From an uncultured Pseudomonadota bacterium (GTDB taxonomy: Bacteria; Desulfobacterota; Binatia; Binatales; Binataceae), in contig CAWDWL010000041.1 in NCBI GenBank assembly GCA_963805995.1, positions 12,769 through 76,768 on the forward strand: a stretch of DNA of 64,000 nucleotides. The letters are read 5' to 3'. Positions 1 to 64,000 of the stretch are shown here, in pieces. Numbering within the stretch: position 1 is the stretch's first letter; the number at the start of each line of letters is the position of its first letter. The notes under the pieces are model-generated. The model ran no database searches. It was not told the DNA's origin and worked only from the letters and a program-made list of their open reading frames with translations. A program made the position numbers and the translations under genes.

Positions 1-1001
1 TATTCGATTTCGGGCGCCATCGCGGTCTGGTCAATCAGCGTAGCTTCGAGGCGGCGGCGGCGCTGGCCCAGGAACAGATGGTCGATCTCGATCTTGTTTT
101 CGAGGTATCGCAGAGTTATTTCAACCTGCTTGCGGCTCAGCAAATGGTCCGGGTCTATGAAAAGGCCGTCGAGCAGCGGCGGGTCCACCTGCATGAGGCC
201 GAGGTGCGGACGAAAGCCGCCTTGCGGCCGGAACTGGATGTATTCGTGACCCGGGCGGAATTGGAGCGCGCCCAACTCAACCTGGTGCGGGCGCGCAACG
301 CCACCTCCGACGCCAAGGTTCAACTCGACAATTCCATGGGTTTAAGCGATCAGGACACCTCATATACGCCGGCAGATGTGCTCACCTCCGGCAAGGCATC
401 CGACAGCATGAAAGATCTGGTCGCGGAGGGTCTGCGTCTGCGGCCTGACCTCATAGTGCTGAAGAATGAAGCGCACGCGATGGGCGCGCAAATAGCGGAG
501 TACCGCAGCGACTATTTTCCCGAGGCGGACGCCATGGGAGGGTATAACGCGATGGGCACCGGCCTTCCCGCGGCTAATAATTTCAACGTCGGACTGGTGA
601 TCACCTGGCCCATTTTCAACGGCTTTCTCACCACCCATCAGGTCGAAGAGGCGCGCCTTAATCAGCAGGCGATCGAGAACGCCACCAAGGACTTGCAACA
701 GCGGGTAATTCTTCAGGTCAAAACCGCCTTTCTCAACTGGGAGTCTTCGCGCCAGGAGATTCAGCGCGCCAGGGGCGCACTGGAGGCGTCACAAGTGGAA
801 TTGGAACTTGCGGAGAAGCGGTACGATGCCGGCCTGACCAGCATCGTCGAACTCGAGGACGCCCAGCGGCATTACACTTTCGACGACGCCGAGTACGCCA
901 ATGCGCTTTACGGCTACTCGCTCACCAGGGCTGCCGTCGACCACGCCACCGGCAGGTTGCTCTCGTACGTGCACGGCATCCACACCGTTGCCGGCAACTG
1001 A
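1..1001 (+). CDS. TolC-family outer membrane efflux protein, C-terminal part (5' end lies outside the window)
   Basis: The reading frame is open from base 3. The translation is rich in long Ala/Gln/Glu/Arg helices (YFNLLAAQQMVRVYEKAVEQRR..., ELELAEKRYDAGLTSIVELEDAQRHY), typical of the duplicated TolC/OMF repeat. Confidence 0.75.
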   Translation, partial: FDFGRHRGLVNQRSFEAAAALAQEQMVDLDLVFEVSQSYFNLLAAQQMVRVYEKAVEQRRVHLHEAEVRTKAALRPELDVFVTRAELERAQLNLVRARNATSDAKVQLDNSMGLSDQDTSYTPADVLTSGKASDSMKDLVAEGLRLRPDLIVLKNEAHAMGAQIAEYRSDYFPEADAMGGYNAMGTGLPAANNFNVGLVITWPIFNGFLTTHQVEEARLNQQAIENATKDLQQRVILQVKTAFLNWESSRQEIQRARGALEASQVELELAEKRYDAGLTSIVELEDAQRHYTFDDAEYANALYGYSLTRAAVDHATGRLLSYVHGIHTVAGN

Positions 1002-1059
1002 TTAGCCGCGAAACGAAAATAGCTGTAAGGGCCACAACCGTATGCGCGCACAGGCTCTT

Positions 1060-1097
1060 TTCTCACCCTTTCCTCGTCCGAGGAGAGGGTGAGGGAG
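1060..1097. repeat. REP-like hairpin of the CCCTCACCCT/CCCTCTCC family
   Basis: tctcaccctttcctcg-tcc-gaggagagggtgaggga forms an imperfect palindrome. The motif recurs at 18942, 23565 and 29579. Confidence 0.5.
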
Positions 1098-1194
1098 AGC
1101 TTACACGTCCCGATCCAAGGCACACGTTTCGCCCTCCGCCCCCAGCGGTTCGCGCTAGATCTGCCAAGAATTATTGTCGCTCCGGGATTGGTTA

Positions 1195-2392
1195 TCAGCC
1201 CTTGGGCAGCTTCAGGACGCGCTCGCCGATGATGTTATGCTGAATTTCGCTGGAGCCCGCCGCGATGGTCATCCCGCGCGCGGTCAGGAAGCGGCCCAAC
1301 CAGCGCCCGCTTTCGACTGCGCCCAGCGAACCGGACCGGAGTTGATGGAACGGTCCCATCATCTCATCGGCAAACATCTGGACCCGCAGGTTAAGTTCCG
1401 TGGCATGCAGCTTGCCGTAGGAGGTCTCGGGTCCCGGGACGCGCTTTTTAAGCAGATTGGTAAGGCCGCGGTAACGGATAAGCCGCAGAGCATTCCGCTT
1501 CGATCGCGAACTGCGCCAGCTTCTGCCGCACGTAGGGATGCTGGTACGCGGTGACGCCCTCAAACTGAACGTGCCTGGATAGTTCAATCAGGTCCTCGAC
1601 CGATTTCTGCACCGGATGACGGGTGCCGCCCGAGGCGCGCTCGTACATCAGGGTCGCGATCGAAACCTGCCAGCCTTTGTTGACCTCGCCCACCAGGTTC
1701 TTAAGCGGCACCTTGACGTTGTCATAGAAGACCTCGTTGAATTCCGAACCGCCGGTCATCTGGCGCAGCGGACGCACGGTGACACCGGGGCTCTGCATGT
1801 CGACCAGCAGGTAAGAGATACCCATATGCTTGGGCGCCTTGGGGTCGGTGCGCACCAGCAGCACCTGCATGTGGGCGCGCTGGGCCATGCTGGTCCAGGT
1901 CTTCTGTCCATTGACCACGAAGTAATCGCCCTGAATCTCGGCGCGGGTCTGCAGCCCGGCGAGGTCCGAGCCGGCGTTGGGTTCGGAGTATCCCTGGCAC
2001 CAGATCTCTTCGGCGTTAAGCATCTTGGGCAGGTAGCGTTTACGCTGCTCGTCGGTGCCCAGGAAGATCAGCGTCGGACCGATGCGATCGATCGCCAGCG
2101 TGTTGGCGCCGTATATCGGGAGGCCCAGCCGCAGCGCCTCGTCCTGATAAATGGCCTGTTCGACGACGCTGGCGCCGCCGCCGCCCCATTCCTTGGGCCA
2201 GTGCATCGCGACATAACCGGCGTCGCAAAGCCGCCGATGGTATTGAAGCAGGCGGTTCCAGCGGTCGTCGCTGTCGGTGCCCGCGTTGAGGTCGTCGCTA
2301 CGGCCGAATACTTCCGCCTTGGTGCGCTCCAGGAACGAACGCAGCGTATGGCGGAATTGTTCCTGCTCGGGTGTGTAATTGAAGTCCATCAA
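1195..2392 (-). pseudogene. Acyl-CoA dehydrogenase, split by a frameshift as assembled
   Basis: ORF 1448..2392 encodes the N-terminal and middle ACAD domains (EIWCQGYSEPNAGSDLAGLQTRA...). ORF 1195..1587 carries the C-terminal signature (TIAAGSSEIQHNIIGERVLKLPKG). The frames join as ...FAIEAE|ALRLIRYRGL... if one base near 1492 is removed. Confidence 0.85.
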
Positions 2393-2589
2393 CCGGCCTC
2401 GCTCAGCTCAGGCCCCAGCGCCTTGGCGGCAAGCGCTGATTGCCCGACGCCAATCGCCGGAGCGATTTCTGAGCAGAGAGTAGTAGGGCACTGCTGCGCA
2501 TGCAAATGGGGCAGCGCGGGCGATGGTTTTGAAATTTAATCTTAACACGATATGAACTTGGTCAAACCGCTGAAGCGATAGGAGAGAAA

Positions 2590-3582
2590 ATGCGCGCTGC
2601 AGTTTGTCCCGCGGTTAAAGGCAAATGGGAGGTCCGCGAAGTGCCGACTCCGGAGCCCGGGCCCGGCCAGGTGCTGATTCGGGTTTACGCCAGCGGACTG
2701 TGTTACACGGACATCCACGAAACCCACGGCGATATGCCGATGGGGTTAGAGCCACCGTGCATTTTCGGACACGAAGGAGCGGGCGAAGTCGTGGCCGTGG
2801 GAGCCGGAGTGACGGCGCGCAAGGCGGGCGATCGGGTCGGCGTGGTCTACTTTTTCGGCAGTTGCGGACGCTGCGAATGGTGTCTGCGCGACAAGGGATT
2901 TTTTTGCCGCGAGTTTGTCGGGACCGGCGCTCACATCCAGGGTGCGCACGCCCAATTCATGGTCGCTCCCGCCGCTTCCACCATGATCATTCCGGACAAC
3001 GTCAGCTACGAGCAGGCGGCGCCGCTCTTCTGCGCCGGCTACACGGTGTGGTGCGGGATTCGGATAGCCGAGGCCAAGCCGCATGAAACCGTCGCCGTGG
3101 TTGGGATCGGCGGCCTGGGCCACCTCGCGATCCAATACGCCAAGGCGGCCGGCTTCCCCACTATCGCGGTGACCCATTCGCCCGACAAGATTGAGATGGC
3201 CGAAGAGTTGGGCGCGGATCAGGTGGTCGCCGACGGCCGTGCGCTGAAGAAGGCCGGCGGCGCGGATGTGATTTTACTCACCACCAACTCTTTTGCGGCG
3301 TGCGGCGACGCGCTTAAGGGTATCCGGCCTGACGGCCGCGCGGTCTCGATGGGCTTTGACGCGACGGGTCCCATTCCGGTAACCGCGGAGTTCCTCTACC
3401 GTCGCGGCCGCCTGATCGGCTCGGTGCACAACGGACCAGAGTATCTCTATGAGGCGCTTGACTATGCGGCGCAAGGCAAAGTGAAGGTGATGACCGAGCT
3501 CTATCCGCTGGCGGAAGCGGCGCGGGCGTTTGAGCGGGTGGAGAGCGGCGCCGTACGCTTCAGAGCCGTACTAAAGCCGTAG
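2590..3582 (+). CDS. Zinc-dependent alcohol dehydrogenase (MDR superfamily)
   Basis: Contains GLCYTDIH and GHEGAGEVVAVG zinc-site motifs, a structural-zinc Cys cluster (CGRCEWC) and a GIGGLGH Rossmann motif. An aggaga RBS precedes the ATG. Confidence 0.85.
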   Translation: MRAAVCPAVKGKWEVREVPTPEPGPGQVLIRVYASGLCYTDIHETHGDMPMGLEPPCIFGHEGAGEVVAVGAGVTARKAGDRVGVVYFFGSCGRCEWCLRDKGFFCREFVGTGAHIQGAHAQFMVAPAASTMIIPDNVSYEQAAPLFCAGYTVWCGIRIAEAKPHETVAVVGIGGLGHLAIQYAKAAGFPTIAVTHSPDKIEMAEELGADQVVADGRALKKAGGADVILLTTNSFAACGDALKGIRPDGRAVSMGFDATGPIPVTAEFLYRRGRLIGSVHNGPEYLYEALDYAAQGKVKVMTELYPLAEAARAFERVESGAVRFRAVLKP

Positions 3583-3611
3583 GGCTGTACCGGAACCAGC
3601 GCGTATCGACT

Positions 3612-4542
3612 TTAGCGTCCGGCCAGAATGGATTTCATCTGTGGCAACGCGGAAACCCGCGCCGTGAGTTCCCGGGCTTGTTCATTGGAAAGCGGGCGAT
3701 TGGGCGGCAGGATATTGTTCCATCCGGGATTGCCGCTGATCGCGCTCATCAGATGCTTGAGTGCGGCCGGAATCGGATAGGTTTGCAGCGCGATGCGGAC
3801 GTCATCCAATTCCTTTTGCGCCGGTTGCGCATCCTGACCCGCACGCCATGCCACGATAGACCGCCTGGGCGAGCGGTCCCGAAACGTTGACGTTCGCGGA
3901 AATGCAACCCGCGCCGCCGGCGTGCAGATTGGTCAGCAGATGCTCTTCATTGCCGGAAAAGATCTCCAAGCCTGGAAACTCATTGAGCAACCGCGCCGAG
4001 TAAGCCCAATCACCCGAACTGTCTTTGAGGCCCGCAATCGTCGATGGATATTCCGCCGTCAGGCGTCCGATCAGTGCGGGCGTGATCGGCACGGTCGAGA
4101 GCTGCGGATAATGGTAGAGATACAGTCTCAGGCGCGCATCGCCGACATGTGCAATGAGCTCGGAATAAAATGCGAACAGCCCGTCTTCCGAAGGGTCCTT
4201 GTAATAAAACGGCGGCAGCACCAGAACGCCGGCGGCGTTTGCCGCAACCGCGGCGCGGGTTACTTCAACCGCGTCGGCCAGCGCGCAAGAGCCGGTCCCG
4301 ACGATGAAGCGAGCGGTGGGAATCGCCGACTGCGCGCAGGCATCTATCAACAGCACACGTTGCCTGACGGACAAGGAGTTCCCCTCTCCGGTGGTGCCCA
4401 GCGGGACCAGCCCGTCGCAACCGTGGTCTAGCAGCCAGCGGCAGTGCGCGATAAAAAGCGCGGTATCGGGTTCGAGCGTCCGCGTCAGCGGGGTCAGGAC
4501 CGCCGCAAAAACACCGTGCGGAGGGGATGAGGCTGCGTCCAT
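3612..4542 (-). pseudogene. DapA/DHDPS-family pyruvate-dependent aldolase, split by a frameshift as assembled
   Basis: ORF 3802..4542 has the family N-terminus (VLTPLT...GCDGLVPLGTTGEGNSLS...). The last ~75 codons continue in ORF 3612..3854. The junction is consistent with one extra base near 3852. Confidence 0.7.
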
Positions 4543-4664
4543 AAAACCTGTTTATCTGTGGGAACCGGCTCGCACAATGCCGGCGGTTCAGTAGCGGTTT
4601 CGTCGTGCTTTTGGGTCAATCTTCCTGGCCCTGGTGTTATTGATTGCGCTGATAACCGCCTGCC

Positions 4665-5799
4665 TTACAAACTCATCCGGTACAGTTCATTCGCGTTGTC
4701 GAAGACGATCTTGCGCGTGACGTGCTCCGGGACGCCCTGGAAGCTCGCGTCGATTACCGCGAGCGAATGCGGCCAAGTGGAATCGGTATGCGGAAAATCG
4801 GAGGCCCACATGAAGTTGTTTTCGCCGAAAATCTGGTAGAGCGCTGGCCCGGTATGATCGTCCTGGAAGGTGGCCCAGAGCTGGCGCCGCACGTAGTCGC
4901 TGGGCTTCATCTTTAGCGGCTGCGCCTCATGCGAAAAAGCCCCAAACTTTTCGAACACGTGATCGAGCCGGTACATGAAATGCGCCAGCCATCCGGTGTC
5001 GTTCTCGGCCGACACGATCTTGAGCCGCGGGAAGCGTTCCAGCACGCCGCTTTGGATGATGTCCGCGAGCGAGTCCTGGATTTCGTGAATGCCGCGCACA
5101 TAGGCGCGTGAGAACTTAATGTACTCGGAGACGCGCGGATCCCTCGGCGCGGGGCTGCGGGTCCTGATTGCCCCGTGTAAACACATGCAGCGACAGCGGC
5201 ATTTCCAGATCCTGCGCCGCGGCCCAGAACGGGTCGTATTCATGGCTCAGATAGGACCGCTGCGCTGGAGCCGCGCCGTAGATCATGCCCCCTTTGAGCC
5301 CCGCGCGGAAGCATCGTTCCAGTTCCTCGCGGCCGGCACCGATATCCGCCAATGAGATCAGCGCCACGCCATGCAGACGCCTTCGATCGTAGGCGCAGAA
5401 CTCCGCCAACCAGTCGTTATAGACCCTGAAGCAGGCTCGCTGGAGGTCTGCGTCGGCCAACCCGAACAGCGACATCCCGAGCGTGGTGTAGAGCACCTCT
5501 GCTTCAATGCCATCGATGTCCTGGTCCTTGAGGCGTTCCGCCGGGTCCCATCCGCTGGGCCGCGCCGCCTCATAACCGTGATTCCTGAAGTGCTCGCCCA
5601 GTTCCTTGCCGCCGCGGCCCAGGCCAAAGCCGCCCGCGACGGGAAACGGCTGCACGCCGGGAGCGGTGAAGAGATAGCCGTGGCCGGTTCTGACCACGTG
5701 GGGCGCGCGGTCGCTGAACTTGCCGTCCAGCCGCTGCGTCCACAGTTCCGCCGGCTCCATCATGTGCGAATCAGCCGAGATCACACGCAATCGTGCCAT
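4665..5799 (-). pseudogene. Amidohydrolase-2 family protein (ACMSD/LigW-like decarboxylase/hydrolase), split by a frameshift as assembled
   Basis: The N-terminal ORF 5116..5799 starts MARLRVISADSHMMEP (metal-binding DxH motif). The C-terminal ORF 4665..5243 ends ...MWASDFPHTDSTWPHS.... The frames join near 5141. A gggagg RBS precedes 5799. Confidence 0.8.
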
Positions 5800-5838
5800 G
5801 GATTTCGCCTCCCGGGTTGCTTTAGGCGGAGTCTTGAA

Positions 5839-6606
5839 TCAACTTCCGGCGATTACCGGATTGCGCAGGCAGCCGATCCCTTCGATCTCTACCTCAACCA
5901 TGTCACCCGGCTTTAAAGGACCCACGCCCGGCGCCCCGGTCGAAATAACGTCGCCGGGCAAAAGCGTCATGATGTGCGAGATCCAACTGACCAGAAAATC
6001 GGGTGAGTATATTAGATCGTCGGTGCGCGCCTTGACGCGCACTTCGCCATTGACGCGGCATTCCGTGTCGAGGTTGGAGGGATCGATATCCGTCGCGATT
6101 ACCGGACCAAACGGTGCGAAAGTGTCGAACGATTTGGCATGAAACATCATAGGCGTGCCCACGGTCTTGCGCAGCTCGCCAGCGGTGACATCGTTCACGC
6201 AGGTATAGCCCAAAATATAGTCGGACGCGCGTTCGCGTTTGACGCGCCGGGCCAAGCGGCCAATCACGATGCCAATTTCGCCCTCGTGATTGATGTAGGT
6301 AAGTTCGGGCGGAAAGATGATCGGATCGCCGGGATTGTTCACGGCGGTTGAAGGCTTGAAGAACAGGGTCGGCCTTTCAGGCGGCTGCGCCCCGGCGGCC
6401 AAAACCCGGCGCCGGCCCGGACCAATCGCGATCACCTTGCTCGCCGCGGTGGGGCTCAGCAGCTTGACCGACGCCAGCGGGATCGATTTGGCGCCCGGTG
6501 CAGGCCTAAGCGCGTGAAGTTCGCCTTCCAGCGGTTGGATCTGGTCGTCGCCTTGAAGCGATCCATGTTGGACGCGATCATTGCGGACAAAACGTACCAA
6601 CTTCAT
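5839..6606 (-). CDS. Fumarylacetoacetate hydrolase (FAH) family protein
   Basis: The C-terminal FAH domain is recognisable (HEGEIGIVIG..., SFDTFAPFGP, LLPGDVISTGAPGVGPLKPGD). A gaggag RBS is present. Confidence 0.85.
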   Translation of the reverse strand: MKLVRFVRNDRVQHGSLQGDDQIQPLEGELHALRPAPGAKSIPLASVKLLSPTAASKVIAIGPGRRRVLAAGAQPPERPTLFFKPSTAVNNPGDPIIFPPELTYINHEGEIGIVIGRLARRVKRERASDYILGYTCVNDVTAGELRKTVGTPMMFHAKSFDTFAPFGPVIATDIDPSNLDTECRVNGEVRVKARTDDLIYSPDFLVSWISHIMTLLPGDVISTGAPGVGPLKPGDMVEVEIEGIGCLRNPVIAGS

Positions 6607-6897
6607 CTTATGACTCCTCTGGCTCGGTAAGGCCGGGTGATCGAACCGGCGGAGCGCGTTCTTAAGTCCGTTGCGGTCCGACCGCGGCCGGTTACTGGTC
6701 GCGGAAGAACATATTGTTTCTCGATGGCGCGCGGTCGCAGCCGGTCAGAACGTTAGAGCACTGGCAAGGTAAAGTCCAACCACCAAAACTGATTACAAAT
6801 TCCACCTCGGTTGGGGAATTTCGGTGGGCGCGGTCAGGTGTGGATACGGTTCGCAAGCCGCCGCTGGCAGGGCGCGGCCGGTTGGAAAAAAGGGAGT

Positions 6898-7689
6898 TCA
6901 GGCAGCAGCGGCGTGTTTCTTCAGCGCGACCTTCATCTCGTCGCGGCTGATATCCAGCGTGCTAAAGAGCGGCCACACCACCCGTTCGAGAAAGAGGCGA
7001 GCGCTGATCCCGGCCCCTGAGTTCTGGAGCCGCTGCCGATAATTCGGGATTAAACCGTCGCCGGGCATTTTGAAATTCGCAAGGACATAGGCCAGATCGG
7101 TGATCGTCTCGGCCCGGTCGTCCTGGAGTTCCAACTGGATCATGGCGCGGTAGAAGCCGGCATGCGCAGCCTCGTCTCTGCCGACCAAAAAGAAAATAGC
7201 CTCAAGCACTTCGTCACCGAGTCCACGAGCTTTGGTTCTTTGCAAGTTGTAAGCGGTGAAAGTCGCGCCTTCCTGGAGCGCGCCGTAGCAGGCCATTTGC
7301 CGGGACGTTTGAAACGGCAGTTGCCATCGCTTGGCGAAGGTCGTGCTCTCCAAAACCGCGATCTCCGCTTCCGAACGCAGTCCCGAACGGGTCAGGTATT
7401 CCCGAAAGGCCAATCCATGTTTGGATTCTTCAAAGGCCCAGGAAGTCTGGAACCACGCCATCCCAAACATCGAGCGCGACATCTCAAGTCCCCGGGAACT
7501 ATAATCCGGGACGTAGAGTTCCTCGGTGCAAAAGATCTCCACGGATTGTCCGACTGCTTCGGTGGCTTTGTCGTGATCCAGTTTGTCCCAGGGAACGTCA
7601 TTAAAGATGTTCCAGTGTCGTTTGTTTTCCGCGGTTTCAAGGAAATCGAGATAGGCCCGATATACCTGGTCACGCCTGGTTGAACGCAT
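6898..7689 (-). CDS. Soluble di-iron acyl-ACP desaturase-like protein
   Basis: Di-iron ExxH-type motifs are present (WAFEESKHG, GRDEAAHAGFY), resembling DesA1/DesA2-like acyl-ACP desaturases. The start is chosen at the second Met (7689), which has an upstream aagggg. Confidence 0.7.
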   Translation of the reverse strand: MRSTRRDQVYRAYLDFLETAENKRHWNIFNDVPWDKLDHDKATEAVGQSVEIFCTEELYVPDYSSRGLEMSRSMFGMAWFQTSWAFEESKHGLAFREYLTRSGLRSEAEIAVLESTTFAKRWQLPFQTSRQMACYGALQEGATFTAYNLQRTKARGLGDEVLEAIFFLVGRDEAAHAGFYRAMIQLELQDDRAETITDLAYVLANFKMPGDGLIPNYRQRLQNSGAGISARLFLERVVWPLFSTLDISRDEMKVALKKHAAAA

Positions 7690-7908
7690 AAATGAACCCC
7701 TTGCCTTTTGCCGAACTGGCCCGCCACCCAATCTGAGCAACTCTTTTTAGTTGCAATTTGCAGACATAAACACTCTAGCAGGTTTGCCGGAAAAAAGCAC
7801 TTGAGGCCGGCTCCGATCTAAGCAATCAGCCGTCCTAAGACGTTTACCTATGCAAACGTCACCGGCCTGGTCAAGTGTTCCGCGAGCTTTTCCCCACCCT
7901 GCCAGTCA

Positions 7909-8850
7909 TCAGACCGAACCCAAGTGTTGTGAATGCCGTACGTCGCTGACCAGACCTACTTTTTCGAGCATACAAATGACGACATAGCCGACGTCCGGTT
8001 GCTTCCAGGTCCGTCCCAATCGGGCCGAGGCAGGGCGTGCGTGGTGATTGCGATGCCAGTTCTCGCCTTGAAAAAATTGCATGAAACCCAGCCAGCGCAC
8101 GTTACAGCTGGAGTCCTCACCGACCGGCGTACCCGGCTCACTATGACAGATGCTGTTTACAAAGCACTGGGCATGAAGCGAGAAGACCAGCCGGATTGCG
8201 CCGAGCCAGAAGAAGGCGGCCAAGCCGAAATACAATCCGCCAAAAAATGACAGCGCAAGGATGAACGGTTGCAAGGGCTTCCACATACGGTATTGGAGGC
8301 GGCCAAGATCGGGGCAGTAGCGCTCGACCGAAGGCGGCGCCTGTTGCCATAACCAGCGCAGATGAGCCCACCAGAAGCCATGCCGCACCGGGCTTGAGAC
8401 GTCGTTTTCGGTATCGGCGTATGCATGGTGGATGCGATGGCTCGCAACCCAGGTTCTGGGGTTTCCGGAGCCGTTTAACACGGCGAAGAAAGTGAGTATC
8501 GCGCTCACCCATGGATGCAGCCGAAGGGCGCGATGGGCCAGGGAGCGGTGATAGACTACCGTGGTGCCGATTCCGCCGATCCAACTCAGCGCGAGGCTGC
8601 CCAGGAAGATGGGCCAGCCCGGCAGCGGAAACAGGATCAGTCCTACCACCGCAGTCAGGTGAATCAGGAGTATGTATGGCAGCACCATCGAGTCCTGCCG
8701 GTTGCTACGCCACCATGGCCACTCCCACCTCTTAGTCGGGAACTCGGGGCCCACGGATAGATCGATCGCCAACTGCTCGCCTTTAACCAATCGGAAATCC
8801 TTTTTTGTATGTTCGGGAAGCGTGGAAACGCGCTGTGCTCTGCATGGCAT
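7909..8850 (-). CDS. Membrane fatty-acid (acyl-CoA/acyl-lipid delta-9-type) desaturase
   Basis: Three histidine boxes are present (HRSLAH, HRIHHAYADT, NWHRNHHARP) together with hydrophobic membrane segments. Confidence 0.85.
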   Translation of the reverse strand: MPCRAQRVSTLPEHTKKDFRLVKGEQLAIDLSVGPEFPTKRWEWPWWRSNRQDSMVLPYILLIHLTAVVGLILFPLPGWPIFLGSLALSWIGGIGTTVVYHRSLAHRALRLHPWVSAILTFFAVLNGSGNPRTWVASHRIHHAYADTENDVSSPVRHGFWWAHLRWLWQQAPPSVERYCPDLGRLQYRMWKPLQPFILALSFFGGLYFGLAAFFWLGAIRLVFSLHAQCFVNSICHSEPGTPVGEDSSCNVRWLGFMQFFQGENWHRNHHARPASARLGRTWKQPDVGYVVICMLEKVGLVSDVRHSQHLGSV

Positions 8851-9423
8851 AATACGAGCACAGATCGGTGAAGTGAAGATGGTTTTGTTCTGTGCGGAAC
8901 AATTTAGCCCTTCGGGCGGAATTCGTCCAACCCCCCGGGTTCATCGGTGCCGAAGACATCAGCTTCTGACCTGGTCTCCTGACCGCCTGCAATAATTTGC
9001 AGTTGGCTGCAACGCTCGAAGTGCGACGGGAAACGCCTGATATGGCAATCGGCCGGCCTCATCGATGATGACGGCGATGCTATTTTTCAGGTTAACGATC
9101 CTGGGATACATTATTCAGTCAGAGCCCATAGAATTCGGATTGGATGAGGTTCGGGGTTGATTTGCGGTTCGGATATTAGAGGGCAAGCGCAAGGGAACAC
9201 AACAACTGCTCTTTTTCAGAGCCAGTGGATTCAAGTTGGGCGGTGAGGCCGAACGAAAGGTTCTGAGGTGAGTTTTTCCGTCGCGTGAATCCGCGCGCTT
9301 GGGCCTATTATTGGCCTGTGGCCGAGTATATTCGCTGCGGACATCCCTATCAAGTGGCGGCCCGGTTAATCTGTCATAAAGGCGAAGTAAAGCATTTCCA
9401 AATCGTTGGTTCCTGGATTTAGA

Positions 9424-9450
9424 TCAAGAAATCCCCCTGACAAGGGGACC
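9424..9450 (-). terminator. Putative intrinsic terminator downstream of ORF 9456..9788
   Basis: On the minus strand, gguccccuugucagggggauuucuu forms a GC stem followed by a U-rich tail. Confidence 0.4.
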
Positions 9451-9455
9451 GCCTG

Positions 9456-9788
9456 TCACGCGACCAGCTTCCGGACGCTCCGGGGCTTCGAACTGCGTCC
9501 GTAAGCTATTTCGTCATTGGCTTGGATAGCCGTTTGCGGTCTTCGTCGTCGCTCGGCGTTGAACAGCCGGGGACATTGTTCGGCAAGCCATCGATCACTG
9601 ACCGCTCCTTCTAGTGCCCGTCCGTCACCGTCGGTTGCCCAAGCCGAATGATCTTGAAGGGTGAAAGAGCAGAACCTGCGACCGCAATAACGGCAGGTGT
9701 AAGCCAGTCTCGATCCGCGAGCAGCGGACCAGTCGAGCATTTTCACCTTAAAATCATGGGTGTTCCAAGGCATTTTCGTCGGTGGCAT
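9456..9788 (-). CDS. Hypothetical small Cys-containing protein
   Basis: 110-aa ORF with an ATG start, lying 37 nt downstream of the RRM gene on the same strand. It contains CRYCGRRFC. No family was recognised. Confidence 0.3.
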   Translation of the reverse strand: MPPTKMPWNTHDFKVKMLDWSAARGSRLAYTCRYCGRRFCSFTLQDHSAWATDGDGRALEGAVSDRWLAEQCPRLFNAERRRRPQTAIQANDEIAYGRSSKPRSVRKLVA

Positions 9789-9825
9789 CAGGAATTTCCG
9801 CTACCGTTCCGAGATCCCTGATCGA

Positions 9826-10098
9826 TTACGCCCGATTTCGCGCCTTGCCGTTTCTCAGCGATGGATCCGGTTCGAGTCTGATTTTCTGTCCCTTCAATTC
9901 GCTATTGTTCAACAGACTGAACGCAACCGCGACGTCGGATGACTCAGCCATCTCAACCACACCGAATCCGCGGCACGTTCCTGAAGCCTTGTCAGTAACC
10001 GCCAGCGCACCCACAACTTCTCCCGCGCGCGCGAAATGCAACTGCAGGTCGCGACTGGTGACCGAACTGGCGAGATTGCCGACATACACCTTGGGCAT
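9826..10098 (-). CDS. RRM-type RNA-binding protein
   Basis: MPKVYVGNL (RNP2) and RGFGVVEM (RNP1) motifs are present. A gggagg RBS lies upstream of the Met at 10098. Confidence 0.85.
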   Translation of the reverse strand: MPKVYVGNLASSVTSRDLQLHFARAGEVVGALAVTDKASGTCRGFGVVEMAESSDVAVAFSLLNNSELKGQKIRLEPDPSLRNGKARNRA

Positions 10099-10396
10099 TA
10101 ACCAGCCTCCCGTTTTTTCCAAGCAGTTCGGACCGTCCCGGCAGGCAACCGAAAATCATCCAGGATGGGGCTTGTCCGAAGGGCGAGTAATATCAATCTT
10201 ATACCGATTCCCGGTAAGAAGTATATGGGGTTCCGGCTGCAAGCGCGGACCCCTGATGACTTCAATCCGACTATCATTGGGGGACAAAAAGGAGTAACTT
10301 AAAAAAATCACGCTTGGATGCGTTCCTTTCACCCAGCCCGGGAATAAGCCCGGGTTTTCTGTTTGGAGCGACCGGGCAAAACTCGGAGGGCAATGA

Positions 10397-10741
10397 ATGC
10401 CCAGCAAATTGTACGTCGGCAACCTGGCCTACTCGGTATCGGGATCCGATCTGGAACAACTATTTTCGCAAGCGGGCGAGGTGCAAAGCGCCACCGTGAT
10501 TACCGACAAGGTCTCGGGCCAATCGAAAGGCTTCGGCTTTGTCGAGATGGCGAGCGCCGGCGATGCAGCCACGGCTATCGAGCGCTTCAACGACACTGAG
10601 CTTAAGGGCCGTAATATCAAGGTTAACGAAGCCAAACCGCGCGAATCCAGCTTCGGCGGGGGCGGTAACCGCAGCGGCGGCAATCGCAGCGGTGGCGGTG
10701 GTGGTGGCGGCGGCGCGAGCCGGGGCCGTAACCGCTGGTAG
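10397..10741 (+). CDS. RRM-type RNA-binding protein with a Gly/Arg-rich C-terminal tail
   Basis: KLYVGNL (RNP2) and KGFGFVEM (RNP1) motifs are present. The tail reads GGGGNRSGGNRSGGGGGGGGASRGRNRW. A ggaggg RBS is present. Confidence 0.9.
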   Translation: MPSKLYVGNLAYSVSGSDLEQLFSQAGEVQSATVITDKVSGQSKGFGFVEMASAGDAATAIERFNDTELKGRNIKVNEAKPRESSFGGGGNRSGGNRSGGGGGGGGASRGRNRW

Positions 10742-10754
10742 ACTGGCAGAAAAG

Positions 10755-10780
10755 AAGGCGGGTTCAGCCCGCCTTTTTTG
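10755..10780 (+). terminator. Rho-independent terminator of the RRM gene
   Basis: aaggcggg-ttcag-cccgcctt followed by tttttg, immediately after the stop codon. Confidence 0.8.
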
Positions 10781-10898
10781 TTTCGCTGCAAATGCGGCGG
10801 CGTAAACAAAGGCTGATTGGTTTCTGCCCGACGGCGTCGGGGGCGGGTTCGCTGCAGAGTGCCTAATACAAAACCCGGCCAGCTTAATAGGAATATCT

Positions 10899-11216
10899 AT
10901 GGAAAAACGCCGCAGAGAGCAACAACGCAGGCAAAAACAACAGGATAAGCAACAACGCAAGGTTCAGCGCGATGAACGGAAAAAAACTGAACCCGGGGCC
11001 GGCAAAGATGCCGATCTCGAGGGAATGGTCCCGGGGCCGCAGCCCGGACAGATAATCGATATCGACATGCTTAAGCCTCTGCTGAGGTGGCCGGGCGGCC
11101 GGCCCATCTCCGTCCAGTTAAAAATCTCGTTTCCGGAATGCGGTATCCTCCCACTAATCATGGGCCGAAGCGGCGGCTGCCTTCGATTTGCTTTTGCGGT
11201 ACCTGCCCCTTGCTGA
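10899..11216 (+). CDS. Hypothetical Lys/Arg/Gln-rich small protein
   Basis: The ORF starts MEKRRREQQRRQKQQDKQQRKVQRDERKK. The RBS is weak (aggaa) and the 3' end overlaps the convergent gene by 58 nt. The call is uncertain. Confidence 0.25.
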   Translation: MEKRRREQQRRQKQQDKQQRKVQRDERKKTEPGAGKDADLEGMVPGPQPGQIIDIDMLKPLLRWPGGRPISVQLKISFPECGILPLIMGRSGGCLRFAFAVPAPC

Positions 11217-11895
11217 GAACCTGGGCTTGGAGTTCCCGACGCTCCTGATCGCTGAGCAGATGCAGATTGCCCTCGTACGCCATCGAAGCGATCGGCGTCC
11301 CGCTATCGGGCGCATAAAAGTCCACATATTTGAGACAATTCATAGTATTCTTGCCCGTCAGCGCCAGATGTAGCTCCTCTTTGTGAACGATCGGCGGGCT
11401 AAACGACATCTCCAGCCCCTTGAGCTTGAGTTTGACGGTCTTGGGATTGACCACATCGGCGCTGGTCTTGAGGATTTGCGACGAGCGGCTGGCGAACGCC
11501 GTGGTCTGCATGAAGACGTTCCCATGGTCTTCGCCGAAGGCCAGGCTGACAATCGAATCGTGCGCCGCCCCAACCCCGCCCACTACCCGGGTCAGGCGCA
11601 GATGGCCCCCCCATTCGCCGACAAAGTCCCGGCTGGCCCGCGGGATTACCAGAATATTCTGACCCGGCTGCATCGGCACCGCCGGCATCCGAGGTATGGT
11701 TTGCTCTTGTTTGCCCGATATGGATGGAAGCTCAAGCGTGCTGGAGCCCTGACGCCTGATCTGCTGGGCCAACGCACTTGTTCCCAGGCTCAACAACGCC
11801 AGCAGCACGCCGGCGCCGGCAATCGGCGCCATCCGGTGGCCGGCAGTACTGGCTTCATCGAGCCATTCTTGTATGATCGCCATAACAGATGTCAT
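11158..11895 (-). CDS. Hypothetical protein with an N-terminal signal/anchor
   Basis: 245-aa ORF with a hydrophobic N-terminal segment (APIAGAGVLLALLSLGTSALAQQ). No recognisable family. Confidence 0.5.
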   Translation of the reverse strand: MTSVMAIIQEWLDEASTAGHRMAPIAGAGVLLALLSLGTSALAQQIRRQGSSTLELPSISGKQEQTIPRMPAVPMQPGQNILVIPRASRDFVGEWGGHLRLTRVVGGVGAAHDSIVSLAFGEDHGNVFMQTTAFASRSSQILKTSADVVNPKTVKLKLKGLEMSFSPPIVHKEELHLALTGKNTMNCLKYVDFYAPDSGTPIASMAYEGNLHLLSDQERRELQAQVLSKGQVPQKQIEGSRRFGP

Positions 11896-12039
11896 TCAAA
11901 TAACGCACGGGGGCGAAGTAAAGCGGTATCGTGCTTGCCGCCCAGTTGGTGTCGCGGGTTGAAGCTTTGAAACTAAAACCGGACCGGGCGCAAGCCGGGG
12001 GCGCCGGCGAAAGGAAGCAAGGAGCGAGCATTCGGAACG

Positions 12040-13288
12040 ATGGCATACAAAACAATTAAGGTTCCCAGCAACGGCGAGAAGATCCGCCTCAAGTCCGATC
12101 ATACTCTGGAAGTGCCTGATCGGCCTATCCTGCCCTTTATCGAGGGCGACGGCACCGGCCGCGACATCTGGCACGCTTCCCAGTATGTGTTCGACGGCGC
12201 GGTTAAGAAGGTCTATGGCGGCAAGCGTGAAATCGCCTGGATGGAAGTTTATCGCAGGTGAGAAGGCTTTCAAGCAGTTCAACAACTGGCTGCCCGACGA
12301 GACCGTTGAGGCGTTCCGCGAGTATCTGATCGGAATCAAGGGGCCGCTCACCACGCCGGTCGGCGGCGGAATCAGTTCGCTCAACGTGGCCCTGCGCCAG
12401 ATGCTCGACCTGTATGTATGTCTGCGGCCGGTGCGCTACTTCAAGGGCGTGCCGAGTCCGGTCAAGAATCCGGAAAAGCTCGACGTGGTGATTTTCCGCG
12501 AGAACACCGAGGACATCTACGCGGGCATCGAATGGCCGGCGGAATCGCCCGAAGCCCGAAAAGTCATCAAGTTCCTGCAGGAGGAGATGGGGGTCAAAAA
12601 GATCCGCTTCCCCAACACCTCGGGGATCGGAGTCAAGCCGGTGTCGCGCGAAGGCTCCGAGCGTCTGATCCGCGCCGCGCTGGACTATGCGATCCTGCAC
12701 AAGCGCAAGAGCGTCACGATGGTGCACAAGGGCAACATCATGAAGTTCACCGAGGGCGCGTTCCGCGACTGGGGTTATGAGCTGACCAAGCGCGAATACC
12801 AGGGGCGGGCGGTCGGATGGGACGACTGCAACGGCAAGCCGCCGCCGGGACAAATCCTGGTCAAGGACAACATCGCCGACATCACCCTGCAGCAGGTCCT
12901 GACCCGGCCCGATGAATTCGACGTGGTCGCGACCATGAACCTTAATGGCGATTACCTGTCCGACGCGTTGGCCGCGCAAGTGGGCGGCATCGGCATCGCA
13001 CCGGGCGCCAACATCAACTACATCACCGGTCATGGCGTGTTCGAGGCTACCCACGGCACCGCGCCCAAGTACGCCGACCAGGACAAAGTCAACCCCGGAT
13101 CGGTGATCCTGTCGGGCGTGCTGATGCTCGAGCACATGGGATGGCAGGAAGCGGCGGACGGGATCGTGCGTGGACTCGAAAAGACCATCGCGAACAAAAC
13201 CGTGACCTACGACTTCGAGCGTTTGATGAGCGGCGCCAAGCTGCTTAAGTGCTCTGAGTTCGGCAAGGCGATCGTCGACAACATGTAA
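12040..13288 (+). pseudogene. icd: NADP-dependent isocitrate dehydrogenase, interrupted by a single-base insertion as assembled
   Basis: The N-terminus ([15 protein letters not shown]...[14 protein letters not shown]...IAWMEVY) runs into a TGA at 12259. It continues in the +1 frame as AGEKAFKQF...[22 protein letters not shown].... Removing c12253 restores EVY|AGEKA. Confidence 0.9.
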
Positions 13289-13462
13289 TCTGCGCGCGGC
13301 GGCGGTTCGCGTTGGGTGAGCGCCGCCGCCGCGATTTGCCATCCAGTTGGACCTGACTCCATTTACCGGAGCGAAGGTGCTCGCGGCCACACTGGTTTGC
13401 GCCGGCAAATCTGCTCGATCGGCCGATACGCGGACGCTGGGGCGGGTCGGGGATTTTTTTTG

Positions 13463-14134
13463 ATGCGTGCCCGAGTCATCCTCGTATTCTCCGCCTTGAT
13501 GTTAGCGTTGCTGTGGTTACCGCGTTGTCACGCGGCCGGCACCGATGGCAGTGCCGCATCGTGGCCGGTGCCCGCCGATCCGCATACCAGATTCACCGCG
13601 CCCCGGCCGGCCACCGCGCAGTGCCTCCAACGCGGCAAGGAATTGATCGACGCGCTGCGCAAAGAGATGGCCAGGTACCGGGACATCAAGGCGGCGGAGG
13701 CAGCCGGTTACGGCGGCTATTACACCGATTTGAACATGCCGATGTACCACTTCGCCAGCAAATGGCGCGCGTTCAAGGAGCTGATGCGCTTCGATCCGGC
13801 CCAGCCCACCGCGCTGCTGTACAAGAGGACGAATGGTGAATACGAACTAATTGGCGTGATGTACTACGCACCGGGCAGGTACTCGGAGGATTCACTCGAC
13901 CAGCGAGTGCCGCTGTGCCTGGCGCGATGGCATCGGCAGGTCAACGTCTGCCTGCCGCCCAGCGGGGGCGAAGCCGGCAAGGATCCGCGCTTTGACGCCG
14001 ACGGCACTATCGCCACCGAAGCGGAATGCGCCAAAGCCGGCGGAAAGTGGAACCCGGAAATTCATGGCTGGATGGTCGAGGTGTATCCGTTCGAGCACGA
14101 GCCGCAGAAAATCTGGGGCTACCGGCCGGACTAA
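13463..14134 (+). CDS. Hypothetical secreted protein
   Basis: Has a signal peptide (MRARVILVFSALMLALLWLPRCHAAG). 223 aa with no recognised family. Sits between icd and mdh. Confidence 0.55.
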   Translation: MRARVILVFSALMLALLWLPRCHAAGTDGSAASWPVPADPHTRFTAPRPATAQCLQRGKELIDALRKEMARYRDIKAAEAAGYGGYYTDLNMPMYHFASKWRAFKELMRFDPAQPTALLYKRTNGEYELIGVMYYAPGRYSEDSLDQRVPLCLARWHRQVNVCLPPSGGEAGKDPRFDADGTIATEAECAKAGGKWNPEIHGWMVEVYPFEHEPQKIWGYRPD

Positions 14135-14373
14135 GCGACCGATCGGAACCGGTGGTTCTTGACTTAGTTGGTTAAGGGAGGAAGCGGTTATGGTTCAAGT
14201 CGTTGACCGGGGCGGCAATTCTGTAAAAATGGGCGGCGATTTATCTCTCCCGCACGAATGCGGCAAGGGGGCTCTGCGCTGGGTCTTCCCTGACGTTCGT
14301 TTAAGTTGTACTGACTAGCAGACGGCCGTCTATAAGCATCGCTTAAGCGGAACCGATTTCGGACGAGGCGTTT

Positions 14374-15315
14374 ATGACACGGAAAAAGATCGCTTTCATC
14401 GGGGCCGGGAACGTCGGCGCCACCTGTGCCCATCTCTGCTTCCTGCGCGGACTGGGCGATATTGTGCTGTTCGATATTATCGACGGCCTGCCCCAAGGCA
14501 AGGCGCTGGACATGCTGGAATCGGCGCCGGTGATGGGCATCGACGTCAAGGTGACGGGTACGCTCGAATACGGCGAAATCGAAGGCGCCGATTGCATCGT
14601 GGTGACCTCGGGTTCACCGCGCAAGCCCGGGATGAGCCGCGACGACCTGCTCAAGATCAACGCCGGCGTCATGAACCAGGTCGGCGAAGCAATCAAAAGC
14701 TATGCGCCTGACGCATTCGTAATCGCGGTGACCAATCCGCTCGACGCGATGGTCACCCAGCTAAAGCGCGTCACCGGCTTGCCCAAACACCAGGTGGTCG
14801 GCCAGGCCGGCGTGCTGGATTCGGCGCGCTATCGCACCTTCCTGGCCCAGGAACTTAAGGTCTCGGTGGAAAGCGTGCATGCGATGGTGCTGGGCGGGCA
14901 CGGCGACGACATGGTCCCGGTGCGCAGTTACACTACCGTTGGAGGCGTGCCGATTGAGAAGCTGATCCCGGCCAAGCGCCTGGGCGAGATCGAAAAGCGC
15001 ACCCGCGACGGCGGCGCCGAGATCGTCAATCTGATGAAGACCTCCTCTTACTATGCCGCCGGTTCCGCCGTGTACCGGATGGTCGAGGCGTTTATCCTGG
15101 ACCGCAAGGAAGTGCTCCCGTGCGCCGCCTACCTCGAAGGCGAATACGGCGTGAAAGGACTTTACGCCGGAGTACCGGTGGTGATCGGCGGCGGTGGCGT
15201 CGAGAAGATCATTACGATCGACCTGACCGACGCGGAGAAGGCGGCGTTCGCGAGTTCGGTCAATCATGTGCGCGAGCTGGTGGAGGCGATGGACAAGGTC
15301 CTGGCCGGAAATTAA
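14374..15315 (+). CDS. mdh: Malate dehydrogenase (LDH-like family)
   Basis: [13 protein letters not shown] Rossmann motif plus full-length similarity to LDH-type MDH (...[11 protein letters not shown]...). Confidence 0.9.
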
Positions 15316-15378
15316 CCGGCGCGCCGCGTACGCCCAGCGCATGCGCGCGACGATTGAACTGGACCGCGAGGAATAACG

Positions 15379-16548
15379 ATGAACATACACGAGTTTCAGG
15401 CCAAGCAGATTCTGGGGCGGTTCGGCGCGCCGGTACCCAAGGGCCAACCCGCCACCTCGGTGGCCGAAATGGAAGCGGCCTTCAATGCGCTGGGACAGCC
15501 CAAGGCGGTCGCCAAGGTGCAGATTCATGCCGGCGGCCGCGGCAAGGCCGGTGGCGTCAAGTTGGTCAGCAGCGCGGCCGAGGCCAGGGAATTCGCCGAG
15601 CGCCTGCTCAACAAAACGCTGGTGACCCATCAGACGGGGCCGCAGGGCAGGGTGGTGCGCAAGCTCTATCTGGAGGAGGCGAGCGAGGTCGCGCGGGAGC
15701 TGTACGTGGCGATGCTGGTCGATCGCAAGGCCGAATCCGTGGCCATGATTGCCAGCACCGAAGGCGGCATGGATATCGAAGAAGTTGCGGCCAGGACGCC
15801 GGAGAAAATCATTACCGATCCGATCGATCCGGTAATCGGAGTGGCGGCGTTCCAGGCGCGCAAAATCGCGTTCGCGCTGGGGCTCAAGGACAAGCAGGTC
15901 AATCAGTTCGTGGCGCTGCTCAATGCGATGTACCGCGCGTTCAACGAAACCGACGCCTCGCTAATCGAGATCAATCCGCTGGTCGTGACCAAGCAGGGCA
16001 GCGTGCTGTGCCTTGACGCCAAGATGTCATTCGACGACAACGGCCTGTTTCGCCATCCCGACATCCGCGAGCTGCGCGACGCCAACGAGGAAGATCCGAC
16101 CGAGACCGAAGCGGCCAAGTATGACCTCAGCTACGTGCATCTGGACGGCAATATCGGATGCATGGTCAACGGCGCGGGCCTCGCGATGGCGACGATGGAC
16201 ATCGTCAAGTATTACGGCGCCGAGCCGGCCAACTTCCTCGACGTGGGCGGCGGCGCCAACACGGAAAAGGTCGCCGCGGCGTTTCGTATCCTGCTCTCCG
16301 ACGATCGCGTCAGGGGCGTGCTGATCAATATCTTCGGCGGTATCATGCGATGCGACGTGCTGGCGCAGGGCGTGGTCGAAGCGGTCCATCAGGTCAACCT
16401 GAAGGTGCCGCTGGTGGTGCGCATGGAGGGCACCAACGTCGAGCAGGGCAAGAAGATTCTGAAGGACTCCGGGCTGGCGGTGATCGCCGCCGCCGACATG
16501 GCCGACGCCGCGCGGCGAGTGGTCGAAGCAATCGGGGGTCGGAGCTGA
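15379..16548 (+). CDS. sucC: Succinyl-CoA synthetase beta subunit
   Basis: [12 protein letters not shown]... ATP-grasp N-terminus and GGIMRCDV ligase-CoA motif. Confidence 0.95.
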
Positions 16549-16552
16549 AACT

Positions 16553-17431
16553 ATGAGTATTCTGGTCAACAAGAACACCCGGGTCGTGACCCAGGGGATC
16601 ACTGGCGCCACCGGGCAGCTCCATACCCGGGCGTGCAAAGAGTACGGCACCCAGATGGTCGCCGGCGTGGTGCCGGGCAAGGGCGGGACGGACTTCGAGG
16701 GAATCCCGATTTTCGACACCGTCGAGCAGGCACGGCAAAAAACCGGGTGCAATGTCAGCGTGATCTACGTACCGCCGCCATTCGCCGCCGACGCGATCAT
16801 GGAAGCCGCGGATGCGGGCGTCGAGCTGGTGGTGTGCATCACCGAGGGCATCCCGGTGCTCGACATGGTCAAGGTCAAGCGCTACCTGGGCGGGAAAAAG
16901 ACGCGGCTGATCGGCCCGAACTGCCCCGGAATCATCACTCCGGGCGAGTGCAAGATCGGGATCATGCCCGGCTATATCCATAAGCCCGGCAAAGTGGGCG
17001 TAGTATCGCGGTCGGGCACCCTCACGTATGAAGCGGTGTATCAACTGACGCAGCTCGGAATTGGCCAGTCCACCTGTATCGGAATCGGCGGCGATCCCAT
17101 CATCGGCACCGGCCATATCGACGCGCTCAAGCTGTTCAATGAGGATCCGAACACCGAAGCGGTGATCCTGATCGGCGAAATCGGCGGCAGCGCGGAGGAA
17201 GAGGCGGCGGAGTACATCAAACAGAACTTCAAAAAGCCGGTGGTCGCATTTATCGCCGGACAGACCGCTCCCAAGGGACGTCGGATGGGCCACGCGGGAG
17301 CGATTATCTCGGGCGGTCGCGGCACCGCGGCGGACAAGATCGCAGCGCTCAAGGCGGCGGGGATCGCCGTTGCGATGAGTCCCGCCGATTTGGGCTCGAC
17401 GATGAAGAACCTGCTCGAGGCCCGCAAGTAG
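16553..17431 (+). CDS. sucD: Succinyl-CoA synthetase alpha subunit
   Basis: [19 protein letters not shown] and [12 protein letters not shown] (phosphohistidine loop) motifs. Confidence 0.95.
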
Positions 17432-17437
17432 AATACC

Positions 17438-17854
17438 ATGGAACAGACTTTCTCGATCATTAAGCCGGATGCGGTCAAACGCAATTTTATCGGTCAAATC
17501 CTGGCGCAGATCGAAGCGTCCGGACTGCGGATTCGCGCGCTCAAGAAGCTGACGCTGACGCGCAAGCAGGCCGAGGCGTTTTACGACGTCCACAAGGAGC
17601 GGCCGTTTTACAGTTCGCTGTGCGATTACATGACGTCGGGACCGGTGGTCGTCGCGGTACTCGAAGGCGAGCGTGCGATCGAACGCTGGCGCGAGCTGAT
17701 GGGCGCAACCGATCCGGCCAAAGCGGCCGAGGGCACCATCCGCAAGAAGTTCGGCCAGAATATCGAGCAGAACGCGACCCACGGCTCCGACGCCAAGGAA
17801 ACCGCGGCGCGGGAAGTAGCATTCTTCTTCAGCGCGATGGAGCTGACGGAGTAG
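17438..17854 (+). CDS. ndk: Nucleoside diphosphate kinase
   Basis: [13 protein letters not shown]... and the NATHGSD active-site motif. Confidence 0.95.
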
Positions 17855-17886
17855 AACGAAAAGTAATTCTCCGGCGAAAGAAGAAC

Positions 17887-17956
17887 GATAGCCTGGAAGG
17901 GCTGTCCCCACGATTGATGTATTGATCCAGTGGGATAGGCTTTCAGCCTGTCATCC
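17887..17956. repeat. Two REP-like hairpins of the ACAGGC/ACAGCC family
   Basis: gatagcc-tggaag-ggctgtc and ggataggc-tttca-gcctgtc lie in the ndk/esterase intergenic region. Confidence 0.6.
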
Positions 17957-17997
17957 GCACCGCTGGCCGATTAGCAAGTCCAACGAGGAGGTGCCTT

Positions 17998-18930
17998 ATG
18001 CCGCTTGATCCGCAAATCCGCGCGATACTCGATCAGATGGCCAGCTTGCCGCCCTTCGAGAGCATGTCGGTTGACGATGCGCGCAAGCAAACGATAGAGC
18101 GCAGCGCGGCCGGCAAACTGCCGACGCTTCCCGTTGCCGCCGTCGCCAACCGGATGATTCCGGGGCCGGCCGGCGACTTGCCGGTGCGCATCTATACGCC
18201 CAACGGTAAAGGACCATTCCCACTGATGGTGTTCTTTCATGGCAGCGGGTTCGTAGTCTGCAATCTCGACACTCACGACGGTACCGCCCGCAACCTGTGC
18301 AGCGCCGGTGGATGCGTCGTCGTGTCGGTTGATTATCGCCTCGCGCCGGAAGCCAAGTTTCCCGCCGGTCCCGACGATTGCTACGCCGCCACCAAATGGT
18401 CTGCCGAGCACACGCGCGAACTGAACGCGGACCCGTCGCGAATCGTGATTGCGGGCGACAGCGCCGGCGGAAATCTGGTTGCAGTGGTGGCCCTGATGGC
18501 CCGCGACCAGGGCGGCCCGGCCCTGCGCGGTCAACTGATGATCTACCCGGTGACCGATTACCATAGTCCTGGACATCCATCGTACGTCGAAAACGCCGAG
18601 GGTTACGGCCTGAGTGCGGCGGGTATGCGATGGTTCTGGAACCATTATTTGACCAGCCCATCCGAGGCGGACAATCCCTATGTCTCGCCGCTGCGAGCCC
18701 AAAATCTTCGCGGCCTGCCGCCGGCATTGATTATCACCGCCGAGTACGACGTCCTGCGCGATGAGGGCGAGCGCTACGGACAACGGCTTGCCGAAGCCGG
18801 AGTGCCGACCAAGGTAACACGCTACGACGGGATGCATCACGGCTTCTTCCAGATGTACGGCATCGTGGACAAAGCCAAGGCCGCCCTGGAAGAGTCGGCC
18901 GCCTGGCTCAAAGCACGCTTCGCCGCGTAG
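17998..18930 (+). CDS. Alpha/beta hydrolase, hormone-sensitive-lipase-type esterase
   Basis: HGSGF oxyanion motif, GDSAGGNL nucleophile elbow, and a C-terminal DVLRDEG...HGF. Confidence 0.85.
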   Translation: MPLDPQIRAILDQMASLPPFESMSVDDARKQTIERSAAGKLPTLPVAAVANRMIPGPAGDLPVRIYTPNGKGPFPLMVFFHGSGFVVCNLDTHDGTARNLCSAGGCVVVSVDYRLAPEAKFPAGPDDCYAATKWSAEHTRELNADPSRIVIAGDSAGGNLVAVVALMARDQGGPALRGQLMIYPVTDYHSPGHPSYVENAEGYGLSAAGMRWFWNHYLTSPSEADNPYVSPLRAQNLRGLPPALIITAEYDVLRDEGERYGQRLAEAGVPTKVTRYDGMHHGFFQMYGIVDKAKAALEESAAWLKARFAA

Positions 18931-18941
18931 ATCTCCTTACC

Positions 18942-18969
18942 CCCTCTCCCATTTATCTATGGGAGAGGG
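18942..18969. repeat. REP-like hairpin (CCCTCTCCC family)
   Basis: ccctctccca-tttatcta-tgggagaggg lies between two convergent genes. Confidence 0.55.
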
Positions 18970-19047
18970 CTGGGGCCCCTCCGGGGCGAGGTTATCTAAA
19001 CCCGAGGCGCGATTATCTTTCCGGGGGATGCCCCGCGTCCACTTAGC

Positions 19048-19857
19048 TCAATCTTCATGGCCGCCGCCGGACTTCGCCTCTTCCCACAGCGCGTCGATTT
19101 CGGCCGAACTCATCTGTGACAGTTCGCGATGCGACGCGGCTGCGCGTTGCTCGACCTTTTTGAACCGGCCGATGAACTTCTCGCAGGACCGGCGCAAGGT
19201 CTCTTCCACGCTCCAGCCCACGAAGCGCGGCGCGTTGGCCAGCGCCAGCAGGCAGTCCCCCAGTTCCTCGGCGATCGCCGCATCGTTCGCGCCGGCGTCG
19301 AGCGCGGCCAGCGTCTCATCCACTTCCTCGCGCACCTTGGCCAGGACCGCGCGCAGATCTTTCCAGTCCATCCCCACCGCGCGCGCACGCTCGCCCAGTT
19401 TTTCCGCGCGCACCAGGGCCGGCAGATGATGCGGGACGCCGTCGAGTGCCGAACTCAACCCGGCGTGCTTGCGCTCGGCCTTCTTGGTCTCCTCCCAGCG
19501 CGCCGCGACCTCTTCCGCGCTCGCCGCGCGATCCTCCGCGAATACGTGCGGATGGCGCCGGATCAGTTTTTCGCGCGCATGACCAAGCACCTCTGACAAG
19601 CCAAAATCGCGTGTCTCGGAAGCGACCTCGGCCTGCAGCAAGACCTGCAAAAGCAGGTCGCCAAGCTCATCGCGCAGCGATCCCGCGTCGCCGGATTCGA
19701 TCGCGGCCAGGGTCTCGTAGCTTTCCTCGATCAGATATTTGGACAGGCTGGCCGCGGTCTGCGCGCGATGCCACGGACATTCACGCCGCAACCGCTTGAC
19801 GACTTCAACCAGTAAAGCGAACTCCTGCGCCGCGCGGTCATCGGAACCATCATGCAT
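19048..19857 (-). CDS. mazG: MazG nucleoside triphosphate pyrophosphohydrolase
   Basis: Tandem MazG domains (CPWHRAQT...YLIEESYETLAAIE, ELGDLLLQVLL and ELGDCLLALAN). Confidence 0.85.
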   Translation of the reverse strand: MHDGSDDRAAQEFALLVEVVKRLRRECPWHRAQTAASLSKYLIEESYETLAAIESGDAGSLRDELGDLLLQVLLQAEVASETRDFGLSEVLGHAREKLIRRHPHVFAEDRAASAEEVAARWEETKKAERKHAGLSSALDGVPHHLPALVRAEKLGERARAVGMDWKDLRAVLAKVREEVDETLAALDAGANDAAIAEELGDCLLALANAPRFVGWSVEETLRRSCEKFIGRFKKVEQRAAASHRELSQMSSAEIDALWEEAKSGGGHED

Positions 19858-20003
19858 AGCGTGACTTTAGCAGAACCCGCGCGAGGTTTGCGCCAGGGCT
19901 GCTCAGGGCGCAAGGATTGCCTCGACGCTGGATCGGCGATGCGCTAGATGTCGCGGGTCACCCTTAACGACGCCGAATTGCTGAAGCTTGGCGATGCGAC
20001 AAA

Positions 20004-21952
20004 ATGAAGGAACCGGGGAACAGTGGGATGAAAATCGAAATCAGCCACATCGGACCGGCATTCGACGGGCTCAGCTTCGGCAGTGTCGGACCTTACGAGA
20101 TCGTCATCGGTGTTCTGCACGGCGAAGTTGATCCGCGGCCATCGGCTTAACGCCGACAATCGTCAACCTCGACCAGGCGCCGCGCAACGCGGCGGGTATG
20201 GTCGAGTATCAGGTTGAATTCTGCCTGCTGAAGCCGGCCGACATGCGCCGGCACAACGGACGGATTCTCTACGACGTGCTCAACCGCGGCAACAAGCTGG
20301 GACTCAACGCGTTCAACGACGCTCCAGCCCGCAACGACATCAAGGGCGCGGCCGACGCGGGCAACGGTTTTCTGATGCGCCACGGGTACGCGGTGATGTG
20401 GAGCGCCTGGCAGGGCGACGTCGCGCCGGGGGAGGGCCGGATGCTCGCGCGTTTCCCGATCGCGACCGATAGCGGCGCGCCGATCGTCGCCATCAATCGC
20501 GACGAGTTCATCTTCAATCACAACCAGAACCCGGCGGCGGCGCCGCTTAGTTATCCGGCCAACAGCCTCGATCAGGCGCAAGCCGCCCTCACCGTTCGAC
20601 AACGCGAGCCCGACCCCCGCGTCGCGATTCCGGCCACCGGATGGCGCTATCTGTCGCCCAAGGCGATTGAGATCGATCGGCCCGCCGAATTCGACGCCGG
20701 CGCGATCTACGAATTCATCTATCCGGCCCGCGATCCAATTGTCATGGGACTGGGCTTCGCCGCGATGCGCGACGCCGTAGCGTTTTTTCGCCATCGCCGC
20801 GACGACGACGAGGGCCGGCCCAATCCGCTCAACCGCGACGGCGCCGGACCGTCGATCGCCAGCGTCTTCGCTTTTGGGGCGTCGCAGTCCGGACGCTTCC
20901 TGCGCGATTACCTATGGCAAGGCTTCAACGAAGACCTGGAGGGCGGCAAGGTTTTCGACGGCGTGATGCCCAGCCTCGCCGGATCGCGCAAGACCTTTAC
21001 CAACTTCGCCTTCGCGCAGCCCGGACGTTTCTCCTGTCAGCATGAAGATCACTTGACCCCGGGCGACCAGTTTCCCTTCGCTTACGCGACGCGTCAGGAT
21101 CCGGTCAGCGGCCGGACCGACGGAATTCTCAAGCGATACTTTAAATTAGATACGTCCCCGAAGGTGCTGCATGTCGACAGCAGTGGCGAGTATTGGCAGG
21201 GTAGGGCGTCGCTGGTCGCGAGCGATGATGTCGAGACAGAATCTAAAGTATTAGATGAGATAAGGCTATACGCATTTTCCGGCACCCAACACGGAGGTCG
21301 GCTGGCCTCGACGTTTTTCACGTTCTGCACCTATCCTGGAAATCCGGTCGAGATGAACCCCGGCTATAGGGCGCTGCTGGTGGCGCTGGACCAATGGGTC
21401 AACGCGGGTGTCGCGCCGCCGCCGAGCCGCCATCCGCGTACGAGCGACGGGACTTTGGTTGCGGCTCATTCACAAGGCTTCCCTGCGATTCCCGGGGTGT
21501 CGTACACCGGCCTCGTCAACCAGCTTAGCGAAGTGGATTACAGTTCTCAGCCGCCAAAACCGATTGCTGGCCATGACTACGTCGTGATGGTGCCGAAAGT
21601 GGATGCCGACGGCAACGAAATCGCGGGCATCAGGCTGCCCGACGTGGCCGCGCCGCTGGGCACCTATACCGGATGGAATCCGCGCCGCGCCGGTTTCGCC
21701 GAAGGTGAATCTTCGCTGTTGGGCTGCTACATCCCATTCGCCGCGACCGCCGCGCAGCGGCGCACCGCCGATGATCCCAGGCCCTCGTTGGAGGAGCGCT
21801 ACCAAACCCACGAGGCGTACGTCGACGCCGTCGCCCGCGCCGCCCGCGAATTACAGCAAGCGCGCCTGCTCCTGGCCGAAGACGTCGAGCGCTATATCCA
21901 GGCCGCCACCAAGCGCCGCAAGCACTTTGTTTGGTCAGCCTCGAAGCCATAA
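20004..21952 (+). pseudogene. Alpha/beta-hydrolase-domain protein of unknown function; the N-terminal ~40 codons are in a different frame
   Basis: The main ORF 20198..21952 is 584 aa. Frame-3 segment 20004/20028..20150 encodes MKIEISHIGPAFDGLSFGSVGPYEIVIGVLHGEVDPR.... This looks like the family N-terminus that should run into ...IVNLDQAPRNAAGMVEYQVEF. One or two indels lie between 20132 and 20160. Confidence 0.55.
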
Positions 21953-22444
21953 CAGGGTGCGCGAGGTAGGATGTGCCCGCGCACATTGCCAAAAAGAGTA
22001 GGGCGATCGGACGCCGTCACTAACCCCCAGTGCAGCCGGGCGAGCGTTCCGCAGACCACTGGAGAGCAGGGTGGCCGTATCTCCCGCTCCCGGTGTCCTC
22101 ATTGCGCCAGTGGCGGTGAACAACACGGTCACGGGATGGTAGAGCTCGGCGCCGGCGACGGCCACGTTCATGTCACCGCCGGGAGAGTGAAGCGCAGGGC
22201 ATCGTCGTCTTTGCAGATGCCCCAAAACAACGGTTTGAGACAAAAGACGGCGACTAAGGCGGATTTTGTTAAGTTGACATAATATTTCTTATGCGAAGTA
22301 TCATCGAGAAAAGCACAGCGCTCGCTTTCATGAGCGGGTCTGGCTTGTCAATCTTGGCCCTTGCCGCAGCAGCCAACCGGGCAACATCCCCGCCCCGTTC
22401 TCGATTTAGCGCGGTTAATCGTCGCACGGGCCGCCTCCAGGAAA

Positions 22445-22473
22445 TTGCGGTGTGCAGAAACTTCGGCTAGCAT
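22445..22473 (+). promoter_or_regulatory. Candidate sigma70-like promoter of vapBC
   Basis: TTGCGG, a 17-nt spacer, then TAGCAT. The aggag RBS follows 8 nt downstream and the ATG is at 22491. Confidence 0.35.
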
Positions 22474-22490
22474 ACACATCAGGAGCCGCC

Positions 22491-22697
22491 ATGCGAACCA
22501 ACATCGTGATTGACGATGAATTGATGAAGCGCGCGATGCACGCCTCGGGCGCGAAGACCAAGCGTGAGACGGTCGAGCGCAGCCTCGAACTGATGGTGCG
22601 TTTAAAGGCCCAGGAAAAGATGCGGGAATTGCGCGGCAAGCTTCATTGGGAGGGCGACCTTGAGGCAATGCGCCGCGACCGCTTCCCCAAGCAGTGA
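22491..22697 (+). CDS. vapB: Type II antitoxin, VapB family
   Basis: MRTNIVIDDELMKRAMHASGAKTKRETVERSL is the typical VapB/ribbon-helix-helix-like N-terminus. The stop overlaps the PIN gene start (GTGA). Confidence 0.8.
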   Translation: MRTNIVIDDELMKRAMHASGAKTKRETVERSLELMVRLKAQEKMRELRGKLHWEGDLEAMRRDRFPKQ

Positions 22698-23089
22698 TCC
22701 TGGTCGATTCCTCGGTCTGGATCGCTTACTTCAACGGCGTGCAGAGCCGCGAAGCCGACCTGCTTGATCAGTTGATGGGTTCGGGGCAGTTGCTGATCGG
22801 CGATTTGATCCTCGCTGAGGTATTGCAAGGCTTTCGCTCCGAGCTTGACGCCAGACGCGCCCTTGAGCGCTTCGACGCCTTTGATTTTCGCGACATCGGC
22901 GGCCACGAGATCGCTGCTGCAGCGGCGCGCAATTATCGCCTCCTGCGAGGAAAAGGCGTTACTGTGCAGACGACGATTGATACGCTGATCGCTACATTCT
23001 GCATCGCCCAGGACCACGAGCTGCTTCATTGTGATCGCGATTTCGATCCGTTCGAGCATCATCTCGGACTACGCGTGATCAGGGCTTGA
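22694..23089 (+). CDS. vapC: Type II toxin, PIN-domain ribonuclease VapC
   Basis: MILVDSSVWIAYFNG (first acidic residue), ...LIGDLILAEVLQG..., and C-terminal HCDRDFD. Confidence 0.85.
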   Translation: MILVDSSVWIAYFNGVQSREADLLDQLMGSGQLLIGDLILAEVLQGFRSELDARRALERFDAFDFRDIGGHEIAAAAARNYRLLRGKGVTVQTTIDTLIATFCIAQDHELLHCDRDFDPFEHHLGLRVIRA

Positions 23090-23213
23090 ACGTAGTACGT
23101 TTCAACCGGGTCTCCACCGCCCTCATGATCTCGCATGCGTCGATAATGACGCCTCTCTTTGAGGTCGCCATCAACTTATAGAAGGGGTCCCGCGGACGCT
23201 GGGGTCGATGCGC

Positions 23214-23486
23214 TTACTCACTCAGCCATTTTTCGGTGGTGCGGCTGGCGTACCAGCATGGGCTGGCGCCGAAATGCGGGAAGATCGCGTGGACGCAGGT
23301 TACTTTCTGGATGCCGGCGTCGCGGTACTCGGTGTGGCCGCCCTTGAGCGCCATCGAATAGAAGACCCGGACTTGTACTTCACCATAGACCTGGCGCGAC
23401 GGCGGGATCGGAAGCCAGATAGCCAGCGTGTCGGCCAGGAACAGGACGCACAAGGAGATGGCGCAGATAATCAGAATGCGTTTCAT
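23214..23486 (-). CDS. Hypothetical small membrane-anchored protein
   Basis: 90 aa with an N-terminal hydrophobic segment (MKRILIICAISLCVLFLADTLAI). No family recognised. Confidence 0.4.
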   Translation of the reverse strand: MKRILIICAISLCVLFLADTLAIWLPIPPSRQVYGEVQVRVFYSMALKGGHTEYRDAGIQKVTCVHAIFPHFGASPCWYASRTTEKWLSE

Positions 23487-23564
23487 CCGATTTCATAATC
23501 GCAAAACGCGAGGGTCCGGAAAATCAAATGCGTTGGATCCAGTTTTTGTACTTGAAGGGTGTCG

Positions 23565-23590
23565 TCACCCTCGCCCTGCCCTCTCCGGGG
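23565..23590. repeat. Degenerate member of the CCCTCACCCT/CCCTCTCC repeat family
   Basis: tcaccctcgccctgccctctccgggg shares the family motif with 1060, 18942 and 29579. Confidence 0.4.
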
Positions 23591-23908
23591 TGCCGCGCAA
23601 AATTGATGCGGAAATAGCCGCTAAGACGTCCAGTTTTATCATCGCCAGGTGTTCTCACGAATTTCGCCCTCGCGCAGAATTAGTGGCTTGGCCGCGCCGC
23701 GCAACCCTTCTCGTCATGGCGTCGGAATGCCCCAGAGGCGAGCATTTCACCCGAAGGAAGACTGTAAGTTTACCTCGATTTGTTGAGCAAAACTCCGACG
23801 GGGGCGCACTCGGCGGCGGCGGATCGATCAAAGTTGTGCGTTTTGACCCCAGCCGACCCCTATCGCAAGCGCGGCCGGCGGCCGTGAATCCATCCGTCGT
23901 GTTTCAAG

Positions 23909-24490
23909 TTAGAACGTATCCACAATCACGCGCAGCGTATCGTAAGCGAATTGATGCGACGTATCGGTGTTGGTTACGAATACCTGGGCTTCGAACGTGA
24001 TATTGGTGGGCGGCCCGAGCCCGAGGTTGAGCGCGGATATCCAACTGAAGATCGTGTTCTTGTCGAGGCTGATGTTCGGACTCTGGGTGCCGCCATAGGT
24101 GGAGAAGTTTGGGGAAGTTCCGCCGCCACCCATCGCGCCGGCGTAAGGCGAAAAAGCGACGTCCATGAAATCCAGCAATCCATGAGCGTTATTGACGTTC
24201 AAGGTGGCTTCGATGCTGTTGATGATTACCTTGTTGTTGCTCCCCTGCCCGTCTATACCGACATAATCCACGGTGAAATTAGTGAAACTTGAAAGGTTGA
24301 CCTTGGCGGTCTCGCAGGTCACCACGCTGGTCGCCCCGGCAGGAATCGGACTTCCGTCGGTGATACCATCGTTGTTGCATGTCAGCACGATCTGCGCGGC
24401 CGCCGCGGAAGCTAACGACCACGCGCACGCCAAAACCAACAGCCCAGCCAACGATGCGGACGCCGCTATGAGAACTCTTTTCACCAACAT
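23909..24490 (-). CDS. Hypothetical secreted Asn/Thr/Ser/Gly-rich protein
   Basis: The Met at 24490 is preceded by a ggggag RBS. Signal peptide MLVKRVLIAASASLAGLLVLACAWSLASAAA. 193 aa with predicted beta-rich composition. Divergent from the giant gene. Confidence 0.6.
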   Translation of the reverse strand: MLVKRVLIAASASLAGLLVLACAWSLASAAAAQIVLTCNNDGITDGSPIPAGATSVVTCETAKVNLSSFTNFTVDYVGIDGQGSNNKVIINSIEATLNVNNAHGLLDFMDVAFSPYAGAMGGGGTSPNFSTYGGTQSPNISLDKNTIFSWISALNLGLGPPTNITFEAQVFVTNTDTSHQFAYDTLRVIVDTF

Positions 24491-25103
24491 GCTCTGCTCC
24501 CCACTGGTTAGCGATTTATCCGGAATATCCGATTCGAAATCCTGCCTTGGATCCGTCCCGACACCGGCCAGTTGGTAAACGCGCGCTGTCCGGAGCCTTG
24601 CTTCCCGGGCGTCAGATAACTCTCCAGCCAGGAGCAACCGGTGTAATTGGCCACGTCTTGTATCAAACGTCCGCCGGTTTTACCAGACCCTGGTGCATCG
24701 GTAAAGCGAGCATGCGGCATTGGCGCACGCTCCTCAGTGTTAGAGAGTCCCGAAGCGCCGCAGAACTGACCCATTGTTGCGGAACCTGCCTGACTCAAAA
24801 TAGTAAATAAGAATTTACGGTTGCACGGGATGGTTATTGGTGCGAGTATGGGGCGGTTTCAAAATCGGAATAGTCCTCTTTCCTTTGCTAAAGGTCGATT
24901 GATTGGGCTGCTGCGCGCCCGCGCCGCAGGCGGCTTTGGGGAGCGGCCCCTGGAGAACGGCTGAATTTCAAATTCGTGAAATCCGCCCCCAGCCGAGCCT
25001 GAAAGGACCGTGGACCAAAACCACGCCCGAATCCCCACCGGGGGGCGGGCGCAGCACGAATGGAAATGCGGATTCAAGAAGTGCTGGCGAAAAGGAGCTG
25101 TGT

Positions 25104-28100
25104 ATGAAGGGCAAAAAGACGGGAATGACGGTCTTAACCGTCGTCCTCACAACTTTGATGCTTGGGTTTGGCCTGACTTTGCCAGCACGTGCGGACACGG
25201 TCTTTAAGTGCCCCAGCGAAGGCCCCTTGAAGCAGGGCGGAAACGCCAACCTTGACCTCAAGGTGGACGGCGTCTGTGATGTGACTGGTACACCCGAGTC
25301 ACCCCGCACAAGTTTGTTGTTCGTGTTCAGAAACGTGAACATCGTCGGCGGTGGGAAGTTGAACTTTAAGGACGGTCAGGACATCGACTTTTATGCCGAG
25401 TCCATCCTGGTCGAGAACAAAGGGATCCTCCAGGCGGGTTCTCCCACGACGGCAGGAGCATTCAAATCGAGGCTGACGTTCCATCTGTGGGGAAAACCGA
25501 CGGATGACGGGATCGAATGCCAGAGCGGCGGAGCGACGCCATGCGGCATCCCCGCCGAGCTCTGGGATGGGGCTTTTGCCAACCCAGGCATGGCCACCCA
25601 TATGAATATGGCCATGAAAACGCCGCCCGATCTTCCGAAGAACGCAGCGTGCAAATCCTCTCCCGAAACCTATAGCGACCTGCTTCCGGGCGGCGATTGC
25701 TTTTATCAGTATGAAGTACAGGACGTCCAGGACAGAACCAACGGCAAAAAGGCCTACTTTGGCCACAAAGTCTTAGCCGTTTCCTTTGGCGGCACGCTCA
25801 ACCTCTATGGAGCCAAGGGCGCCATCTATCAGGCCCCCGGTCAATGTGATCCGGAAGTGCCTGCGAACGAATGCAATCCCGCCAACACGGGCACCAGTTG
25901 GAGACGCCTTACCGGTGTCGCTAACGGCGGCAAGACGCTGACCTTGAATAATCCCACTTCATCCTCTCCTAAGGTTGATTGGAAGAAGGATGACCATGTG
26001 GTGGTCACCACCACCGACTATCTTGCTTCCCATTCGGAGGAGCGGATTCTCGAAGAAGATGCCGCGAACAACCAGATTGAGCTGACCGAGGCGCTGACGC
26101 ACCAGCACAACGCCAGTGTCTATCCGATTCCCGCAACGGTTCCGGGCGGCGTCGGACCGGTGAATGACCCGCTTGTTCCCGACGTCAAACGCGCGGTCGA
26201 CACGCGCGCGGCCGTCGCCTTGCTGAGCCGCAACATAAAGATAGTCTCCGAGGGGGCGACTCCTGAACCGGATTCAAAGGTCGACACTTTCCCTCCGACC
26301 GCCGGCAATTTCTATGGCGGCCACACGATTGTGCGGCAGGGCTTCGCCAGCTACCAGGTGCAAGGAGTGGAGTTCTATCGGCTTGGTCAGGGCGGGATTA
26401 TCGGGCGTTATCCGGTGCACTTCCATATGGCACGGCGGACGCCGCAGCAGACCAACCCGGCCAATGGGCCGTTGAACTATCTCAAGGACAGTTCCATTCA
26501 CGAATCCATGACGCGCTGGGTCACGATCCACGCTACCCAGGGGATGTACGTCGCCCGCAACGTCGGCTTCATGTCGATTGGCCACGGTTTCTTCCTCGAG
26601 GATGCCACCGAGATCAACAACAAGCTCTACGCCAACATCGGCATCTCCGCGCTGGCGGCGATTAAAAACAAGCAGAACCCGCGGCAGGTCCCGGGCATCC
26701 TGGCGGACACGTCCACCAATAGTTTTGGCCCTTCTGTCGACGCCATGCCGTACCGCTCCGACTTCAACCATCCCACCGTTTTCTGGATCATGAATGGCTG
26801 GAACGATTTCCAGTACAACCTGGCGGTCGGAGCTGCGACCTGCGGCGCCTGCTATTGGTGGCTTCCCGGATCCGACAGTGGGCCCTCGCAGTACGAATGG
26901 TGGGATGGCTATGCCTCGCAGCAGATCTGGGACCCGCAAGGGAACACGAACAAGGACACCAGCAACGTTTCGGGCGCCGGTTTTACGCCGCTGAAAAGTT
27001 TCGTTGGCAATTCGTGCGTCGCTGCCCAGACTTCGTTTCAATCGGTGGGCGCCGCCAATGCCTGCCTCGGAGTGGCGACGCAAGATGCCGGAGGCTTCAC
27101 GGCGGTACCGTCGCCTGCGCCTCCCGCACCTACAGACATAAACAGGTTTAACATCTACTATCCGATCATCACCGGTAAGCATAATCCGACGATCTGCCCC
27201 GGGGCCGATTCTTCCTCCGTGCAGTGCGGCATTACCAAGACCAACAATCCGCAACTGTGCGACAACAGTACCGCGAAGGGTTGCACCGCAACGGTGCTCG
27301 ATCATTACACCACTTCGTTTAACTGGGCTGAAACCAACTTCTCGGCGGTTTGGTTGCGGGGACAGTGGTTCCTGGTGCGCAACAGCGCGATTACTGACGT
27401 ACAAACCGGAGGTTTGAACTTCGTGACCGGTGGGGGCTATACCCGTTCCGACGTTGCTTTAGGCTATTGGTCGTTAATACGCAAGAGCCTATTCGTCGGT
27501 CACACCCAGCCGCTGGACGGCCCCAATAAGTATGCACTTCCCAGCGGACCTTTTAATCCATCCAGCAACCTGAAATGTGATGGCAATGGCAACAATCTTT
27601 GTGCATCGGCCGACAATGGAGCCGTCTTTATTGAGAGTGTGTTTCCCGGACAGCGGCTGTTCAACATCTACGACGGCCCGGCGTTCCAGGAGTACAACGC
27701 ATACCTCGACATCACTACCACACCGATCACGGATTGCGCGCCAAACCCGAACGGAGTATGCGCCGGCAGCGCGTTCCCCTCTTCCCGCAACATGGGCGTG
27801 CTGCACGATCTAACGGGAACGGAGGCAAAAAAGAATCAATGCTATCTGCCCAATGCCGCAATCGCCTGGAAGCAGCCAAACGGCTTCTACTATCCACCGG
27901 CATTCAACTCCGACAACCTGTGGTTTGATAATGTCGAAATACGTCACTTTGTAGTGGAGCCGTTCTTCAAGACGGTGGGGTACGACCCATTCGTACAAAA
28001 CCAGACGGAAGTCGAAAAACGGTACTGCACCTTCAACAGCGGTGAGTTCACCGCCAACTTCAATGATATCGACCGGCAAACCGTGCTCAACGATGACGAC

Positions 28101-29357
28101 GGCACGCTGACCGGTCTGCTGGGAAAAAGCCCAAATGGAGAATTCAAGCCGACTATCTCGATCAACGAGGATAACTACTTCACCGGCCCGTTAATCACAC
28201 CCGAATGCCTCTCCGACCAAGGCGTGACCCCGCTGAACCCCAACAAAAGAGTATTTACCGCGAGAACCAGTCCCTATCAATGGTTGAGCACCGCGATTAC
28301 GGCCGGTTGCGGGATTCAGAATGGGACGAAGGCTCCGAACCTGTTGCAGTGCCTAAACAAAGACAACGAGGTTCAATGGGGCCACGATTGTGCCAATAAC
28401 CGCTGCCGAGGCGTAGTGCTATATCGCGAAGATCTCACCAAAGACGAGATCGGAGCCGCGCCCCTGCCCCAGATCCGTATGATGGGACAGGATACCGCCC
28501 AGCGGAGCACTTTGACGCTGAATCATGGCTCATACTATATCGATACCACCCAGAGTTGCACGTCACAGATTGGAGGTTCGAATCCGGGTAAGTGTCCGGT
28601 GTGTACGCCTGCCCCGGGTCCGAATCCCCCAAAAGGCTCGGACTGCAGGTACTGTAAGCCGGGTACGGACTGCTGGGCAAACCCCGCCGATATTGATCCC
28701 ACCCCGTGGAACCCCTCGTTGTTTGTCGGCGGTGAGACTTACTATGTGTACTTAATATATGCGGACAAAGACACCAAGCAGACCTACGATTTCTACGTTG
28801 GGCCGAATCAAGGGAATAAATATAAGGTGGAAGCCCAACTGGCCGACATACGCAGCGCAAACTATGTGTTCACGTCAGCCGGCAATGTGGATTGGTTGAA
28901 AAGCGAATATCAAGCCGGCACCGGGACCGTGCATGTCGCGGTGAACCTGTCAAGTCAGGCCAAGGCCTTCACGAACTCTAAAGCCAATTTCTGCCAGCCA
29001 CGCAGCTTCTGCATGCCTTCCGGCGACCGATGTGTATGTCAACCGGGAACCGATTGTCATGATGACGCGGTATGCTCGTGGGGGCCCAGGGAGCTCGATT
29101 GTCCAGTGGATGCGGGCGGCAAAACGGCCTGCTACGCCTTCAGCATTACTATGCCGACGGACTTTGTACCGCCGCCAAAACCGCTGGTGCCGGATGCGGA
29201 GAATAAGCTTGAGACTCTCTTTAATCTGTTCGAAGTCAAAGATGATTATTTCAAACCCAACAGCGTGACGTTCACGAATAAGGGACCGAACGACAAAGCG
29301 TTTGATTCCGGACCCGCCTGCAAGTACGCAACGGTTCCGTCGCAGCTGGCCCAGTAA
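25104..29357 (+). CDS. Giant (1417 aa) secreted Cys-rich protein with G8-like and CEMIP/TMEM2/PKHD1-like right-handed beta-helix motifs
   Basis: An aaaggag RBS precedes the ATG at 25104. Signal peptide ...GFGLTLPARA|DTV. N-terminal G8-like segment: GGGKLNFKDGQDIDFYAESILVENKGILQAGSPTTAGAFKSRLTFHLWG. Motif VQGVEFYRLGQGGIIGRYPVHFHM at ~26350-26430. Many Cys residues throughout. Confidence 0.8.
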   Translation: MKGKKTGMTVLTVVLTTLMLGFGLTLPARADTVFKCPSEGPLKQGGNANLDLKVDGVCDVTGTPESPRTSLLFVFRNVNIVGGGKLNFKDGQDIDFYAESILVENKGILQAGSPTTAGAFKSRLTFHLWGKPTDDGIECQSGGATPCGIPAELWDGAFANPGMATHMNMAMKTPPDLPKNAACKSSPETYSDLLPGGDCFYQYEVQDVQDRTNGKKAYFGHKVLAVSFGGTLNLYGAKGAIYQAPGQCDPEVPANECNPANTGTSWRRLTGVANGGKTLTLNNPTSSSPKVDWKKDDHVVVTTTDYLASHSEERILEEDAANNQIELTEALTHQHNASVYPIPATVPGGVGPVNDPLVPDVKRAVDTRAAVALLSRNIKIVSEGATPEPDSKVDTFPPTAGNFYGGHTIVRQGFASYQVQGVEFYRLGQGGIIGRYPVHFHMARRTPQQTNPANGPLNYLKDSSIHESMTRWVTIHATQGMYVARNVGFMSIGHGFFLEDATEINNKLYANIGISALAAIKNKQNPRQVPGILADTSTNSFGPSVDAMPYRSDFNHPTVFWIMNGWNDFQYNLAVGAATCGACYWWLPGSDSGPSQYEWWDGYASQQIWDPQGNTNKDTSNVSGAGFTPLKSFVGNSCVAAQTSFQSVGAANACLGVATQDAGGFTAVPSPAPPAPTDINRFNIYYPIITGKHNPTICPGADSSSVQCGITKTNNPQLCDNSTAKGCTATVLDHYTTSFNWAETNFSAVWLRGQWFLVRNSAITDVQTGGLNFVTGGGYTRSDVALGYWSLIRKSLFVGHTQPLDGPNKYALPSGPFNPSSNLKCDGNGNNLCASADNGAVFIESVFPGQRLFNIYDGPAFQEYNAYLDITTTPITDCAPNPNGVCAGSAFPSSRNMGVLHDLTGTEAKKNQCYLPNAAIAWKQPNGFYYPPAFNSDNLWFDNVEIRHFVVEPFFKTVGYDPFVQNQTEVEKRYCTFNSGEFTANFNDIDRQTVLNDDDGTLTGLLGKSPNGEFKPTISINEDNYFTGPLITPECLSDQGVTPLNPNKRVFTARTSPYQWLSTAITAGCGIQNGTKAPNLLQCLNKDNEVQWGHDCANNRCRGVVLYREDLTKDEIGAAPLPQIRMMGQDTAQRSTLTLNHGSYYIDTTQSCTSQIGGSNPGKCPVCTPAPGPNPPKGSDCRYCKPGTDCWANPADIDPTPWNPSLFVGGETYYVYLIYADKDTKQTYDFYVGPNQGNKYKVEAQLADIRSANYVFTSAGNVDWLKSEYQAGTGTVHVAVNLSSQAKAFTNSKANFCQPRSFCMPSGDRCVCQPGTDCHDDAVCSWGPRELDCPVDAGGKTACYAFSITMPTDFVPPPKPLVPDAENKLETLFNLFEVKDDYFKPNSVTFTNKGPNDKAFDSGPACKYATVPSQLAQ

Positions 29358-29388
29358 AGGAGCGGCCAAGCTGAGCCGCCATGCCGTT

Positions 29389-29439
29389 GCACAGGCTTGA
29401 AGCCTGTGCAGCGCCTGCGGATTTGGGTACCGCAGCCGC
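29389..29439. repeat. Two adjacent REP-like hairpins immediately after the giant gene
   Basis: gcacaggc-ttgaa-gcctgtgc (29389-29409) and gcgcctgcgg-atttgggta-ccgcagccgc (29411-29439). The second recurs at 45276. Confidence 0.65.
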
Positions 29440-29578
29440 ATGCCAGGAGAGGTCGGCGTGCGATTTGCGCGAGCAAGTCGCGTGACGGGTGAGGTGCAGG
29501 CGGGCCTGCAACGATGTATCAGGCGCGCGGAATCCGCTTCTGCGCCAATGCGTTTGGTGTCCGGAAACCCTCACCCTA

Positions 29579-29607
29579 CCCTCTCCCTTGCAAATAAAGG
29601 GAGAGGG
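29579..29607. repeat. REP-like hairpin (CCCTCTCCC family)
   Basis: ccctctccctt-gcaaata-aagggagaggg, preceded by ccctcaccct. Confidence 0.55.
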
Positions 29608-29768
29608 GACAAACTCAACCACCTGCGTGCGAATACCGCGGCATTGCCAAGCCATTTATCGACAGGCTCCTCTTGAGCAAGAGGTTTTCAGAATGGCAAA
29701 ATTAAAGTATTGCTTTAATTAATTCGCGACGCAGTTGGGACCCTCGAGCGTGATCTGACCGGGCTATG

Positions 29769-30590
29769 TTACTTAACCAGCGGCACGAATTCCGGCATGT
29801 CGTCGGGCTTGGATTTCCATTGCGGCTTGCGCTTTTCGAGGAAGGCTGTGATGCCCTCCCCCGCGTCGGGCTGAGTTCCGATCCACCAGAAGATTTGGTC
29901 TTCCACCGCCTGGGCTTTTTCAATTTCCGGCTCGGTCAGGAAGTGGTACATCAGCCGCTTGCTGATCGCGACCGATACCGGCGACGTATTGACCGCGATC
30001 TCGGCCGCCAGCTCGCGGGTTCGCGCCATGAACTCCGCGTCCGCCCATACGTGGCTGACCAGCCCGTATTCGAGCGCTTCGCGTGCGTTCAGGATACGGC
30101 CCGAGAGCAGCAGTTCGCTGGCGCGCGCCAGGCCGACCAGCCGCGGCAGGGTCCAGGCGGCGAGCCCTTCTGGAATGATTCCGCGGCGCACGTACACCAG
30201 GCCGACCCGCGCGCTTTCGGCCGCAACCCTGATGTCGTATTGCAGCGCCAGGGAAGCGCCGGCTCCCACCGCGGGCCCGTTGATCGCCGCGATAATCGGC
30301 TTGCGGATGTTCCACGGGCGCACTTTGGGTCCGTCGCCGGTGCTGAAGTTCTCGCGGCCTTCGCTATCGAAGGTCTTGCTGCCCGACGAAAGATCCGCGC
30401 CCGCACAGAACGCCCGGCCCGCGCCGGTCACGATGATCACCCGCACCTCGTCGTTGTTGTCCAGAGCGTAATATGCCGCGTCGAGTTCCTTCCCCATCTG
30501 GCCGGTAATCGCGTTGAGTTTCTCGGGCCGGTTAAGGGTCAAGGTCGCGATCGAATCTTTGATGTCGATCTGAATCTGCTCCGATGGCAT
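29769..30590 (-). CDS. Enoyl-CoA hydratase/isomerase (crotonase) family protein
   Basis: ATLTLNRPEKLNAI, VIIVTGAGRAFCAGADL and AAINGPAVGAGASLAL motifs. A gaggag RBS precedes the Met at 30590. Confidence 0.85.
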   Translation of the reverse strand: MPSEQIQIDIKDSIATLTLNRPEKLNAITGQMGKELDAAYYALDNNDEVRVIIVTGAGRAFCAGADLSSGSKTFDSEGRENFSTGDGPKVRPWNIRKPIIAAINGPAVGAGASLALQYDIRVAAESARVGLVYVRRGIIPEGLAAWTLPRLVGLARASELLLSGRILNAREALEYGLVSHVWADAEFMARTRELAAEIAVNTSPVSVAISKRLMYHFLTEPEIEKAQAVEDQIFWWIGTQPDAGEGITAFLEKRKPQWKSKPDDMPEFVPLVK

Positions 30591-30763
30591 CGCATTTTCT
30601 CCTCTGTCGCGGAAGCGACGCGCCAAAAAGGGCGCGAAGTCTGTGGCACGCGGGCGATCTGTAGCCAGATCGGATACGCTCGCCAGTCCAAGCCTGGCAC
30701 GGACGTTGGCGCCCGGCGCGCTTCGGGGAGCGGCGGATGACAGCTAGCCGCGCGGCTCCGATT

Positions 30764-31957
30764 CTAGAGCCGGTAGAGAGCGGCCGCGTTGTCGTGCGTC
30801 ATAATGCGCCGCTGCCCGGCGGGTACGTCGCACAGGATTTCATCGAGCACCTGATGCGAACAGGGCCAAGTCGAATCCAGATGCGGATAGTCGTTGGCCC
30901 ACATCAGGTTGCCTACACCAACCAGTTCGCGCGTCAGCACCCCGGCCCGGTCGTCCTCGAAGGTGGCGAAAAACTGGCGCCTCCAGTACTCGCTGGGCCG
31001 CAAGTCGAGGTAGTCAGCCGCCGCCTCCGGGCTGCGGCGCACCGCCTGATCGAGCCGATCCAGCCAGTGCGCAATCCATCCGATGTTGAACTCCGCGACC
31101 ACAAATTTGAGCTGGGGATGGCGATGGGCGACACCCTGGCAAATCAGCTCGACCAGGGTTTGCTGGATCGAAACCGCGGCCCCGGCGTAGGCGATGAGAA
31201 CGTCGAAGCCGGGGCTCGCACCCACCGGACGCCGGCGCGGGCCGTTGGTGCCGGCGTGCATGCTGAGCGGGAAGCCCGCTTCCTCGGCGGCCGCCCAGAC
31301 GCGCTCGTATGCGGCATCGCGATAGGGCCGCTGCACCGGCGCGGTACACGGAATACAGCCGCCGCGAAAGCCCATACGCAAAGTCCGCTCGACTTCTTTC
31401 GCCCCCGCCGCCGGGTCGTGCAACGGGATCAGCGCCAAACCGACGAGCCGCCCACCTGCCGATCGGCAATAGTCCGCCAGCCAGTCGTTGTAATTGCGGA
31501 AGCAGGCGGCCACGAGGTCGAAATTGTCGAGGCCGAAGATCGGAAAGAAGAAGCTCGGATACAGGACCTCGGCACGGATTCCGTCCTGGTCCTGATCGGT
31601 CGTGCGGGCCTCACCATGCACCAGGCCCTCGCGCAAACCCGCGAATCCCCGCCGCAGAATTTCCCGGATGTAAGGGTCGTCCATATCCTCGGGCAGCGGT
31701 TTGTGACCGGGGCGGCGCTCGATCTGCCGGCCAGGATCCAACCGGCGTCCCGCGATTCCGAGCTGCGCCGCCGGCACCGCCCTCCCGCCCCGTGCCGGAA
31801 TAACCATCGCATCGACTTCGCCATCGACACTCGCAATTCGCGGCGCTTCGTCGCCGAAGCGTTGCGTGAGACCCGCGAAAACCTCGGGCGCTTCCACCAC
31901 GTGAGAGTCCGCGGAGATAGGAAGCCCGGCGCTTGCCGGTTGCACAGATAGCGCCAT
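30764..31957 (-). CDS. Amidohydrolase-2 family protein (paralog of 4665..5799)
   Basis: ISADSHVVEAP..., ...MWANDYPHLDSTWP.... A gagga RBS precedes the Met at 31957. Confidence 0.8.
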   Translation of the reverse strand: MALSVQPASAGLPISADSHVVEAPEVFAGLTQRFGDEAPRIASVDGEVDAMVIPARGGRAVPAAQLGIAGRRLDPGRQIERRPGHKPLPEDMDDPYIREILRRGFAGLREGLVHGEARTTDQDQDGIRAEVLYPSFFFPIFGLDNFDLVAACFRNYNDWLADYCRSAGGRLVGLALIPLHDPAAGAKEVERTLRMGFRGGCIPCTAPVQRPYRDAAYERVWAAAEEAGFPLSMHAGTNGPRRRPVGASPGFDVLIAYAGAAVSIQQTLVELICQGVAHRHPQLKFVVAEFNIGWIAHWLDRLDQAVRRSPEAAADYLDLRPSEYWRRQFFATFEDDRAGVLTRELVGVGNLMWANDYPHLDSTWPCSHQVLDEILCDVPAGQRRIMTHDNAAALYRL

Positions 31958-32035
31958 ATCAATCCTCGAATCGATGCCGCCAGAGTTCGTGCTGCTGGTG
32001 GTCTTGGCACTCACCAAGGCGCCAATCGACGCGGT

Positions 32036-33046
32036 TTAGAACTCGAGCATTACTTTGCACTGGTCGTTGGGATGCGAGAGCGCGGCGAAGGCACGGGGCA
32101 AATCGTCGATTCCGACCGCATGCGTGATCATCGGCTCGGTCGAAATCCGCCCCGACGCCAGCAGCGCCATCGCGGTTTCAAACTCGCGTTTTTCCGCGCC
32201 GCTGCTGAAGCGCAAATCGACTTCGCGCCGCAACGCCCGCATCGGAGTGAACTTGTCCACCTCGCCGCAGGCGCCCAGCACGACCACGCGCCCGCCCTTG
32301 CGGACGAAGCGGATCGCCTCCTCGATGGTGCCGGGAACGCCGATACATTCAAACACCACGTCAGGTCCGTCACCGGTCATTTTGATGAGTTCCTGGACCG
32401 GACTGCGCTCCCGCGGGTTCACCACCGCATCAGCGCCCATCTTAAGCGCCATCGCGCGGCGTCCCTCGGCCATTTCCGACACCACTACCGCGCGGGCGCC
32501 CGCAAAGCGCGCCCACATCGTGGTCATCAGTCCGATCGGCCCCGCGCCCATCACCACGCAGGTTTCGCCGACCAGCAGCTGGGCGCGATGCAGACCGTGC
32601 AGGCCGACTACCGCCGGCTCGACCGTGGCGGCCGCGCGATGGCTCAACCCGGGCGGCATCTTCAGCAGTACCCCAGGCCGCGTCTTGACCTTCTCGGCGT
32701 AAGCGCCGGGAGCCTCAAATCCAATCCCAGTCTGTTTGGTGCATAGCAGCGCCTGGCCGGTGCGGCAGAAGTCGCATTCTCCGCAGTTGATCATCGGGAC
32801 GACCATCACGGATTCGCCGGGCTCCAAACCGCTGACGCCGGCGCCCAGTTCGTCGACCACGGCGGAAAACTCGTGCCCCATGATGGTGCCGGCAGGCAGC
32901 ACGCCCCACTGAGCCGCATGCAGGTCGGAACCGCAGATACCACAATTCTTGACCCGGACCACGACCTCACCCGGTCCAGCCTTCGGGTCGGGTACGTCGA
33001 CAACCTCCAGCGGCGCGCCCGGCGCCTTGAACACGCATGCCTTCAT
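32036..33046 (-). CDS. Zinc-dependent alcohol/threonine-type dehydrogenase (MDR superfamily)
   Basis: MKACVFKAPG...CGICGSDLH, GHEFSAVV, CGECDFC structural zinc site, and GAGPIGL. An aggaga RBS is present. Confidence 0.85.
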   Translation of the reverse strand: MKACVFKAPGAPLEVVDVPDPKAGPGEVVVRVKNCGICGSDLHAAQWGVLPAGTIMGHEFSAVVDELGAGVSGLEPGESVMVVPMINCGECDFCRTGQALLCTKQTGIGFEAPGAYAEKVKTRPGVLLKMPPGLSHRAAATVEPAVVGLHGLHRAQLLVGETCVVMGAGPIGLMTTMWARFAGARAVVVSEMAEGRRAMALKMGADAVVNPRERSPVQELIKMTGDGPDVVFECIGVPGTIEEAIRFVRKGGRVVVLGACGEVDKFTPMRALRREVDLRFSSGAEKREFETAMALLASGRISTEPMITHAVGIDDLPRAFAALSHPNDQCKVMLEF

Positions 33047-33114
33047 CCCGGTTCTCCTGTGGGATCCTGTTCGGCCCCGGCCGAGCAGGAAACTGTTTGT
33101 TGTTCGCGCGGCTC

Positions 33115-33999
33115 CTATGCAGTGTGTGCGCGGATGAACTTGCCGATGCCTTCGATCGCTTCCTGGCCTTCGGGGAGGAAGCTTGCGAACAGTTGCCAGA
33201 CGTGGATCATCTCGGGCCAAACTTCAAGCGTTACTTTAACTTGACTCGTTCGGGCACGCGCCGCGACGCGATTGGAATCGTCGAGCAGCACCTCGGCGTC
33301 GCCGACCTGGATCAGCAATGGCGGCAGTCCCTTGAGGTCCGCATGCAGCGGCGCCGCCAGCGGCGTTTTCGGATCCTTACCGCCCAGATATGATTGCGCC
33401 ATCATGAAGAGCGCGTCGCGGCTGGCGATCGGGTCCTTGTCCGCGCGCGTGGTCATCGACTCGCCCTTGGCTTCCATATCGACCCATGGCGACAGGCACA
33501 CACCGGCGGCGGGCAGCGGCAGCTTGGCGTCCCGAATCGCGACCAGGGTGGCCAGTGTCAATCCACCGCCGGCCGAGTCACCCGCGATCGCGATGTGAGC
33601 AGGTTCAAAGCCGTGGTCGAGCAGGTAGCGGTAACCGGCCAGAGCGTCATCCACCGCCGCCGGGAATGGATTTTCCGGGGCCAGGCGGTAATTCAGCCCC
33701 AGCACGCGGACCTGCGCGGCGCGCGAAATCCGGCCTAAAAGGTCGCGATGGGTGTTGACCGAGCCCAGCACGTAGCCGCCCCCATGAAGGTACAGCACGG
33801 CGCGGCCCGACGCGGCGCCCGGCGCGGTGACCCATTCAGCGTCGACCCCGTTGGCGCTGAGCCGTTCGCTCTTGATATCGGGTTGGGCAGGGGCCGCCAT
33901 CTGCTCGAACGCGGCGCGCATTTCGGGTAGCGTCGCCCCGACCTTGTTTCCGAACGCCTTCATGGCGTCGATCGCCATCTGCAATTGCGGACTCGCCAT
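33115..33999 (-). CDS. Alpha/beta hydrolase, HSL-type esterase (paralog of 17998..18930)
   Basis: HGGGYVLGS and GDSAGGGL motifs. Confidence 0.85.
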   Translation of the reverse strand: MASPQLQMAIDAMKAFGNKVGATLPEMRAAFEQMAAPAQPDIKSERLSANGVDAEWVTAPGAASGRAVLYLHGGGYVLGSVNTHRDLLGRISRAAQVRVLGLNYRLAPENPFPAAVDDALAGYRYLLDHGFEPAHIAIAGDSAGGGLTLATLVAIRDAKLPLPAAGVCLSPWVDMEAKGESMTTRADKDPIASRDALFMMAQSYLGGKDPKTPLAAPLHADLKGLPPLLIQVGDAEVLLDDSNRVAARARTSQVKVTLEVWPEMIHVWQLFASFLPEGQEAIEGIGKFIRAHTA

Positions 34000-34158
34000 C
34001 GCCAGGTTCCTCCTCGTCGGTGGGATGCGGCAGCAGCGCGCAAGTCGCAGCGGCGACCGCGCTGTCGCGCGTGGCGCAGCCTAGCCCATTTCGCCCGCCG
34101 CCGCCAAGGCCGCGGCGCCCAGCTGTGTGGATTTCGATATTAAGATAGCGTTGCGGAA

Positions 34159-34377
34159 TTAAGGTTGCCGCGCGTCGTACTCGATCTGGCATTCACGGCG
34201 ATAGCACAGCCCGCCGCCGAGCCAACGGCGCAGCCGCGGCAGCGGCCGTCCGCAGATCAGGCAATGTACTTCGATTCCGATCAGGCCGGTCTGAAGGCCG
34301 CGCGCCTGGCGCCGATCGGAAAGGCTTTCGACGCGCGCCAACCGCGGATGCTTGTGGGAATTGAGTTCAATTGCCAA
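34159..34377 (-). CDS. Hypothetical zinc-ribbon-like small protein (doubtful)
   Basis: 72 codons with only a TTG start available. Contains CLICG...CYRREC. No family recognised. Confidence 0.2.
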   Translation of the reverse strand: MAIELNSHKHPRLARVESLSDRRQARGLQTGLIGIEVHCLICGRPLPRLRRWLGGGLCYRRECQIEYDARQP

Positions 34378-34529
34378 TGGCGTGTACCACCTGCGAATCG
34401 CAGCGGCTGGTGCGAAAAGCTGTTGCCGCTGTCTACAACTAGTTTGACCCTACTGAAAGTTAGTAGTTATTGCAACGATTTATGGGGGCCCGGCGGCCAC
34501 CAAAATCCGCGCGATTTCCCGCCTGACGC

Positions 34530-35156
34530 TCAGCGTTGGCGGCGGCGGGCGCCGCCGGTGCCGCGCAATTGCAGCGGGGTGGGCGGAGGCCGGCGTCCCA
34601 GCGCAAGCAACTCGCGCTGGACCGCGCGATTGCCGGGCTCCAGGTCCAGCGCGCGCTCCAGGTAGCCGACCGCCGTCGGCACCCGTTCCATGGCGACGCA
34701 CGCGCGCGCCAACGAGCGCAGCAGGCCGACGCTGTCGCCCAGGATCTCGCGCGCGCGGCGCAGCGCGCCAAGCGCCTCAGCGGGTTTCTTGAGTTCGAGC
34801 AGCGCCAGGCCCATATCGTACAGCGTCTGCCCGGCCAGCGGATCGAGTTCAAGCGCCTGCTTAAACATTGAAATCGAATTGCGTGGGGCGCCCTTGCGGT
34901 TGAGGTCGGCGGCGGCGGCGGCCAGCCGGATCGATTCCTCGGTAAATATAGACGCTTCGACTTCGACCGTGGCGCGGTCGCGGCCTAATTCAATTTTAAG
35001 GATGCGGGCTTTGCCGCCCAGGTATTGGCGGACCCGGCGCGCCACCTCGCCCTGGCTATCGTCGAGATCCAGGAAGATGGCGCCAATCGGATCGCCGATA
35101 TGATCGTCGCGGAAGATGACCAAAATCTGTTTGCTGACCGCCATGCCAACCGTCAA
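34530..35156 (-). CDS. TPR-repeat protein
   Basis: The C-terminal half has TPR-like helices (FKQALELDPLAGQTLYDMGLALLELKKPAEALGALRRA..., YLERALDLEPGN). The start overlaps the dgt stop (ATGA). Confidence 0.65.
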   Translation of the reverse strand: MTVGMAVSKQILVIFRDDHIGDPIGAIFLDLDDSQGEVARRVRQYLGGKARILKIELGRDRATVEVEASIFTEESIRLAAAAADLNRKGAPRNSISMFKQALELDPLAGQTLYDMGLALLELKKPAEALGALRRAREILGDSVGLLRSLARACVAMERVPTAVGYLERALDLEPGNRAVQRELLALGRRPPPTPLQLRGTGGARRRQR

Positions 35157-36322
35157 ACGCGCTCGTTGGGGTCGAACAGCTTGCGATACTCATCGAGGGC
35201 GAAGCGGTCGGTCATGCCGGCGATATAGTCGGCGATCACGCGCGGCGTCGAGTCGCCCCCGGTCTCCATCCCCTGCGCGATATGCGGCGGTAGCTGCGCG
35301 GGCTCCGCCATGTAGGCTTCGAAGAGTTGGGTCAGCATGCGGCCGGCCTTTTGGGTCATCCGCAGCACCCGATGATGACGGTACAGCTTGCGGCTCATCA
35401 AGTCCTTCAACTCCGCCACCTGCAGCGCCATCGGCGGACTGAACGCGGCCAGCGCGCGGCCGGCCTTTCTCACGTCTTCGACGCTTAGGATTTTGGCCAT
35501 GCTCAGCTCGCGGTCGATGTTGGTCAGCAGGTCGGTCACCATGGTGTCGATCATCCGGATCACGAGCTGGTAGCGCGCTCCCCTGCCCCGCTCGATATCG
35601 GGGAACGCTTCACGCACTACCAGGGCCGCGGTGCGAACCAGTTCGGAGGCCTCCAGATCGGCGCGCGTCAGCATCCCGGACTTAAGCCCGTCGTCAACAT
35701 CGTGCCCCAGATAGGCGATTTCATCGGCCAGGTCGACGATCTGCGCCTCCAGGCAGGGATAGACCGAAGGATCGAAGGCGCGCGCGGCGGGCCGATCCTT
35801 GAAATGGGAATGTTTGATGATCCCTTCGCGCACCTCAAAGGTCAGATTCAATCCCCGGAAGGCCGGATAGCGCTCTTCGATCCAGTCAACGATGCGCAGG
35901 CTTTGCGCGTTGTGATCGAAGCCGCCATAGGGTGCCATCAGGGCGTTGAGCACCTTTTCTCCGGCGTGGCCAAACGGCGTATGGCCCAGGTCGTGGGACA
36001 GCACCACGGCCTCGGCCAGTTCCTCGTTGAGTCCCAAAGCCCGCGCGACCGTGCGGGTAATCTGGGCGGCCTCGATCGTGTGCGTGAGCCGGGTGCGGTA
36101 ATAGTCGCCCTCGTGGTTCACGAAGACCTGGGTCTTGTACTCCAGCCGGCGGAAGGCCGCGGAGTGAATGATACGGTCGCGATCGCGCGCAAACGCGGTG
36201 CGATACGGAGGTTCGGGCTGCGGGTAGCGGCGGCCCTGACTGGCGGCCGCGCGCATCGCATAGGGCGCGAGCGTCCGATCTTCGGATTGTTCCAGTTCGC
36301 GGCGGGTACGCAGCATCGTCAA
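35153..36322 (-). CDS. dgt: dGTPase-like HD-domain deoxynucleoside triphosphate triphosphohydrolase
   Basis: FARDRDRIIHSAAFRRLEYKTQV, RLTHTIEAAQI and SHDLGHTPFGHAGE motifs. Confidence 0.85.
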   Translation of the reverse strand: MTMLRTRRELEQSEDRTLAPYAMRAAASQGRRYPQPEPPYRTAFARDRDRIIHSAAFRRLEYKTQVFVNHEGDYYRTRLTHTIEAAQITRTVARALGLNEELAEAVVLSHDLGHTPFGHAGEKVLNALMAPYGGFDHNAQSLRIVDWIEERYPAFRGLNLTFEVREGIIKHSHFKDRPAARAFDPSVYPCLEAQIVDLADEIAYLGHDVDDGLKSGMLTRADLEASELVRTAALVVREAFPDIERGRGARYQLVIRMIDTMVTDLLTNIDRELSMAKILSVEDVRKAGRALAAFSPPMALQVAELKDLMSRKLYRHHRVLRMTQKAGRMLTQLFEAYMAEPAQLPPHIAQGMETGGDSTPRVIADYIAGMTDRFALDEYRKLFDPNERV

Positions 36323-36466
36323 ACAGCCGGGGATTATCTCTTGGCGCTTTAAGGTTACGGCTCAACTGAAATCCTAGCATCGCGGCAGCGCGGTCAAGAA
36401 GGTGCGGGGATTAATTCTTCAACAGGCTTTGCCCGCGGGGCCGCCCACGCCATATAATCTGCGGCG

Positions 36467-37141
36467 GTGGTTGTTGTGGGCGGGGATGGTTACCGCCGGC
36501 GGAGCCGGTTGTGCGCCGTGGGTCTCGCCATGGCGCTGTCTGGATGCGCGCTGTTGCATGCGCGCACGCCAGTGCCGCGATTCGTCGCGCCGCCCCCGCC
36601 GTCACGTTCGTCGATCACCGGCGTCGCTTCATGGTACGGACCAGGTTTCAACGGCAAGCGGACCTCCACTGGAGAGATCTACGATCAGGAGGATCTGACC
36701 GCGGCCTGCACGACGCTGCCGCTGGGAACCCTGGCCTTGGTGACTAATCTGCAAAACGGCCGCAGCGTGCAAGTCCGCATTAACGACCGCGGCCCTTTCG
36801 TCAAGGGACGCCAGATCGACCTTTCCCATCACGCTGCCGCCGCGCTTGGAATCCTGGGTCCGGGGACCGCCAGGGTGCGGATCGATGTCGTGCATCTGGG
36901 CCCGCTCCAGGAGCCGGGTTACTTCGTGCAAGTCGGCTCGTTTTCGGATTCCACCAATGCCCAGCGTTTTGGCAACCGCCTGAGCCAATATTTTCCCGAC
37001 GTCAGGATCGATCGCCTCAGCGTTGGCGGCCGTCCCTACTACCGGGTGCGGATGGGCGCTTTTCCTGATCACGCCACCGCCCTGGCACGCGCCGGCCAGA
37101 CCGCGCGGCTCGGACTGCGATCGATAGTCGAGCAGCAATGA
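36467..37141 (+). CDS. rlpA: Septal ring lytic transglycosylase RlpA-family lipoprotein with a SPOR domain
   Basis: Lipobox LSGC. DPBB domain (GVASWYGPGFNGKRTSTGEIYD...VRINDRGPFVKGRQIDLS). C-terminal SPOR-like segment (YFVQVGSFSDSTNAQRF...YYRVRMGAF). The exact start is uncertain. Confidence 0.85.
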   Translation: MVVVGGDGYRRRSRLCAVGLAMALSGCALLHARTPVPRFVAPPPPSRSSITGVASWYGPGFNGKRTSTGEIYDQEDLTAACTTLPLGTLALVTNLQNGRSVQVRINDRGPFVKGRQIDLSHHAAAALGILGPGTARVRIDVVHLGPLQEPGYFVQVGSFSDSTNAQRFGNRLSQYFPDVRIDRLSVGGRPYYRVRMGAFPDHATALARAGQTARLGLRSIVEQQ

Positions 37142-38532
37142 CGGGCGAATCCAAGCGAGGCCTGATCAAACGTGTAGTTTTCGGGGTAGCCGCGTTGATC
37201 GCGGCCGGATGCGCCTATCAGTTGGTGCGCTCCGGCGCGATCGATGGCGCCCGGGTGACCAAGGTTGAAGCCGGAGTGGAGCAAATCCGGCAACTGCGGT
37301 TCAAAAAATCTGTGCCGGTGGTGGTGGAAAGCCGTGACGAGGCCGAGCGCGATATCGAAGCGCAACTGGCGCACGAGGTCAGCGACCGGGAGTTCCAAAT
37401 CGACGGCGAGATCGGCAGCCTGATCGGCCTGTACCCCGAAGGTATCCAGCTTAAGCGGACCACGCTCAGTCTGCTCAAGGACCAGGTCGCCGGCTTTTAC
37501 GATCCCGATACCAAGCGGATGATCCTGGTCAGCGGCGCGATCGACACCGGGGTGTGGGACGATGCCGCCGAGTTCCTGATGCAGCGCGATCTGATGGGCG
37601 AGATGGTGTTGGCCCACGAATTGACCCACGCGCTGCAAGACCAGCATTTTGATCTTTCCGGCCAGCTGGACGCGCTCAAGGACAATGATGACCGCGCGCT
37701 CGCGCTCAAGAGCGTGGCCGAAGGCGACGCCACCATCAGCGGTTTCGGCTACGTAGTGGGCGGGATGGATCAGGTCAAGCTCGACGAGATCGTCTCGCGG
37801 CTGTCCGACCTGCCGGAGCTTTTCGCCAAGGAGGCAAAAAATGCTCCTGAAGGGCTGCGCGCTCCGCTGATCTTTCAATACAGCGCCGGCGTGAAATTCG
37901 TCGCCGAAGCCTACCGGCGCGGCGGCTTCGCCGCGGTCGACGCGCTCTATCGCCAGCCGCCCCAATCCAGCCAACAGATTATTCATCCGGAGCTTTACTT
38001 CGAACAGCCCACCCCGCCGGTCGAAATCACGGTGGCCGGTTACCAGCCGCTGCTCACCGGCTGGACCAAAGATGATGAAAACTGCGAAGGCGAATTGATC
38101 CTGAGCGTGATCCTGCGGCAGGCGTTTGGAAATAACGCTCCGCAGGTCGCCGTGGCCCAGGCCTGGGCCGGTGATCGGATCGTAAGTCTGCGCAAGGGGA
38201 CCGACTTAAGCGTGCTCTGGATGCTGGCGTTTAGCAGCGAGCGCGCCGCGGGCCGTTTCGCCGCGGCTTATGCCGAGGCCCTGGACCGCCGCTTGCAAAT
38301 TCGCGTGCCCCATCGCGTGGATTATGAGTCGACCATGGTGCTGGTGGTAATCGGCGGGGCGGCGCGATCGTTTGCTCAACTCGAGCCGCAGGTCTTTGCG
38401 CAATCGACAGTGAAAAGACTCCCAGCTCCGCGCCCGGCCCCGCCGGCCGCAATTCAGGCCCGGTTGCCGGCGCCGTCGGACTCGGCCAGCAAAGCCCTGG
38501 CCTTGATGATCAGATCGCGCTCGTTGCGATGA
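37138..38532 (+). CDS. Putative HExxH zinc metalloprotease (lipoprotein or membrane-anchored)
   Basis: The ATG overlaps the rlpA stop (ATGA). The N-terminus VVFGVAALIAAGC is lipobox-like. Contains LAHELTHALQDQHF and a downstream AEGDAT (gluzincin-like). 464 aa. Confidence 0.6.
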   Translation: MTGESKRGLIKRVVFGVAALIAAGCAYQLVRSGAIDGARVTKVEAGVEQIRQLRFKKSVPVVVESRDEAERDIEAQLAHEVSDREFQIDGEIGSLIGLYPEGIQLKRTTLSLLKDQVAGFYDPDTKRMILVSGAIDTGVWDDAAEFLMQRDLMGEMVLAHELTHALQDQHFDLSGQLDALKDNDDRALALKSVAEGDATISGFGYVVGGMDQVKLDEIVSRLSDLPELFAKEAKNAPEGLRAPLIFQYSAGVKFVAEAYRRGGFAAVDALYRQPPQSSQQIIHPELYFEQPTPPVEITVAGYQPLLTGWTKDDENCEGELILSVILRQAFGNNAPQVAVAQAWAGDRIVSLRKGTDLSVLWMLAFSSERAAGRFAAAYAEALDRRLQIRVPHRVDYESTMVLVVIGGAARSFAQLEPQVFAQSTVKRLPAPRPAPPAAIQARLPAPSDSASKALALMIRSRSLR

Positions 38533-38954
38533 CTGGCCTTGCGCACGGCGTCGTCGATCCCAAACCATTTCACGTCCTGAATTTCGTCGTCGTGCTGACT
38601 GGCGTCGCCCCCCTGATGCTTCATCAGAAAAAAGCTGACGCGCTTGAAGATTCGATATAGCGGCCCGTTGGGCGATTCACGCCGGGCATAGAAATACGCG
38701 ACCTGCCCCAACGGCTGATCGATACTGACCATAAAGCCGGTCTCTTCGCGGCATTCGCGCATCGCCGCCTGTTCCACGGTCTCTTTGGACTCGAGTCCGC
38801 CCTTGGGCAAAACCCAGGTGTTGCGCCCGGTGGGCTTGACCAGCACTACCTCGGGCCGGCCGCCGGGATTCTGCCAGCGCCAAATCAGACCACCGGCGGA
38901 GAACTCGCGCAGCGTGCGAAAGGCGGATTTGCGGGGTTTTTTCCTGGTTGCCAT
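38454..38954 (-). CDS. NUDIX hydrolase
   Basis: Nudix box GGLESKETVEQAAMRECREETG. Confidence 0.8.
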   Translation of the reverse strand: MATRKKPRKSAFRTLREFSAGGLIWRWQNPGGRPEVVLVKPTGRNTWVLPKGGLESKETVEQAAMRECREETGFMVSIDQPLGQVAYFYARRESPNGPLYRIFKRVSFFLMKHQGGDASQHDDEIQDVKWFGIDDAVRKASHRNERDLIIKARALLAESDGAGNRA

Positions 38955-38973
38955 GGTTCAGCCGACCACGCCG

Positions 38974-41142
38974 CTAACCGGCGGCGAACACTCCTTGCGC
39001 CGTACTGGCGAGGTCAACCAGGCGCCTCAACACCTGGCGCGCCCCGCGTGATGGTGCGGTCTCAAGATTAGGGTCCCTTCGCAGCCATTCTTTGGCAAGA
39101 TCGCGAAGGTGCAAAATTGTATCAAAATCGTTCATCCAATGTGCGAACCGCAGCGGCAAGGGGCCAGCTTGACGCGCGCCAAAGAGATCGCCTGGTCCGC
39201 GCAGGTCCAGATCCGCCTGCGCGATTTCGGCGCCTGACATTTTCTCAACTAATACTTTAAGTTTAGTTTGGGCCACGGGCTCAGTCTGACCCGTCATCAC
39301 CAGGTAGCAATAACCGTTGTCGGTGCCGCGCCCGATTCGCCCGCGCAATTGATGAAGCTGGGCCAGGCCATAGCGCTGCGCACCGATTATGATCATCACG
39401 GTGGCGGACGCCACATCGATTCCCACCTCGATCACAGTCGTCGAGATGAGTACCTGCAAATCGCCGTCTCTGAAGGCGCGCATCACCCGGTCTTTCTCGG
39501 CGCTATCCAGCCGTCCGTGCATCACTCCGACGCGCAATCCGGCCAGCGCGCCCTTTTGCAGGTCCGCCGCAGCCGTGATCACCGCCAGCTCCTGCTGCTC
39601 GTCGCTTTCGATCAGCGGCAGGATGCAGTAGGCACGATTGCCTTTGGCCACCTCTTCGCGCAGCCGCGGCCACACCTGCCCCAGGTCCCCCTCCTCGATC
39701 AAGGCGGTGGTGACGGGCGGACGTCCGGCGGGACGCTGGTCGAGCATCGTAACTTCCAGGTTGCTGAGCAGCACGCGCGCCAGGCTGCGCGGAATCGGCG
39801 TCGCGCTCAGCAACAGCATGTCGGCGCTGGGACCCAAGGCCTTGAGCCGCACGCGATCGAAAACTCCAAAACGATGCTGTTCGTCGATTACCGCGAGTCC
39901 GAGCCGTGGTATCTCGACGGTGCGTTGAATTAGTGCGTGGGTCCCGAAGACCACTCCCGGAGCGCCGCCGCGCAGCCACGCCAGCACCTGCCGGCGCTGG
40001 GCGGCGGGCAGGTTGCCGCATAGCAGCCGGGCTTCGAGACCGCGGTCTCCGCACAGGCGGGCAAAGGTCGCGTGATGTTGCTCGGCGAGCAATTCCGTCG
40101 GCGCCATCACCGCCGCCTGGTAGCCATGGGCAATCGCGTTGAGCACCCCCCAAAACGCGACCACCGTCTTGCCGCTGCCGACGTCGCCCATCAGCAGCCG
40201 ATTCATCTGGGCGGGATGCGCCATGTCCGCGCGAATTTCTTCGATCGCACGCTGCTGCGCCGCCGTAAGCTCAAACGGCAGGCTGCTGGCGAAGCGATCG
40301 GCCAGTTCGGCGCCACCGTCAAACGCGATTGCGGGCCGGCGGCGGGCGCGTTCGCGATCGATTTCGAGAGCCAATTCAAAGGCGAACAACTCGTCGGCCG
40401 CCAGGGCCTGATGGGCCGGGCTGGTGCCGTTACGCAACGCCTCCAGATCGGCGTCGGCGGGCGGCTGATGTAGATAGCGCACCGCTTGCGCAATCGAAGG
40501 CAAGTCAAGGCCGCCGCGCAACTCGGCCGGCAACGCCGCGGGCAGATCCCCGGCGGCGATTAGGGCGTTGCTGATCGCGGTCCGCGCGAGGCGCTGACCG
40601 ACGTAATCCCCGATCCGGTAAAGCGGCTGTAACGCCTGGGGTTGGTCTTGACCAGGCAGTTGTACCTCAGGATGAACGATCTCCAGCCGCCCGTCATTGC
40701 CGCGGGTTGCCTTGCCATGAACTACCACTTCGCTGGCGCCGCCAAAGCGCTGGCGCAGATTGGGTGCCGCGTTGAACCAGATTACGCGCAGCTTGCTCCC
40801 CCGGTGATCCTGCAGCCATCCGGTCAGAAGCCGGCGCCAGCGCGAACCGCGCATCGGCCGCTCGCTGAGATTGACCAGACGGCCGGTGACCGTAACCACT
40901 TCGTCCGCATTAATCTCATCTATTACTTTAGATTTACGCCAATCAGCATATCGCGACGGGAAGCAGAAGAGCAGGTCGCCAATCGTGCCGATACCGCGCT
41001 GCGCCAAGGCAGTGGCGCGTTTGGGGCCGATTCCCGGCAACTCTGAAAGCGGATTGGCGGCGCTAAGCTGTGCCGACGAGGCGCGCGCACGATGCGGACC
41101 CAACGGGTGGTCGGCGATTTGGTCGATTGCGGCCACGTCCAT
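38974..41142 (-). CDS. recG: ATP-dependent DNA helicase RecG
   Basis: Wedge domain followed by SF2 helicase motifs (GDVGSGKT, DEQHRFGV, SATPIPR, QLHQLRGRIGRG). Confidence 0.95.
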   Translation of the reverse strand: MDVAAIDQIADHPLGPHRARASSAQLSAANPLSELPGIGPKRATALAQRGIGTIGDLLFCFPSRYADWRKSKVIDEINADEVVTVTGRLVNLSERPMRGSRWRRLLTGWLQDHRGSKLRVIWFNAAPNLRQRFGGASEVVVHGKATRGNDGRLEIVHPEVQLPGQDQPQALQPLYRIGDYVGQRLARTAISNALIAAGDLPAALPAELRGGLDLPSIAQAVRYLHQPPADADLEALRNGTSPAHQALAADELFAFELALEIDRERARRRPAIAFDGGAELADRFASSLPFELTAAQQRAIEEIRADMAHPAQMNRLLMGDVGSGKTVVAFWGVLNAIAHGYQAAVMAPTELLAEQHHATFARLCGDRGLEARLLCGNLPAAQRRQVLAWLRGGAPGVVFGTHALIQRTVEIPRLGLAVIDEQHRFGVFDRVRLKALGPSADMLLLSATPIPRSLARVLLSNLEVTMLDQRPAGRPPVTTALIEEGDLGQVWPRLREEVAKGNRAYCILPLIESDEQQELAVITAAADLQKGALAGLRVGVMHGRLDSAEKDRVMRAFRDGDLQVLISTTVIEVGIDVASATVMIIIGAQRYGLAQLHQLRGRIGRGTDNGYCYLVMTGQTEPVAQTKLKVLVEKMSGAEIAQADLDLRGPGDLFGARQAGPLPLRFAHWMNDFDTILHLRDLAKEWLRRDPNLETAPSRGARQVLRRLVDLASTAQGVFAAG

Positions 41143-41492
41143 TCATACCATGACGGCCGGTATCCGTTCGAATCCCCCCGTATCAATCGAACCCCTATGG
41201 ATTAACATTTTTTACCTGCTCAATGGTCCTACCCAGTTGGAATCGGGTGTTCGGTCGGTTGCCAGAGAACATATTTTTTCCCCGATGCACAACTGGCGCG
41301 TATAAAACCGGCCATAGTGGTTAGTTTCCTGATGGCAAGTTAATTGCTGCATCAATCTTGGATACCATGCCAGCCTCAAAGAAAAGTCTTGTAAACGAAT
41401 GTGGCCCGGGGACGTTCAAAGATCAGAATCAAAGCTTAACCGCCCCGGATGGGGTGCGGTTCAGTACCAAGTCGGGTTGTGGGAGTACTCCA

Positions 41493-43604
41493 ATGAAAAA
41501 ACTGGTTTTGGCGCTCACAGCGCTGTTGTGGCTGTCGGGTGCATTGCTAACCAATGCGCCGGTTTCGGCGCAAATGAACCGCCCGCCCGGGTGGGGCGAC
41601 TACGACAGCGGTCGTCAATGGCGCGACGCCAGTTGGTGGTGGACCAACCATCCCGATTGGGTGCGCCAGCATCACCCCACCTGGTGGGGCGAATTCGATC
41701 AAAGCCGCACTTGGCGACCCGCGTCGTGGTGGTGGCAAAACAATCCCGATTGGGTCCGCCGCCATCACCCGGAATGGTGGGGTGACTGGGACCGCGACCA
41801 CGTCTGGCAGCCCGCCAACTGGTGGTATCAGCAAAATCCGAGCTGGATTTACCAGCATCATCCCGAATGGTGGGGCGCCCCGTACGAGGGACAGTGGTAT
41901 CCCGCCGCCTGGTGGGTGCAGAACTTCCCGCAGTGGGTGCAGATGTATCATCCCGAATGGTGGGGCGCGGTGAACCAGGGACAGTGGTATCCCGCGTCAT
42001 GGTGGTACGCCAATAATCCCAACTACATCGCGTCCAACCACCCGGAATGGTGGGGCGACCCGGACAATCAAGGCGTTTGGCAGCCGTCGAGCTGGTGGGC
42101 GCTGAACAATGCCGCCGCCTTGAGTAACAATCATCCGGATTGGTGGGGCGACTGGGACAGTAACCACGTCTGGCAGCCGGCGGGATATTGGTATCAGGTC
42201 GAGCCGCAATACGTCTATGCCAATCATCCGGATTGGTGGGGCGATTGGGACGACCATCATCGCTGGTACCCGGCGTCCTGGTGGTACCATAACAACCCCG
42301 GGTGGGTCGCGCAGAACCATCCATATTGGTGGGGTGACGCCGATGAGCATCACATGTGGCACAGCGACGTGTGGTGGCAGCAGCACAATCCGAACTGGGT
42401 AGCCCAGCACCACCCGAATTGGGTCGGCACTTACGATCAGCAGCATCGATGGCGCGACCTGAACTGGTGGGCGGCTAAGAACCCGGCCTACATTCAGCAG
42501 AACCATCGGAATTGGCTTCCGGCGATGCAGCAGGTGATCGCGCATCAGCAGTCGCAGCAACAGCGCATCGCGCAGCTCAGCCCGGCGATCGTGGCGGCCC
42601 GTGAGCAAGCAATCGGGCGCAACCGCGGCCTGGCCCAGGCGGCCGCGGCCCAGCGGGCGGCGCAAATGCGTATGCGCCAGCAAGCAGTCACTCTGCGCGC
42701 CCGGCAGCAGCGCCAACAACAGATGGTGCTGCGCGAACGAGCGACCCCGCAGTCGCTCCAACAGCAGCACGCCGCCGGACTGAACGCGGCGCCAGGGACC
42801 GCGACCGAACGCGCACGCCAGCAGGCAATCGAAAATGCGCAACATGCCGGCCATCTGAATCCCGAACAGCAGCGGGCCGCCCAAGCCGCCGCTATGCGCG
42901 ACAATCAGCTCAAGGCGTCGCAGAACCAGCAGCTGGAACAGCAGCGCGCTGGTCAAGCCGCGGCGGCGCGTGAGAATCAACTAAAGGCCTCTCAGTCTCA
43001 GCGCCTGGAGCAGGAGCGCGCCGCCCAAGCTGCGGCGCAGCGCGAAAATCAGCTCAAAGCGTCGCAGTCACAGCGCCTGGAACAGGAGCGGGCCGCTCAG
43101 GCTTCGGCCGCGCGTGAAAATCAGCTAAAGGCCGCCGAGTCTCAGCGCCTGGAACAGGAAGCGGGCCGCTCAAAGCTCGGCTCGGCCGCACGTGAGAATC
43201 AGCTAAAAGCCGCCGAGTCTCAACGGCTGGAACAGGAAAGGGCCGCTCAAGCTTCGGCGGCGCGTGAGAACCAGCTAAAGGCGGTCCAGTCGCAGCGGCT
43301 GGCACAGGAGCGCGCGGCCCAAGCCGCAGCTGCGCAGAGAACCGGCCAGACGCACCTGGAGCAACAGCGACTCGAGCAGCAGCGCATCCAACAGCAGCAC
43401 AAGCTGCAGCAGCAGAGCATGGAAGGAGTCCGTCGGCAACAGGCAGCGGCGATGGCGCACGCGCAGCAGCGGGCGGCAGCCAACCGTGCGACGCTCCACC
43501 GCGCCGCGACGATGCAGCGCCCGATGCCGGCTCCGGCCGCGCGTGCAGCGATGCCGGCTGAGCGCCACGTCCAGGCGACGCCGCCCAAACGGCACGTTGA
43601 ATAG
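41493..43604 (+). CDS. Secreted Trp/His-rich tandem-repeat protein with a Gln/Ala/Arg/Glu-rich repeat (coiled-coil-like) C-terminal half
   Basis: A gggag RBS precedes the ATG at 41493. Signal peptide MKKLVLALTALLWLSGALLTNAPVSA. About 10 repeats follow of HP(E/D)WWG(D)WD..H.WQPA.WW.QNP.W...., then about 7 repeats of RENQLKASQSQRLEQERAAQAAA. Confidence 0.8.
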   Translation: MKKLVLALTALLWLSGALLTNAPVSAQMNRPPGWGDYDSGRQWRDASWWWTNHPDWVRQHHPTWWGEFDQSRTWRPASWWWQNNPDWVRRHHPEWWGDWDRDHVWQPANWWYQQNPSWIYQHHPEWWGAPYEGQWYPAAWWVQNFPQWVQMYHPEWWGAVNQGQWYPASWWYANNPNYIASNHPEWWGDPDNQGVWQPSSWWALNNAAALSNNHPDWWGDWDSNHVWQPAGYWYQVEPQYVYANHPDWWGDWDDHHRWYPASWWYHNNPGWVAQNHPYWWGDADEHHMWHSDVWWQQHNPNWVAQHHPNWVGTYDQQHRWRDLNWWAAKNPAYIQQNHRNWLPAMQQVIAHQQSQQQRIAQLSPAIVAAREQAIGRNRGLAQAAAAQRAAQMRMRQQAVTLRARQQRQQQMVLRERATPQSLQQQHAAGLNAAPGTATERARQQAIENAQHAGHLNPEQQRAAQAAAMRDNQLKASQNQQLEQQRAGQAAAARENQLKASQSQRLEQERAAQAAAQRENQLKASQSQRLEQERAAQASAARENQLKAAESQRLEQEAGRSKLGSAARENQLKAAESQRLEQERAAQASAARENQLKAVQSQRLAQERAAQAAAAQRTGQTHLEQQRLEQQRIQQQHKLQQQSMEGVRRQQAAAMAHAQQRAAANRATLHRAATMQRPMPAPAARAAMPAERHVQATPPKRHVE
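41580..42525 (+). repeat. In-frame tandem coding repeat, period ~90-93 nt, about 10 units (Trp/His-rich)
   Basis: The units start PPGWGDYD, HPTWWGEFD, HPEWWGDWD, HPEWWGAPY, HPEWWGAVN, HPEWWGDPD, HPDWWGDWD, HPDWWGDWD, HPYWWGDAD and HPNWVGTYD. Confidence 0.85.
42894..43335 (+). repeat. In-frame tandem coding repeat, period 72 nt, 6-7 units
   Basis: Unit starts (cgYgaRaaYca) are at 42897, 42969, 43041, 43113, 43191 and 43263. One unit is 78 nt. Confidence 0.9.
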
Positions 43605-43633
43605 CTGCTAATTAGATCGCCGCTTCCGAACCA

Positions 43634-43681
43634 GGGCGGGGCGGCTCGGTACACCACCGAGCCGCCCCGCCCTATTTTTTC
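43634..43681 (+). terminator. Rho-independent terminator
   Basis: gggcggggcggctcgg-tacaccac-cgagccgccccgccc followed by tattttttt. Confidence 0.85.
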
Positions 43682-43741
43682 GCCGCGAAAGTAATCGTGG
43701 AACTACGCATTCTAACTGGTGGACGCCCGCCGCTCAGGCCA

Positions 43742-45121
43742 CTATTTCATGATCTGGGTAAGCCCGCTCGGCAGGGCATAGAGCGACAGGTTGTGATACT
43801 GCACGGGAACGGCGGAATTGAGGGTCGGAGGCGAAGCGGGCCACGCGACACTGGCGTGATCGGCTTGTACGTCGTAAATAACCGCGTTTTCACCACCGGA
43901 CGGGAGCACGAAGCTCTTTTGGCCGTTTAAGTTCGATGGAATGGCAGTGGTCGGGCCCCGGAAGACGAATTGTAACTTCCACAGCTTCTCGTTTCGATCC
44001 CACGTGTCAACATGGTCCGCGGTGTATGCCAACTGCCGGTCCAGGTACAGTACCCGATGGGAATAACAATAGAACGACTTGGTATCCGTATTGGGCACCA
44101 GATCCAGGACGTAAACATCACGAAGTTCGAATTTACTCCGCTGTGGTCTTATGAATCCGCTCGCGTGCCCTCCATATACCCAATTGGCCAGGTAATTCTC
44201 CCTCTCGCTGGCATGGGCGGTCCAGCCGCTGTGGGCGACAAAGAGCATTTTCTTCTCCCCCAGGAAATGCGGGATGAACCAGTTCGGTATGCCGCTGAAG
44301 CCGCCCCTTTGATCGTCATTGGTCCAATCTGTCCCTTGCAGCGGAGAACAGCGCGCCGTGCTGGATAATCGCAGGGAACGGCGCAATGAAGGCAGAAACA
44401 CGTAGAGTTCGGGAACGCGGTTCGGGTCGTCGGGAAAAATCGCCATCGACGTAAGATACTTCGACTGCTCGGGGGTTATCTGCTGATCGTAAATAGAGAG
44501 ATAAATGCCGTTGGACTGCGGATTGGTAATCGGCTCGCCCGCGTCGCTGACATGAGACAGCTTGAAAAATAATTGCATTCCGATGCTGCCGGTGGCATTG
44601 AAAAAGCGGTCAACAAATGCGACCGGATATGACGACCAATACATGCTCGGAATATACGTATAGTAGAGGTCGTACAGCAGCTTTCCCCCGATATCCGGAT
44701 CGGTCGGATTAAGGAATGGAACCCCGGCGCCGTAATTCTTGATGTTGTAGCTTCCGTTGGCCAATTTGACCAGTTGAGCCTGACCGGAATATTTTTCGGT
44801 GTCGGCCAGGTACTTGGTGGGAAGCTGGGTTGGAAGCGTAGGGCCAACCTCTATGTAATCGTCAGGACCGCTTCCCATCTTCCAGAAGTACTTGCCGCTC
44901 ATAAATGCCTGGAGGCTGATTGGCATGAATTTACGGTACTGCTGCCAGTTAGCGGTCGTGATTTTGGTACCGACCGGAACGGTTTCCGCCGAATTGGCGG
45001 GAACAAACTCATCGATTAGCTTTTCATTGAAAGCGTCAAGGTCCTGGGCGACCGCGGGCAGGGCCGGCAACGCCAGCGCCACGGACAGAACGACGAATGG
45101 TAGGAAGATTGTAGGCTTCAT
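43742..45121 (-). CDS. DUF1329-like (LolA-fold-like) secreted protein
   Basis: Signal peptide MKPTIFLPFVVLSVALALPALPAVA. The N-terminal region (GTKITTANWQQYRKFMP...NIKNYGAGVPFLNP) resembles the DUF1329 family as I remember it. ~459 aa, the typical length. Confidence 0.55.
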   Translation of the reverse strand: MKPTIFLPFVVLSVALALPALPAVAQDLDAFNEKLIDEFVPANSAETVPVGTKITTANWQQYRKFMPISLQAFMSGKYFWKMGSGPDDYIEVGPTLPTQLPTKYLADTEKYSGQAQLVKLANGSYNIKNYGAGVPFLNPTDPDIGGKLLYDLYYTYIPSMYWSSYPVAFVDRFFNATGSIGMQLFFKLSHVSDAGEPITNPQSNGIYLSIYDQQITPEQSKYLTSMAIFPDDPNRVPELYVFLPSLRRSLRLSSTARCSPLQGTDWTNDDQRGGFSGIPNWFIPHFLGEKKMLFVAHSGWTAHASERENYLANWVYGGHASGFIRPQRSKFELRDVYVLDLVPNTDTKSFYCYSHRVLYLDRQLAYTADHVDTWDRNEKLWKLQFVFRGPTTAIPSNLNGQKSFVLPSGGENAVIYDVQADHASVAWPASPPTLNSAVPVQYHNLSLYALPSGLTQIMK

Positions 45122-45275
45122 TCCTCATCCCCTGGAACGAATGTTTGCTTGTCCCTAGCTCGAAACCTTCCTCCTGTCAAACGTCTGTTAGGTTGAACAC
45201 ACAAACACACGGGGACAGAATGCTTTTTCCTCCCCTTCTTGGTACAACCTGTCGGTAAACTCTTAAACTAACCCT

Positions 45276-45304
45276 GCGGCTGCGGATTTGGCTACCGCAG
45301 CCGC
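45276..45304. repeat. REP-like hairpin, second copy of the element at 29411
   Basis: gcggctgcgg-atttggcta-ccgcagccgc, followed by a cccc-gaaa-gggg mini-hairpin. Confidence 0.6.
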
Positions 45305-45551
45305 TACCCCGAAAGGGGCTGCAGGCGGGCCGGCAAAGTGGTGTCAACCATACAGGATCTCGCTGCGGGCCAGCGCGTCTATCTTACTTGAGGCGTATCA
45401 GAACCTTCATCCTCTCTCACAAACTGAATGTGGGAGCGGGGACCAACCGATTGTACCTGCTATCCAATTTCCGGGAGCCTGCATGTAGATCATTCCGAAA
45501 CCTGGAAAGGGCCACACCGCCGCGGTCTGCCAAAGAGCGGTAACGGATACC

Positions 45552-48758
<3,207 letters not shown>

Positions 48759-48764
48759 GGTAAC

Positions 48765-49955
48765 TTACGCCATCTTCCTTTCAGCGGCCAGTACGCGGTC
48801 GAGTGCCTCCGCGCCGTAACGCGGAAAGGCTTCGACCAACTGCCGAAAACGTTTGAACAAATAGCCCGCATCGTGGGGACCGGGCGAGGCTTCGGGATGG
48901 TACTGCACGGAGAAGAACGGGACGCCCTGCCCGCGCAAGCCTTCCACCGTATGGTCGTTGAGATTGAGATGAGAGATCTCGGCGCGACCGGCAACCGAAT
49001 CGGCGTTCACCGCGAAGCCATGGTTCTGCGAGGTAATCTCCACCCGTCCAGTGGTGAGGTCCTTGACCGGATGATTGGCCCCGTGATGGCCAAAGTCGAG
49101 CTTGTAGGTCTGGCCGCCGATCGCGAGGCCCAGAATCTGGTGACCCAGACAGATCCCGAACACCGGCTTCTTGCCCAGGACTCCGCGCATCGCTTCGCTG
49201 GCATAGGGCAATGCCGCCGGATCCGCCGGACCGTTGGAAAGAAACACGCCGTCCGGATCGCACGCCAGGATGTCGGCGGCGGTCGCCGTGGCGGGCAGGA
49301 CCTTTACCCGCAAGCCGTGGGAAATCAGCGAGCGCAGGATGTTGCGCTTGATGCCATAATCCAGCGCGACCACCAGCGGCGCGCCATCCAGTTGCGGGCG
49401 GCCGTAACCGCGGCCCAGTTCCCATTCGCCGGAGTCCCAGTCATAGCCTTCCCCGCAGGTCACTTCCTTGACCAGGTCGCGTCCCACCAGTCCGGGCGAG
49501 GCTTTGGCCTTCCGCACCAGGCTTTCGGGATTCAGGTCGACGCTTGAGATGAGCGCTTCCTGCGCGCCGCAGGTGCGGATATGACGGACCAGCGCCCGCG
49601 TATCGATTCCTTCAATCCCGACCACTCCCGCCTGCTGCAGGTATTGGTGCAGCGGCATCTCGGAGCGCCAGTTGGAAGGACGCGGCCAGTAATCCTTGAC
49701 GATGAAGCCTTCGACGTAGATTCGCGCCGACTCCGTGTCCTCTTCGTTAACCCCCACGTTGCCGATTTCGGGGTAAGTCATGCACACCAACTGGCCCTTG
49801 TAGGAAGGATCGGTCAGGACTTCCTGGTAGCCGGTCATTGCGGTGTTGAACACCACTTCGCCCACGGTTTCGCCAATCGCTCCGAAGGCCAGGCCGCGGA
49901 AAATCCGTCCGTCGGCCAGCGCCAGTATTGCGGGTTGCTTATTTTCGCTGTTCAT
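48765..49955 (-). CDS. carA: Carbamoyl-phosphate synthase small (glutaminase) subunit
   Basis: [13 protein letters not shown]..., GATase catalytic motif FGICLGHQ, and ...[14 protein letters not shown]. The start is taken at MNSENK (49955). Confidence 0.95.
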
Positions 49956-51363
49956 CTTTTCGCGTCGTACCGTGCCGCCGCCGAAGTCTCGGCGCATTCA
50001 AATCCTGTTGCGGCCGCGCGTCGTAAACGATCTCACCGTTCACAATCGTTAAAAGCGCCTTGCCTTTGAGCCGCCGCCGCGTGAACGGCGTGTTACGGCT
50101 GCGCGACAAAATCTCTCCCGGATCGACCTCCCATTGGAGCTGTGGATCGATCACCGTGAGGTCCGCCGGACCGCGCTCATACAGCCGCCCACCCTCAAGC
50201 TTGAGCAACCGCGCGGGATTCAGCGACATCAACTCGACCAGCCGCATCGGAGTGATGAGCGAACTGTGAACCAGGTCCATGGCCAGGCCCAGCGCGGTCT
50301 GCAAACCGATTACTCCGTTGGCCGCCCCAGTGAAGGCCCGCGCTTGCGGCGCGCTCAAGGGCCATCGATGATGGCCGGCGCCGAAGCATCCGGCCAACTC
50401 CGCAGCCGCCTTGGAGCCGGGATCATGAGGGGCATGATCGGTCGCGATCATATCGATGGTGCCGTCGGCCAGCGCCGCGCGCAAGGCGTCAACGTCTTCG
50501 CGGTCGCGCAGCGGCGGATTCATCTTGGCGTCGGTGCCGAATTCCAGCACCGATGCGCCGTCCAGGCTGAAGTGATGCGGCGTGGCCTCGCAGGTCACGA
50601 TGGCTCCGCGCTCGCGCGCGGCGATTACCAGCTCCAACGATTCGCGGGTGGAAACGTGCGCGATATGGACCTTCTTGCCGGCGCCGACGGCCAGGGTGAG
50701 ATCGCGCCGCACGCGCTCGCTCTCCGCGGTGGGCGGCACGGCCGCGACGCCGAGGGTATCCGCCGTCGCACCGGCGTTGATCGCGCCACCGCACGCGAGG
50801 TCACGGTCCTCTTCATGCAGTGAAATCGCCAGCCCCAAAATTCCCGCACGATGCATCGCATGCAGCAGCAAATCGGGATCGTCCACCGGCATGCCGTCGT
50901 CGGAAAGCATCCTGACGCCGGCCGTCGCGAGCGCCTCGTAGTTCGCCGCCTCCAGTCCTTTGAGGCCCTTGGAAACGGCGCCGACTGGAATCAACGCGGC
51001 TCCCCGTACGGCTTTTGCGCGGGCCAGCATGTAAGCGGTGACCTCGGGGCTGTCGTTGACCGGTACGGTGTTGGCCATCGCCGCCACCGCCACGAATCCG
51101 CCCGCCGCCGCCGCGCGCAAGCCGCTCTCAATCGTCTCCTTGTGCGGATGACCGGGATCGCGCAGATGGGTGTGGACATCGATCAGTCCCGGCACTACCC
51201 AGCATTTGTCGACCGCGATTACCCGTGCTCCCGAGGGCGGCTTGATGACTCCCGGCGGTTCAATCGCCGCGATGCGACCGCCGCTGATTTCGATATCGTA
51301 CGGTCCATGCCGCCCCGACGCCGGGTCGATCAGAGTGCCGCCCATTACGAACCGGCTCTTCAT
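49939..51363 (-). CDS. pyrC: Dihydroorotase
   Basis: [14 protein letters not shown] metal-binding motif and ...ATDHAPH.... The start overlaps the stop of the upstream pyrB fusion (ATGA). The 3' end overlaps the carA start by 17 nt. Confidence 0.9.
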
Positions 51364-53307
51364 GCGCTCTCCCCGGCCTCTTTGAGCGATTCCACCATCG
51401 AGTAAACCATGACCCGATCCGCGGGTCTGGCGCCGCCCCCCTCCACCGGATCTCCCAGGCGTACCTGGACGCGCTCGTTGCGCGCGGTGGGGACGTTCTT
51501 GCCCACGTAGTTGGGCCGAATCGGGACGGCGCGATGACCGCGGTCAACCAGGACCGCCAGCCGCACTCCGGCCGGGCGTCCCAGCTTCCACAGCGTGGTC
51601 ATCGCGCGCTGCACCGTCCATCCGCTGTTGAGCACGTCATCAGTCAGTACGATGATGCGGTCCTCGACCTCGAAGCTCTGGGCGCCGCCCAATGGCTGCA
51701 AAGCGTCAAAGCCGCGGAAGACATCGAGCGCCGCGCAGGGAATCCGCACCTGGGTCTGGCGCTCGATAAGCTCGCACAGACGCAGCGCCAGCAGCGCGCC
51801 ATGGCTCACGATTCCAACCACGCTGACGCGCGCCAAATCGGGCAGGTCGCGGATGATATGCGCCGCAATTGCTTCGACCGCGTGGGCGATCTCTTCCGCA
51901 TTCATGATCTCGCGCTGTGGACCGCGCCGATAAGGCTCGTAGCCCGCTTCTTCAGCCTGCTTGACGGTTTCGAAGACCGCCATCGTGCCGTCTTCGAGCC
52001 ATTGCCTGACATAGCCCAGCAAGCTTTCGTCGAACTTGTAATAGCGGCGGCTGCGTGAATGTCCGACGTACTGCACCTTGAGTTCGCGTTCGCAGAATTC
52101 ACAGCGCAGGCATAGCTCGGCGCGGCTGAAGGCGGGCGCCATCCGGAAGCGCGGGCGCAGGTAGCGGCTTTCGTGGCGGCTGATACAGCTCGGATTGGAA
52201 CACGTTGGCGCGTTTTCAGCCTTGAAGGTAAGAGGTTTTGGACCGCCGGCCTTGATCCGGGCGCCGCCGGCGTTTTCCAGCATCCATCCGATCAGCGCCA
52301 TCCGCACCGGCACCCCTGCGGCGGCCTGTTCGAAGTAAACCGCGCGCGGGTCGGAGTCGAGTTCATAAGACAGCTCATCGGTGCGGGGCAGCGGATGCAT
52401 TACCACCGCTTCCTGGGTGCGGCTGGTCTTGAGCGCGCGCGCATCGAAGCGCACGTAGTCGGACTGGTCGCGCTCCTGTTCGGAGCGGCGCTCACGCTGA
52501 AACCGGGTGACGTAAAATGCGTCCAGAGCGCCCGGTCCCGGCGACGCGGGCGCCGGATTTATGACCGGCATATCGCCGGTGAACAGCGCCATCTGATGGG
52601 GCGCGCTGGGGGTCAGATACATCGCGTCCAGGCCGCCGGCCAGGGTTTTGAGTTCGCTGATGCTGACCGTGGAGAAACTGTAATTGCGCTCGGCGGCCAA
52701 CCGCGCCAACACGTAATCGGGAACCCCCATCCCGCGGTTTGGCACCGCGACCACGTTGGCGCCGAAGCGCGCCAAGCGCGTAAATCAGCGAATGGACCGT
52801 GCGGCCAAACTTGAGGTCGCCGCAGATTGCCACCGTCAGTCCGCGCAGATGGCCCTTTTTCTTGCGCAGGATGTAGAGATCGCACAGTGTCTGCGTGGGA
52901 TGCTCACGGCTGCCGTCGCCGGCGTTGATCACCGTACACCGAGCATAATCCGCCGCGACCTGCGCGGCGCCATCAAACGGATGGCGGATCACAATCAGAT
53001 CGGCATATCCGCTCACCACCCGGACGGTGTCGGCCAGGGTCTCGCCTTTGGCCGCGGAACTGGCGTCCATCGACGCGGAGCTGATCACCGAGCCCCCGAG
53101 GCGAAGGGCCGCCGATTCAAAGCTTAGCCGGGTGCGGGTGGACGGCTCGTAAAACAACGTCGCCATGATCAAGCCATCGGCGACGTGCAGGCGCTCGCCG
53201 GTTTCCAGGTGCGCGGCAAATTCGTCGGCCAGAACGAAGATCCGCTCGATTTCGCTGACCGACAGATCGTCGATCGAGATCACGTCATTTTTTGGCAGGC
53301 GCTGCAT
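51360..53307 (-). pseudogene. pyrB: Aspartate carbamoyltransferase catalytic chain fused in-frame to a PyrI-type zinc domain and a PyrR-like PRTase domain. One single-base insertion lies in the catalytic part as assembled.
   Basis: ORF 52492..53307 has [13 protein letters not shown] and HPTQ. It continues after removal of one base near 52772 (SLIYAL|ARFGANVV) into ORF 51360..52775, which contains HPLPR. Then come CSNPSCISRHE...LRCEFCERE (~52071..52208) and IIVLTDDVLNSGWTVQRA...LVDRGHRAVPIRPNYVGKNVPT (~51456..51914). Confidence 0.85.
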
Positions 53308-53344
53308 GGTCTCGACGTCGCCTTTGGCGCACCCAAGGCGCCGG

Positions 53345-53887
53345 TTACTTCGCCCCTCCAGTCAGCACCGCGTCCGCCCCGTCGGTTTCGCTAAGCCGCA
53401 CGAACACCCGCTGGCCATGCGGCGCGGCGACATTCTTGCCTACGAAATCCGCCTTGATGGGCAGCTCGCGCTCGCCGCGGTCAACCAGCACGGCAAGTTG
53501 AATCGACTCCGGCCGTCCGAGATCGGCGATCGCGTCAAGCGCCGCGCGCACGGTGCGCCCGGTGTAAAGCACGTCATCCACCAGCACCACCCGCTTGTCC
53601 TCCAGCGGGAACGGGATCTCGCGCGCCAGCAGGCGCGGATCGCCCGCGCCCGACTTGTTGTCGTCACGGTAGAGCGAGATGTCGAGGGTCCCAATTGGAA
53701 CCTCGGCGCCGGTGATCTCCGCCAGCGCGGCCCGCAGACGCATGGCGAGATTGGCGCCGCGCCGCACGATTCCGATCAGCGCCAGATCCGCGGGCTGGGG
53801 GTTGTGCTCGACAATTTCGTGGGCCAGGCGCTTGACGCAGCGCGCGATCGTGGCGCCGTCCATCACCGTCTGATAACCGGTGCTCAT
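53345..53887 (-). CDS. pyrR: Bifunctional pyrimidine operon regulator/uracil phosphoribosyltransferase PyrR
   Basis: [29 protein letters not shown] and [23 protein letters not shown] motifs. Confidence 0.9.
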
Positions 53888-53898
53888 CGGCGCCGGCG

Positions 53899-53932
53899 CA
53901 AAAAAAGTCCCGGTCTGCGGACGCAGCCGGGG
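53899..53932 (-). terminator. Leader intrinsic terminator (attenuator) directly upstream of pyrR
   Basis: The minus strand reads ccccggcugc-gucc-gcagaccggg followed by acuuuuuuug, ending 12 nt before the pyrR ATG. Confidence 0.6.
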
Positions 53933-53961
53933 AATGGAAGTTTGCTAATCACTGTCACCTA

Positions 53962-53995
53962 CCCTTTTCGTCCTCTCAGGGACGAATTTAAAAGG
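53962..53995 (-). promoter_or_regulatory. Putative PyrR-binding hairpin (anti-antiterminator)
   Basis: The minus strand reads ccuuuu-aaa-uucgucc-CUGAGA-ggacgaa-aaggg. The apical UCCCUGAGAGGA resembles the PyrR binding-loop consensus (A)RUCCAGAGAGGYU. Confidence 0.55.
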
Positions 53996-54189
53996 CGTTG
54001 AGCCGGTCTTATGTCCGTGTCGCGGCGACCGGCGTTCTCTCAAGGCTAACCGCTGCCTTATCCGCCAGTCAAGTCAGGCCTGCCGCTGGCGGCGTTTGGG
54101 TATCAACACCGAAACCGTTTTGGGTTTGCGCCAACCGCTTGCTAAAGGTCTCAAGGTCCACTCTTGAGGGGGGTTCACCGACTACGGAC

Positions 54190-54876
54190 ATGCAGAATTT
54201 TATGCTACGGGCGCTTTCGCGGCGTCGGCATTTGGACCCAACCCGGCGGCGCACCCTTGCTCGCCTGCTTCTTCCAGTGTTGTTCGTAGGCGCCGGATTG
54301 CATTCCTGGAAGACCCGGTCGTGGGCTTTCGAGGCTACCCCCACAACCACGTCGTGGCAGGTTTATTTCTCGCCGGACGGAGGATGCACGCAAGCGATCG
54401 TCAATGCGATCGGCGCCGCGCATCAGCAGATGATGGTGCAGGCGTATGAGATGACCTCGCCGCCGATCAAAAACGCCTTGGTGGCTGCCCAACGCCGGGG
54501 CGTCAGGATACAGGCGATTTTCGATCCCTCCGCGCTGAACGAATCCAATACGATGGTCGGCGAGCTAAGCGCCGGCGGCATTTCCGTCTTCATCGACAGC
54601 GTGCACCGCCCGGGCCTGGCACACAACAAGGTGATGATCATCGACGGGGCCATGGTGATTACCGGCAGCTTCAATTTCACCAAGGCGGCGGAGTTCCGCA
54701 ACGCGGAGAACCTGTTGATCATAAGGGACCCGGCGCTGGCGGCAGCGTACGCGAGAAATTTCGCCAACCATCTATCGCATTCGTCGCCGCTGGGCTCCGC
54801 CGACATCCCTGCGCCAAAAGCCACGCATTACCACCACTACTACTATCGGCATTATCATCGGCATAGTTACTGGTGA
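54190..54876 (+). CDS. Phospholipase D-family (Nuc-like, single HKD) protein with an N-terminal anchor and a His/Tyr-rich tail
   Basis: HKD motif LAHNKVMIIDGAMVITGSFNFT. N-terminal hydrophobic segment LARLLLPVLFVGAGL. The C-terminus reads ATHYHHYYYRHYHRHSYW. Confidence 0.8.
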   Translation: MQNFMLRALSRRRHLDPTRRRTLARLLLPVLFVGAGLHSWKTRSWAFEATPTTTSWQVYFSPDGGCTQAIVNAIGAAHQQMMVQAYEMTSPPIKNALVAAQRRGVRIQAIFDPSALNESNTMVGELSAGGISVFIDSVHRPGLAHNKVMIIDGAMVITGSFNFTKAAEFRNAENLLIIRDPALAAAYARNFANHLSHSSPLGSADIPAPKATHYHHYYYRHYHRHSYW

Positions 54877-55005
54877 GATCTTTGTATTTCGCGGGCCCTG
54901 CGGTCTGTCCCACTGATTCAGACACCCCCACCCTGGGTCAGCCTGAGGCTTCAGCTTCGCAAACAGCGTCACAACAGCATGTAAAAAGCGAGATGAGCAC
55001 AGCGA

Positions 55006-55176
55006 AAATGTGGGAACTCCAGTGACAGCCTGGAAGGCTGTCACTGGTGGGCAGGGACGCCCGCCCCACTGAAAACTGTCCGAGCCAGTGGGGCGGGCGT
55101 CCCTGCCTGCCGCTTCGCCGCAGGAATGTAGAAACTCCAGTCACAGGCTGGAAGCCTGTGACTGGAGTTTCTACAT
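55006..55176. repeat. Cluster of REP-like palindromes
   Basis: ccagtgacagcc-tggaa-ggctgtcactgg (55018-55046). A perfect 22-bp inverted repeat, ggcagggacgcccgccccactg/cagtggggcgggcgtccctgcc (55049-55106, 14-nt loop). A perfect 25-bp-stem hairpin, aatgtagaaactccagtcacaggct-gga-agcctgtgactggagtttctacatt (55124-55176). Confidence 0.85.
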
Positions 55177-55608
55177 TGTCGCTGTAATTTTCTCCCCCGG
55201 ACCGGGGGAGATGGGCCCCGCCGCGGCGCCCAGAGAGGGTCCTTTGTCAGCGCGTCCGCCAAGGCGCGCGATTAAGGAAACCGGCAGCGCTGCATAAATC
55301 GCTTCGAGCACATCTTCGATCTCGGTGTTCACTGCTGCATTCCAAAGTCGCATCGCTCGATAACCCTGCTCGGTGAGACAACCCGTTCTCAAGGGATCCG
55401 TGCACTCTTGCTCCGGTTCGGCATGTTGATTGCCGTCGAGTTCGATAATCCGGTGGCGCGTGACGCAGCAGAAATCTGCGAAGTACGGACCAATGTGGTA
55501 CCGGCGGCTGAATTTGAATCCCGCAAAGCGCCTGGCTCTGAGGTGCGCCCACAACTTCCGCTCCTCATCCGCACACTCAGCCCGAAGGCGCCGGCCTTGA
55601 TCGCGCAA
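55171..55608 (-). CDS. DUF559 (Vsr-like endonuclease fold) domain protein
   Basis: ERKLWAHLRARRFAGFKFSRRYHIGPYFADFCC...IIELDGNQH...GYRAMRLWN. The 3' ~35 codons run into the palindrome cluster and may not be native. Confidence 0.7.
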   Translation of the reverse strand: MRDQGRRLRAECADEERKLWAHLRARRFAGFKFSRRYHIGPYFADFCCVTRHRIIELDGNQHAEPEQECTDPLRTGCLTEQGYRAMRLWNAAVNTEIEDVLEAIYAALPVSLIARLGGRADKGPSLGAAAGPISPGPGEKITATM

Positions 55609-55657
55609 AGGTTCGTCACCGGAACCTCATAATCGCGCGCCTGAAGCAGGCGCCCTC

Positions 55658-55676
55658 TCACAGGCTGGAAGCCTAT
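55658..55676. repeat. REP-like hairpin (ACAGGC family)
   Basis: cacaggc-tggaa-gcctatg. Confidence 0.5.
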
Positions 55677-55905
55677 GCCACAAAGTCACCTCAATCATTT
55701 AGAAAGGAGGGCTCTGGTCCTGCTTTTTTTCCGTGGCACAGTGGCGAAGCCATTCCAGCGTGTGATTTTTTTCTTCCAAAGGTCTCGGAAAAGAGGATGA
55801 CAGGCTACAAAAACCTGTCCCACCATCAAAAAATATCCTTTTTTCCACCACCATTTCCGCGGACCGCGCAGCCACGGTTCGGTCCGAATTTGTAGAAGCT
55901 TGTGG

Positions 55906-55926
55906 GACAGCCTATCCAAGGCTGTC
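55906..55926. repeat. REP-like hairpin (ACAGCC family)
   Basis: gacagcc-tatccaa-ggctgtc, preceded by tgtagaagcttgtggg as in the other copies. Confidence 0.5.
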
Positions 55927-56003
55927 AATCGCAGGCATGAGGCAGGCGGCCGCGCCGCTCACTTTTTTGTCTTCGGTATGCGAACTGCGGGAAGACCGCA
56001 GCG

Positions 56004-56675
56004 TCAGCCGCGGGCCTGGCGTTCGAGCTTGCGCAGGCGTTGGTCCTGATCCTTGACCTGAACCGAGATCTTGTCGTCGAAACGGTCGAACTTCTTGGCC
56101 AGGCTGGTCAGCGCTTTGTGCGTCGCCTTGACTTCGTTGCGCACTTCGGCAGCGACGCTTTCCGCGCCAGCGGCGGCCGCCGCTCCCACCGCGCCTTGAG
56201 TGCTTGAAGCGGCGATTCGCCGGGTGCCCTCCCGCTGCAATTCGGCGCCGCGCTTTTCCAGCTCCTCGCTGAACTTGCGCTGCGCTTCCTCCAAACGGTG
56301 GCCAATTTCCGCGCTGATTTCCGCGGGCAAGGATACCGACGGATTCGCGGCGATACGGCCCACGGCGCCCTTGAGTTCCTCGAATCCCGCGATGTCCTGC
56401 CTGATTTGAACGCGGGTGGCGCCCAAGGCCTCATTGAGCCGCACCATCTCGGCAGCCAGATCGGAGCGCGCCGCCATCAGGCGCGTGCGGTTGTCCCCAA
56501 TTTGGTCGGATAAGAAGCGAATCTGTTTCCCGACTTCGTTGAACTGGGAAATCATCTCGTCCTGCAACATTTGGAGCTTCCCGCTGAAACCCTCCGCGAC
56601 CTCGACCACCAATTCAAAGCGTGAGCTCAGCTGCTCGAGCAGCACTGCAACCTTGTCCACCGCCTCTTCACCCAC
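56004..56675 (-). CDS. Hypothetical coiled-coil protein
   Basis: 223 aa, strongly helical and heptad-like (Glu/Arg/Ala/Leu-rich). It lies downstream of lepB on the same strand. No family recognised. Confidence 0.55.
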   Translation of the reverse strand: MGEEAVDKVAVLLEQLSSRFELVVEVAEGFSGKLQMLQDEMISQFNEVGKQIRFLSDQIGDNRTRLMAARSDLAAEMVRLNEALGATRVQIRQDIAGFEELKGAVGRIAANPSVSLPAEISAEIGHRLEEAQRKFSEELEKRGAELQREGTRRIAASSTQGAVGAAAAAGAESVAAEVRNEVKATHKALTSLAKKFDRFDDKISVQVKDQDQRLRKLERQARG

Positions 56676-56694
56676 CGGTCTGTCACCTGCTCTT

Positions 56695-57414
56695 CTAGTG
56701 TATGATCCGCCCGAATCGGTCCCATCGGATCGGGATATAGGCCTTGCTGTCCGAGTCCCAGGACCAATAAATCACCATCGCCCGCCCTTCGACGTCGTTG
56801 TCGTCGACAAACCCCCAGAAGCGGCTGTCGTAGCTGCGGTCGCGGTTGTCACCCATCACGAAAACCTTGCCCATGGGAACCACGGTCGGCCCGAAACGGT
56901 CGCGCGGCGCGATTGCGATCTGGCTTTCCGAAGGCTGGTAGTAGGCATGCGGTTCGTCCATTTTGCGCCCATTTAAATAGACCGATTTGCCCCGTACTTC
57001 AACCGTATCGCCGCCCACTCCGACCACCCGTTTAATGAAGTCCTTGGTCGGATCGGGCGGAAAGACGAACACCACCACGTCGCCCCGATGGACCGCCTCA
57101 ATGCGAAACACATACTGGCCGTAGGGGATAGTTCCCGAAAGCGGGGTCAGGCCGAACAGCGAATCGGGCATCCGCAGGCCATAGATCAGCTTGTTGACAA
57201 GTATGTGGTCCCCAATCAGCAGGGTCGGCTCCATCGAGCCCGAGGGGATCTTGTAGGCCTGGACGAAGAAGGTGCGGATTACCAGCGCCAGGGCGATCGC
57301 GATCGCGAACGCCTCGAGGTACTCGCGCACCACCGATTTTCGGTGGCCGCCTGACGGATACTCCGCGACGGGCGGGACCTTGTCCCGGCGGGCTATCGGT
57401 AACGGTTCAGGCAC
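56695..57414 (-). CDS. lepB: Signal peptidase I
   Basis: IPSGSMEPTL (catalytic Ser), GDHILVNK, FIKRVVG (catalytic Lys) and VMGDNRDRSYDSRFWG motifs. Confidence 0.9.
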   Translation of the reverse strand: MPEPLPIARRDKVPPVAEYPSGGHRKSVVREYLEAFAIAIALALVIRTFFVQAYKIPSGSMEPTLLIGDHILVNKLIYGLRMPDSLFGLTPLSGTIPYGQYVFRIEAVHRGDVVVFVFPPDPTKDFIKRVVGVGGDTVEVRGKSVYLNGRKMDEPHAYYQPSESQIAIAPRDRFGPTVVPMGKVFVMGDNRDRSYDSRFWGFVDDNDVEGRAMVIYWSWDSDSKAYIPIRWDRFGRIIH

Positions 57415-57417
57415 CGC

Positions 57418-59220
57418 CTACTCTCCCATCTTCAGGATCGCGAGAAACGCTTCCTGGGGAATTTCCACCCGGCCTACCTGTTTCATCCGTTTTTTTCCTT
57501 CCTTCTGTTTCTCGAGCAGCTTGCGCTTGCGGGTAATATCGCCGCCGTAGCATTTGGCGGTCACGTTCTTGCGCAGCGCCTTGACGCTCTCACGTGCGAT
57601 TATCTTGGTCCCGATTCCGGCCTGGATCGCGATGTCAAACATCTGCCGGGGAATTAACTGGCGCATTTTCTCGCATAAGACCCGCCCCCGTTCGTAGGCC
57701 TTGTCCCGATGCACGATCATCGATAGCGCGTCGACCACGTCCCCGTTGATCCTTACGTCAAGTTTAACCAGAGCCTCGGGGCGGAAGTCCAGAAACTCAT
57801 AGTCCAACGAGGCATAACCCCGGCTCATCGACTTCAACCGGTCATAGAAGTCAAAGACCACCTCCGCCAGGGGCAATTCGTAACGCAGGATAACCCGCTT
57901 GTTGCTCAGGTATTTGAGGTCGTGCTGGACCCCGCGTTTATCCTCGCACAGCTTGAACAGCGCGCCCAGGAACTCTTCCGGGGTATGGATCGACGCCATT
58001 ATGAATGGCTCTTCGATCGCTTCGATTTCGTTCTCGGGCGGCAGCAGCGCGGGATTGTCAACCATTATCAGCCGCCCATCGGTGGTGCGAACCCGGTAGG
58101 CCACGGTCGGAGCGGTGACGATCAGGTCGAGCCCGAACTCACGCTCCAGCCGCTCCTGGGCGATCTCCATGTGCAGCAGCCCCAGAAAACCCGCGCGAAA
58201 GCCGAATCCCAACGCCTGCGAGGTTTCCGGCTCACAAATCAGGCTGGCGTCGTTCAAGCGCAATTTTTCCACCGCCTCGCGCAAGGCGCCATACTGGTTG
58301 GCCTCGGTCGGGTAGAGGCCGGCGAAGACCATCGGCTTCAATTCCTTGAAGCCTTCCAGCGGCGTCTGGGCTGGCGCGTCGGCGTCGGTCAGGGTGTCGC
58401 CGACCCGCACGTCGGCTACGGTCTTCATTCCGGGCACCACGAATCCGACCTCACCCGGACCCAGCGACTCCGCGACCTCCTCAAATGGAGTAAAACATCC
58501 CAGCCGCATCACCTCGCCGAGTTTGTCGGTACCCATCATCCGGACCTTCATGCCGCGGCGGATTTCTCCATCCATCACCCGGACCAGGCTGATACCGCCT
58601 TCATAGGCGTCGTACCAGCTATCGAAGATCAGCGCCCGTACCGGCTTGTCGCGGGTATCCGGCGGCGGCGGAACACGATGCACGATCGCTTCGAGCACCT
58701 CGTCGATACCGATTCCTTCCTTGGCGCTGGTCAAAATCGCATCCGAGGCGTTCAGGCCGATAATGTCCTCAATCTGCGCGCGGGTGCGCTCGACGTCCGC
58801 CCCCGGCAGGTCGATCTTGTTGATTACCGGCACGATCTCAAGCCCGTTATCCAGCGCCATGTAGACGTTGGCCAGGGTCTGCGCTTCCACGCCCTGGCTC
58901 GCGTCGACCACCAACAGGGCGCCTTCGCAGGCAGCCAGGCTGCGTGAGACTTCGTAGGCGAAATCGACGTGGCCGGGGGTATCGATGAGGTTAAGGATGT
59001 AGGTCTGTCCGTCGGACGCGTGGTAGTTGAGGCGCACGGCTCGGGCCTTGATGGTGATGCCGCGTTCGCGCTCGAGGTCCATCGAATCGAGGAACTGAGC
59101 GCGGCTCTCACGTTTGGAGAGCGCACCGGTGCGTTCCAGCAGTCGATCGGCAAGAGTCGATTTGCCGTGATCGATGTGTGCAATAATCGAGAAATTTCGC
59201 AGCAGTTCGGTTTTCGTCAT
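57418..59220 (-). CDS. lepA: Translation elongation factor 4 (LepA)
   Basis: [33 protein letters not shown] and the conserved LepA C-terminal domain. An alternative start lies at 59232. Confidence 0.97.
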
Positions 59221-59297
59221 CGCGCAGGACACCTGCGCTCGGCAGGTTCAGGTGCAATCAAGCAATACCTCATTCTGACACCGATTCCCCGCGCGTA

Positions 59298-60233
59298 CTA
59301 CCGGGCATCCGCGGCGCGCTTCTGGAAATATTCAAAAGTCGCGGCCAAGCCGTCTCGCAGTTCCATTTTGGGCTGCCATCCGAGTTCGCGAACGGCCCGG
59401 GCCGGCGAGATGACCGAGCGCCGCTGCTCACCCGGGCGAGCCGCGCCATAAAGCGCGGCTTTGTTGACCCCCGCCCTTTGCGCCAACTCCTGATAGAGTT
59501 GATTGACGTCGGTCTCGCGCCCGGTGCCAATGTTAAAGGCGCCGGCGCATTCATGCTCCAGCGCCGCGACGTTGGCCGCGGCGACATCGCCGACATAGAC
59601 ATAGTCCCGGGTCTGGCGTCCGTCGCCGTAGATGGTACAGCTATCGCCGCTTAACAGACGGCCGCAGAAAATCGCCACCACTCCGGCTTCACCGTGAGGA
59701 TCCTGGCGCGGGCCATAGACGTTGCCATAGCGCATCGCGGTGTAACCGATTCCGTATTCGTGCTGGTAAAAGAACAGGTATTGCTCGCTGCACAGCTTCG
59801 CCACCCCGTACGGACTGACCGGACGGCAGGGATGGCTCTCGTCGCAGGGAAAGACGTCCTGCTCGCCGTAAATCGCCCCGCCCGAAGAGGCCAAGATCAC
59901 CCGCTTCAATCCCCGCGTGCGCGCCGCCTCCATCAGGTTCAGAAAACCGACCAGGTTGACGCCCGCATCGAAGGCGGGGTCGGCCACTGAGCGCCGCACA
60001 TCCATCTGGGCCGCGAGGTGAAAAATGGCCTCGGGGCGCTCCTGCTCGACGATTTCCGTGACTCGCTTGGCGTCGCGCAGATCCACCGTATGACAACGCG
60101 CGCGCGGATTGACCTGCTCGCGTTTGCCAGAAGACAGGTCATCGAGGATCGCAACGTCATGGGATCGCGCCAGGAGCGCGTCCACCGTATGCGAGCCGAT
60201 AAAGCCCGCGCCACCCGTTACCACAAGCCGCAT
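59298..60233 (-). CDS. NAD-dependent nucleotide-sugar epimerase/dehydratase (GalE-like)
   Basis: VTGGAGFIGSH Rossmann motif, YGVAK (YxxxK), and GDGRQTRDYVYVGDVA. A gggaga RBS is present. Confidence 0.85.
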   Translation of the reverse strand: MRLVVTGGAGFIGSHTVDALLARSHDVAILDDLSSGKREQVNPRARCHTVDLRDAKRVTEIVEQERPEAIFHLAAQMDVRRSVADPAFDAGVNLVGFLNLMEAARTRGLKRVILASSGGAIYGEQDVFPCDESHPCRPVSPYGVAKLCSEQYLFFYQHEYGIGYTAMRYGNVYGPRQDPHGEAGVVAIFCGRLLSGDSCTIYGDGRQTRDYVYVGDVAAANVAALEHECAGAFNIGTGRETDVNQLYQELAQRAGVNKAALYGAARPGEQRRSVISPARAVRELGWQPKMELRDGLAATFEYFQKRAADAR

Positions 60234-60246
60234 TCCGGATTCTCCC

Positions 60247-61554
60247 TTATATCGGCCGCCGGCCAATCGAATAGTAAGTGAAGTGCAACGCTTTCATCAG
60301 CCCGGGATCGTACAGGTTACGGCCGTCGAAGATCACCGGCTGCTTCAGATTTTCTTTGATGCGCTGAAAGTTGGGATGGCGGAATTCGTTCCACTCGGTG
60401 AGGATCAACAGGGCGTCGGCGCCCTTGAGCGCGTCGTAATTGGTCGCGTGATAGGTGATGCGGTCGCCAAACAGGCGCCGCGCGTTATCCAACGATTCGG
60501 GATCGTGAACTCGAATCTCCGCGCCGGCGGCCAGCAGCGCCTCAATCACGTTGATCGAGGGCGCCTCGCGCATGTCGTCGGTACGCGGCTTGAAAGCCAG
60601 TCCCCAGATGGCCAGCGTCCGGCCTTTCAAATCCTGGCCGAAGTAGCCCTTGACCCGATCGACCAGCAACAGTTTCTGCCGTTGGTTGACGTCTTCGGCG
60701 GCCTCGAGCAGGCGGAAATTGAGATTATAATCGCGGCCGGTCCGAATCAGTGCCTGCACGTCCTTGGGGAAGCAGGAGCCGCCGTAACCGATTCCCGGAA
60801 ACAGGAAATGCGACCCAATCCGCCGGTCCGAGCTGAGTCCGCGCCGGACGTGACTGATTTCCGCGCCCACCGCTTCGCACAAATTGGCGATCTCGTTGAT
60901 GAACGAGATGCGCAGGGCCAGCATCGAATTGCAGGCGTACTTGGACAACTCCGCGGAGCGCCGGTCCATCACCAGAATCGGATTGTCGGTGCGTACGAAG
61001 GCCGAATGCAGTTCCTGCAGGATCGCAGTGGCCTGCTCGCTGTGGCTGCCGATAATCACCCGGTCGGGCCGCGTGAAGTCCTCGATCGCGGAACCTTCCT
61101 TGAGAAACTCCGGCACCGAACAGACGTCGAAGCCGTCGCCGGCGTGACGCGCCATGATTTCTTCCACCTTATCGCCGGTACCCACCGGCACGGTGCTCTT
61201 GACCACCACGATATGATAGCCGCTAATCGTGCTGGCCACCGCTTCGGCGGCCTTGAACACCGCGCTCAGATCGGCGGCGCCCGAGGCGTCCATCGGCGTG
61301 CCCACGGTGATGAAGGTGATCATTGATTTCGCGACCGCGGGACCGACCTCGGTCTCGAACACCAGCCGCCCTTCCTTCATGTTGCGCCGCACCAGTTCCT
61401 CCAGGCCAGGCTCGTAAAAAGGCACCTGGCCGGCGCGCAGGCGCTCAATCCGCGCGCGATCGATGTCGACGCAAACCACCTCGTTGCCGCTCTCGGCAAA
61501 ACAGGTCCCCGTTACCAGGCCGACGTAACCCGTACCGATGATCGCGATATTCAT
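60247..61554 (-). CDS. ugd: UDP-glucose 6-dehydrogenase
   Basis: MNIAIIGTGYVGLVTG and GIGYGGSCFPKD (catalytic Cys) motifs. Confidence 0.92.
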   Translation of the reverse strand: MNIAIIGTGYVGLVTGTCFAESGNEVVCVDIDRARIERLRAGQVPFYEPGLEELVRRNMKEGRLVFETEVGPAVAKSMITFITVGTPMDASGAADLSAVFKAAEAVASTISGYHIVVVKSTVPVGTGDKVEEIMARHAGDGFDVCSVPEFLKEGSAIEDFTRPDRVIIGSHSEQATAILQELHSAFVRTDNPILVMDRRSAELSKYACNSMLALRISFINEIANLCEAVGAEISHVRRGLSSDRRIGSHFLFPGIGYGGSCFPKDVQALIRTGRDYNLNFRLLEAAEDVNQRQKLLLVDRVKGYFGQDLKGRTLAIWGLAFKPRTDDMREAPSINVIEALLAAGAEIRVHDPESLDNARRLFGDRITYHATNYDALKGADALLILTEWNEFRHPNFQRIKENLKQPVIFDGRNLYDPGLMKALHFTYYSIGRRPI

Positions 61555-61563
61555 TGGGCTTGT

Positions 61564-62502
61564 TCAGAATTCCTCTTTGACGATGTAGATCGGCTTGTTC
61601 TGGGATTCGTGATAGGTCCGCGCCAGCATCTCTCCCAGCAGCCCCAGGCTGACGAACTGCACTCCCACGACCACCAGCAACACCGCCAGCAGCAAGGCCG
61701 GCCGCGACGCCAGCCGGTACCCCAACACTATCTTTTCGAACACCAGCATGCTTGTCCAGATTCCCCCCAGCATCGCCAGCACCAGGCCGATAGTTCCAAA
61801 GGCCTGGATCGGCCGGGTCGAATAGCCCGACAAAAACAGCAAGGTGATCAAGTCCAGAAAGGTACGCAGGATGCGGCCCAGCCCATATTTGGATATACCG
61901 GTGCGCCGCGGACGAAAGTTCACGGCGACCTCGCCCACCTTGGCGCCCAGCTGCGCGGCAATCGCCGGTACGAAGCGATGCATCTCGCCATAGAGCTGCA
62001 GGCTGCGCGCCAAATCCCCGCGGTAGGCTTTGAGAGTGCAACCGTAATCATGCAAGGCGATTCCCGTCATCCGCGAAATCAGGGCATTGGCCACTAGCGA
62101 GGGGAGACGGCGGGTCAGCGGCGACCCCTTCCAGCGCTCGCGACGCCATCCGCTGACCAGGTCGTAGCCCTCGTCAAGCTTGGCCAGCAGGCGCGGAATG
62201 TCAGCCGGGTCGTTTTCGCCGTCGGCGTCCAGCGCCACCACCACGGCGCCCCGCGCATTGTGCAAGCCGCAGGTCAACGCCGCGGTCTGCCCGGTATTGC
62301 GCGCCAGGCGCAGAACCCGGCAGCAGGGGTCATCCGCGCGCAGCGCGCGCAACATCGCGGCACTGCCGTCAGTACTGCCGTCGTCGACGAAAATGATCTC
62401 GTAGGACAATCCCAGCGGTCGGAGCACGGTGACGAGATCTTGATGCAGCGGACGCAGGCTGTCTTGTTCGTTAAAGACCGGAATGACTATGGAGAGGTCC
62501 AT
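61564..62502 (-). CDS. GT2 polyprenyl-phosphate glycosyltransferase (ArnC/GtrB/DPM1-like)
   Basis: LSIVIPVFNE, IFVDDGSTDGS and LDADGEND motifs, plus two C-terminal transmembrane helices. Confidence 0.88.
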   Translation of the reverse strand: MDLSIVIPVFNEQDSLRPLHQDLVTVLRPLGLSYEIIFVDDGSTDGSAAMLRALRADDPCCRVLRLARNTGQTAALTCGLHNARGAVVVALDADGENDPADIPRLLAKLDEGYDLVSGWRRERWKGSPLTRRLPSLVANALISRMTGIALHDYGCTLKAYRGDLARSLQLYGEMHRFVPAIAAQLGAKVGEVAVNFRPRRTGISKYGLGRILRTFLDLITLLFLSGYSTRPIQAFGTIGLVLAMLGGIWTSMLVFEKIVLGYRLASRPALLLAVLLVVVGVQFVSLGLLGEMLARTYHESQNKPIYIVKEEF

Positions 62503-63410
62503 CTGGGATGATGCGAATCCGTCAGCTCCAGAAAGGCTCGGTAGCGGCCGTCAACGTCGTCCCAGGTCAGCTCTACAATCCGCTCCACCGAAAAGCGCTC
62601 CACCACGTATGACGCCAGCACGCTGCCGTAAACCACGCCGGTACGCCGGACCGCCTCGTTGAGGCGCCCGTTGCGCGCGATGTAACCCATGAAAGCGCCG
62701 GCGAAGGTGTCCCCCGCCCCGGTCGGATCGTGCACGTCCTCCAGCGGATAGGCGGGAATCGCGAAAAGACCGTCCTCGCTGAACTGCAGCACCCCGTACT
62801 CGCCGCGTTTGACCAGCGCCGTCTTGGGCCCCATTTTGAGGATTGCACGTCCGGCCTTGACCAGATTGTGCTCACCGGTCAGCATCCGCGCTTCCTCGTC
62901 ATTGAGCGTCAGGATATCGATCCGGCGCATCAGCTTGATCAACTCGGGACGCGCGTTTTCGATCCAGTGGTCCATGGTGTCGGCCGCCACTATCTTGGGG
63001 CTGTTCATCTGGTCCAGCACCCGGGTTTGCAGCTCGGGGGAGATGTTGGCCAAAAACAGGTAATCGGCATGCCGCTGGTCGGGCAACAGGTTGGGAGCGA
63101 AATCCGCAAAGACGTTAAGCGCCAAATTGATCGTATCGCGCTTATTCATGTCCTCATGGTAACGCCCATGCCAGCGGAAGGTGGCCCCTTCACGGCTCTC
63201 CAGCCCGCGCAAATCAATGTTGCGCTCGGTCAAGAGCTGGCGATCCTCGGGTCTGAAATCGGTGCCCACGGCGGCCACAATGCTGACCGGCGCGAAAAAC
63301 CTGGCCGCCAGCGAGAAGTACGACGCCGACCCGCCCAAGGCGTCGGCGACGCTGCCGTTTTGCGTTTCGATGGTATCGTAACCGATGCTGCCTACTACGA
63401 CGATGCTCAT
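62487..63410 (-). CDS. PfkB-family carbohydrate/nucleoside kinase
   Basis: The N-terminal GG motif region (ALGGSASY) and the C-terminal DPTGAGDTFAGAF signature. Confidence 0.85.
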   Translation of the reverse strand: MSIVVVGSIGYDTIETQNGSVADALGGSASYFSLAARFFAPVSIVAAVGTDFRPEDRQLLTERNIDLRGLESREGATFRWHGRYHEDMNKRDTINLALNVFADFAPNLLPDQRHADYLFLANISPELQTRVLDQMNSPKIVAADTMDHWIENARPELIKLMRRIDILTLNDEEARMLTGEHNLVKAGRAILKMGPKTALVKRGEYGVLQFSEDGLFAIPAYPLEDVHDPTGAGDTFAGAFMGYIARNGRLNEAVRRTGVVYGSVLASYVVERFSVERIVELTWDDVDGRYRAFLELTDSHHPRWTSP

Positions 63411-63455
63411 GAGGGTCGTCCGTAACCTTCTCCGCGCGCGCCGGGAATTTCCAGT

Positions 63456-64000
63456 TTACAAATATTTACCGAATAGCAGATGCAGGTCGCCGGCGATTTT
63501 GCGAGGAATCATCGCGCGGTCGGTGATGATCGCGTCCTTGAGCGCATGAGCGCAGGCGCATTTGCGCTCCGCTCCGGCCAGCATCGGAGCGAGCTTGGCC
63601 ACCGCTGCCTGCGCGCTCACGACATTTTCCTTCAGCACCTGCAGCACGGTGCCGATATCGACCTCGCGCTGTTCCTGATGCCAGCAGTCGTAATCCGTGA
63701 CCAGCGTCATCACCGCGTAACAGAGCTCCGCTTCCCGCGCCAGACGCGCCTCCTGCATCGCGGTCATGCTGATCACGTCAACCTTCCAGCTCCGGTACAG
63801 GTTGGACTCGGCGCGGGTCGAGAATTGGGGTCCCTCGATACACAGGTAAACGCCGCCGTTACGGATCCGCGCGCCCGCCGCCTGCCCCGCCGCGGTCAGC
63901 GCGGCACTCAGGTTCGGACACACCGGATCGGCCAGCGAGACGTGTCCGACGATGCCGTTGCCGAAGAAGCTTTGGGTCCGCTTGGAAGTGCGATCGATAA
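63456..64000 (-). CDS. mtnP: S-methyl-5'-thioadenosine phosphorylase (5' end outside the window)
   Basis: CIEGPQFSTRAES, ISMTAMQEARLAREAEL and VTDYDCW motifs. The frame stays open to the window edge. Confidence 0.85.
   Translation of the reverse strand, partial: IDRTSKRTQSFFGNGIVGHVSLADPVCPNLSAALTAAGQAAGARIRNGGVYLCIEGPQFSTRAESNLYRSWKVDVISMTAMQEARLAREAELCYAVMTLVTDYDCWHQEQREVDIGTVLQVLKENVVSAQAAVAKLAPMLAGAERKCACAHALKDAIITDRAMIPRKIAGDLHLLFGKYL

Follow-up and report, generated by a model that had tools for sequence, protein, structure and literature searches.

A TMEM2-like beta-helix protein gene of acidobacterial affinity at a variable site in a soil Binataceae genome

The gene and its surroundings

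The DNA analysed here, a window of 64,000 nucleotides, belongs to a soil Binataceae bacterium and carries a long open frame on its plus strand (24903-29357), in which an ATG at 25104 and a stop codon at 29355-29357 delimit a protein of 1417 aa. The gene and the elements around it are as follows:

23500..33114: variable segment in which the gene lies, bounded by a conserved element (23216-23486) and a conserved Abhydrolase_3 gene, as judged by synteny with genomes G003 and G005
25092..25097, plus strand: good ribosome-binding site AAGGAG, 6 nt 5' of the ATG at 25104
25104..29357, plus strand: complete CDS of a TMEM2/CEMIP-like G8 and beta-helix protein, 1417 aa plus stop (PF24606, 1.3e-44; PF10162, 2.1e-8), with a 99%-identical protein on an independent contig
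25104..25193, plus strand: predicted Sec-type signal peptide, aa 1-30 (KGKK, hydrophobic core, ARA/DT)
29385..29413: hairpin 1, 14-nt arms, 3' of the stop; 2 sites in the genome
29411..29439: hairpin 2, REP-like palindrome GCGCCTGCGG-N9-CCGCAGSCGC; ~35 genome sites

The original prediction had described the largest gene of the window, encoding a secreted and Cys-rich protein, and the data agree: the next ORF reaches only 1068 aa, and the translation contains 42 Cys, the majority as close pairs and many invariant across 121 homologues. The motifs that it had quoted (GGGKLNFKDGQDIDFYAESILVENKGILQAGSP, RLTFHLWG and GVEFYRLGQGGIIGRYPVHFHM) are all found in the translation, as are the CPVC and CVCQPGTDC stretches of the Cys-rich C-terminal region. 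The ribosome-binding site and the signal peptide were read directly from the sequence, and we consider export of the protein highly probable. The signal peptide ends in ...GLTLPARA/DT with no lipobox (L-x-x-C), and the same reading revealed no C-terminal sorting signal or TM helix that could serve as a cell anchor; the C-terminus (...CKYATVPSQLAQ) is polar.

The gene had also been placed in an accessory-looking stretch with a vapBC pair, and both points stood. The upstream pair is real (VapB_antitoxin, 2e-11; PIN, 1e-9), and the gene occupies a variable site flanked by conserved genes; phylogenetically it falls with Acidobacteriota rather than the host family. The variable segment holds a minus-strand orphan gene for a 193-aa secreted protein, the 1417-aa gene, and minus-strand genes for an enoyl-CoA hydratase, an amidohydrolase and an alcohol dehydrogenase; the same-genus genomes G003 and G005 lack all of them at the syntenic site. 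The three downstream metabolic genes form a convergent set and are not partners of the 1417-aa gene. Across 80 related loci we found no conserved gene partner: the most frequent neighbour cluster occurred at no more than 20 of the 80 and consisted of heterogeneous two-component proteins at varying positions. The claim of two REP hairpins directly after the gene was borne out in part. Both hairpins follow the stop codon, and the second belongs to a genome-wide repeat family (62 strand matches vs. 4, or 2+2, for the control), but the first has two sites only.

Domain architecture and relation to TMEM2

Searches for the proposed G8 and beta-helix domains matched both Pfam families above their curated gathering scores (27.3 bits for PF24606 and 22.9 bits for PF10162), much more strongly than chance would give. 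The CEMIP_beta-hel family PF24606 matched aa 404-598 with 153 bits (E 1.3e-44; profile positions 2-185 of 212). The G8 family PF10162 matched with 34.5 bits (E 2.1e-8), so that the G8 assignment stands, but the match is partial (profile positions 31-86 of 124): the domain is interrupted by an insert of ~84 aa that contains Cys (residues 133-216). In the alignment to TMEM2, the query jumps from 145 to 217 at this insert (chain 138 to 133-157), and the rest of G8 re-aligns beyond it at aa 217-241. Along the protein we distinguish the following regions, all on the plus strand:

25194..25499: first beta-helix turns, the N-terminal part of G8, aa 31-132; Pfam G8 match at aa 75-132; all-beta with pLDDT 89-97 in model 1; aligns to TMEM2 chain 66-138
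25500..25751: insert splitting G8, aa 133-216, ~84 aa with 4 Cys; absent from TMEM2; low pLDDT in model 1
25752..25838: final G8-type turn, aa 217-245, AYFGHKVLAVSFGGTLNLYG; aligns to TMEM2 133-157
25893..26123: small beta-sandwich inserted in the helix, aa 264-340, TSWRRL...W..DD.VVVTTTDY...H; start of the profile alignment to TMEM2 chain 335-394; strands with pLDDT >85 in model 1
26313..26897: CEMIP-type beta-helix core, aa 404-598; PF24606, 153 bits; phmmer to 8c6i_A, 3.5e-25; profile, 1.1e-40
26409..26612: conserved polar cluster Y436, H439, H441, S468, R471, H476, H494, E499, D500 and E503, a candidate functional site; invariant in 121 homologues
26898..28703: continued beta-helix with long Cys-bridged loops and beta-sandwich region(s), aa 599-1200; model 2 pLDDT mostly 80-97
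28704..29354: Cys-rich domain at the C-terminus, a beta-sandwich plus a single long helix, aa 1201-1417; in model 2 the strands span aa 1212-1281 and the helix 1283-1296

The sole solved relative is the TMEM2 ectodomain (PDB 8C6I), which phmmer and profile alignment detect at the E-values listed for the core. Structure prediction led to the same protein. Model 2 (residues 400-1417; pLDDT 85.7, pTM 0.91) aligned to TMEM2 in Foldseek over 1007 columns (E 1.9e-20, TMq 0.45) and model 1 did so with E 4.4e-19; TMEM2 was the only significant match for both, in line with the kinship to CEMIP/TMEM2 that had been proposed. Neither of the two outcomes that the original prediction had named as refuting it, a lack of significant G8 or beta-helix profile matches and an unrelated predicted fold, came about. 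We are therefore almost certain that the protein is a true homologue of the TMEM2 core. As in the vertebrate paralogues TMEM2 (CEMIP2) and CEMIP (KIAA1199/HYBID), the G8 turns run into a right-handed parallel beta-helix with a small beta-sandwich insert, and the motifs GRYPVHFH, SIHxSxxR, T(V/I)H(A/G)T, GHxFFLEDxxExxN and FWI...N..N.A.G are common to both sides; CEMIP also has a signal peptide and is exported, as the bacterial protein appears to be. Unlike the animal proteins, the bacterial one has no TM anchor, carries the extra 84-aa Cys insert in G8 and longer Cys-bridged helix loops, and ends in an unrelated Cys-rich domain.

A further difference lies in the lectin domains. No GG/PANDER lectin-like domain was detected by Pfam (whole protein at E<=1, C-terminal pieces at E<=10), which indicates the core module only and not a full CEMIP/TMEM2 architecture. 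The span from the G8 turns to the helix is 121 aa here vs. 237 in TMEM2, and therefore has room for the sandwich only. The protein lacks both GG-1, which in the animal proteins is inserted in the helix and holds the activity-linked residues, and GG-2, which lies near their C-terminus. The region at aa 599-1200 has no Pfam match, and is kept in 734 representative clusters, always within the same ~1400-aa architecture. For the C-terminal domain (aa 1201-1417) Pfam at E<=10 gave noise only; six of its Cys (C1297, C1303, C1310, C1324, C1333 and C1343) are invariant in the 121 homologues.

A comparable architecture is that of fibrocystin (PKHD1), whose TMEM2H module has been modelled as G8, a PbH1 helix and domain X, with no lectins (bioRxiv 10.64898/2026.10.19.758525). 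TMEM2H-1 and TMEM2H-2 share the lectin-less G8 and helix with our protein; in model 2 the helix is followed by sets of strands that resemble a sandwich, and the match to domain X comes solely from the length of the Foldseek alignment (1007 columns), not from a residue-by-residue comparison. The bacterial architecture would then be a bare module of G8, beta-helix and, probably, domain X, followed by the Cys-rich C-terminal domain. In fibrocystin the module is one part of a giant receptor that also has IPT, PA14 and SEA domains; the bacterial module belongs to a free, putatively secreted protein.

Origin of the gene

Bacterial relatives are numerous: proteins 42-66% identical over ~1400 aa form at least 120 clusters and occupy 431 loci in species-representative genomes. 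The family had been called functionally uncharacterised, a description that holds, although it is large and already catalogued as "G8 domain-containing / CEMIP beta-helix" proteins (PF24606 + PF10162) of Acidobacteriota (Terriglobales) and Binatota. Our protein is a full-length member that shares their Cys pattern and C-terminal domain, and differs in being encoded in a Binataceae genome yet belonging to an acidobacterial clade. What is new is the Binataceae host with native flanks, the deep nesting in an Acidobacteriota clade, and a second contig with the gene.

In a 77-row tree the protein nests within a 42-row clade that is otherwise all Acidobacteriota, behind five starred branches. Its acidobacterial sister is 63% identical, against about 40-52% for Binataceae copies (45-52% for the best same-genus copies). 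The flanking genes are 69-86% identical in all same-genus genomes. Placement of the protein with the main Binataceae clade was rejected by an AU test (delta lnL 393, p 2.6e-5), for which that clade had been selected with the tree already known. The host genome has a native-type copy of the same subfamily on another contig, which falls in a different clade and reads as frame-shifted. The acidobacterial nesting, together with the variable site that lacks the gene in two sister genomes, makes a cross-phylum acquisition from Acidobacteriota into Binataceae likely, and the modest identity of the nearest acidobacterial relative (63%) suggests that the donor lineage is unsampled or the transfer old. 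GC content is not decisive here, since Binataceae members of the gene family also have ~56-59% GC. The gene recurs on an independent ENA contig, in the same context and at ~98% nucleotide identity, with a dN/dS of 0.15 between the two copies; the gene is thus real and maintained. We propose that a Binataceae lineage acquired it from an acidobacterium (Terriglobales), that it was inserted in the variable site, and that it would now be under purifying selection.

The same affinity could arise with no transfer, from an ancient paralogue kept only in this Binataceae lineage or from acidobacterial DNA that was mis-assembled or mis-binned, and we regard this as improbable. Several paralogous clades do occur in both phyla, and Binataceae copies are spread over at least four; the genome is a MAG whose estimated contamination is 4.3%, and the GC of the gene is ordinary for its family. 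Differential loss, however, needs loss in every other sampled Binataceae genome, leaves the nesting five supported nodes deep in Acidobacteriota unexplained, and is at odds with the AU test. An assembly or binning artefact is already largely excluded: a single contig carries the gene and, to its left and right, native genes (69-86% identity to same-genus orthologues), the same junctions recur on the second, independent contig, and a host-specific REP copy abuts the stop codon.

Proposed function and its alternatives

Our overall explanation, to which we assign a probability of roughly 0.5, is an exported TMEM2-type beta-helix protein that acts on glycans, works alone and was acquired from an acidobacterium. 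The protein would be exported through Sec, fold as a disulfide-stabilised right-handed parallel beta-helix and act outside the cytoplasm. The extended face of the helix would bind a polysaccharide chain, presumably one of plant, fungal or microbial origin in the soil or peat matrix; hyaluronan, the substrate discussed for the animal proteins, is not expected for a soil bacterium. Cleavage may take place at the conserved His/Glu cluster (H439, H441, H476, H494, E499 and E503) that is common to animal TMEM2. A monocistronic gene, with a divergent orphan gene on its 5' side, the convergent metabolic set on its 3' side and the host REP hairpin at its 3' end, is consistent with a protein working alone.

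We favour a glycan-directed role on balance. Apart from TMEM2, both models have only beta-helix glycan enzymes and phage tailspikes as structural neighbours (GH110, PL6, fucoidan lyase, GH82), and the chitobiase/hexosaminidase-type C-terminal domains that some homologues add (PF13287, PF13290) point toward a glycan link. Beta-helix polysaccharide lyases and hydrolases (PL6 chondroitinase B, alginate lyase, GH110, GH82, fucoidan lyase and tailspike depolymerases) share the general fold and, probably, the mode of work, with an extended groove along the helix holding the glycan chain. The resemblance stops there: Foldseek E-values are weak (3e-5 to >1e-2), TM-scores are low (0.1-0.3), and the protein has no sequence membership in these families (no Pfam or NCBIfam match to PL1/3/6/9 or GH28/49/82/87/110). 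The bacterial protein has no recognisable counterpart of the Ca2+-binding acid pair of PL6, and neither does TMEM2 (PMC10206443). The 80 related loci offer no CAZyme or transporter context that would hint at a substrate. A target other than carbohydrate is very improbable. The protein would then be a protease, an esterase, or a redox- or metal-dependent enzyme on another polymer, with only its fold in common with glycan enzymes. The His-rich cluster (HxH, H, H, E, E) does resemble metal sites more than classical Asp/Glu glycosidase sites; against this, no profile of any such family matches, no redox partner lies at the locus, and what is known of the family's biology relates to hyaluronan alone (PMC12423501, PMC10206443).

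Whether the protein cuts its ligand or only binds it is more evenly balanced, and we put catalysis at even odds. Even for the animal relatives catalysis is disputed (PMC10206443, PMC12423501): the purified TMEM2 ectodomain had no detectable hyaluronidase activity and no assignable active site (PMC10206443), and the activity-linked residues of CEMIP/TMEM2 map to the GG-1 lectin domain (PMC12423501). Both sets of TMEM2 data count against an enzymatic reading of the bacterial protein, which lacks GG-1.

A non-catalytic glycan-binding, adhesive or structural protein, extracellular or periplasmic, is a possible, if less probable, solution; its polar face would bind a polymer or partner without cutting, as some authors argue for human TMEM2. 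Apart from the TMEM2 findings (PMC10206443), this would fit the lack of GH28- or PL-type acid pairs and of sequence membership in any enzyme family, and a large, Cys-rich, multi-domain build like that of surface proteins. It fits less well with an adhesin that has no lipobox, sorting signal or TM helix to hold it on the cell, or with structural neighbours that, TMEM2 aside, are all glycan-cleaving enzymes. Moreover, the His/Glu/Arg set is invariant from bacteria to humans and in distant paralogues, a pattern more typical of chemistry than of variable-ligand binding.

This polar cluster is the candidate site for the catalysis that we propose. H439, H441, H476, H494, E499 and E503 are kept also in distant paralogues of the host's own genome and in human TMEM2, although the His residues could form a structural ladder instead of a catalytic site. 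A bolder and rather doubtful idea is that H439/H441, H476, H494, E499 and E503 form the catalytic centre of the whole family, human TMEM2/CEMIP included, possibly metal-dependent and unlike that of Asp/Glu hydrolases and Ca2+ lyases, with the bacterial members acting as autonomous depolymerases of acidic soil or microbial polysaccharide. If it were true, the bacterial proteins would be the first tractable system for deciding if the CEMIP/TMEM2 core has enzymatic activity. In model 2, three successive turns use HFH, RWVTIH and HGFFL as their third strands, an arrangement that would stack them along the helix.

An exported homologue of the TMEM2 helix module

The gene of interest (the G8 gene) is the longest ORF within the window, in keeping with the original prediction, and all motifs quoted there were found in its product. 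The N-terminus of this window protein, MKGKKTGMTVLTVVLTTLMLGFGLTLPARA|DT, reads as a Sec signal peptide and lacks a lipobox. Cysteines number 42 in the mature protein; they stand mainly in close pairs, and many are invariant among 121 homologues. From its sequence, the product is predicted to be exported by the signal peptide, and it is rich in paired cysteines, as had been proposed. The gene and its surroundings are as follows.

Features of the G8 locus (window coordinates)
24903-29357, plus strand: open frame of the G8 gene (ORF reading)
25104, plus strand: ATG of the G8 gene, with AAGGAG upstream across a 6-nt spacer, giving a 1417-aa product
Upstream of the G8 gene across a ~610-bp spacer, divergent: orphan secreted-protein gene, 193 aa
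29385-29413: hairpin 1, directly 3' of the G8 stop codon, nearly unique in the genome
29411-29439: hairpin 2, after hairpin 1, a palindromic repeat copy with its loop included, ~35 genome sites
29769-30626, minus strand: enoyl-CoA hydratase, downstream and convergent with the G8 gene
30764-32017, minus strand: Amidohydro_2 protein, downstream and convergent with the G8 gene
Downstream, minus strand: zinc alcohol dehydrogenase and Abhydrolase_3 esterase, convergent with the G8 gene

The Pfam family CEMIP_beta-hel (PF24606) matched aa 404-598 far above its cut-off (1.3e-44; 153 bits against 27.3), confirming the suspected beta-helix. The proposed G8 domain also exceeded its threshold (PF10162; 2.1e-8; 34.5 bits against 22.9), as a partial match to profile positions 31-86 of 124 only, in a region that, compared with TMEM2 in alignments, is interrupted by a ~84-aa insert (residues 133-216). 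No NCBIfam model matched the window protein, and Pfam searches with three C-terminal pieces returned noise only, which leaves the C-terminal 800 aa without a family name. Among all PDB sequences the sole match was the TMEM2 ectodomain, 8C6I (3.5e-25 with phmmer; 1.1e-40 with a 43-homologue profile).

Two structures were predicted: model 1 (aa 31-1200; 43 sequences), confident for aa 31-530 only, and model 2 (aa 400-1417; 121 sequences), with a pLDDT of 85.7 and a pTM of 0.91. The resemblance to the TMEM2 ectodomain held for both, since TMEM2 was the only significant Foldseek match in the PDB (4.4e-19 for model 1; 1.9e-20 over 1007 columns, TMq 0.45, for model 2). Matches below TMEM2 were weak and comprised beta-helix glycan enzymes (GH110, PL6 alginate lyase, fucoidan lyase, GH82) or phage tailspikes; a viral structure library gave nothing beyond generic tailspike helices. 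Sequence and fold alike make the window protein a homologue of the TMEM2 helix module, and the original prediction was right about this gene in both observation and interpretation.

As in TMEM2, the small sandwich (W..GD.VVV.TDY...H) is retained in the alignments, whereas the span of lectin-like domain 1 is too short, at 121 aa against 237 in TMEM2. In TMEM2 itself, loops 627-662 and 733-756 obstruct the usual active-site groove. Pfam searches of the whole protein and its C-terminal pieces detected no GG/PANDER-type domain, the lectin-like type of animal CEMIP and TMEM2, and the architecture is therefore that of a bare G8 and beta-helix module, probably with domain X. The same bare module (G8, beta-helix, domain X) is present twice in fibrocystin according to a modelling preprint (bioRxiv 10.64898/2026.10.19.758525); in the window protein it is followed by an extra, unassigned Cys-rich C-terminal domain, a beta-sandwich with one long helix at about aa 1201-1417 of model 2. 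The absence of lectin domains and the confident model of the C-terminal 1000 residues are new here.

A conserved polar cluster and its proposed function

Polar helix-core residues invariant among the 121 homologues (47-66% identity) include Y436, H439, H441, R444, D462, S468, R471 and H476, followed by R485, H494, E499, D500, E503, N511 and D553. A nine-row core alignment brought in further sequences: a pair of distant paralogues encoded in the host genome (28-32% identity), a 1779-aa relative found in a different family of the class, and the stretch of TMEM2 given in the HMMER output. Kept in all nine rows were YP(V/I/L)HFH, T(V/I/L)H(A/G)T, the His of 'GHxF', E499, E503 and then N..N.G. Three consecutive turns in model 2 have as their third strands the motifs HFH (439-441), RWVTIH (471-476) and HGFFL (494-498), so that the conserved histidines should stack along one face of the helix, where they would either border a groove or make up a ladder inside the helix. 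This modelled placement of the conserved cluster on successive helix turns is also new.

We infer that the long helix would bind an extracellular polysaccharide, which would be cut at the conserved His/Glu cluster. This reading draws on structural neighbours that are exclusively glycan-directed, on chitobiase-type accessory domains present in some homologues, on the retention of the His/Glu cluster across kingdoms and on a gene that is transferable as a single unit. We put the probability that the target is a glycan at roughly two in three, and consider the case for catalysis to be evenly balanced. Two findings on the animal proteins count against this reading: TMEM2 showed no activity when purified and resisted assignment of an active site (PMC10206443), and the residues tied to activity map to the GG-1 lectin domain (PMC12423501), which the window protein lacks. 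The locus genes, which point to no substrate, weigh in the same direction, and hyaluronan is an unlikely substrate in soil. A literature search found no characterised bacterial G8/CEMIP homologue, in line with the earlier description of the bacterial members as functionally uncharacterised, and no located CEMIP active site.

CEMIP and TMEM2 are of importance for hyaluronan turnover as well as for cancer, deafness and skin ageing. An enzymatic role for their beta-helix core is disputed, and its active site has not been located (PMC10206443, PMC12423501). The bacterial relatives are core-only, single-gene, signal-peptide proteins that keep the same polar cluster, and they are therefore simple material with which to probe the role of this core. 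The G8 gene adds one member to a large bacterial family, catalogued in Pfam and biochemically untested, that could help locate the CEMIP/TMEM2 active site; the window copy is not special in that respect.

Acquisition from Acidobacteriota

Homologues numbered at least 1260 proteins in a word-indexed search, and an exhaustive search with the C-terminal 888 aa returned 734 representative clusters, always of ~1400-aa proteins matched at the same position. There were 431 loci among 185,579 species genomes. Prevalence is patchy: of 41 host relatives, 21 carried the gene family, and in the Acidobacteriota family of the closest acidobacterial genome only one of 61 sampled genomes yielded a match (E<=1e-100).

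The best relatives of the window protein all come from Acidobacteriota MAGs of soils and peat, at 55-63% identity in the best tblastn segment and 51-59% by full-length BLASTP. The corresponding values for Binataceae copies were 42-44% (tblastn scan) and 39-41% (full-length BLASTP), with 45-52% in a whole-genome search. In a maximum-likelihood tree of 77 proteins (1279 columns), the sisters of the window protein were one Acidobacteriaceae and one Korobacteraceae copy, and it was nested behind five well-supported branches in a 42-row clade made up entirely of Acidobacteriota. Binataceae copies, including the closer paralogue from the host's own genome, fell in at least four other clades. Placing the window protein with the main Binataceae clade, a group named after the tree had been seen, was rejected by the AU test (delta lnL 393, p 2.6e-5). 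There is thus good evidence that the G8 gene was acquired from Acidobacteriota. At 56.4% GC, compared with about 63% for the flanks, its composition agrees with a transfer but is indecisive, the family also having 56-59% GC in Binataceae. An assembly artefact is an unlikely source of the gene, because the protein recurs at 99% identity, together with its neighbours, on an independent ENA contig from a second strain; this 24,989-bp contig shares 97.7-98.9% DNA identity with window positions 22270-39250. The two gene copies differ at 34 bases, with a dN/dS of 0.15. The family passes from one soil phylum to an unrelated one (Acidobacteriota to Binatota) and is then maintained by purifying selection, which suggests a self-contained, transferable benefit, as expected of a secreted polymer-degrading enzyme.

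The host genome holds four CEMIP-helix loci. A Binataceae-type paralogue on contig C2 (about 239,477-243,800; 7124-11801 of the extracted locus) is 75% identical to its orthologue in a same-genus genome. A frameshift near residue 300 (close to locus positions 8251-8259) splits it into frames of 384 and 1193 aa. It is either a pseudogene or misread in sequencing; should the frameshift be genuine, its place may have been taken by the acquired acidobacterial copy. Head-to-head with it lies a distant paralogue (C2, about 234,261-237,605, minus strand), and another is found on C5 (about 546,092-549,781, plus strand); these have 1347-aa and 1418-aa frames, 28-32% identical to the window protein.

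The locus and its variable site

The G8 gene is monocistronic. Its orphan 193-aa neighbour had no homologue in any of 80 related loci (from species-representative genomes), and no neighbour was conserved among them. A neighbour cluster seen in 20 of the 80 was rejected as a partner, being a mixture of two-component proteins whose distance and orientation vary. Directly downstream of the G8 gene, about five acidobacterial loci have a fusion of Ser/Thr protein kinase and FGE-sulfatase (formylglycine-generating enzyme-like) domains (L015 12108-14762, minus strand; L023 12164-15127, plus strand; L043 11676-14462, minus strand; L022; L031). It is present beside the G8 gene of the closest relative and absent from the window locus. 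Two plus-strand ORFs (29766-30740 and 30737-31951) resemble an ATGA-coupled operon; they were set aside as shadow ORFs antisense to the enoyl-CoA hydratase and Amidohydro_2 genes, lacking family matches and having apparent homologues elsewhere that contain stop codons. Rfam had no match in 21900-29800, and a promoter and terminator scan gave nothing exceeding shuffled expectation.

Both hairpins said to follow the gene as REP elements are there, and only the second is a genome-wide repeat. Its family of REP-like palindromes, GCGCCTGCGG-ACTTGGGTA-CCGCAGGCGC, has a conserved loop and 62 strand matches in the genome against four for a reversed control (other sites include C4:316901, C5:510963 and C41:58044). 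Because a host REP copy abuts the G8 stop codon, the gene has either been resident long enough for domestication or was inserted beside an existing repeat.

The flanks of the G8 island are native to the host. The Abhydrolase_10 gene on its left shares 69-82% identity with its counterpart in each of the other six genomes of the genus, and the order MazG, Abhydrolase_10, variable segment, Abhydrolase_3, TPR, HD, RlpA, M13-like is the same in two of them (G003 and G005). The distance from Abhydrolase_10 to Abhydrolase_3 is about 640 bp in G005, 3.5 kb in G003 and 11.2 kb in the window. The G8 gene and the three metabolic genes are missing from this syntenic site in both G003 and G005, so the stretch described as accessory-looking is a variable site. 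In G005 this variable site, bounded by TPR and Abhydrolase_3, holds another ORF (contig C14; L116 7237-11274, minus strand), of 1345 aa and with no similarity to the G8 protein.

A stretch of ~270 nt (23216-23486, ORF g23208) has syntenic counterparts in three same-genus genomes, with 72-76% identity as DNA and only 53% as protein. It has no Rfam match and, instead of being a gene, may be a conserved non-coding element or a small RNA. A 30-nt sequence at 22270-22299, TAAGTTGACATAATATTTCTTATGCGAAGT, which includes TTGACA, is 100% identical in G003 and a further same-genus genome, G004. In these two genomes the conserved element follows it after about 120-140 nt, and in the window vapBC separates the two. 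The match between the ENA contig and the window ends exactly at this 30-nt sequence. Immediately left of its vapBC and G8 segment, the ENA contig carries an IS1595-family transposase fragment (1282-1773, minus strand) in the position that Abhydrolase_10 has in the window, which points to recent rearrangement at this hotspot.

Follow-up and report, generated by a model that had tools for sequence, protein, structure and literature searches.

ZraP, CpxP, and Spy of Escherichia coli are soluble proteins of the periplasm, small in size and produced when needed. The zraP gene is sigma-54 dependent; its promoter is under ZraSR, a two-component kinase and an NtrC-type activator, and ZraP binds Zn through its His-rich ends. 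In the prion protein (PrP), each octarepeat PHGGGWGQ coordinates Cu2+ by its His, and its Trp is part of the second shell. A 703-aa Trp-repeat protein is encoded in the stretch of DNA analyzed here (the window; 64,000 nt from a Binataceae bacterium, which we take to be probably diderm), and it resembles both systems in part. Next to ZraP/CpxP/Spy one may set its export signal, the His-rich tails of its paralogs, and, for zraP, a predicted sigma-54 promoter conserved among its orthologs. One array gene of this family, not that of the window, is divergent from an operon of a HisKA kinase and an NtrC-type sigma-54 activator. There is no sequence relationship to these proteins, which are helical hairpin oligomers, whereas the window protein combines a predicted Trp-core array with a long Q/A/R-rich tail; no LTXXQ-type profile of the ZraP/CpxP/Spy family matched in Pfam or NCBIfam. 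With the PrP octarepeats it shares tandem repeats of His, Pro, Trp, Gly, and Gln, including the junction HHPEWWGD, which is a compositional analogy only. The window protein has units of 31 aa that are predicted to fold (into a hairpin and two helices), while the PrP octapeptides are disordered, and no homology is seen.

The coding sequence, an ORF call, occupies positions 41493..43604 (+ strand), including the stop codon. An RBS, GGGAG (41481..41485, +), is seen in the sequence 7 nt upstream of the ATG at 41493. An alternative TTG start at 41358 coincides with the predicted sigma-54 transcription start, and its use is therefore unlikely. Sequence features indicate a Sec-type signal peptide at aa 1-26 (41493..41570, +), which reads MKKLVLALTALLWLSGALLTNAPVSA and is followed by QM, the cleavage being placed between VSA and QM; equivalent cleavage sites, AxA followed by Q, are present in the orthologs. 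There is no Cys in the protein and thus no lipobox. No membrane anchor was seen among the sequence features of the protein, nor was an anchoring or sorting signal found. Downstream of the gene is an intrinsic terminator (43633..43683, +), in which an 18-bp stem with 15 GC pairs encloses a 5-nt loop and precedes a T-run. The initial annotation had described an exported protein from a monocistronic gene with its own strong terminator, convergent with a DUF1329-like gene, and each of these points was borne out; the neighbor (43742-45121, - strand) matches PF07044 with the E-value 6.7e-22. This neighbor was seen again only in the near-identical strain L075, not at the other sampled orthologous loci, and therefore has no functional weight. 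A conserved operon around the array gene was rejected, as the neighbors vary among paralog groups and short members. Rfam revealed no riboswitch or leader in 40900-43900.

The array (41589..42512, +) is composed of ten units of 30-31 aa, each recognized as an HMM hit of 28-46 bits and starting at aa 30, 61, 92, 123, 153, 183, 214, 245, 276, and 307. The unit consensus is xWGD[YF]DxxHxWxPAxWWWxNxPxWVRxHHPE. Trp accounts for 59 of the 319 residues at aa 27-345 (18.5%) and His for 25; with a background of 1.5% Trp, the probability of at least 59 Trp is 6e-45. About ten Trp/His units of this length, with about 60 Trp in about 310 residues, had been reported before and were found again. The accompanying figures of 5-6 Trp and 2-4 His per unit hold only approximately, and a hand count over the unit sequences gives 4-7 Trp and 1-6 His. 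The net charge of the array is -18. Over 614 units, the polar positions are D4 (80%), D6 (69%), H9 (50%), H28 (51%), H29 (96%), and E/D31 (86%), and G3, W11, and W17 are invariant in the 100-unit seed alignment. The units can be divided into two types, A and B, which occur in conserved order along the arrays. A strict classifier gives the pattern o-o-A-B-B-o-A-A-A-A for the window array, in which units 1, 2, and 6 come close to type A. Type-B units have Y6/G9/Y12 in place of D6/H9/R12, and these positions show strong co-variation. As a test of a ligand pair, a correlation of His28 with the unit type was looked for, and none was seen. The initial annotation mentions neither the fixed order of unit types, nor the family-wide arrays of 7-11 units, nor a sigma-54 promoter.

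Conservation of the repeat extends to at least 65 related Binataceae genomes. The survey of homologs and repeat number that the initial annotation had proposed revealed arrays of 7-11 units as the standard across Binataceae: 61 of the 66 array genes, from soil and peat MAGs, are intact, and 4 of the 66 genomic arrays are frameshifted. Orthologs show positional orthology unit by unit, and the dN/dS of the array between them is 0.12-0.2, with saturated dS. The array is under purifying selection. That no real gene product is behind it, and that it is an artefact of composition or assembly or else belongs to a pseudogene in decay, could be argued from the 4 frameshifted arrays and from the many database homologs that are frameshifted fragments (P0002, P0004, P0006-P0008, P0011, P0014, and P0018). 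This is contradicted by the single intact frame of the 61 genes, by the dN/dS with saturated dS, by the unit-by-unit orthology, and by the conservation of signal peptide, RBS, promoter, and terminator alike. The array also recurs in an independent assembly: strain L075 gives the same Trp array, with 97% identity over the gene, single-base indels only, and no unit-scale change in the array. Single-base indels in L075 also split recG, and the frameshifts in this strain are typical of long-read error. The artefact or pseudogene reading has a negligible chance of being correct and is effectively refuted. Each copy of the protein costs about 60 residues of the most expensive amino acid, and yet purifying selection is seen in at least 65 species of Binataceae. 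This cost and selection, along with the dedicated sigma-54 control predicted below, suggest an important role of the protein in the envelope.

Membership in the wider Trp-unit family was defined by at least one unit matching xWGD[YF]DxxHxWxxAxWWxxNxPxWVxxHHPE, and the window protein has ten, with the scores given above. The family is rare, with 195 clusters among 1.84 billion representatives. The majority of its members are 2-unit secreted proteins, and about 30% of the 2-unit members with a signal-peptide-like N-terminus have His-rich tails, such as HEEHIEHHEAAIEHHEERMEHHENEHGHDHDHH.

The tail of the window protein begins with a Q/A/R-rich segment recognized by composition (aa 346-468; 42528..42896, +), of which the first ~100 residues appear by eye to be conserved in the orthologous group. 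It continues with six tandem 24-aa repeats, RENQLKASQSQRLEQERAAQAAAA, with a 72-nt period (42897..43334, +), and ends at aa 615-703 in a stretch rich in A, R, Q, and P (43335..43601, +; composition). TRF gives 6.5 copies at 42864-43335 with 76-79% match. An earlier description of this repeat as 23 aa in about 7 copies needs correction to 24 aa (72 nt) in 6 full copies, while the basic end described with it is seen in the last 63 aa (+10/-3). L075 and the window are about one copy apart in the 72-nt repeat. The tail is of low complexity and fast-evolving, and the tails of the orthologs have different, lineage-specific repeats. Its net charge is +25, and the opposite-charge polarity of array and tail is kept in all orthologs. 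In other paralog groups the net charge of the tail is -24 to +3, that is, neutral or acidic, and other array paralogs have tails of His/Glu repeats, [FL]ERQH and AEHQAEAHHMEQPH. The tail of the window protein is His-poor (10 His in 358 aa).

The two oppositely charged halves (-18 and +25), with their polarity maintained among orthologs, would suit a self-assembling matrix or condensate. As a block polyampholyte, one molecule would meet another with its basic tail, rich in Arg and Gln, against the acidic Trp array, and cation-pi and electrostatic contacts would lead to a gel in the periplasm or outside the cell, or to a deposit rich in nitrogen. The very high content of Trp and Arg, the fast-evolving low-complexity tail, and the side-chain nitrogen of 0.65 per residue, versus 0.31-0.44 in neighboring genes, are consistent with such a role. 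Because the tails of other paralog groups are neutral or acidic, the family as a whole does not share the charge-block design. The strict positional conservation of the units speaks for a defined fold and surface more than for bulk stickiness, and there is no precedent. Self-assembly of this kind is considered very unlikely.

Profile searches returned nothing similar to the repeat. The whole window protein had no match in Pfam or NCBIfam at E<=10, nor any among PDB sequences, and the array, the tail, the unit profile, and a 2-3-unit profile had none in Pfam, NCBIfam, or PDB sequences, in agreement with the earlier statement that the repeat fits no known family. A full-text literature search with the unit motifs and for Trp-rich bacterial repeats found nothing relevant, and the Binatota genome paper says nothing of tryptophan or of repeats. 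As judged from sequence comparison, the Trp/His unit is a new repeat family. Choline-binding, YXWGXW, and WD repeats are ruled out as far as HMMs can tell, since no Pfam or NCBIfam profile matched; for WD40, YXWGXW, and other Trp repeats this applies to the window protein (E<=10) and to 149 distinct other members.

Two AF2 models (pLDDT ~77) predict that the unit consists of a beta-hairpin, then two 7-residue helices, and then an HPEW turn, with D6 and H9 located in the hairpin loop. Foldseek searches against PDB with models of 315 aa and 103 aa gave no match below E = 1. The top matches of the full array were C2H2 zinc fingers and LDL-receptor class A modules, which are non-significant (E 1.2-9.7, TM <0.15). 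These are likewise modules of ~30-40 aa arranged head to tail and starting with a beta-hairpin; the units here are predicted to contain two helices and a Trp core, while theirs is a metal or disulfide cluster, and with no Cys in the window protein there are neither Cys ligands nor disulfides. These mini-domains were rejected. The ankyrin repeat (33 aa) is similar to the modeled unit in length and in the order of secondary-structure elements. It was also rejected: the unit consensus is unrelated and has no TPLH or GH motifs, no Pfam match was obtained, and no ankyrin was among the Foldseek matches of either model. If the models are right, the unit would represent a new small-domain fold held by Trp packing, not by aliphatics, which would be of interest to folding and design. 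It is doubtful, though conceivable, that this undescribed Trp-core fold builds A-B-A rods of 7-11 units as a sigma-54-controlled envelope device specific to Binataceae, either a multivalent metal/proton buffer or, more radically, a continuous stacked-indole track. Such a track could support redox chemistry by hole hopping, or the shuttling of ligands, across the periplasm.

CW_binding_1 and aromatic solenoids are also tandem aromatic-rich repeats of exported bacterial proteins. CW_binding_1 units are 20-aa beta-hairpins, whereas the units here are 31 aa with predicted helices, and the choline-binding repeat was rejected on this difference and on the lack of a Pfam match. The initial annotation had proposed that the aromatic/His repeats bind a polymer or metal ions, with a polymer as its main idea. 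As an envelope or extracellular polymer binder or spacer, the protein would be a structural or adhesive envelope component, its aromatic modules attaching by CH-pi stacking to glycan, peptidoglycan, LPS, or exopolysaccharide and its basic tail to anionic polymers. The extreme aromatic content, the small tandem modules, and the multivalency from 7-11 units agree with this idea. So do the Tyr/Gln/Gly hairpin tips of the central type-B units, whose chemistry is typical of carbohydrate sites, and the basic low-complexity tail, with lineage-specific repeat expansions as in surface proteins and copy-number variation between strains. However, carbohydrate-, choline-, and peptidoglycan-binding families and folds were all unmatched. 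Aliphatic residues are almost nil, so that most Trp are probably in the core and not exposed. Neither an anchoring or sorting signal nor conserved glycan or envelope-biogenesis neighbors accompany the gene, and no support specific to glycan or peptidoglycan binding by the array was found. A polymer-binding role is thus rated as rather unlikely.

Upstream of the gene, a sigma-54 (RpoN) type -24/-12 promoter element, TGGCAAGTTAATTGC, was recognized at 41333..41347 (+) through motif match and ortholog conservation. The criterion was GG at -24 and GC at -12 in the fixed spacing TGGCAC-N5-TTGC, on the coding strand and upstream of the gene. Transcription is predicted to start at ~41358-41360, which gives a 5' UTR of ~134 nt. 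The 64-kb window contains 2 matches to TGGCA-N6-TTGC against 0.63 expected. As 11 of 100 shuffles reach 2 matches, this count alone is not significant; the gene downstream of the other match, at 1401, is uninformative. The element is present in 9/9 genes of the orthologous group (the window gene and 8 orthologs: L009-L013, two in L023, and L051), 240-312 nt upstream of the first unit. The sequence flanking it is not conserved among the orthologs, and the background density of the motif is 0.017 per kb per strand. The 11-unit and 7-9-unit groups do not have the element, except for one off-register match, and a relaxed motif is seen in 3 genes of one 7-8-unit group. A search of 41100-43800 for sigma-70-like sites was negative. 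The window has no GAFTGA-containing gene, the orthologous loci have none within +-6 kb, and no inverted repeat or palindrome that might be an activator site is shared upstream of the orthologs. Genes for bEBPs are present near 3 other array loci (and at L008/L072, one locus), which is at or below chance by a rough estimate.

The preferred reading, with a rough probability of 0.3, is that the protein serves as a scaffold in the periplasm, inducible and able to bind cations via an Asp/His/Glu lattice. It would be a soluble protein exported to the periplasm, its probable location, or beyond, and produced only once a sigma-54 activator fires. The N-terminal half would consist of ten small modules strung into a rod or chain, each folded as in the models and with a hydrophobic core almost entirely of Trp. 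A regular acidic Asp/His/Glu lattice would be on display at the hairpin tips (D6...H9) and at the [H/N]-H-P-[E/D]-W-W-G-D junctions, and may bind cations, divalent metal ions and/or protons, reversibly. The protein might then work as an inducible envelope buffer or chaperone, like ZraP-/Spy-type proteins or the PrP octarepeats. The basic, Q/A/R-rich, probably helical tail could be an electrostatic tether to anionic envelope polymers, or a spacer from them. Such an intrinsically fluorescent, repetitive, and His-decorated scaffold would be a potential sensor or biomaterial, while no long-standing question is directly addressed and the host is uncultured.

Several observations are consistent with the cation-binding scaffold. 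The protein has an export signal and no membrane anchor; the array is acidic (-18) with 25 His and the conserved D4, D6, H9, H28, H29, and E/D31, and the tail is basic (+25). The sigma-54 promoter in 9/9 orthologs recalls that of E. coli zraP by analogy, as does the array gene divergent from the HisKA and NtrC-type operon. The regular Asp/His/Glu lattice and the His-rich tails of paralogs are a hint in the same direction; the tail of the window protein is itself His-poor, and the argument from His tails therefore rests on the paralogs only. In 25 genomes, a NicO-like Ni/Co transporter gene is found 30-5300 bp from the 11-unit paralog. It is convergent with the paralog and scores 26.6 bits, against a Pfam gathering threshold of 27.7. 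Synteny with this gene and with a PobA-like gene (22-25 genomes) is on the opposite strand, limited to one clade, and missing from the window, and it is therefore only a hint. On the other side, no metal-binding family or motif was matched in Pfam, NCBIfam, or PDB sequences. The type-B switch to Y6/G9/Y12 fits a structural change of the hairpin as well as a ligand site, the role of H29-P30 could be purely structural, as a helix cap, and the proximity of bEBP genes to other array loci, roughly estimated, does not exceed chance.

The composition rich in Trp and His would also fit a binder of planar aromatic ligands, such as haem or other tetrapyrroles, quinones/PQQ, or soil phenolics and humics. 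Such a protein would carry its ligand in the manner of a haemophore or soak up toxic aromatics, with pi-stacking on Trp and with His as axial or H-bond ligands. The Rv0203 family of haemophores (PF16525, TIGR04529) is secreted too, and the helical HP/NP N-domain of the 2-unit paralogs shows similarity to it, with up to 21 bits for Pfam MHB and, in NCBIfam as a second independent library, 24.6 bits (E = 3.4e-5) for TIGR04529. The curated thresholds are 27.4 bits for PF16525 and 32 bits for TIGR04529. Every haemophore match is below them and belongs to a domain that the window protein lacks; the window protein itself had no match, and the MHB/Rv0203 family was rejected. The Trp unit is unrelated to the HP/NP domain (hhalign probability 0.4%), and the HP/NP profile fails to retrieve Rv0203 from PDB. 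A PobA-like aromatic hydroxylase gene adjoins the 11-unit paralog in 22 genomes, on the opposite strand and in one clade only. Planar-ligand binding is quite unlikely on this evidence. The habitats would be compatible with it: the names of the source MAGs refer to peat, permafrost (palsa), and other soils, and peat and such soils are phenolic-rich. Binataceae, a lineage of soil and peat that is uncultured, have a global distribution, and the array provides a marker for them.

The Trp-repeat gene (41493-43604, + strand) is an ORF encoding 703 aa, with a ribosome-binding site, GGGAG, 7 nt 5' of its ATG as read from the sequence. The N-terminus of the protein, MKKLVLALTALLWLSGALLTNAPVSA/QM, has the classical form of a Sec signal, including an AxA cleavage site, in agreement with the signal peptide of the initial annotation. 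No membrane anchor is predicted, and since there is no Cys, the protein is not a lipoprotein; judged from these sequence features, it is exported. Residues 27-345 consist of ten tandem units of 30-31 aa and include 59 Trp (18.5%), 25 His, 30 Pro and 29 Asn, where about ten units and about 60 Trp had been noticed before. The probability of at least 59 Trp in these 319 residues is 6e-45 at a 1.5% background. Tandem Repeats Finder did not report the DNA of this array, whose repeats are too diverged. The C-terminal half is rich in Q/A/R/E, and composition and Tandem Repeats Finder reveal a 24-aa repeat, RENQLKASQSQRLEQERAAQAAAA, in six copies with a 72-nt period (42864-43335, +). The C-terminal repeat of the initial annotation is thus real, with its size and copy number (23 aa, about 7) slightly off, and the final 63 aa are basic, as was also claimed. 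This tail evolves fast and is probably helical. The net charge is -18 in the acidic array, with its 25 His, versus +25 in the basic tail; self-assembly of the protein as a block polyampholyte is considered very unlikely.

The expected terminator was recognized 3' of the gene as an 18-bp stem at 43633-43683, and the convergent neighbor (43742-45121, - strand) is indeed a DUF1329 gene (PF07044, E = 6.7e-22). On the upstream side, recG is divergent. The DUF1329/LolA-like secreted protein gene is not found beside the sampled orthologous array genes and recurs only in L075, a locus of a near-identical strain that was assembled independently; thus, it appears to have been inserted between carB and the array gene in this lineage only.

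The window protein has no Pfam-A or NCBIfam match at E ≤ 10, which places the repeat outside described families as first proposed. Searches of PDB sequences with the protein, the unit profile and a multi-unit profile returned nothing credible (best match E = 0.069, a designed alpha-repeat protein), and the unit motif strings are absent from the searchable literature. With Foldseek, the 315-aa model gave no match below E = 1.2 among 350,542 PDB chains, the weak top matches being tandem zinc fingers and LDLR-A modules (TM < 0.15), and a 3-unit model gave none below E = 3.7 in PDB. The order of elements is similar to that of the ankyrin repeat, but there is no profile or structure match between the two. 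Thus, the sequence and the predicted fold, the latter with moderate model confidence, are new as far as Pfam, NCBIfam and PDB reach. The array represents a new, lineage-restricted repeat family of extraordinary composition, and is of interest for its apparent structural novelty and as a clean experimental target.

An artefact, such as an assembly collapse or expansion, has next to no probability. L075 (ENA ERZ25039604, a long-read-style assembly) has the same order of recG, array and DUF1329 genes, and over 41100-43343 it is 97% identical with single-base indels only; no unit-scale indel is present in the Trp array. Such indels also split recG in L075, and therefore sequencing error is their probable source. 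In the 72-nt repeat region, L075 (5449-6377, corresponding to 42864-43335 in the window) has about one additional copy; either the copy number is truly polymorphic or the two assemblies differ. The orthologs have entirely different tail repeats. Their arrays are 63-74% identical to the window array at the protein level, with saturated synonymous sites and a dN/dS of roughly 0.12-0.2. Each unit best matches the ortholog unit at the same position (9/10 on the diagonal versus the ortholog L009, 51-77% identity), while the mean likeness among units inside the window array is only 45%. This unit-by-unit orthology with low internal likeness indicates that the array is old, not homogenised and under purifying selection. 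Frameshifts affect many of the array genes in databases and genomes (proteins P0002, P0004, P0006-P0008, P0011, P0014 and P0018; loci L035, L041, L071 and L072); the split recG in L075, the assembly examined for this, suggests that they result from homopolymer errors in long-read assemblies (TGGTGGGG runs) and do not mark pseudogenes.

The consensus of a 100-unit profile is xWGDYDxxHxWxxAxWWxxNxPxWVxxHHPE, with G3, W11 and W17 invariant. Over 614 units from 62 arrays, the column frequencies are W1 0.90, W2 0.87, G3 0.99, D4 0.80, F/Y5 0.75, D6 0.69 (Y 0.22), H9 0.50 (G 0.32), W11 0.98, P13 0.66, A14 0.81, W16 0.94, W17 1.00, W18 0.61, P22 0.80, W24 0.86, H28 0.51 (N 0.36), H29 0.96, P30 0.98 and E/D31 0.86. 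Units can be divided into type A (GD[FY]DxxHxW[RH]PA, 31 aa) and type B (G[DA]xYQGxWYPA, 30 aa), with strong co-variation among positions 6, 8, 9 and 12. The order of types is conserved along arrays, as AA-BBBB-AAAAA or AA-BBB(B)-AA(A), and is roughly AAA-BB(B)-AAAA in the group of the window gene. AlphaFold2 models of the whole array (23-row alignment; pLDDT 77.6, pTM 0.50) and of units 7-9 (pLDDT 76.8, pTM 0.54) share one unit: strand G3-Y5, loop 6-10, strand W11-13, helix 14-20, helix 22-28 and a short turn from P30 to W1 of the next unit. The hairpin loop contains D6 and H9 in units of type A, and Y6 and G9 in those of type B. There are hardly any aliphatic residues, and thus the core is likely to be mostly Trp. 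From these models, the Trp unit is apparently a new mini-domain fold.

A pattern scan over 185,579 species-representative genomes, followed by six-frame unit searches, revealed 66 loci, 65 of which together contain 66 array genes (two in tandem at one locus); the remaining locus has no unit match. Most array genes (61/66) have 7-11 units in a single frame; four are frameshifted and one has only 2 units. In a search of 5.8 billion clusters, the array as sole query found only 39 proteins, which are all 'hypothetical' and lack Pfam domains; several have the label Binatus or Binataceae, and frameshifted fragments are numerous among them. The 100-unit profile (HMMER, 1.84 billion representatives) found 195 clusters at E ≤ 1e-3. 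Most of 178 database family proteins examined have 1-2 units, and many have an N-terminal helical 'HP...NP' domain; 135 proteins, with a median length of 183 aa, start with a signal-peptide-like sequence, and about 30% of these proteins have His-rich C-terminal tails.

The arrays fall into three groups. The first, that of the window, has 10 units and a long basic Q/A/R tail (L009-L013, L023 with two tandem copies, and L051 with 9 units), with recG upstream in L009-L012, L023 and L051 and carB-carA downstream in L010, L012 and L051. The second has 11 units, about 560 aa and [FL]ERQH-repeat tails, and the third has 7-9 units and AEERRASETHR or AEHQAEAHHMEQPH repeat tails. Several MAGs contain two or three paralogous array genes at different loci. 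The loci are labelled as Binataceae, Binatus or 'delta proteobacterium' MAGs, with one Acidiferrales, and their sources are soil, peat, permafrost and coal-fire soil. Between loci with differing labels, flanking genes share 75-94% identity, which argues for a single lineage. Binataceae is placed in the candidate phylum Binatota (NCBI taxonomy), described as yet uncultured (PMC8262859).

When 149 other distinct members of the family were compared with Pfam, the sole recurring match was a sub-threshold one to haemophores, and single members match unrelated families. The haemophore similarity (Pfam MHB and NCBIfam TIGR04529, mycobacterial) lies in the HP/NP helical domain of paralogs. In P0009, P0097, P0117 and P0044, the N-terminal 50-150 aa are helical repeats of the form F..FL..HP....L..NP.L.YD...R..HP.L..FL..HP.VW. 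Binding of haem or another planar aromatic ligand, to which this similarity would point, is quite unlikely, as the window protein lacks this domain, which has no relationship to the Trp unit.

A sigma-54 -24/-12 element, TGGCAAGTTAATTGC, is located at 41333-41347 (+), about 146 nt 5' of the start codon. Upstream of the window gene and six orthologs, the only conserved blocks are GGCA and TTGC, which together constitute the consensus TGGCA-N6-TTGC. The motif is present in 9/9 genes of the 10-unit group, 240-312 nt 5' of the first unit (background 0.017 per kb per strand). It was not found in the 11-unit group or in the 7-9-unit groups, except for one off-register match in L057; a relaxed motif occurs in three genes of one 7-8-unit group and in L072. 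Neither a sigma-70-like site nor an Rfam element was found at the Trp-repeat gene, and no GAFTGA activator gene in the 64-kb window. From the conserved promoter, expression of the gene probably depends on activation of a specific enhancer-binding protein, without which the gene would be silent. The tandem genes of L023 (1288-2115 and 3730-4656, 9 and 10 units), in one Binataceae MAG, each have their own motif. Of the two matches in the window, the other (1401-1415, +) may be due to chance, since the downstream ORF (1616-2539) has no Pfam match and overlaps a minus-strand ORF.

For the function, it is tentatively proposed, with a probability of about 0.3, that the array binds cations. It would form a rigid or semi-rigid scaffold with a periodic Asp/His/Glu lattice at the hairpin tips and HHPEWWGD junctions; this lattice may bind metals and/or protons, and the protein, when induced, could act in the envelope as a buffer or chaperone similar to ZraP. 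The His-rich tails of 2-unit paralogs and the His/Glu repeat tails of other array paralogs are consistent with cation binding, while the tail of the window protein is His-poor. The A/B co-variation fits a purely structural hairpin switch equally well, and H29-P30 may be a helix cap. Sigma-54 and two-component parallels also hint at cation binding: in L008/L072, an operon (701-3937, -) for a TPR/SH3 protein, an NtrC-type sigma-54 activator and a sensor kinase with HAMP-HisKA domains is divergent from a frameshifted array gene at 6001 with a near-consensus -24/-12 motif, an arrangement that recalls zraP-zraSR. A further hint is a gene for a NicO-like Ni/Co transporter with a His-rich loop, which in 25 genomes (L016-L049) follows the 11-unit paralog at a distance of 30-5300 bp, although it is convergent and confined to one clade; its PF03824 score of 26.6 bits falls slightly short of the cut-off of 27.7. 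A PobA-like FAD monooxygenase is upstream in 22 of these loci, and the block is conserved synteny within that clade. Polymer binding, also suggested in the initial annotation, is unlikely, and some other function takes the remaining probability.

The window protein contains 0.65 side-chain N per residue versus 0.31-0.44 in neighboring genes, and the AT skew is +0.23 in the bin 42001-44000. For a gene with a sigma-54 promoter, such a nitrogen cost would be odd if the promoter were nitrogen-regulated. Long ORFs lie antisense to the array (41515-42324 and 41997-42980, -), and other + strand frames are also open (41399-41785 and 41782-42016); rich in R, P, G and T, they are most likely by-products of the TGG-/CAG-rich repeat composition and not genes. 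Unrelated to the Trp repeats, a 1484-aa ORF at 24903-29357 (+) contains G8 and CEMIP beta-helix domains, which suggests a large secreted glycan-active or adhesin-like protein.

Follow-up and report, generated by a model that had tools for sequence, protein, structure and literature searches.

A PyrR-like domain fused to the ATCase catalytic chain through a PyrI-type zinc domain in the family Binataceae

Introduction

ATCase is a textbook model of allosteric regulation. The class B enzyme is a dodecamer in which two catalytic trimers are bridged by three regulatory dimers, and it is inhibited by CTP and UTP and activated by ATP. Among bacteria, ATCases are known in three classes, in which the catalytic chain is found with DHOase, with PyrI, or as a bare trimer (PMC6022934). 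Catalytic and regulatory parts can also share one polypeptide. The Thermotoga maritima PyrB–PyrI fusion (NF009916), as referred to in PMC6022934 from Chen et al. 1998, carries the whole of PyrI, including both its allosteric and its zinc domain. PyrR proteins, which are homologous to the C-terminal part of the gene product described here, show UPRTase activity (PMC7430163).

We analysed a stretch of 64,000 nucleotides, referred to here as the window, which contains pyrB of a Candidatus Binataceae bacterium. In this gene the catalytic chain is followed by the zinc domain of PyrI and a PyrR-like domain. No paper on this ATCase–zinc domain–connector–PyrR-like architecture was found in a literature search, and the database annotations of its relatives are generic only ('phosphoribosyltransferase family protein', 'hypothetical protein').

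Results

The fusion gene occupies 51360..53307 on the minus strand. It is split into two ORFs (271 and 471 codons) by a frame break at 52774..52775 (-), in the segment HSLIYAL|ARFGANVV, where TT is present in the window and a single T in relatives. Removal of one base at this site gives a conceptual product of 648 amino acids, one fewer than the preliminary description had counted. The ORFs, domains and coordinates given in that description were otherwise borne out by the sequence and by profile HMMs. In Pfam searches the ORF at 52492..53307 (-) matched OTCace_N (E 6e-45), and the 471-codon ORF at 51360..52775 (-) matched three models: OTCace (E 7e-11), PyrI_C over residues 191-233 (30.8 bits, E 2.6e-7; gathering cut-off 23.4) and Pribosyltran over residues 288-422 (41.3 bits; cut-off 26.3). 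Both fusion junctions thus lie inside a single ORF and are independent of the indel, as had been proposed.

The neighbourhood is that of a pyr operon. Directly upstream is a canonical pyrR of 180 amino acids (53345..53887, minus strand), which scored 214.7 bits with NF003549 against a cut-off of 138. Downstream, the TGA stop of the fusion gene overlaps the ATG of the translationally coupled pyrC (dihydroorotase; 49939..51363, minus strand) in the sequence ATGA, and carA (48765..49997) and carB (45552..48758) follow. A PyrR-binding RNA leader, RF00515, was matched at 53900..53998 (-) with 39.3 bits, below the gathering score of 54; at the gathering threshold Rfam gave no match in the window, and the leader appeared only in permissive scans, where it recurred at the syntenic position in two related loci (L002 and L035). 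Across the Binataceae loci from 80 fetched species-level genomes, the order pyrR–fusion–pyrC–carA is constant, and a canonical PyrR is encoded directly upstream in every locus that reaches far enough in that direction.

Residues 1-345 (52272..53307, minus strand) constitute the ATCase catalytic chain. The repaired product matched PF02729 (E 6e-45) and PF00185 (E 2.5e-18) of Pfam, and passed TIGR00670 (282.4 bits, cut-off 236.95) and NF002032 (274.9 bits, cut-off 263). All ATCase motifs could be read from the sequence, namely EPSTRTR, SSAAKGE (with the K84 equivalent), RHP, HPTQ, GRTVHS, TRFQRER and HPLPR. The catalytic residues, S52-T53-R54-T55, S80, K84, R105, H134, Q137, R167, R229, Q231 and L267 in E. 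coli numbering, are intact in the repaired product, which was also aligned with M. jannaschii PyrB. The closest solved structures are PyrI-regulated ATCases, those of P. abyssi (1ML4) and M. jannaschii (2RGW) (E 1e-72, TM 0.86), followed by that of E. coli, and a Foldseek search with the whole AF2 model retrieved ATCases only. By its sequence the product is classified as a single-chain ATCase of the archaeal/enterobacterial lineage (ATC II, class-B-type). With the 525-aa bifunctional model NF009916 the score was 81.3 bits (cut-off 800), and the alignment covered only residues 12-204.

The catalytic chain carries one feature that is missing from the preliminary description. Just before the TRxQxER segment lies a conserved insertion of about 38 amino acids in the aspartate domain; the insertion region as a whole (residues 209-260; 52527..52682, minus strand) is specific to the family and stands where M. 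jannaschii PyrB has about 14 residues. It resembles a duplicated strand, with one copy recognizable in a segment of 17 letters and the other in one of 13. At least 90 % conservation was observed in 27 of its 52 columns, and the AF2 pLDDT is below 50. The catalytic domains have a mean pairwise identity of 0.80-0.86 across the family.

A variable linker of 21 residues (346-366; 52209..52271, minus strand), with a mean pairwise identity of 0.33 and none of its 21 columns conserved, leads to the PyrI_C-type zinc domain (residues 367-412; 52071..52208, minus strand). The pattern C-x4-C-x27-C-x2-C had been read correctly. PyrI_C scored above its cut-off, and the module aligns with residues 99-146 of E. 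coli PyrI, with the zinc ligands C109, C114, C138 and C141 in register. The four cysteines are invariant in the family alignment; the further cysteine of 'ELCLRC' lacks such conservation. Identities with E. coli PyrI include C109, N111, C114, I115, S116, E119, C138, C141, E142 and E144, and K143 is replaced by R. The domain has a mean pairwise identity of 0.65 across the family and an AF2 pLDDT of only 60-70, and a Foldseek search with a model of the zinc domain and connector gave nothing significant, the best PyrI match having an E of 1.8. The claim that the N-terminal allosteric domain of PyrI is absent also held: it had no Pfam match, and TIGR00240 aligned only at positions 101-144 of 150 (19.9 bits, cut-off 148). 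With E. coli PyrI as the query, tblastn gave no match ahead of residue ~90, whether in the 64-kb window or among the 80 related loci.

What had been taken for a linker of about 55 amino acids after the zinc domain is really an α/β connector of 52 residues (413-464; 51915..52070, minus strand). Its mean pairwise identity of 0.79 equals the conservation of the catalytic domains, and its pLDDT is about 90. The consensus, YVGH..RRYY.FDE.L.GYVRQW...G.LAVFE.VKQAEE.GYEPY.RGPQ, is predicted to fold as β-β-α-β-α and includes a weak FxSxxxAxxAGYxP motif like that of the Ada N-terminal domain. This '(V/F)F.S...A...GY.P' βα element corresponds to profile positions ~40-61 of the 65 positions of the Ada zinc domain PF02805, but the match covers just the last third of the domain and the connector does not have the Ada cysteines. 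PF02805 was matched in three proteins with E values of 0.0034, 0.015 and 0.22 (12-17.8 bits, all below the cut-off of 23), and the model of zinc domain and connector gave a weak Foldseek match to Ada 1WPK (TM 0.28). The similarity is recurrent and sub-threshold, and we treat it as a lead only.

The remainder of the product comprises a type-I PRTase-fold domain derived from PyrR (residues 465-620; 51447..51914, minus strand), as indicated by Pfam, NCBIfam, alignments and AF2, and a C-terminal tail (DRV..YSMVE.LKE) that ends with the stop codon (51360..51446, minus strand). Pribosyltran PF00156 scored 41.9 bits in the repaired product against a cut-off of 26.3. NCBIfam PyrR models matched the domain with E 2e-37, compared with 2.5e-7 for HGPRT, and the PyrR structures 4P81, 1W30, 1NON and 1A3C matched with E 6e-29 to 3e-25 over about 155 residues. 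Its scores fall below the PyrR equivalog cut-offs (128.0 against 138 for NF003549; 128.8 against 230 for NF003547). AF2 pLDDT is 80-95, mean pairwise identity is 0.68, and 66 of 156 columns are at least 90 % conserved. The reported collinearity with the upstream PyrR was confirmed at 39 % identity. Recent duplication of the neighbouring pyrR is an unlikely source of the domain, because identity is only 36-42 % and the fused domains group together in a rough NJ tree that carries no support values.

Comparison with canonical PyrRs revealed which elements were kept and which were altered. In an alignment of fused domains with canonical PyrRs, D556, D557, G562, T564 and D588-R592 are invariant; the ribose-5'-phosphate loop (DD...G-T) and the DRGHR motif are retained. 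The motif changes that had been quoted proved right by alignment: LDISLYRDD is changed to LDVFRGFD with about 11 residues missing, and DDVLYTGRT to DDVLNSGWT. The replacement of TGRT by SGWT (Arg to Trp) is near-invariant (≥90 %) in the aligned Binataceae sequences. This change, and the variation between R and H in the PPi loop, may indicate that the domain binds nucleotides differently or no longer binds them. In the N-terminal helix, the consensus of 67 fused domains reads A....A.Q, with acidic residues near the altered columns, where 75 canonical PyrRs from Binataceae and another 28 keep R...RiaHEI. The basic residues of this helix (R..R.aHE) reportedly form the RNA-binding surface of PyrR, according to work by Savacool and Switzer in 2002. 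The alignments indicate that the fused domain has neither these basic residues nor the YRDD flexible loop.

The arrangement is not rare: at least 220 GTDB species-level genomes encode a relative. Among the 80 loci, which are the best 80 relatives, 66 of the fetched species-level Binataceae genomes have one uninterrupted ORF of 642-664 amino acids. The best 120 protein matches all belong to the same family and all have PF02729, PF00185 and PF02748; most are 642-664 aa long with PF00156, and a few entries of 537-614 aa are without it. An intact relative, P0121, is 97 % identical. The fusion is not an artefact, and its description as an ATCase that has from PyrI only the zinc domain, together with a degenerate PyrR-like domain, is fully supported by profile HMMs and hundreds of uninterrupted homologues. 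The layout is conserved across the whole bacterial family Binataceae, and, as their pairwise identities show, purifying selection acts on each of the three added parts. Acidoferrales and other deep clades share the architecture, and two deep-clade proteins (P0258 and P0267) retain FRDD/YRDD as well as TGRT. A shorter ATCase–zinc domain–connector form is found in Chloroflexota/SAR202. As for habitat, the family is abundant in soil Binataceae and Acidoferrales, and the shorter form occurs in marine SAR202.

Several apparent variants were traced to incomplete records. Fragments of 167-516 aa, retrieved with the C-terminal 302 amino acids and suggestive of a conserved split or frameshift, proved to be partial proteins at contig ends, calls from an internal start, or ENA proteins with a visible frameshift. 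With residues 1-464 as the query, nearly every protein retrieved was full-length, apart from a few shorter entries (537-614 aa). Matches of 124-171 aa that looked like stand-alone zinc-domain proteins were fragments starting in the C-terminal helix or the HPLPR motif of ATCase. The start residue shared by P0037 and P0040 was rejected as biology, the start of P0037 being explained by an N run in scaffold L081.

The 1-nt insertion at 52774/5 is unrelated to the fusion. The window reads TAC GCG CTT GGC where a 93 %-identical locus, L083, reads TAT GCG CTG GCG; the extra T is absent from L083 and P0121 and is shared with an ENA contig, L084. A programmed frameshift was ruled out, because 66 of the 80 relatives read in frame at 52774. 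The insertion reflects either an error of long-read assembly that was left uncorrected or an inactivation of very recent date. If it is genuine, the window copy is a real pseudogene and no functional fusion protein is made in this genome, which we consider rather unlikely. In its favour, L084 (99 % identical DNA) carries the same insertion, and the site is TT versus T within a GCGCTT..GCGCTT near-repeat, with no long homopolymer. But nine further insertions of one base, within 2.65 kb, clearly mark L084 as an unpolished assembly, which probably derives from the same data and is therefore not independent evidence. Over 8.7 kb the pyr operon, otherwise intact, shows no other uncompensated coding indel, both fragments are otherwise stop-free and 97 % identical to P0121, and similar isolated breaks occur elsewhere in other 'MFD' MAGs, which are probably long-read assemblies. 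Indeed, all seven frame-broken loci among the 80 are from 'MFD' MAGs, with breaks at positions other than 52774/5.

Discussion

The fusion shares with class B PyrB6–PyrI6 enzymes (E. coli and archaeal) the catalytic lineage and the four-cysteine PyrI_C domain, including N111, E142 and E144. It differs in that the CTP/ATP-binding domain of PyrI is missing, the zinc domain follows the catalytic chain in cis, attached at its C-terminus, and a connector and the aspartate-domain insertion have been added. Moreover, the zinc domain precedes the sensor-like domain, whereas in PyrI the sensor comes before zinc; the geometry therefore cannot simply copy that of E. coli ATCase. Like the T. maritima fusion, it places the catalytic and the regulatory part, the latter C-terminal, on a single polypeptide, but the sensor fold of the Binataceae fusion is a type-I PRTase. 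With the PyrRs of Bacillus, Mycobacterium and Thermus it has about 155 homologous residues in common, and DDV..G.T and DRGHR..PIR..Y.GKN are kept; unlike them, the fused form is a domain with an extra C-terminal tail instead of a free protein, is about 11 residues shorter at the YRDD loop, has SGWT for TGRT, and has lost the basic residues of the helix. ATCases of 475-490 aa from Chloroflexota/SAR202/Dehalococcoidia (P0295, P0301 and P0303, annotated as 'hypothetical protein') have the same YxTPxxPxQxxLF insertion as the fusion, PyrI_C and a connector ending in FFxSxxEAxxAG(F/Y)xP, but end after the connector without a PRTase domain. No pyrR was found upstream at the one such locus examined (L087). 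Since zinc domain and connector occur there without the PRTase domain, they have a role for which no sensor is required.

The ligands of PyrR are UMP/UTP, PRPP or a guanine nucleotide. Most likely, to judge from its residues, the fused domain serves as a cis-tethered nucleotide/PRPP sensor or as an oligomerisation module that replaces the CTP/ATP domain. The proposal that it is a PyrR-derived uridine-nucleotide/PRPP sensor tethered via the zinc domain is plausible, as it fits both the kept and the lost residues. With modest confidence we lean towards the overall reading in which the PyrR-like PRTase domain replaces the CTP/ATP domain and provides ATCase with feedback control at the level of the enzyme. 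In such an enzyme the zinc domain would dock on the catalytic chain as in class-B ATCase, and the PRTase-fold domain would take the place of the CTP/ATP-binding domain and bind a 5'-phosphoribosyl ligand (UMP/UTP, PRPP or a guanine nucleotide). It would dimerise like PyrR, probably bridging two catalytic trimers, and the signal would pass via the connector and the family-specific insertion beside the 240s-loop segment to control the enzyme, while the free PyrR would control the operon at the RNA level. Several observations speak against this reading: the change to SGWT and the PPi-loop variation, the Chloroflexota enzymes that have no PRTase domain, the non-significant Foldseek match to PyrI and the low pLDDT of the zinc domain, the reversed domain order, and the frame break in the window copy, which L084 shares. 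A bolder version is possible, though we would hold it only tentatively: a fourth mode of ATCase regulation beside A, B and C, in which a dimeric PyrR-derived domain bridges the trimers, reads UMP/UTP versus PRPP/guanine nucleotides and signals via zinc domain, connector and insertion, with the Chloroflexota form as a sensor-less precursor.

The same domains might instead be mainly a structural or oligomerisation scaffold for the catalytic trimers, the PRTase fold being kept just for its dimer interface. The retention of zinc domain and connector in the Chloroflexota/SAR202 enzymes, and the degenerate state of the fused domain's catalytic loop and, in part, of its PRPP loop, are in line with this. 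However, the invariance of the DD..G.T loop and DRGHR in all fused clades and canonical PyrRs is not expected of a pure scaffold, and the number of highly conserved PRTase-domain columns also argues against one; we regard this explanation as unlikely. That the fused domain is a still-active uracil phosphoribosyltransferase, which would make the protein a bifunctional de novo and salvage enzyme, is suggested by the UPRTase activity of PyrR proteins, by the retained acidic pair and G-T of the PRPP motif, and by the FRDD/YRDD and TGRT of P0258 and P0267. In Binataceae, however, the YRDD loop is deleted or replaced, TGRT has become SGWT and the equivalog scores fall short (128 bits against 138-230), so that such activity is very improbable. 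Still less is to be expected of a role in which the fused domain binds pyr mRNA and the enzyme itself acts as a regulator of attenuation or translation. Homology to PyrR, the PyrR-type RNA motif in the operon leader and the conserved RGHR..PIR..Y.GKN segment, part of the basic surface of PyrR, speak for it, but the helix residues R..R.aHE have given way to A....A.Q with acidic residues nearby, and a canonical PyrR that has those residues is encoded immediately upstream.

Under the favoured reading of enzyme-level feedback control, the fusion probably represents a different way to feedback-regulate ATCase, in which the zinc 'adaptor' of PyrI was kept and the effector domain was swapped for a fold from the pathway's own RNA regulator. 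If this is true, allosteric sensors would be exchangeable as modules on a conserved docking domain, and the fusion would offer a one-gene, one-polypeptide system for wiring new effector specificity into the T/R transition. Generic annotations currently hide what is a widespread enzyme type. Labour would then be divided between a PyrR that acts on RNA and a paralogue of it that is fused to the enzyme.

A conserved fusion gene in the pyr operon

On the minus strand of the window, a canonical pyrR (53345..53887) is followed by a pyrB-like fusion gene (53307..51360), then by pyrC (51363..49939), whose ATG start codon overlaps the stop codon of pyrB (ATGA), and by carA and carB. Pfam analysis of the pyrB-like gene found OTCace_N in a 271-codon ORF (E 6e-45), and the rest of OTCace, PyrI_C (30.8 bits; gathering cut-off 23.4) and Pribosyltran (41.3 bits; cut-off 26.3), in that order, in a 471-codon ORF. 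The protein with its frame repaired scored above the ATCase equivalog cut-off (TIGR00670, 282 bits vs 237). Its last domain matched PyrR models at E 2e-37, with scores slightly below their cut-offs, and HGPRT models at 2.5e-7 at best. The preliminary description had proposed an ATCase joined to a PyrI zinc domain and a PyrR-like domain; these assignments were upheld by the Pfam and equivalog profile HMMs, and the ORF and domain positions placed both junctions within the 471-codon ORF, as it had stated.

The frame change was located by DNA alignment with L083, a contig 92-93 % identical to the window, as a single extra T at 52774/5; taking out one base gives a 648-aa protein, whose numbering is used here. 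Over 8.7 kb of the pyr operon, the two sequences differ by no other uncompensated coding indel. The extra T recurs in the ENA contig L084 (contig_75321), 99 % identical to the window; since this contig contains nine more single-base insertions within 2.65 kb (against window 51300..53950), it was probably assembled from the same data or population and left unpolished. The L084 insertions split pyrR and carA into fragments, and fragment proteins in the protein database, such as P0001, stem from this contig. The extra T may be an uncorrected error or a real, recent inactivation; whichever its origin, it did not create the fusion. Further downstream, the 474-aa pyrC ORF overlaps carA by 59 nt (49939..49997) and exceeds its 452-aa counterpart in L083 by about 22 aa; carA contains a compensated pair of indels at 49634/49636. 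The real stop of pyrC and the real start of carA may not coincide with these mechanical ORF calls.

One genome per GTDB species was scanned with an alignment of the zinc domain and connector, and a relative was identified in 220 genomes. Of these, the best 80 were nearly all Candidatus Binataceae MAGs, and 66 of these 80 loci carried a single uninterrupted ORF of 642-664 aa whose start codon, ATG or GTG, lined up with residue 1. Among the best 80, only seven 'MFD' MAGs, probably long-read, had a frame break, each at a position of its own. The order pyrR–fusion–pyrC–carA was kept in the best 80 loci wherever the locus reached far enough. When residues 1-464 were used as a protein query, all of the 120 best matches contained PF02729, PF00185 and PF02748; most were 642-664 aa long with PF00156 also present, and a few shorter entries (537-614 aa) were without it. 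Together with P0121, an intact protein 97 % identical to the fusion of the window, the uninterrupted loci bear out the earlier claim that the fusion is independent of the frame break. The fusion is real.

Anatomy of the fusion protein

The ATCase part (residues 1-345) has every catalytic motif. Among solved structures, it is closest to the archaeal enzymes 1ML4 and 2RGW, which are PyrI-regulated (E ~1e-72; Foldseek TM 0.86), then to the plant and E. coli ATCases, and much further from ATCases of the unregulated B. subtilis type and of the DHOase-associated Aquifex type. Within residues 209-260 lies an insertion of about 38 residues relative to M. jannaschii PyrB, which in this alignment resembles a duplicated strand and sits directly before the TRxQxER segment leading into the 240s loop. 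At least 90 % conservation was found in 27 of the 52 columns of this region, and the insertion occurs in every clade having the zinc fusion; AF2 gave no usable model for it.

Residues 346-366 form a truly variable tether (identity 0.33, 0 conserved columns). The zinc domain comprises residues 367-412, and its four Cys correspond in the alignment to C109, C114, C138 and C141 of E. coli PyrI; N111, I115, S116, E119, E142 and E144 are identical, and R replaces K143. The stretch between the zinc and PRTase domains (residues 413-464), previously taken for a linker, proved to be a connector whose conservation equals that of the catalytic core (identity 0.79). The structure prediction gives it, with high confidence (pLDDT ~90), the element order β-β-α-β-α. 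It has no significant structural neighbour in Foldseek, and its FxSxxxAxxAGYxP element gave recurrent sub-threshold matches to Ada_Zn_binding.

For the PyrR-like domain (residues 465-620; AF2 pLDDT 80-95), 67 fused sequences were compared with 75 canonical PyrRs encoded next to the fusions and with 28 further PyrRs. The fused sequences have A….A.Q in place of the N-terminal helix motif R…R.aHE and DDVINSGWT in place of DDVLYTGRT; they lack the LYRDD flexible loop, in a region about 11 residues shorter, and gain a C-terminal tail, DRV..YSMVE.LKE. What stays invariant across the aligned fused and canonical sequences is the acidic pair, the phosphate-loop G and T, and the DRGHR..PIR..Y.GKN segment.

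Directly upstream of canonical pyrR, the RF00515 model of the PyrR-binding-site RNA was matched full-length in three Binataceae genomes: at 53900..53998 (minus strand) in the window (39.3 bits) and at the syntenic sites of contigs L002 (4219-4317; 46.4 bits) and L035 (4174-4270; 40.7 bits). With a gathering score of 54, this leader is probably a divergent PyrR attenuator below Rfam's threshold.

Other features of the window

Divergent from the pyr operon, a PLD-like protein (53998..54876, plus strand; PLDc_2, E 5.7e-25) ends in an odd His/Tyr-rich C-terminal tail, HYHHYYYRHYHRHSYW. The region 54990..55677 holds a DUF559 gene (ORF 55171..55608, minus strand; E 4.6e-33) surrounded by perfect hairpins with 25-nt arms (55125-55177) and 22-nt arms (55050-55107), and by a repeated palindrome (55007-55047 and 55658-55677). 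About 750 bp here are absent from the 92 %-identical L083, and the region appears to be a small inserted element. An AT-skew outlier (0.23) at 42-44 kb is due to a 748-aa ORF without a Pfam match (41358..43604, plus strand), which encodes about eleven Trp-rich repeats of the form HP[ED]WWG..D....W.PA.WW..NP.WV and, after these, Gln/Ala-rich repeats, AAQAAAARENQLKASQSQRLEQER.

Distribution beyond Binataceae

Only 95 clusters were matched when 1.84 billion representative proteins were searched exhaustively with a profile. Full tri-domain proteins were also present outside Binataceae in other deep clades, as in P0244 from Candidatus Acidoferrales; FRDD/YRDD and TGRT are retained in the deep-clade proteins P0258 and P0267. 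SAR202, Dehalococcoidia and Anaerolineales have a shorter form (475-490 aa; for example P0295, P0301, P0303 and P0293), which is named 'hypothetical protein' at NCBI. It consists of an ATCase with the same aspartate-domain insertion, PyrI_C and the connector (Ada-like tail), with no PRTase domain, and no pyrR was found upstream of its gene in the SAR202 marine contig L087 (5001-6467). Since most fused PRTase domains group apart from canonical PyrRs in a crude NJ tree, the fusion appears to be old rather than a repeated capture of the neighbouring gene.

A putative regulatory role

The catalytic chain of the fusion is intact, belongs to the PyrI-regulated lineage and carries a PyrI-type zinc domain in cis; no PyrI allosteric domain was found in the window or related loci. 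The connector and PRTase-fold domain are under purifying selection, and the phosphoribosyl-binding motifs of the latter have been selectively retained. We propose that the zinc domain docks onto the catalytic chain in the class B manner and that the PRTase-fold domain would act as an effector-binding, and probably also dimerising, module, which the connector and insertion would link to the 240s-loop region. Likely effectors would be the ligands of PyrR, namely UMP/UTP, PRPP and guanine nucleotides (PMC7430163). On the general background of PyrR biochemistry, the residue pattern of the fused domain is compatible with binding of a ribose-5'-phosphate ligand.

The main rival is that the zinc, connector and PRTase parts are purely architectural, as hinted at by the sensor-less Chloroflexota form. 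Residual UPRTase activity or RNA binding by the fused domain is less likely, and the same residue pattern, read against what is generally known of PyrR, argues against both.

Bacterial ATCases fall into only three classes in a 2018 review of carbamoyl-phosphate enzymes: class A with DHOase, class B, whose regulatory chains may be fused or unfused, and class C as trimers (PMC6022934). In its working the fusion would be nearest to class B, but it is without the allosteric domain, one of the features that define that class, and it is not of the Thermotoga type (NF009916, 81 bits vs 800). No publication on a protein with the ATCase–PyrI_C–PRTase architecture came up in our literature searches, and database names of its homologues are generic. 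The fusion is a real, conserved and uncharacterised protein, for which the proposed regulatory mechanism is plausible.
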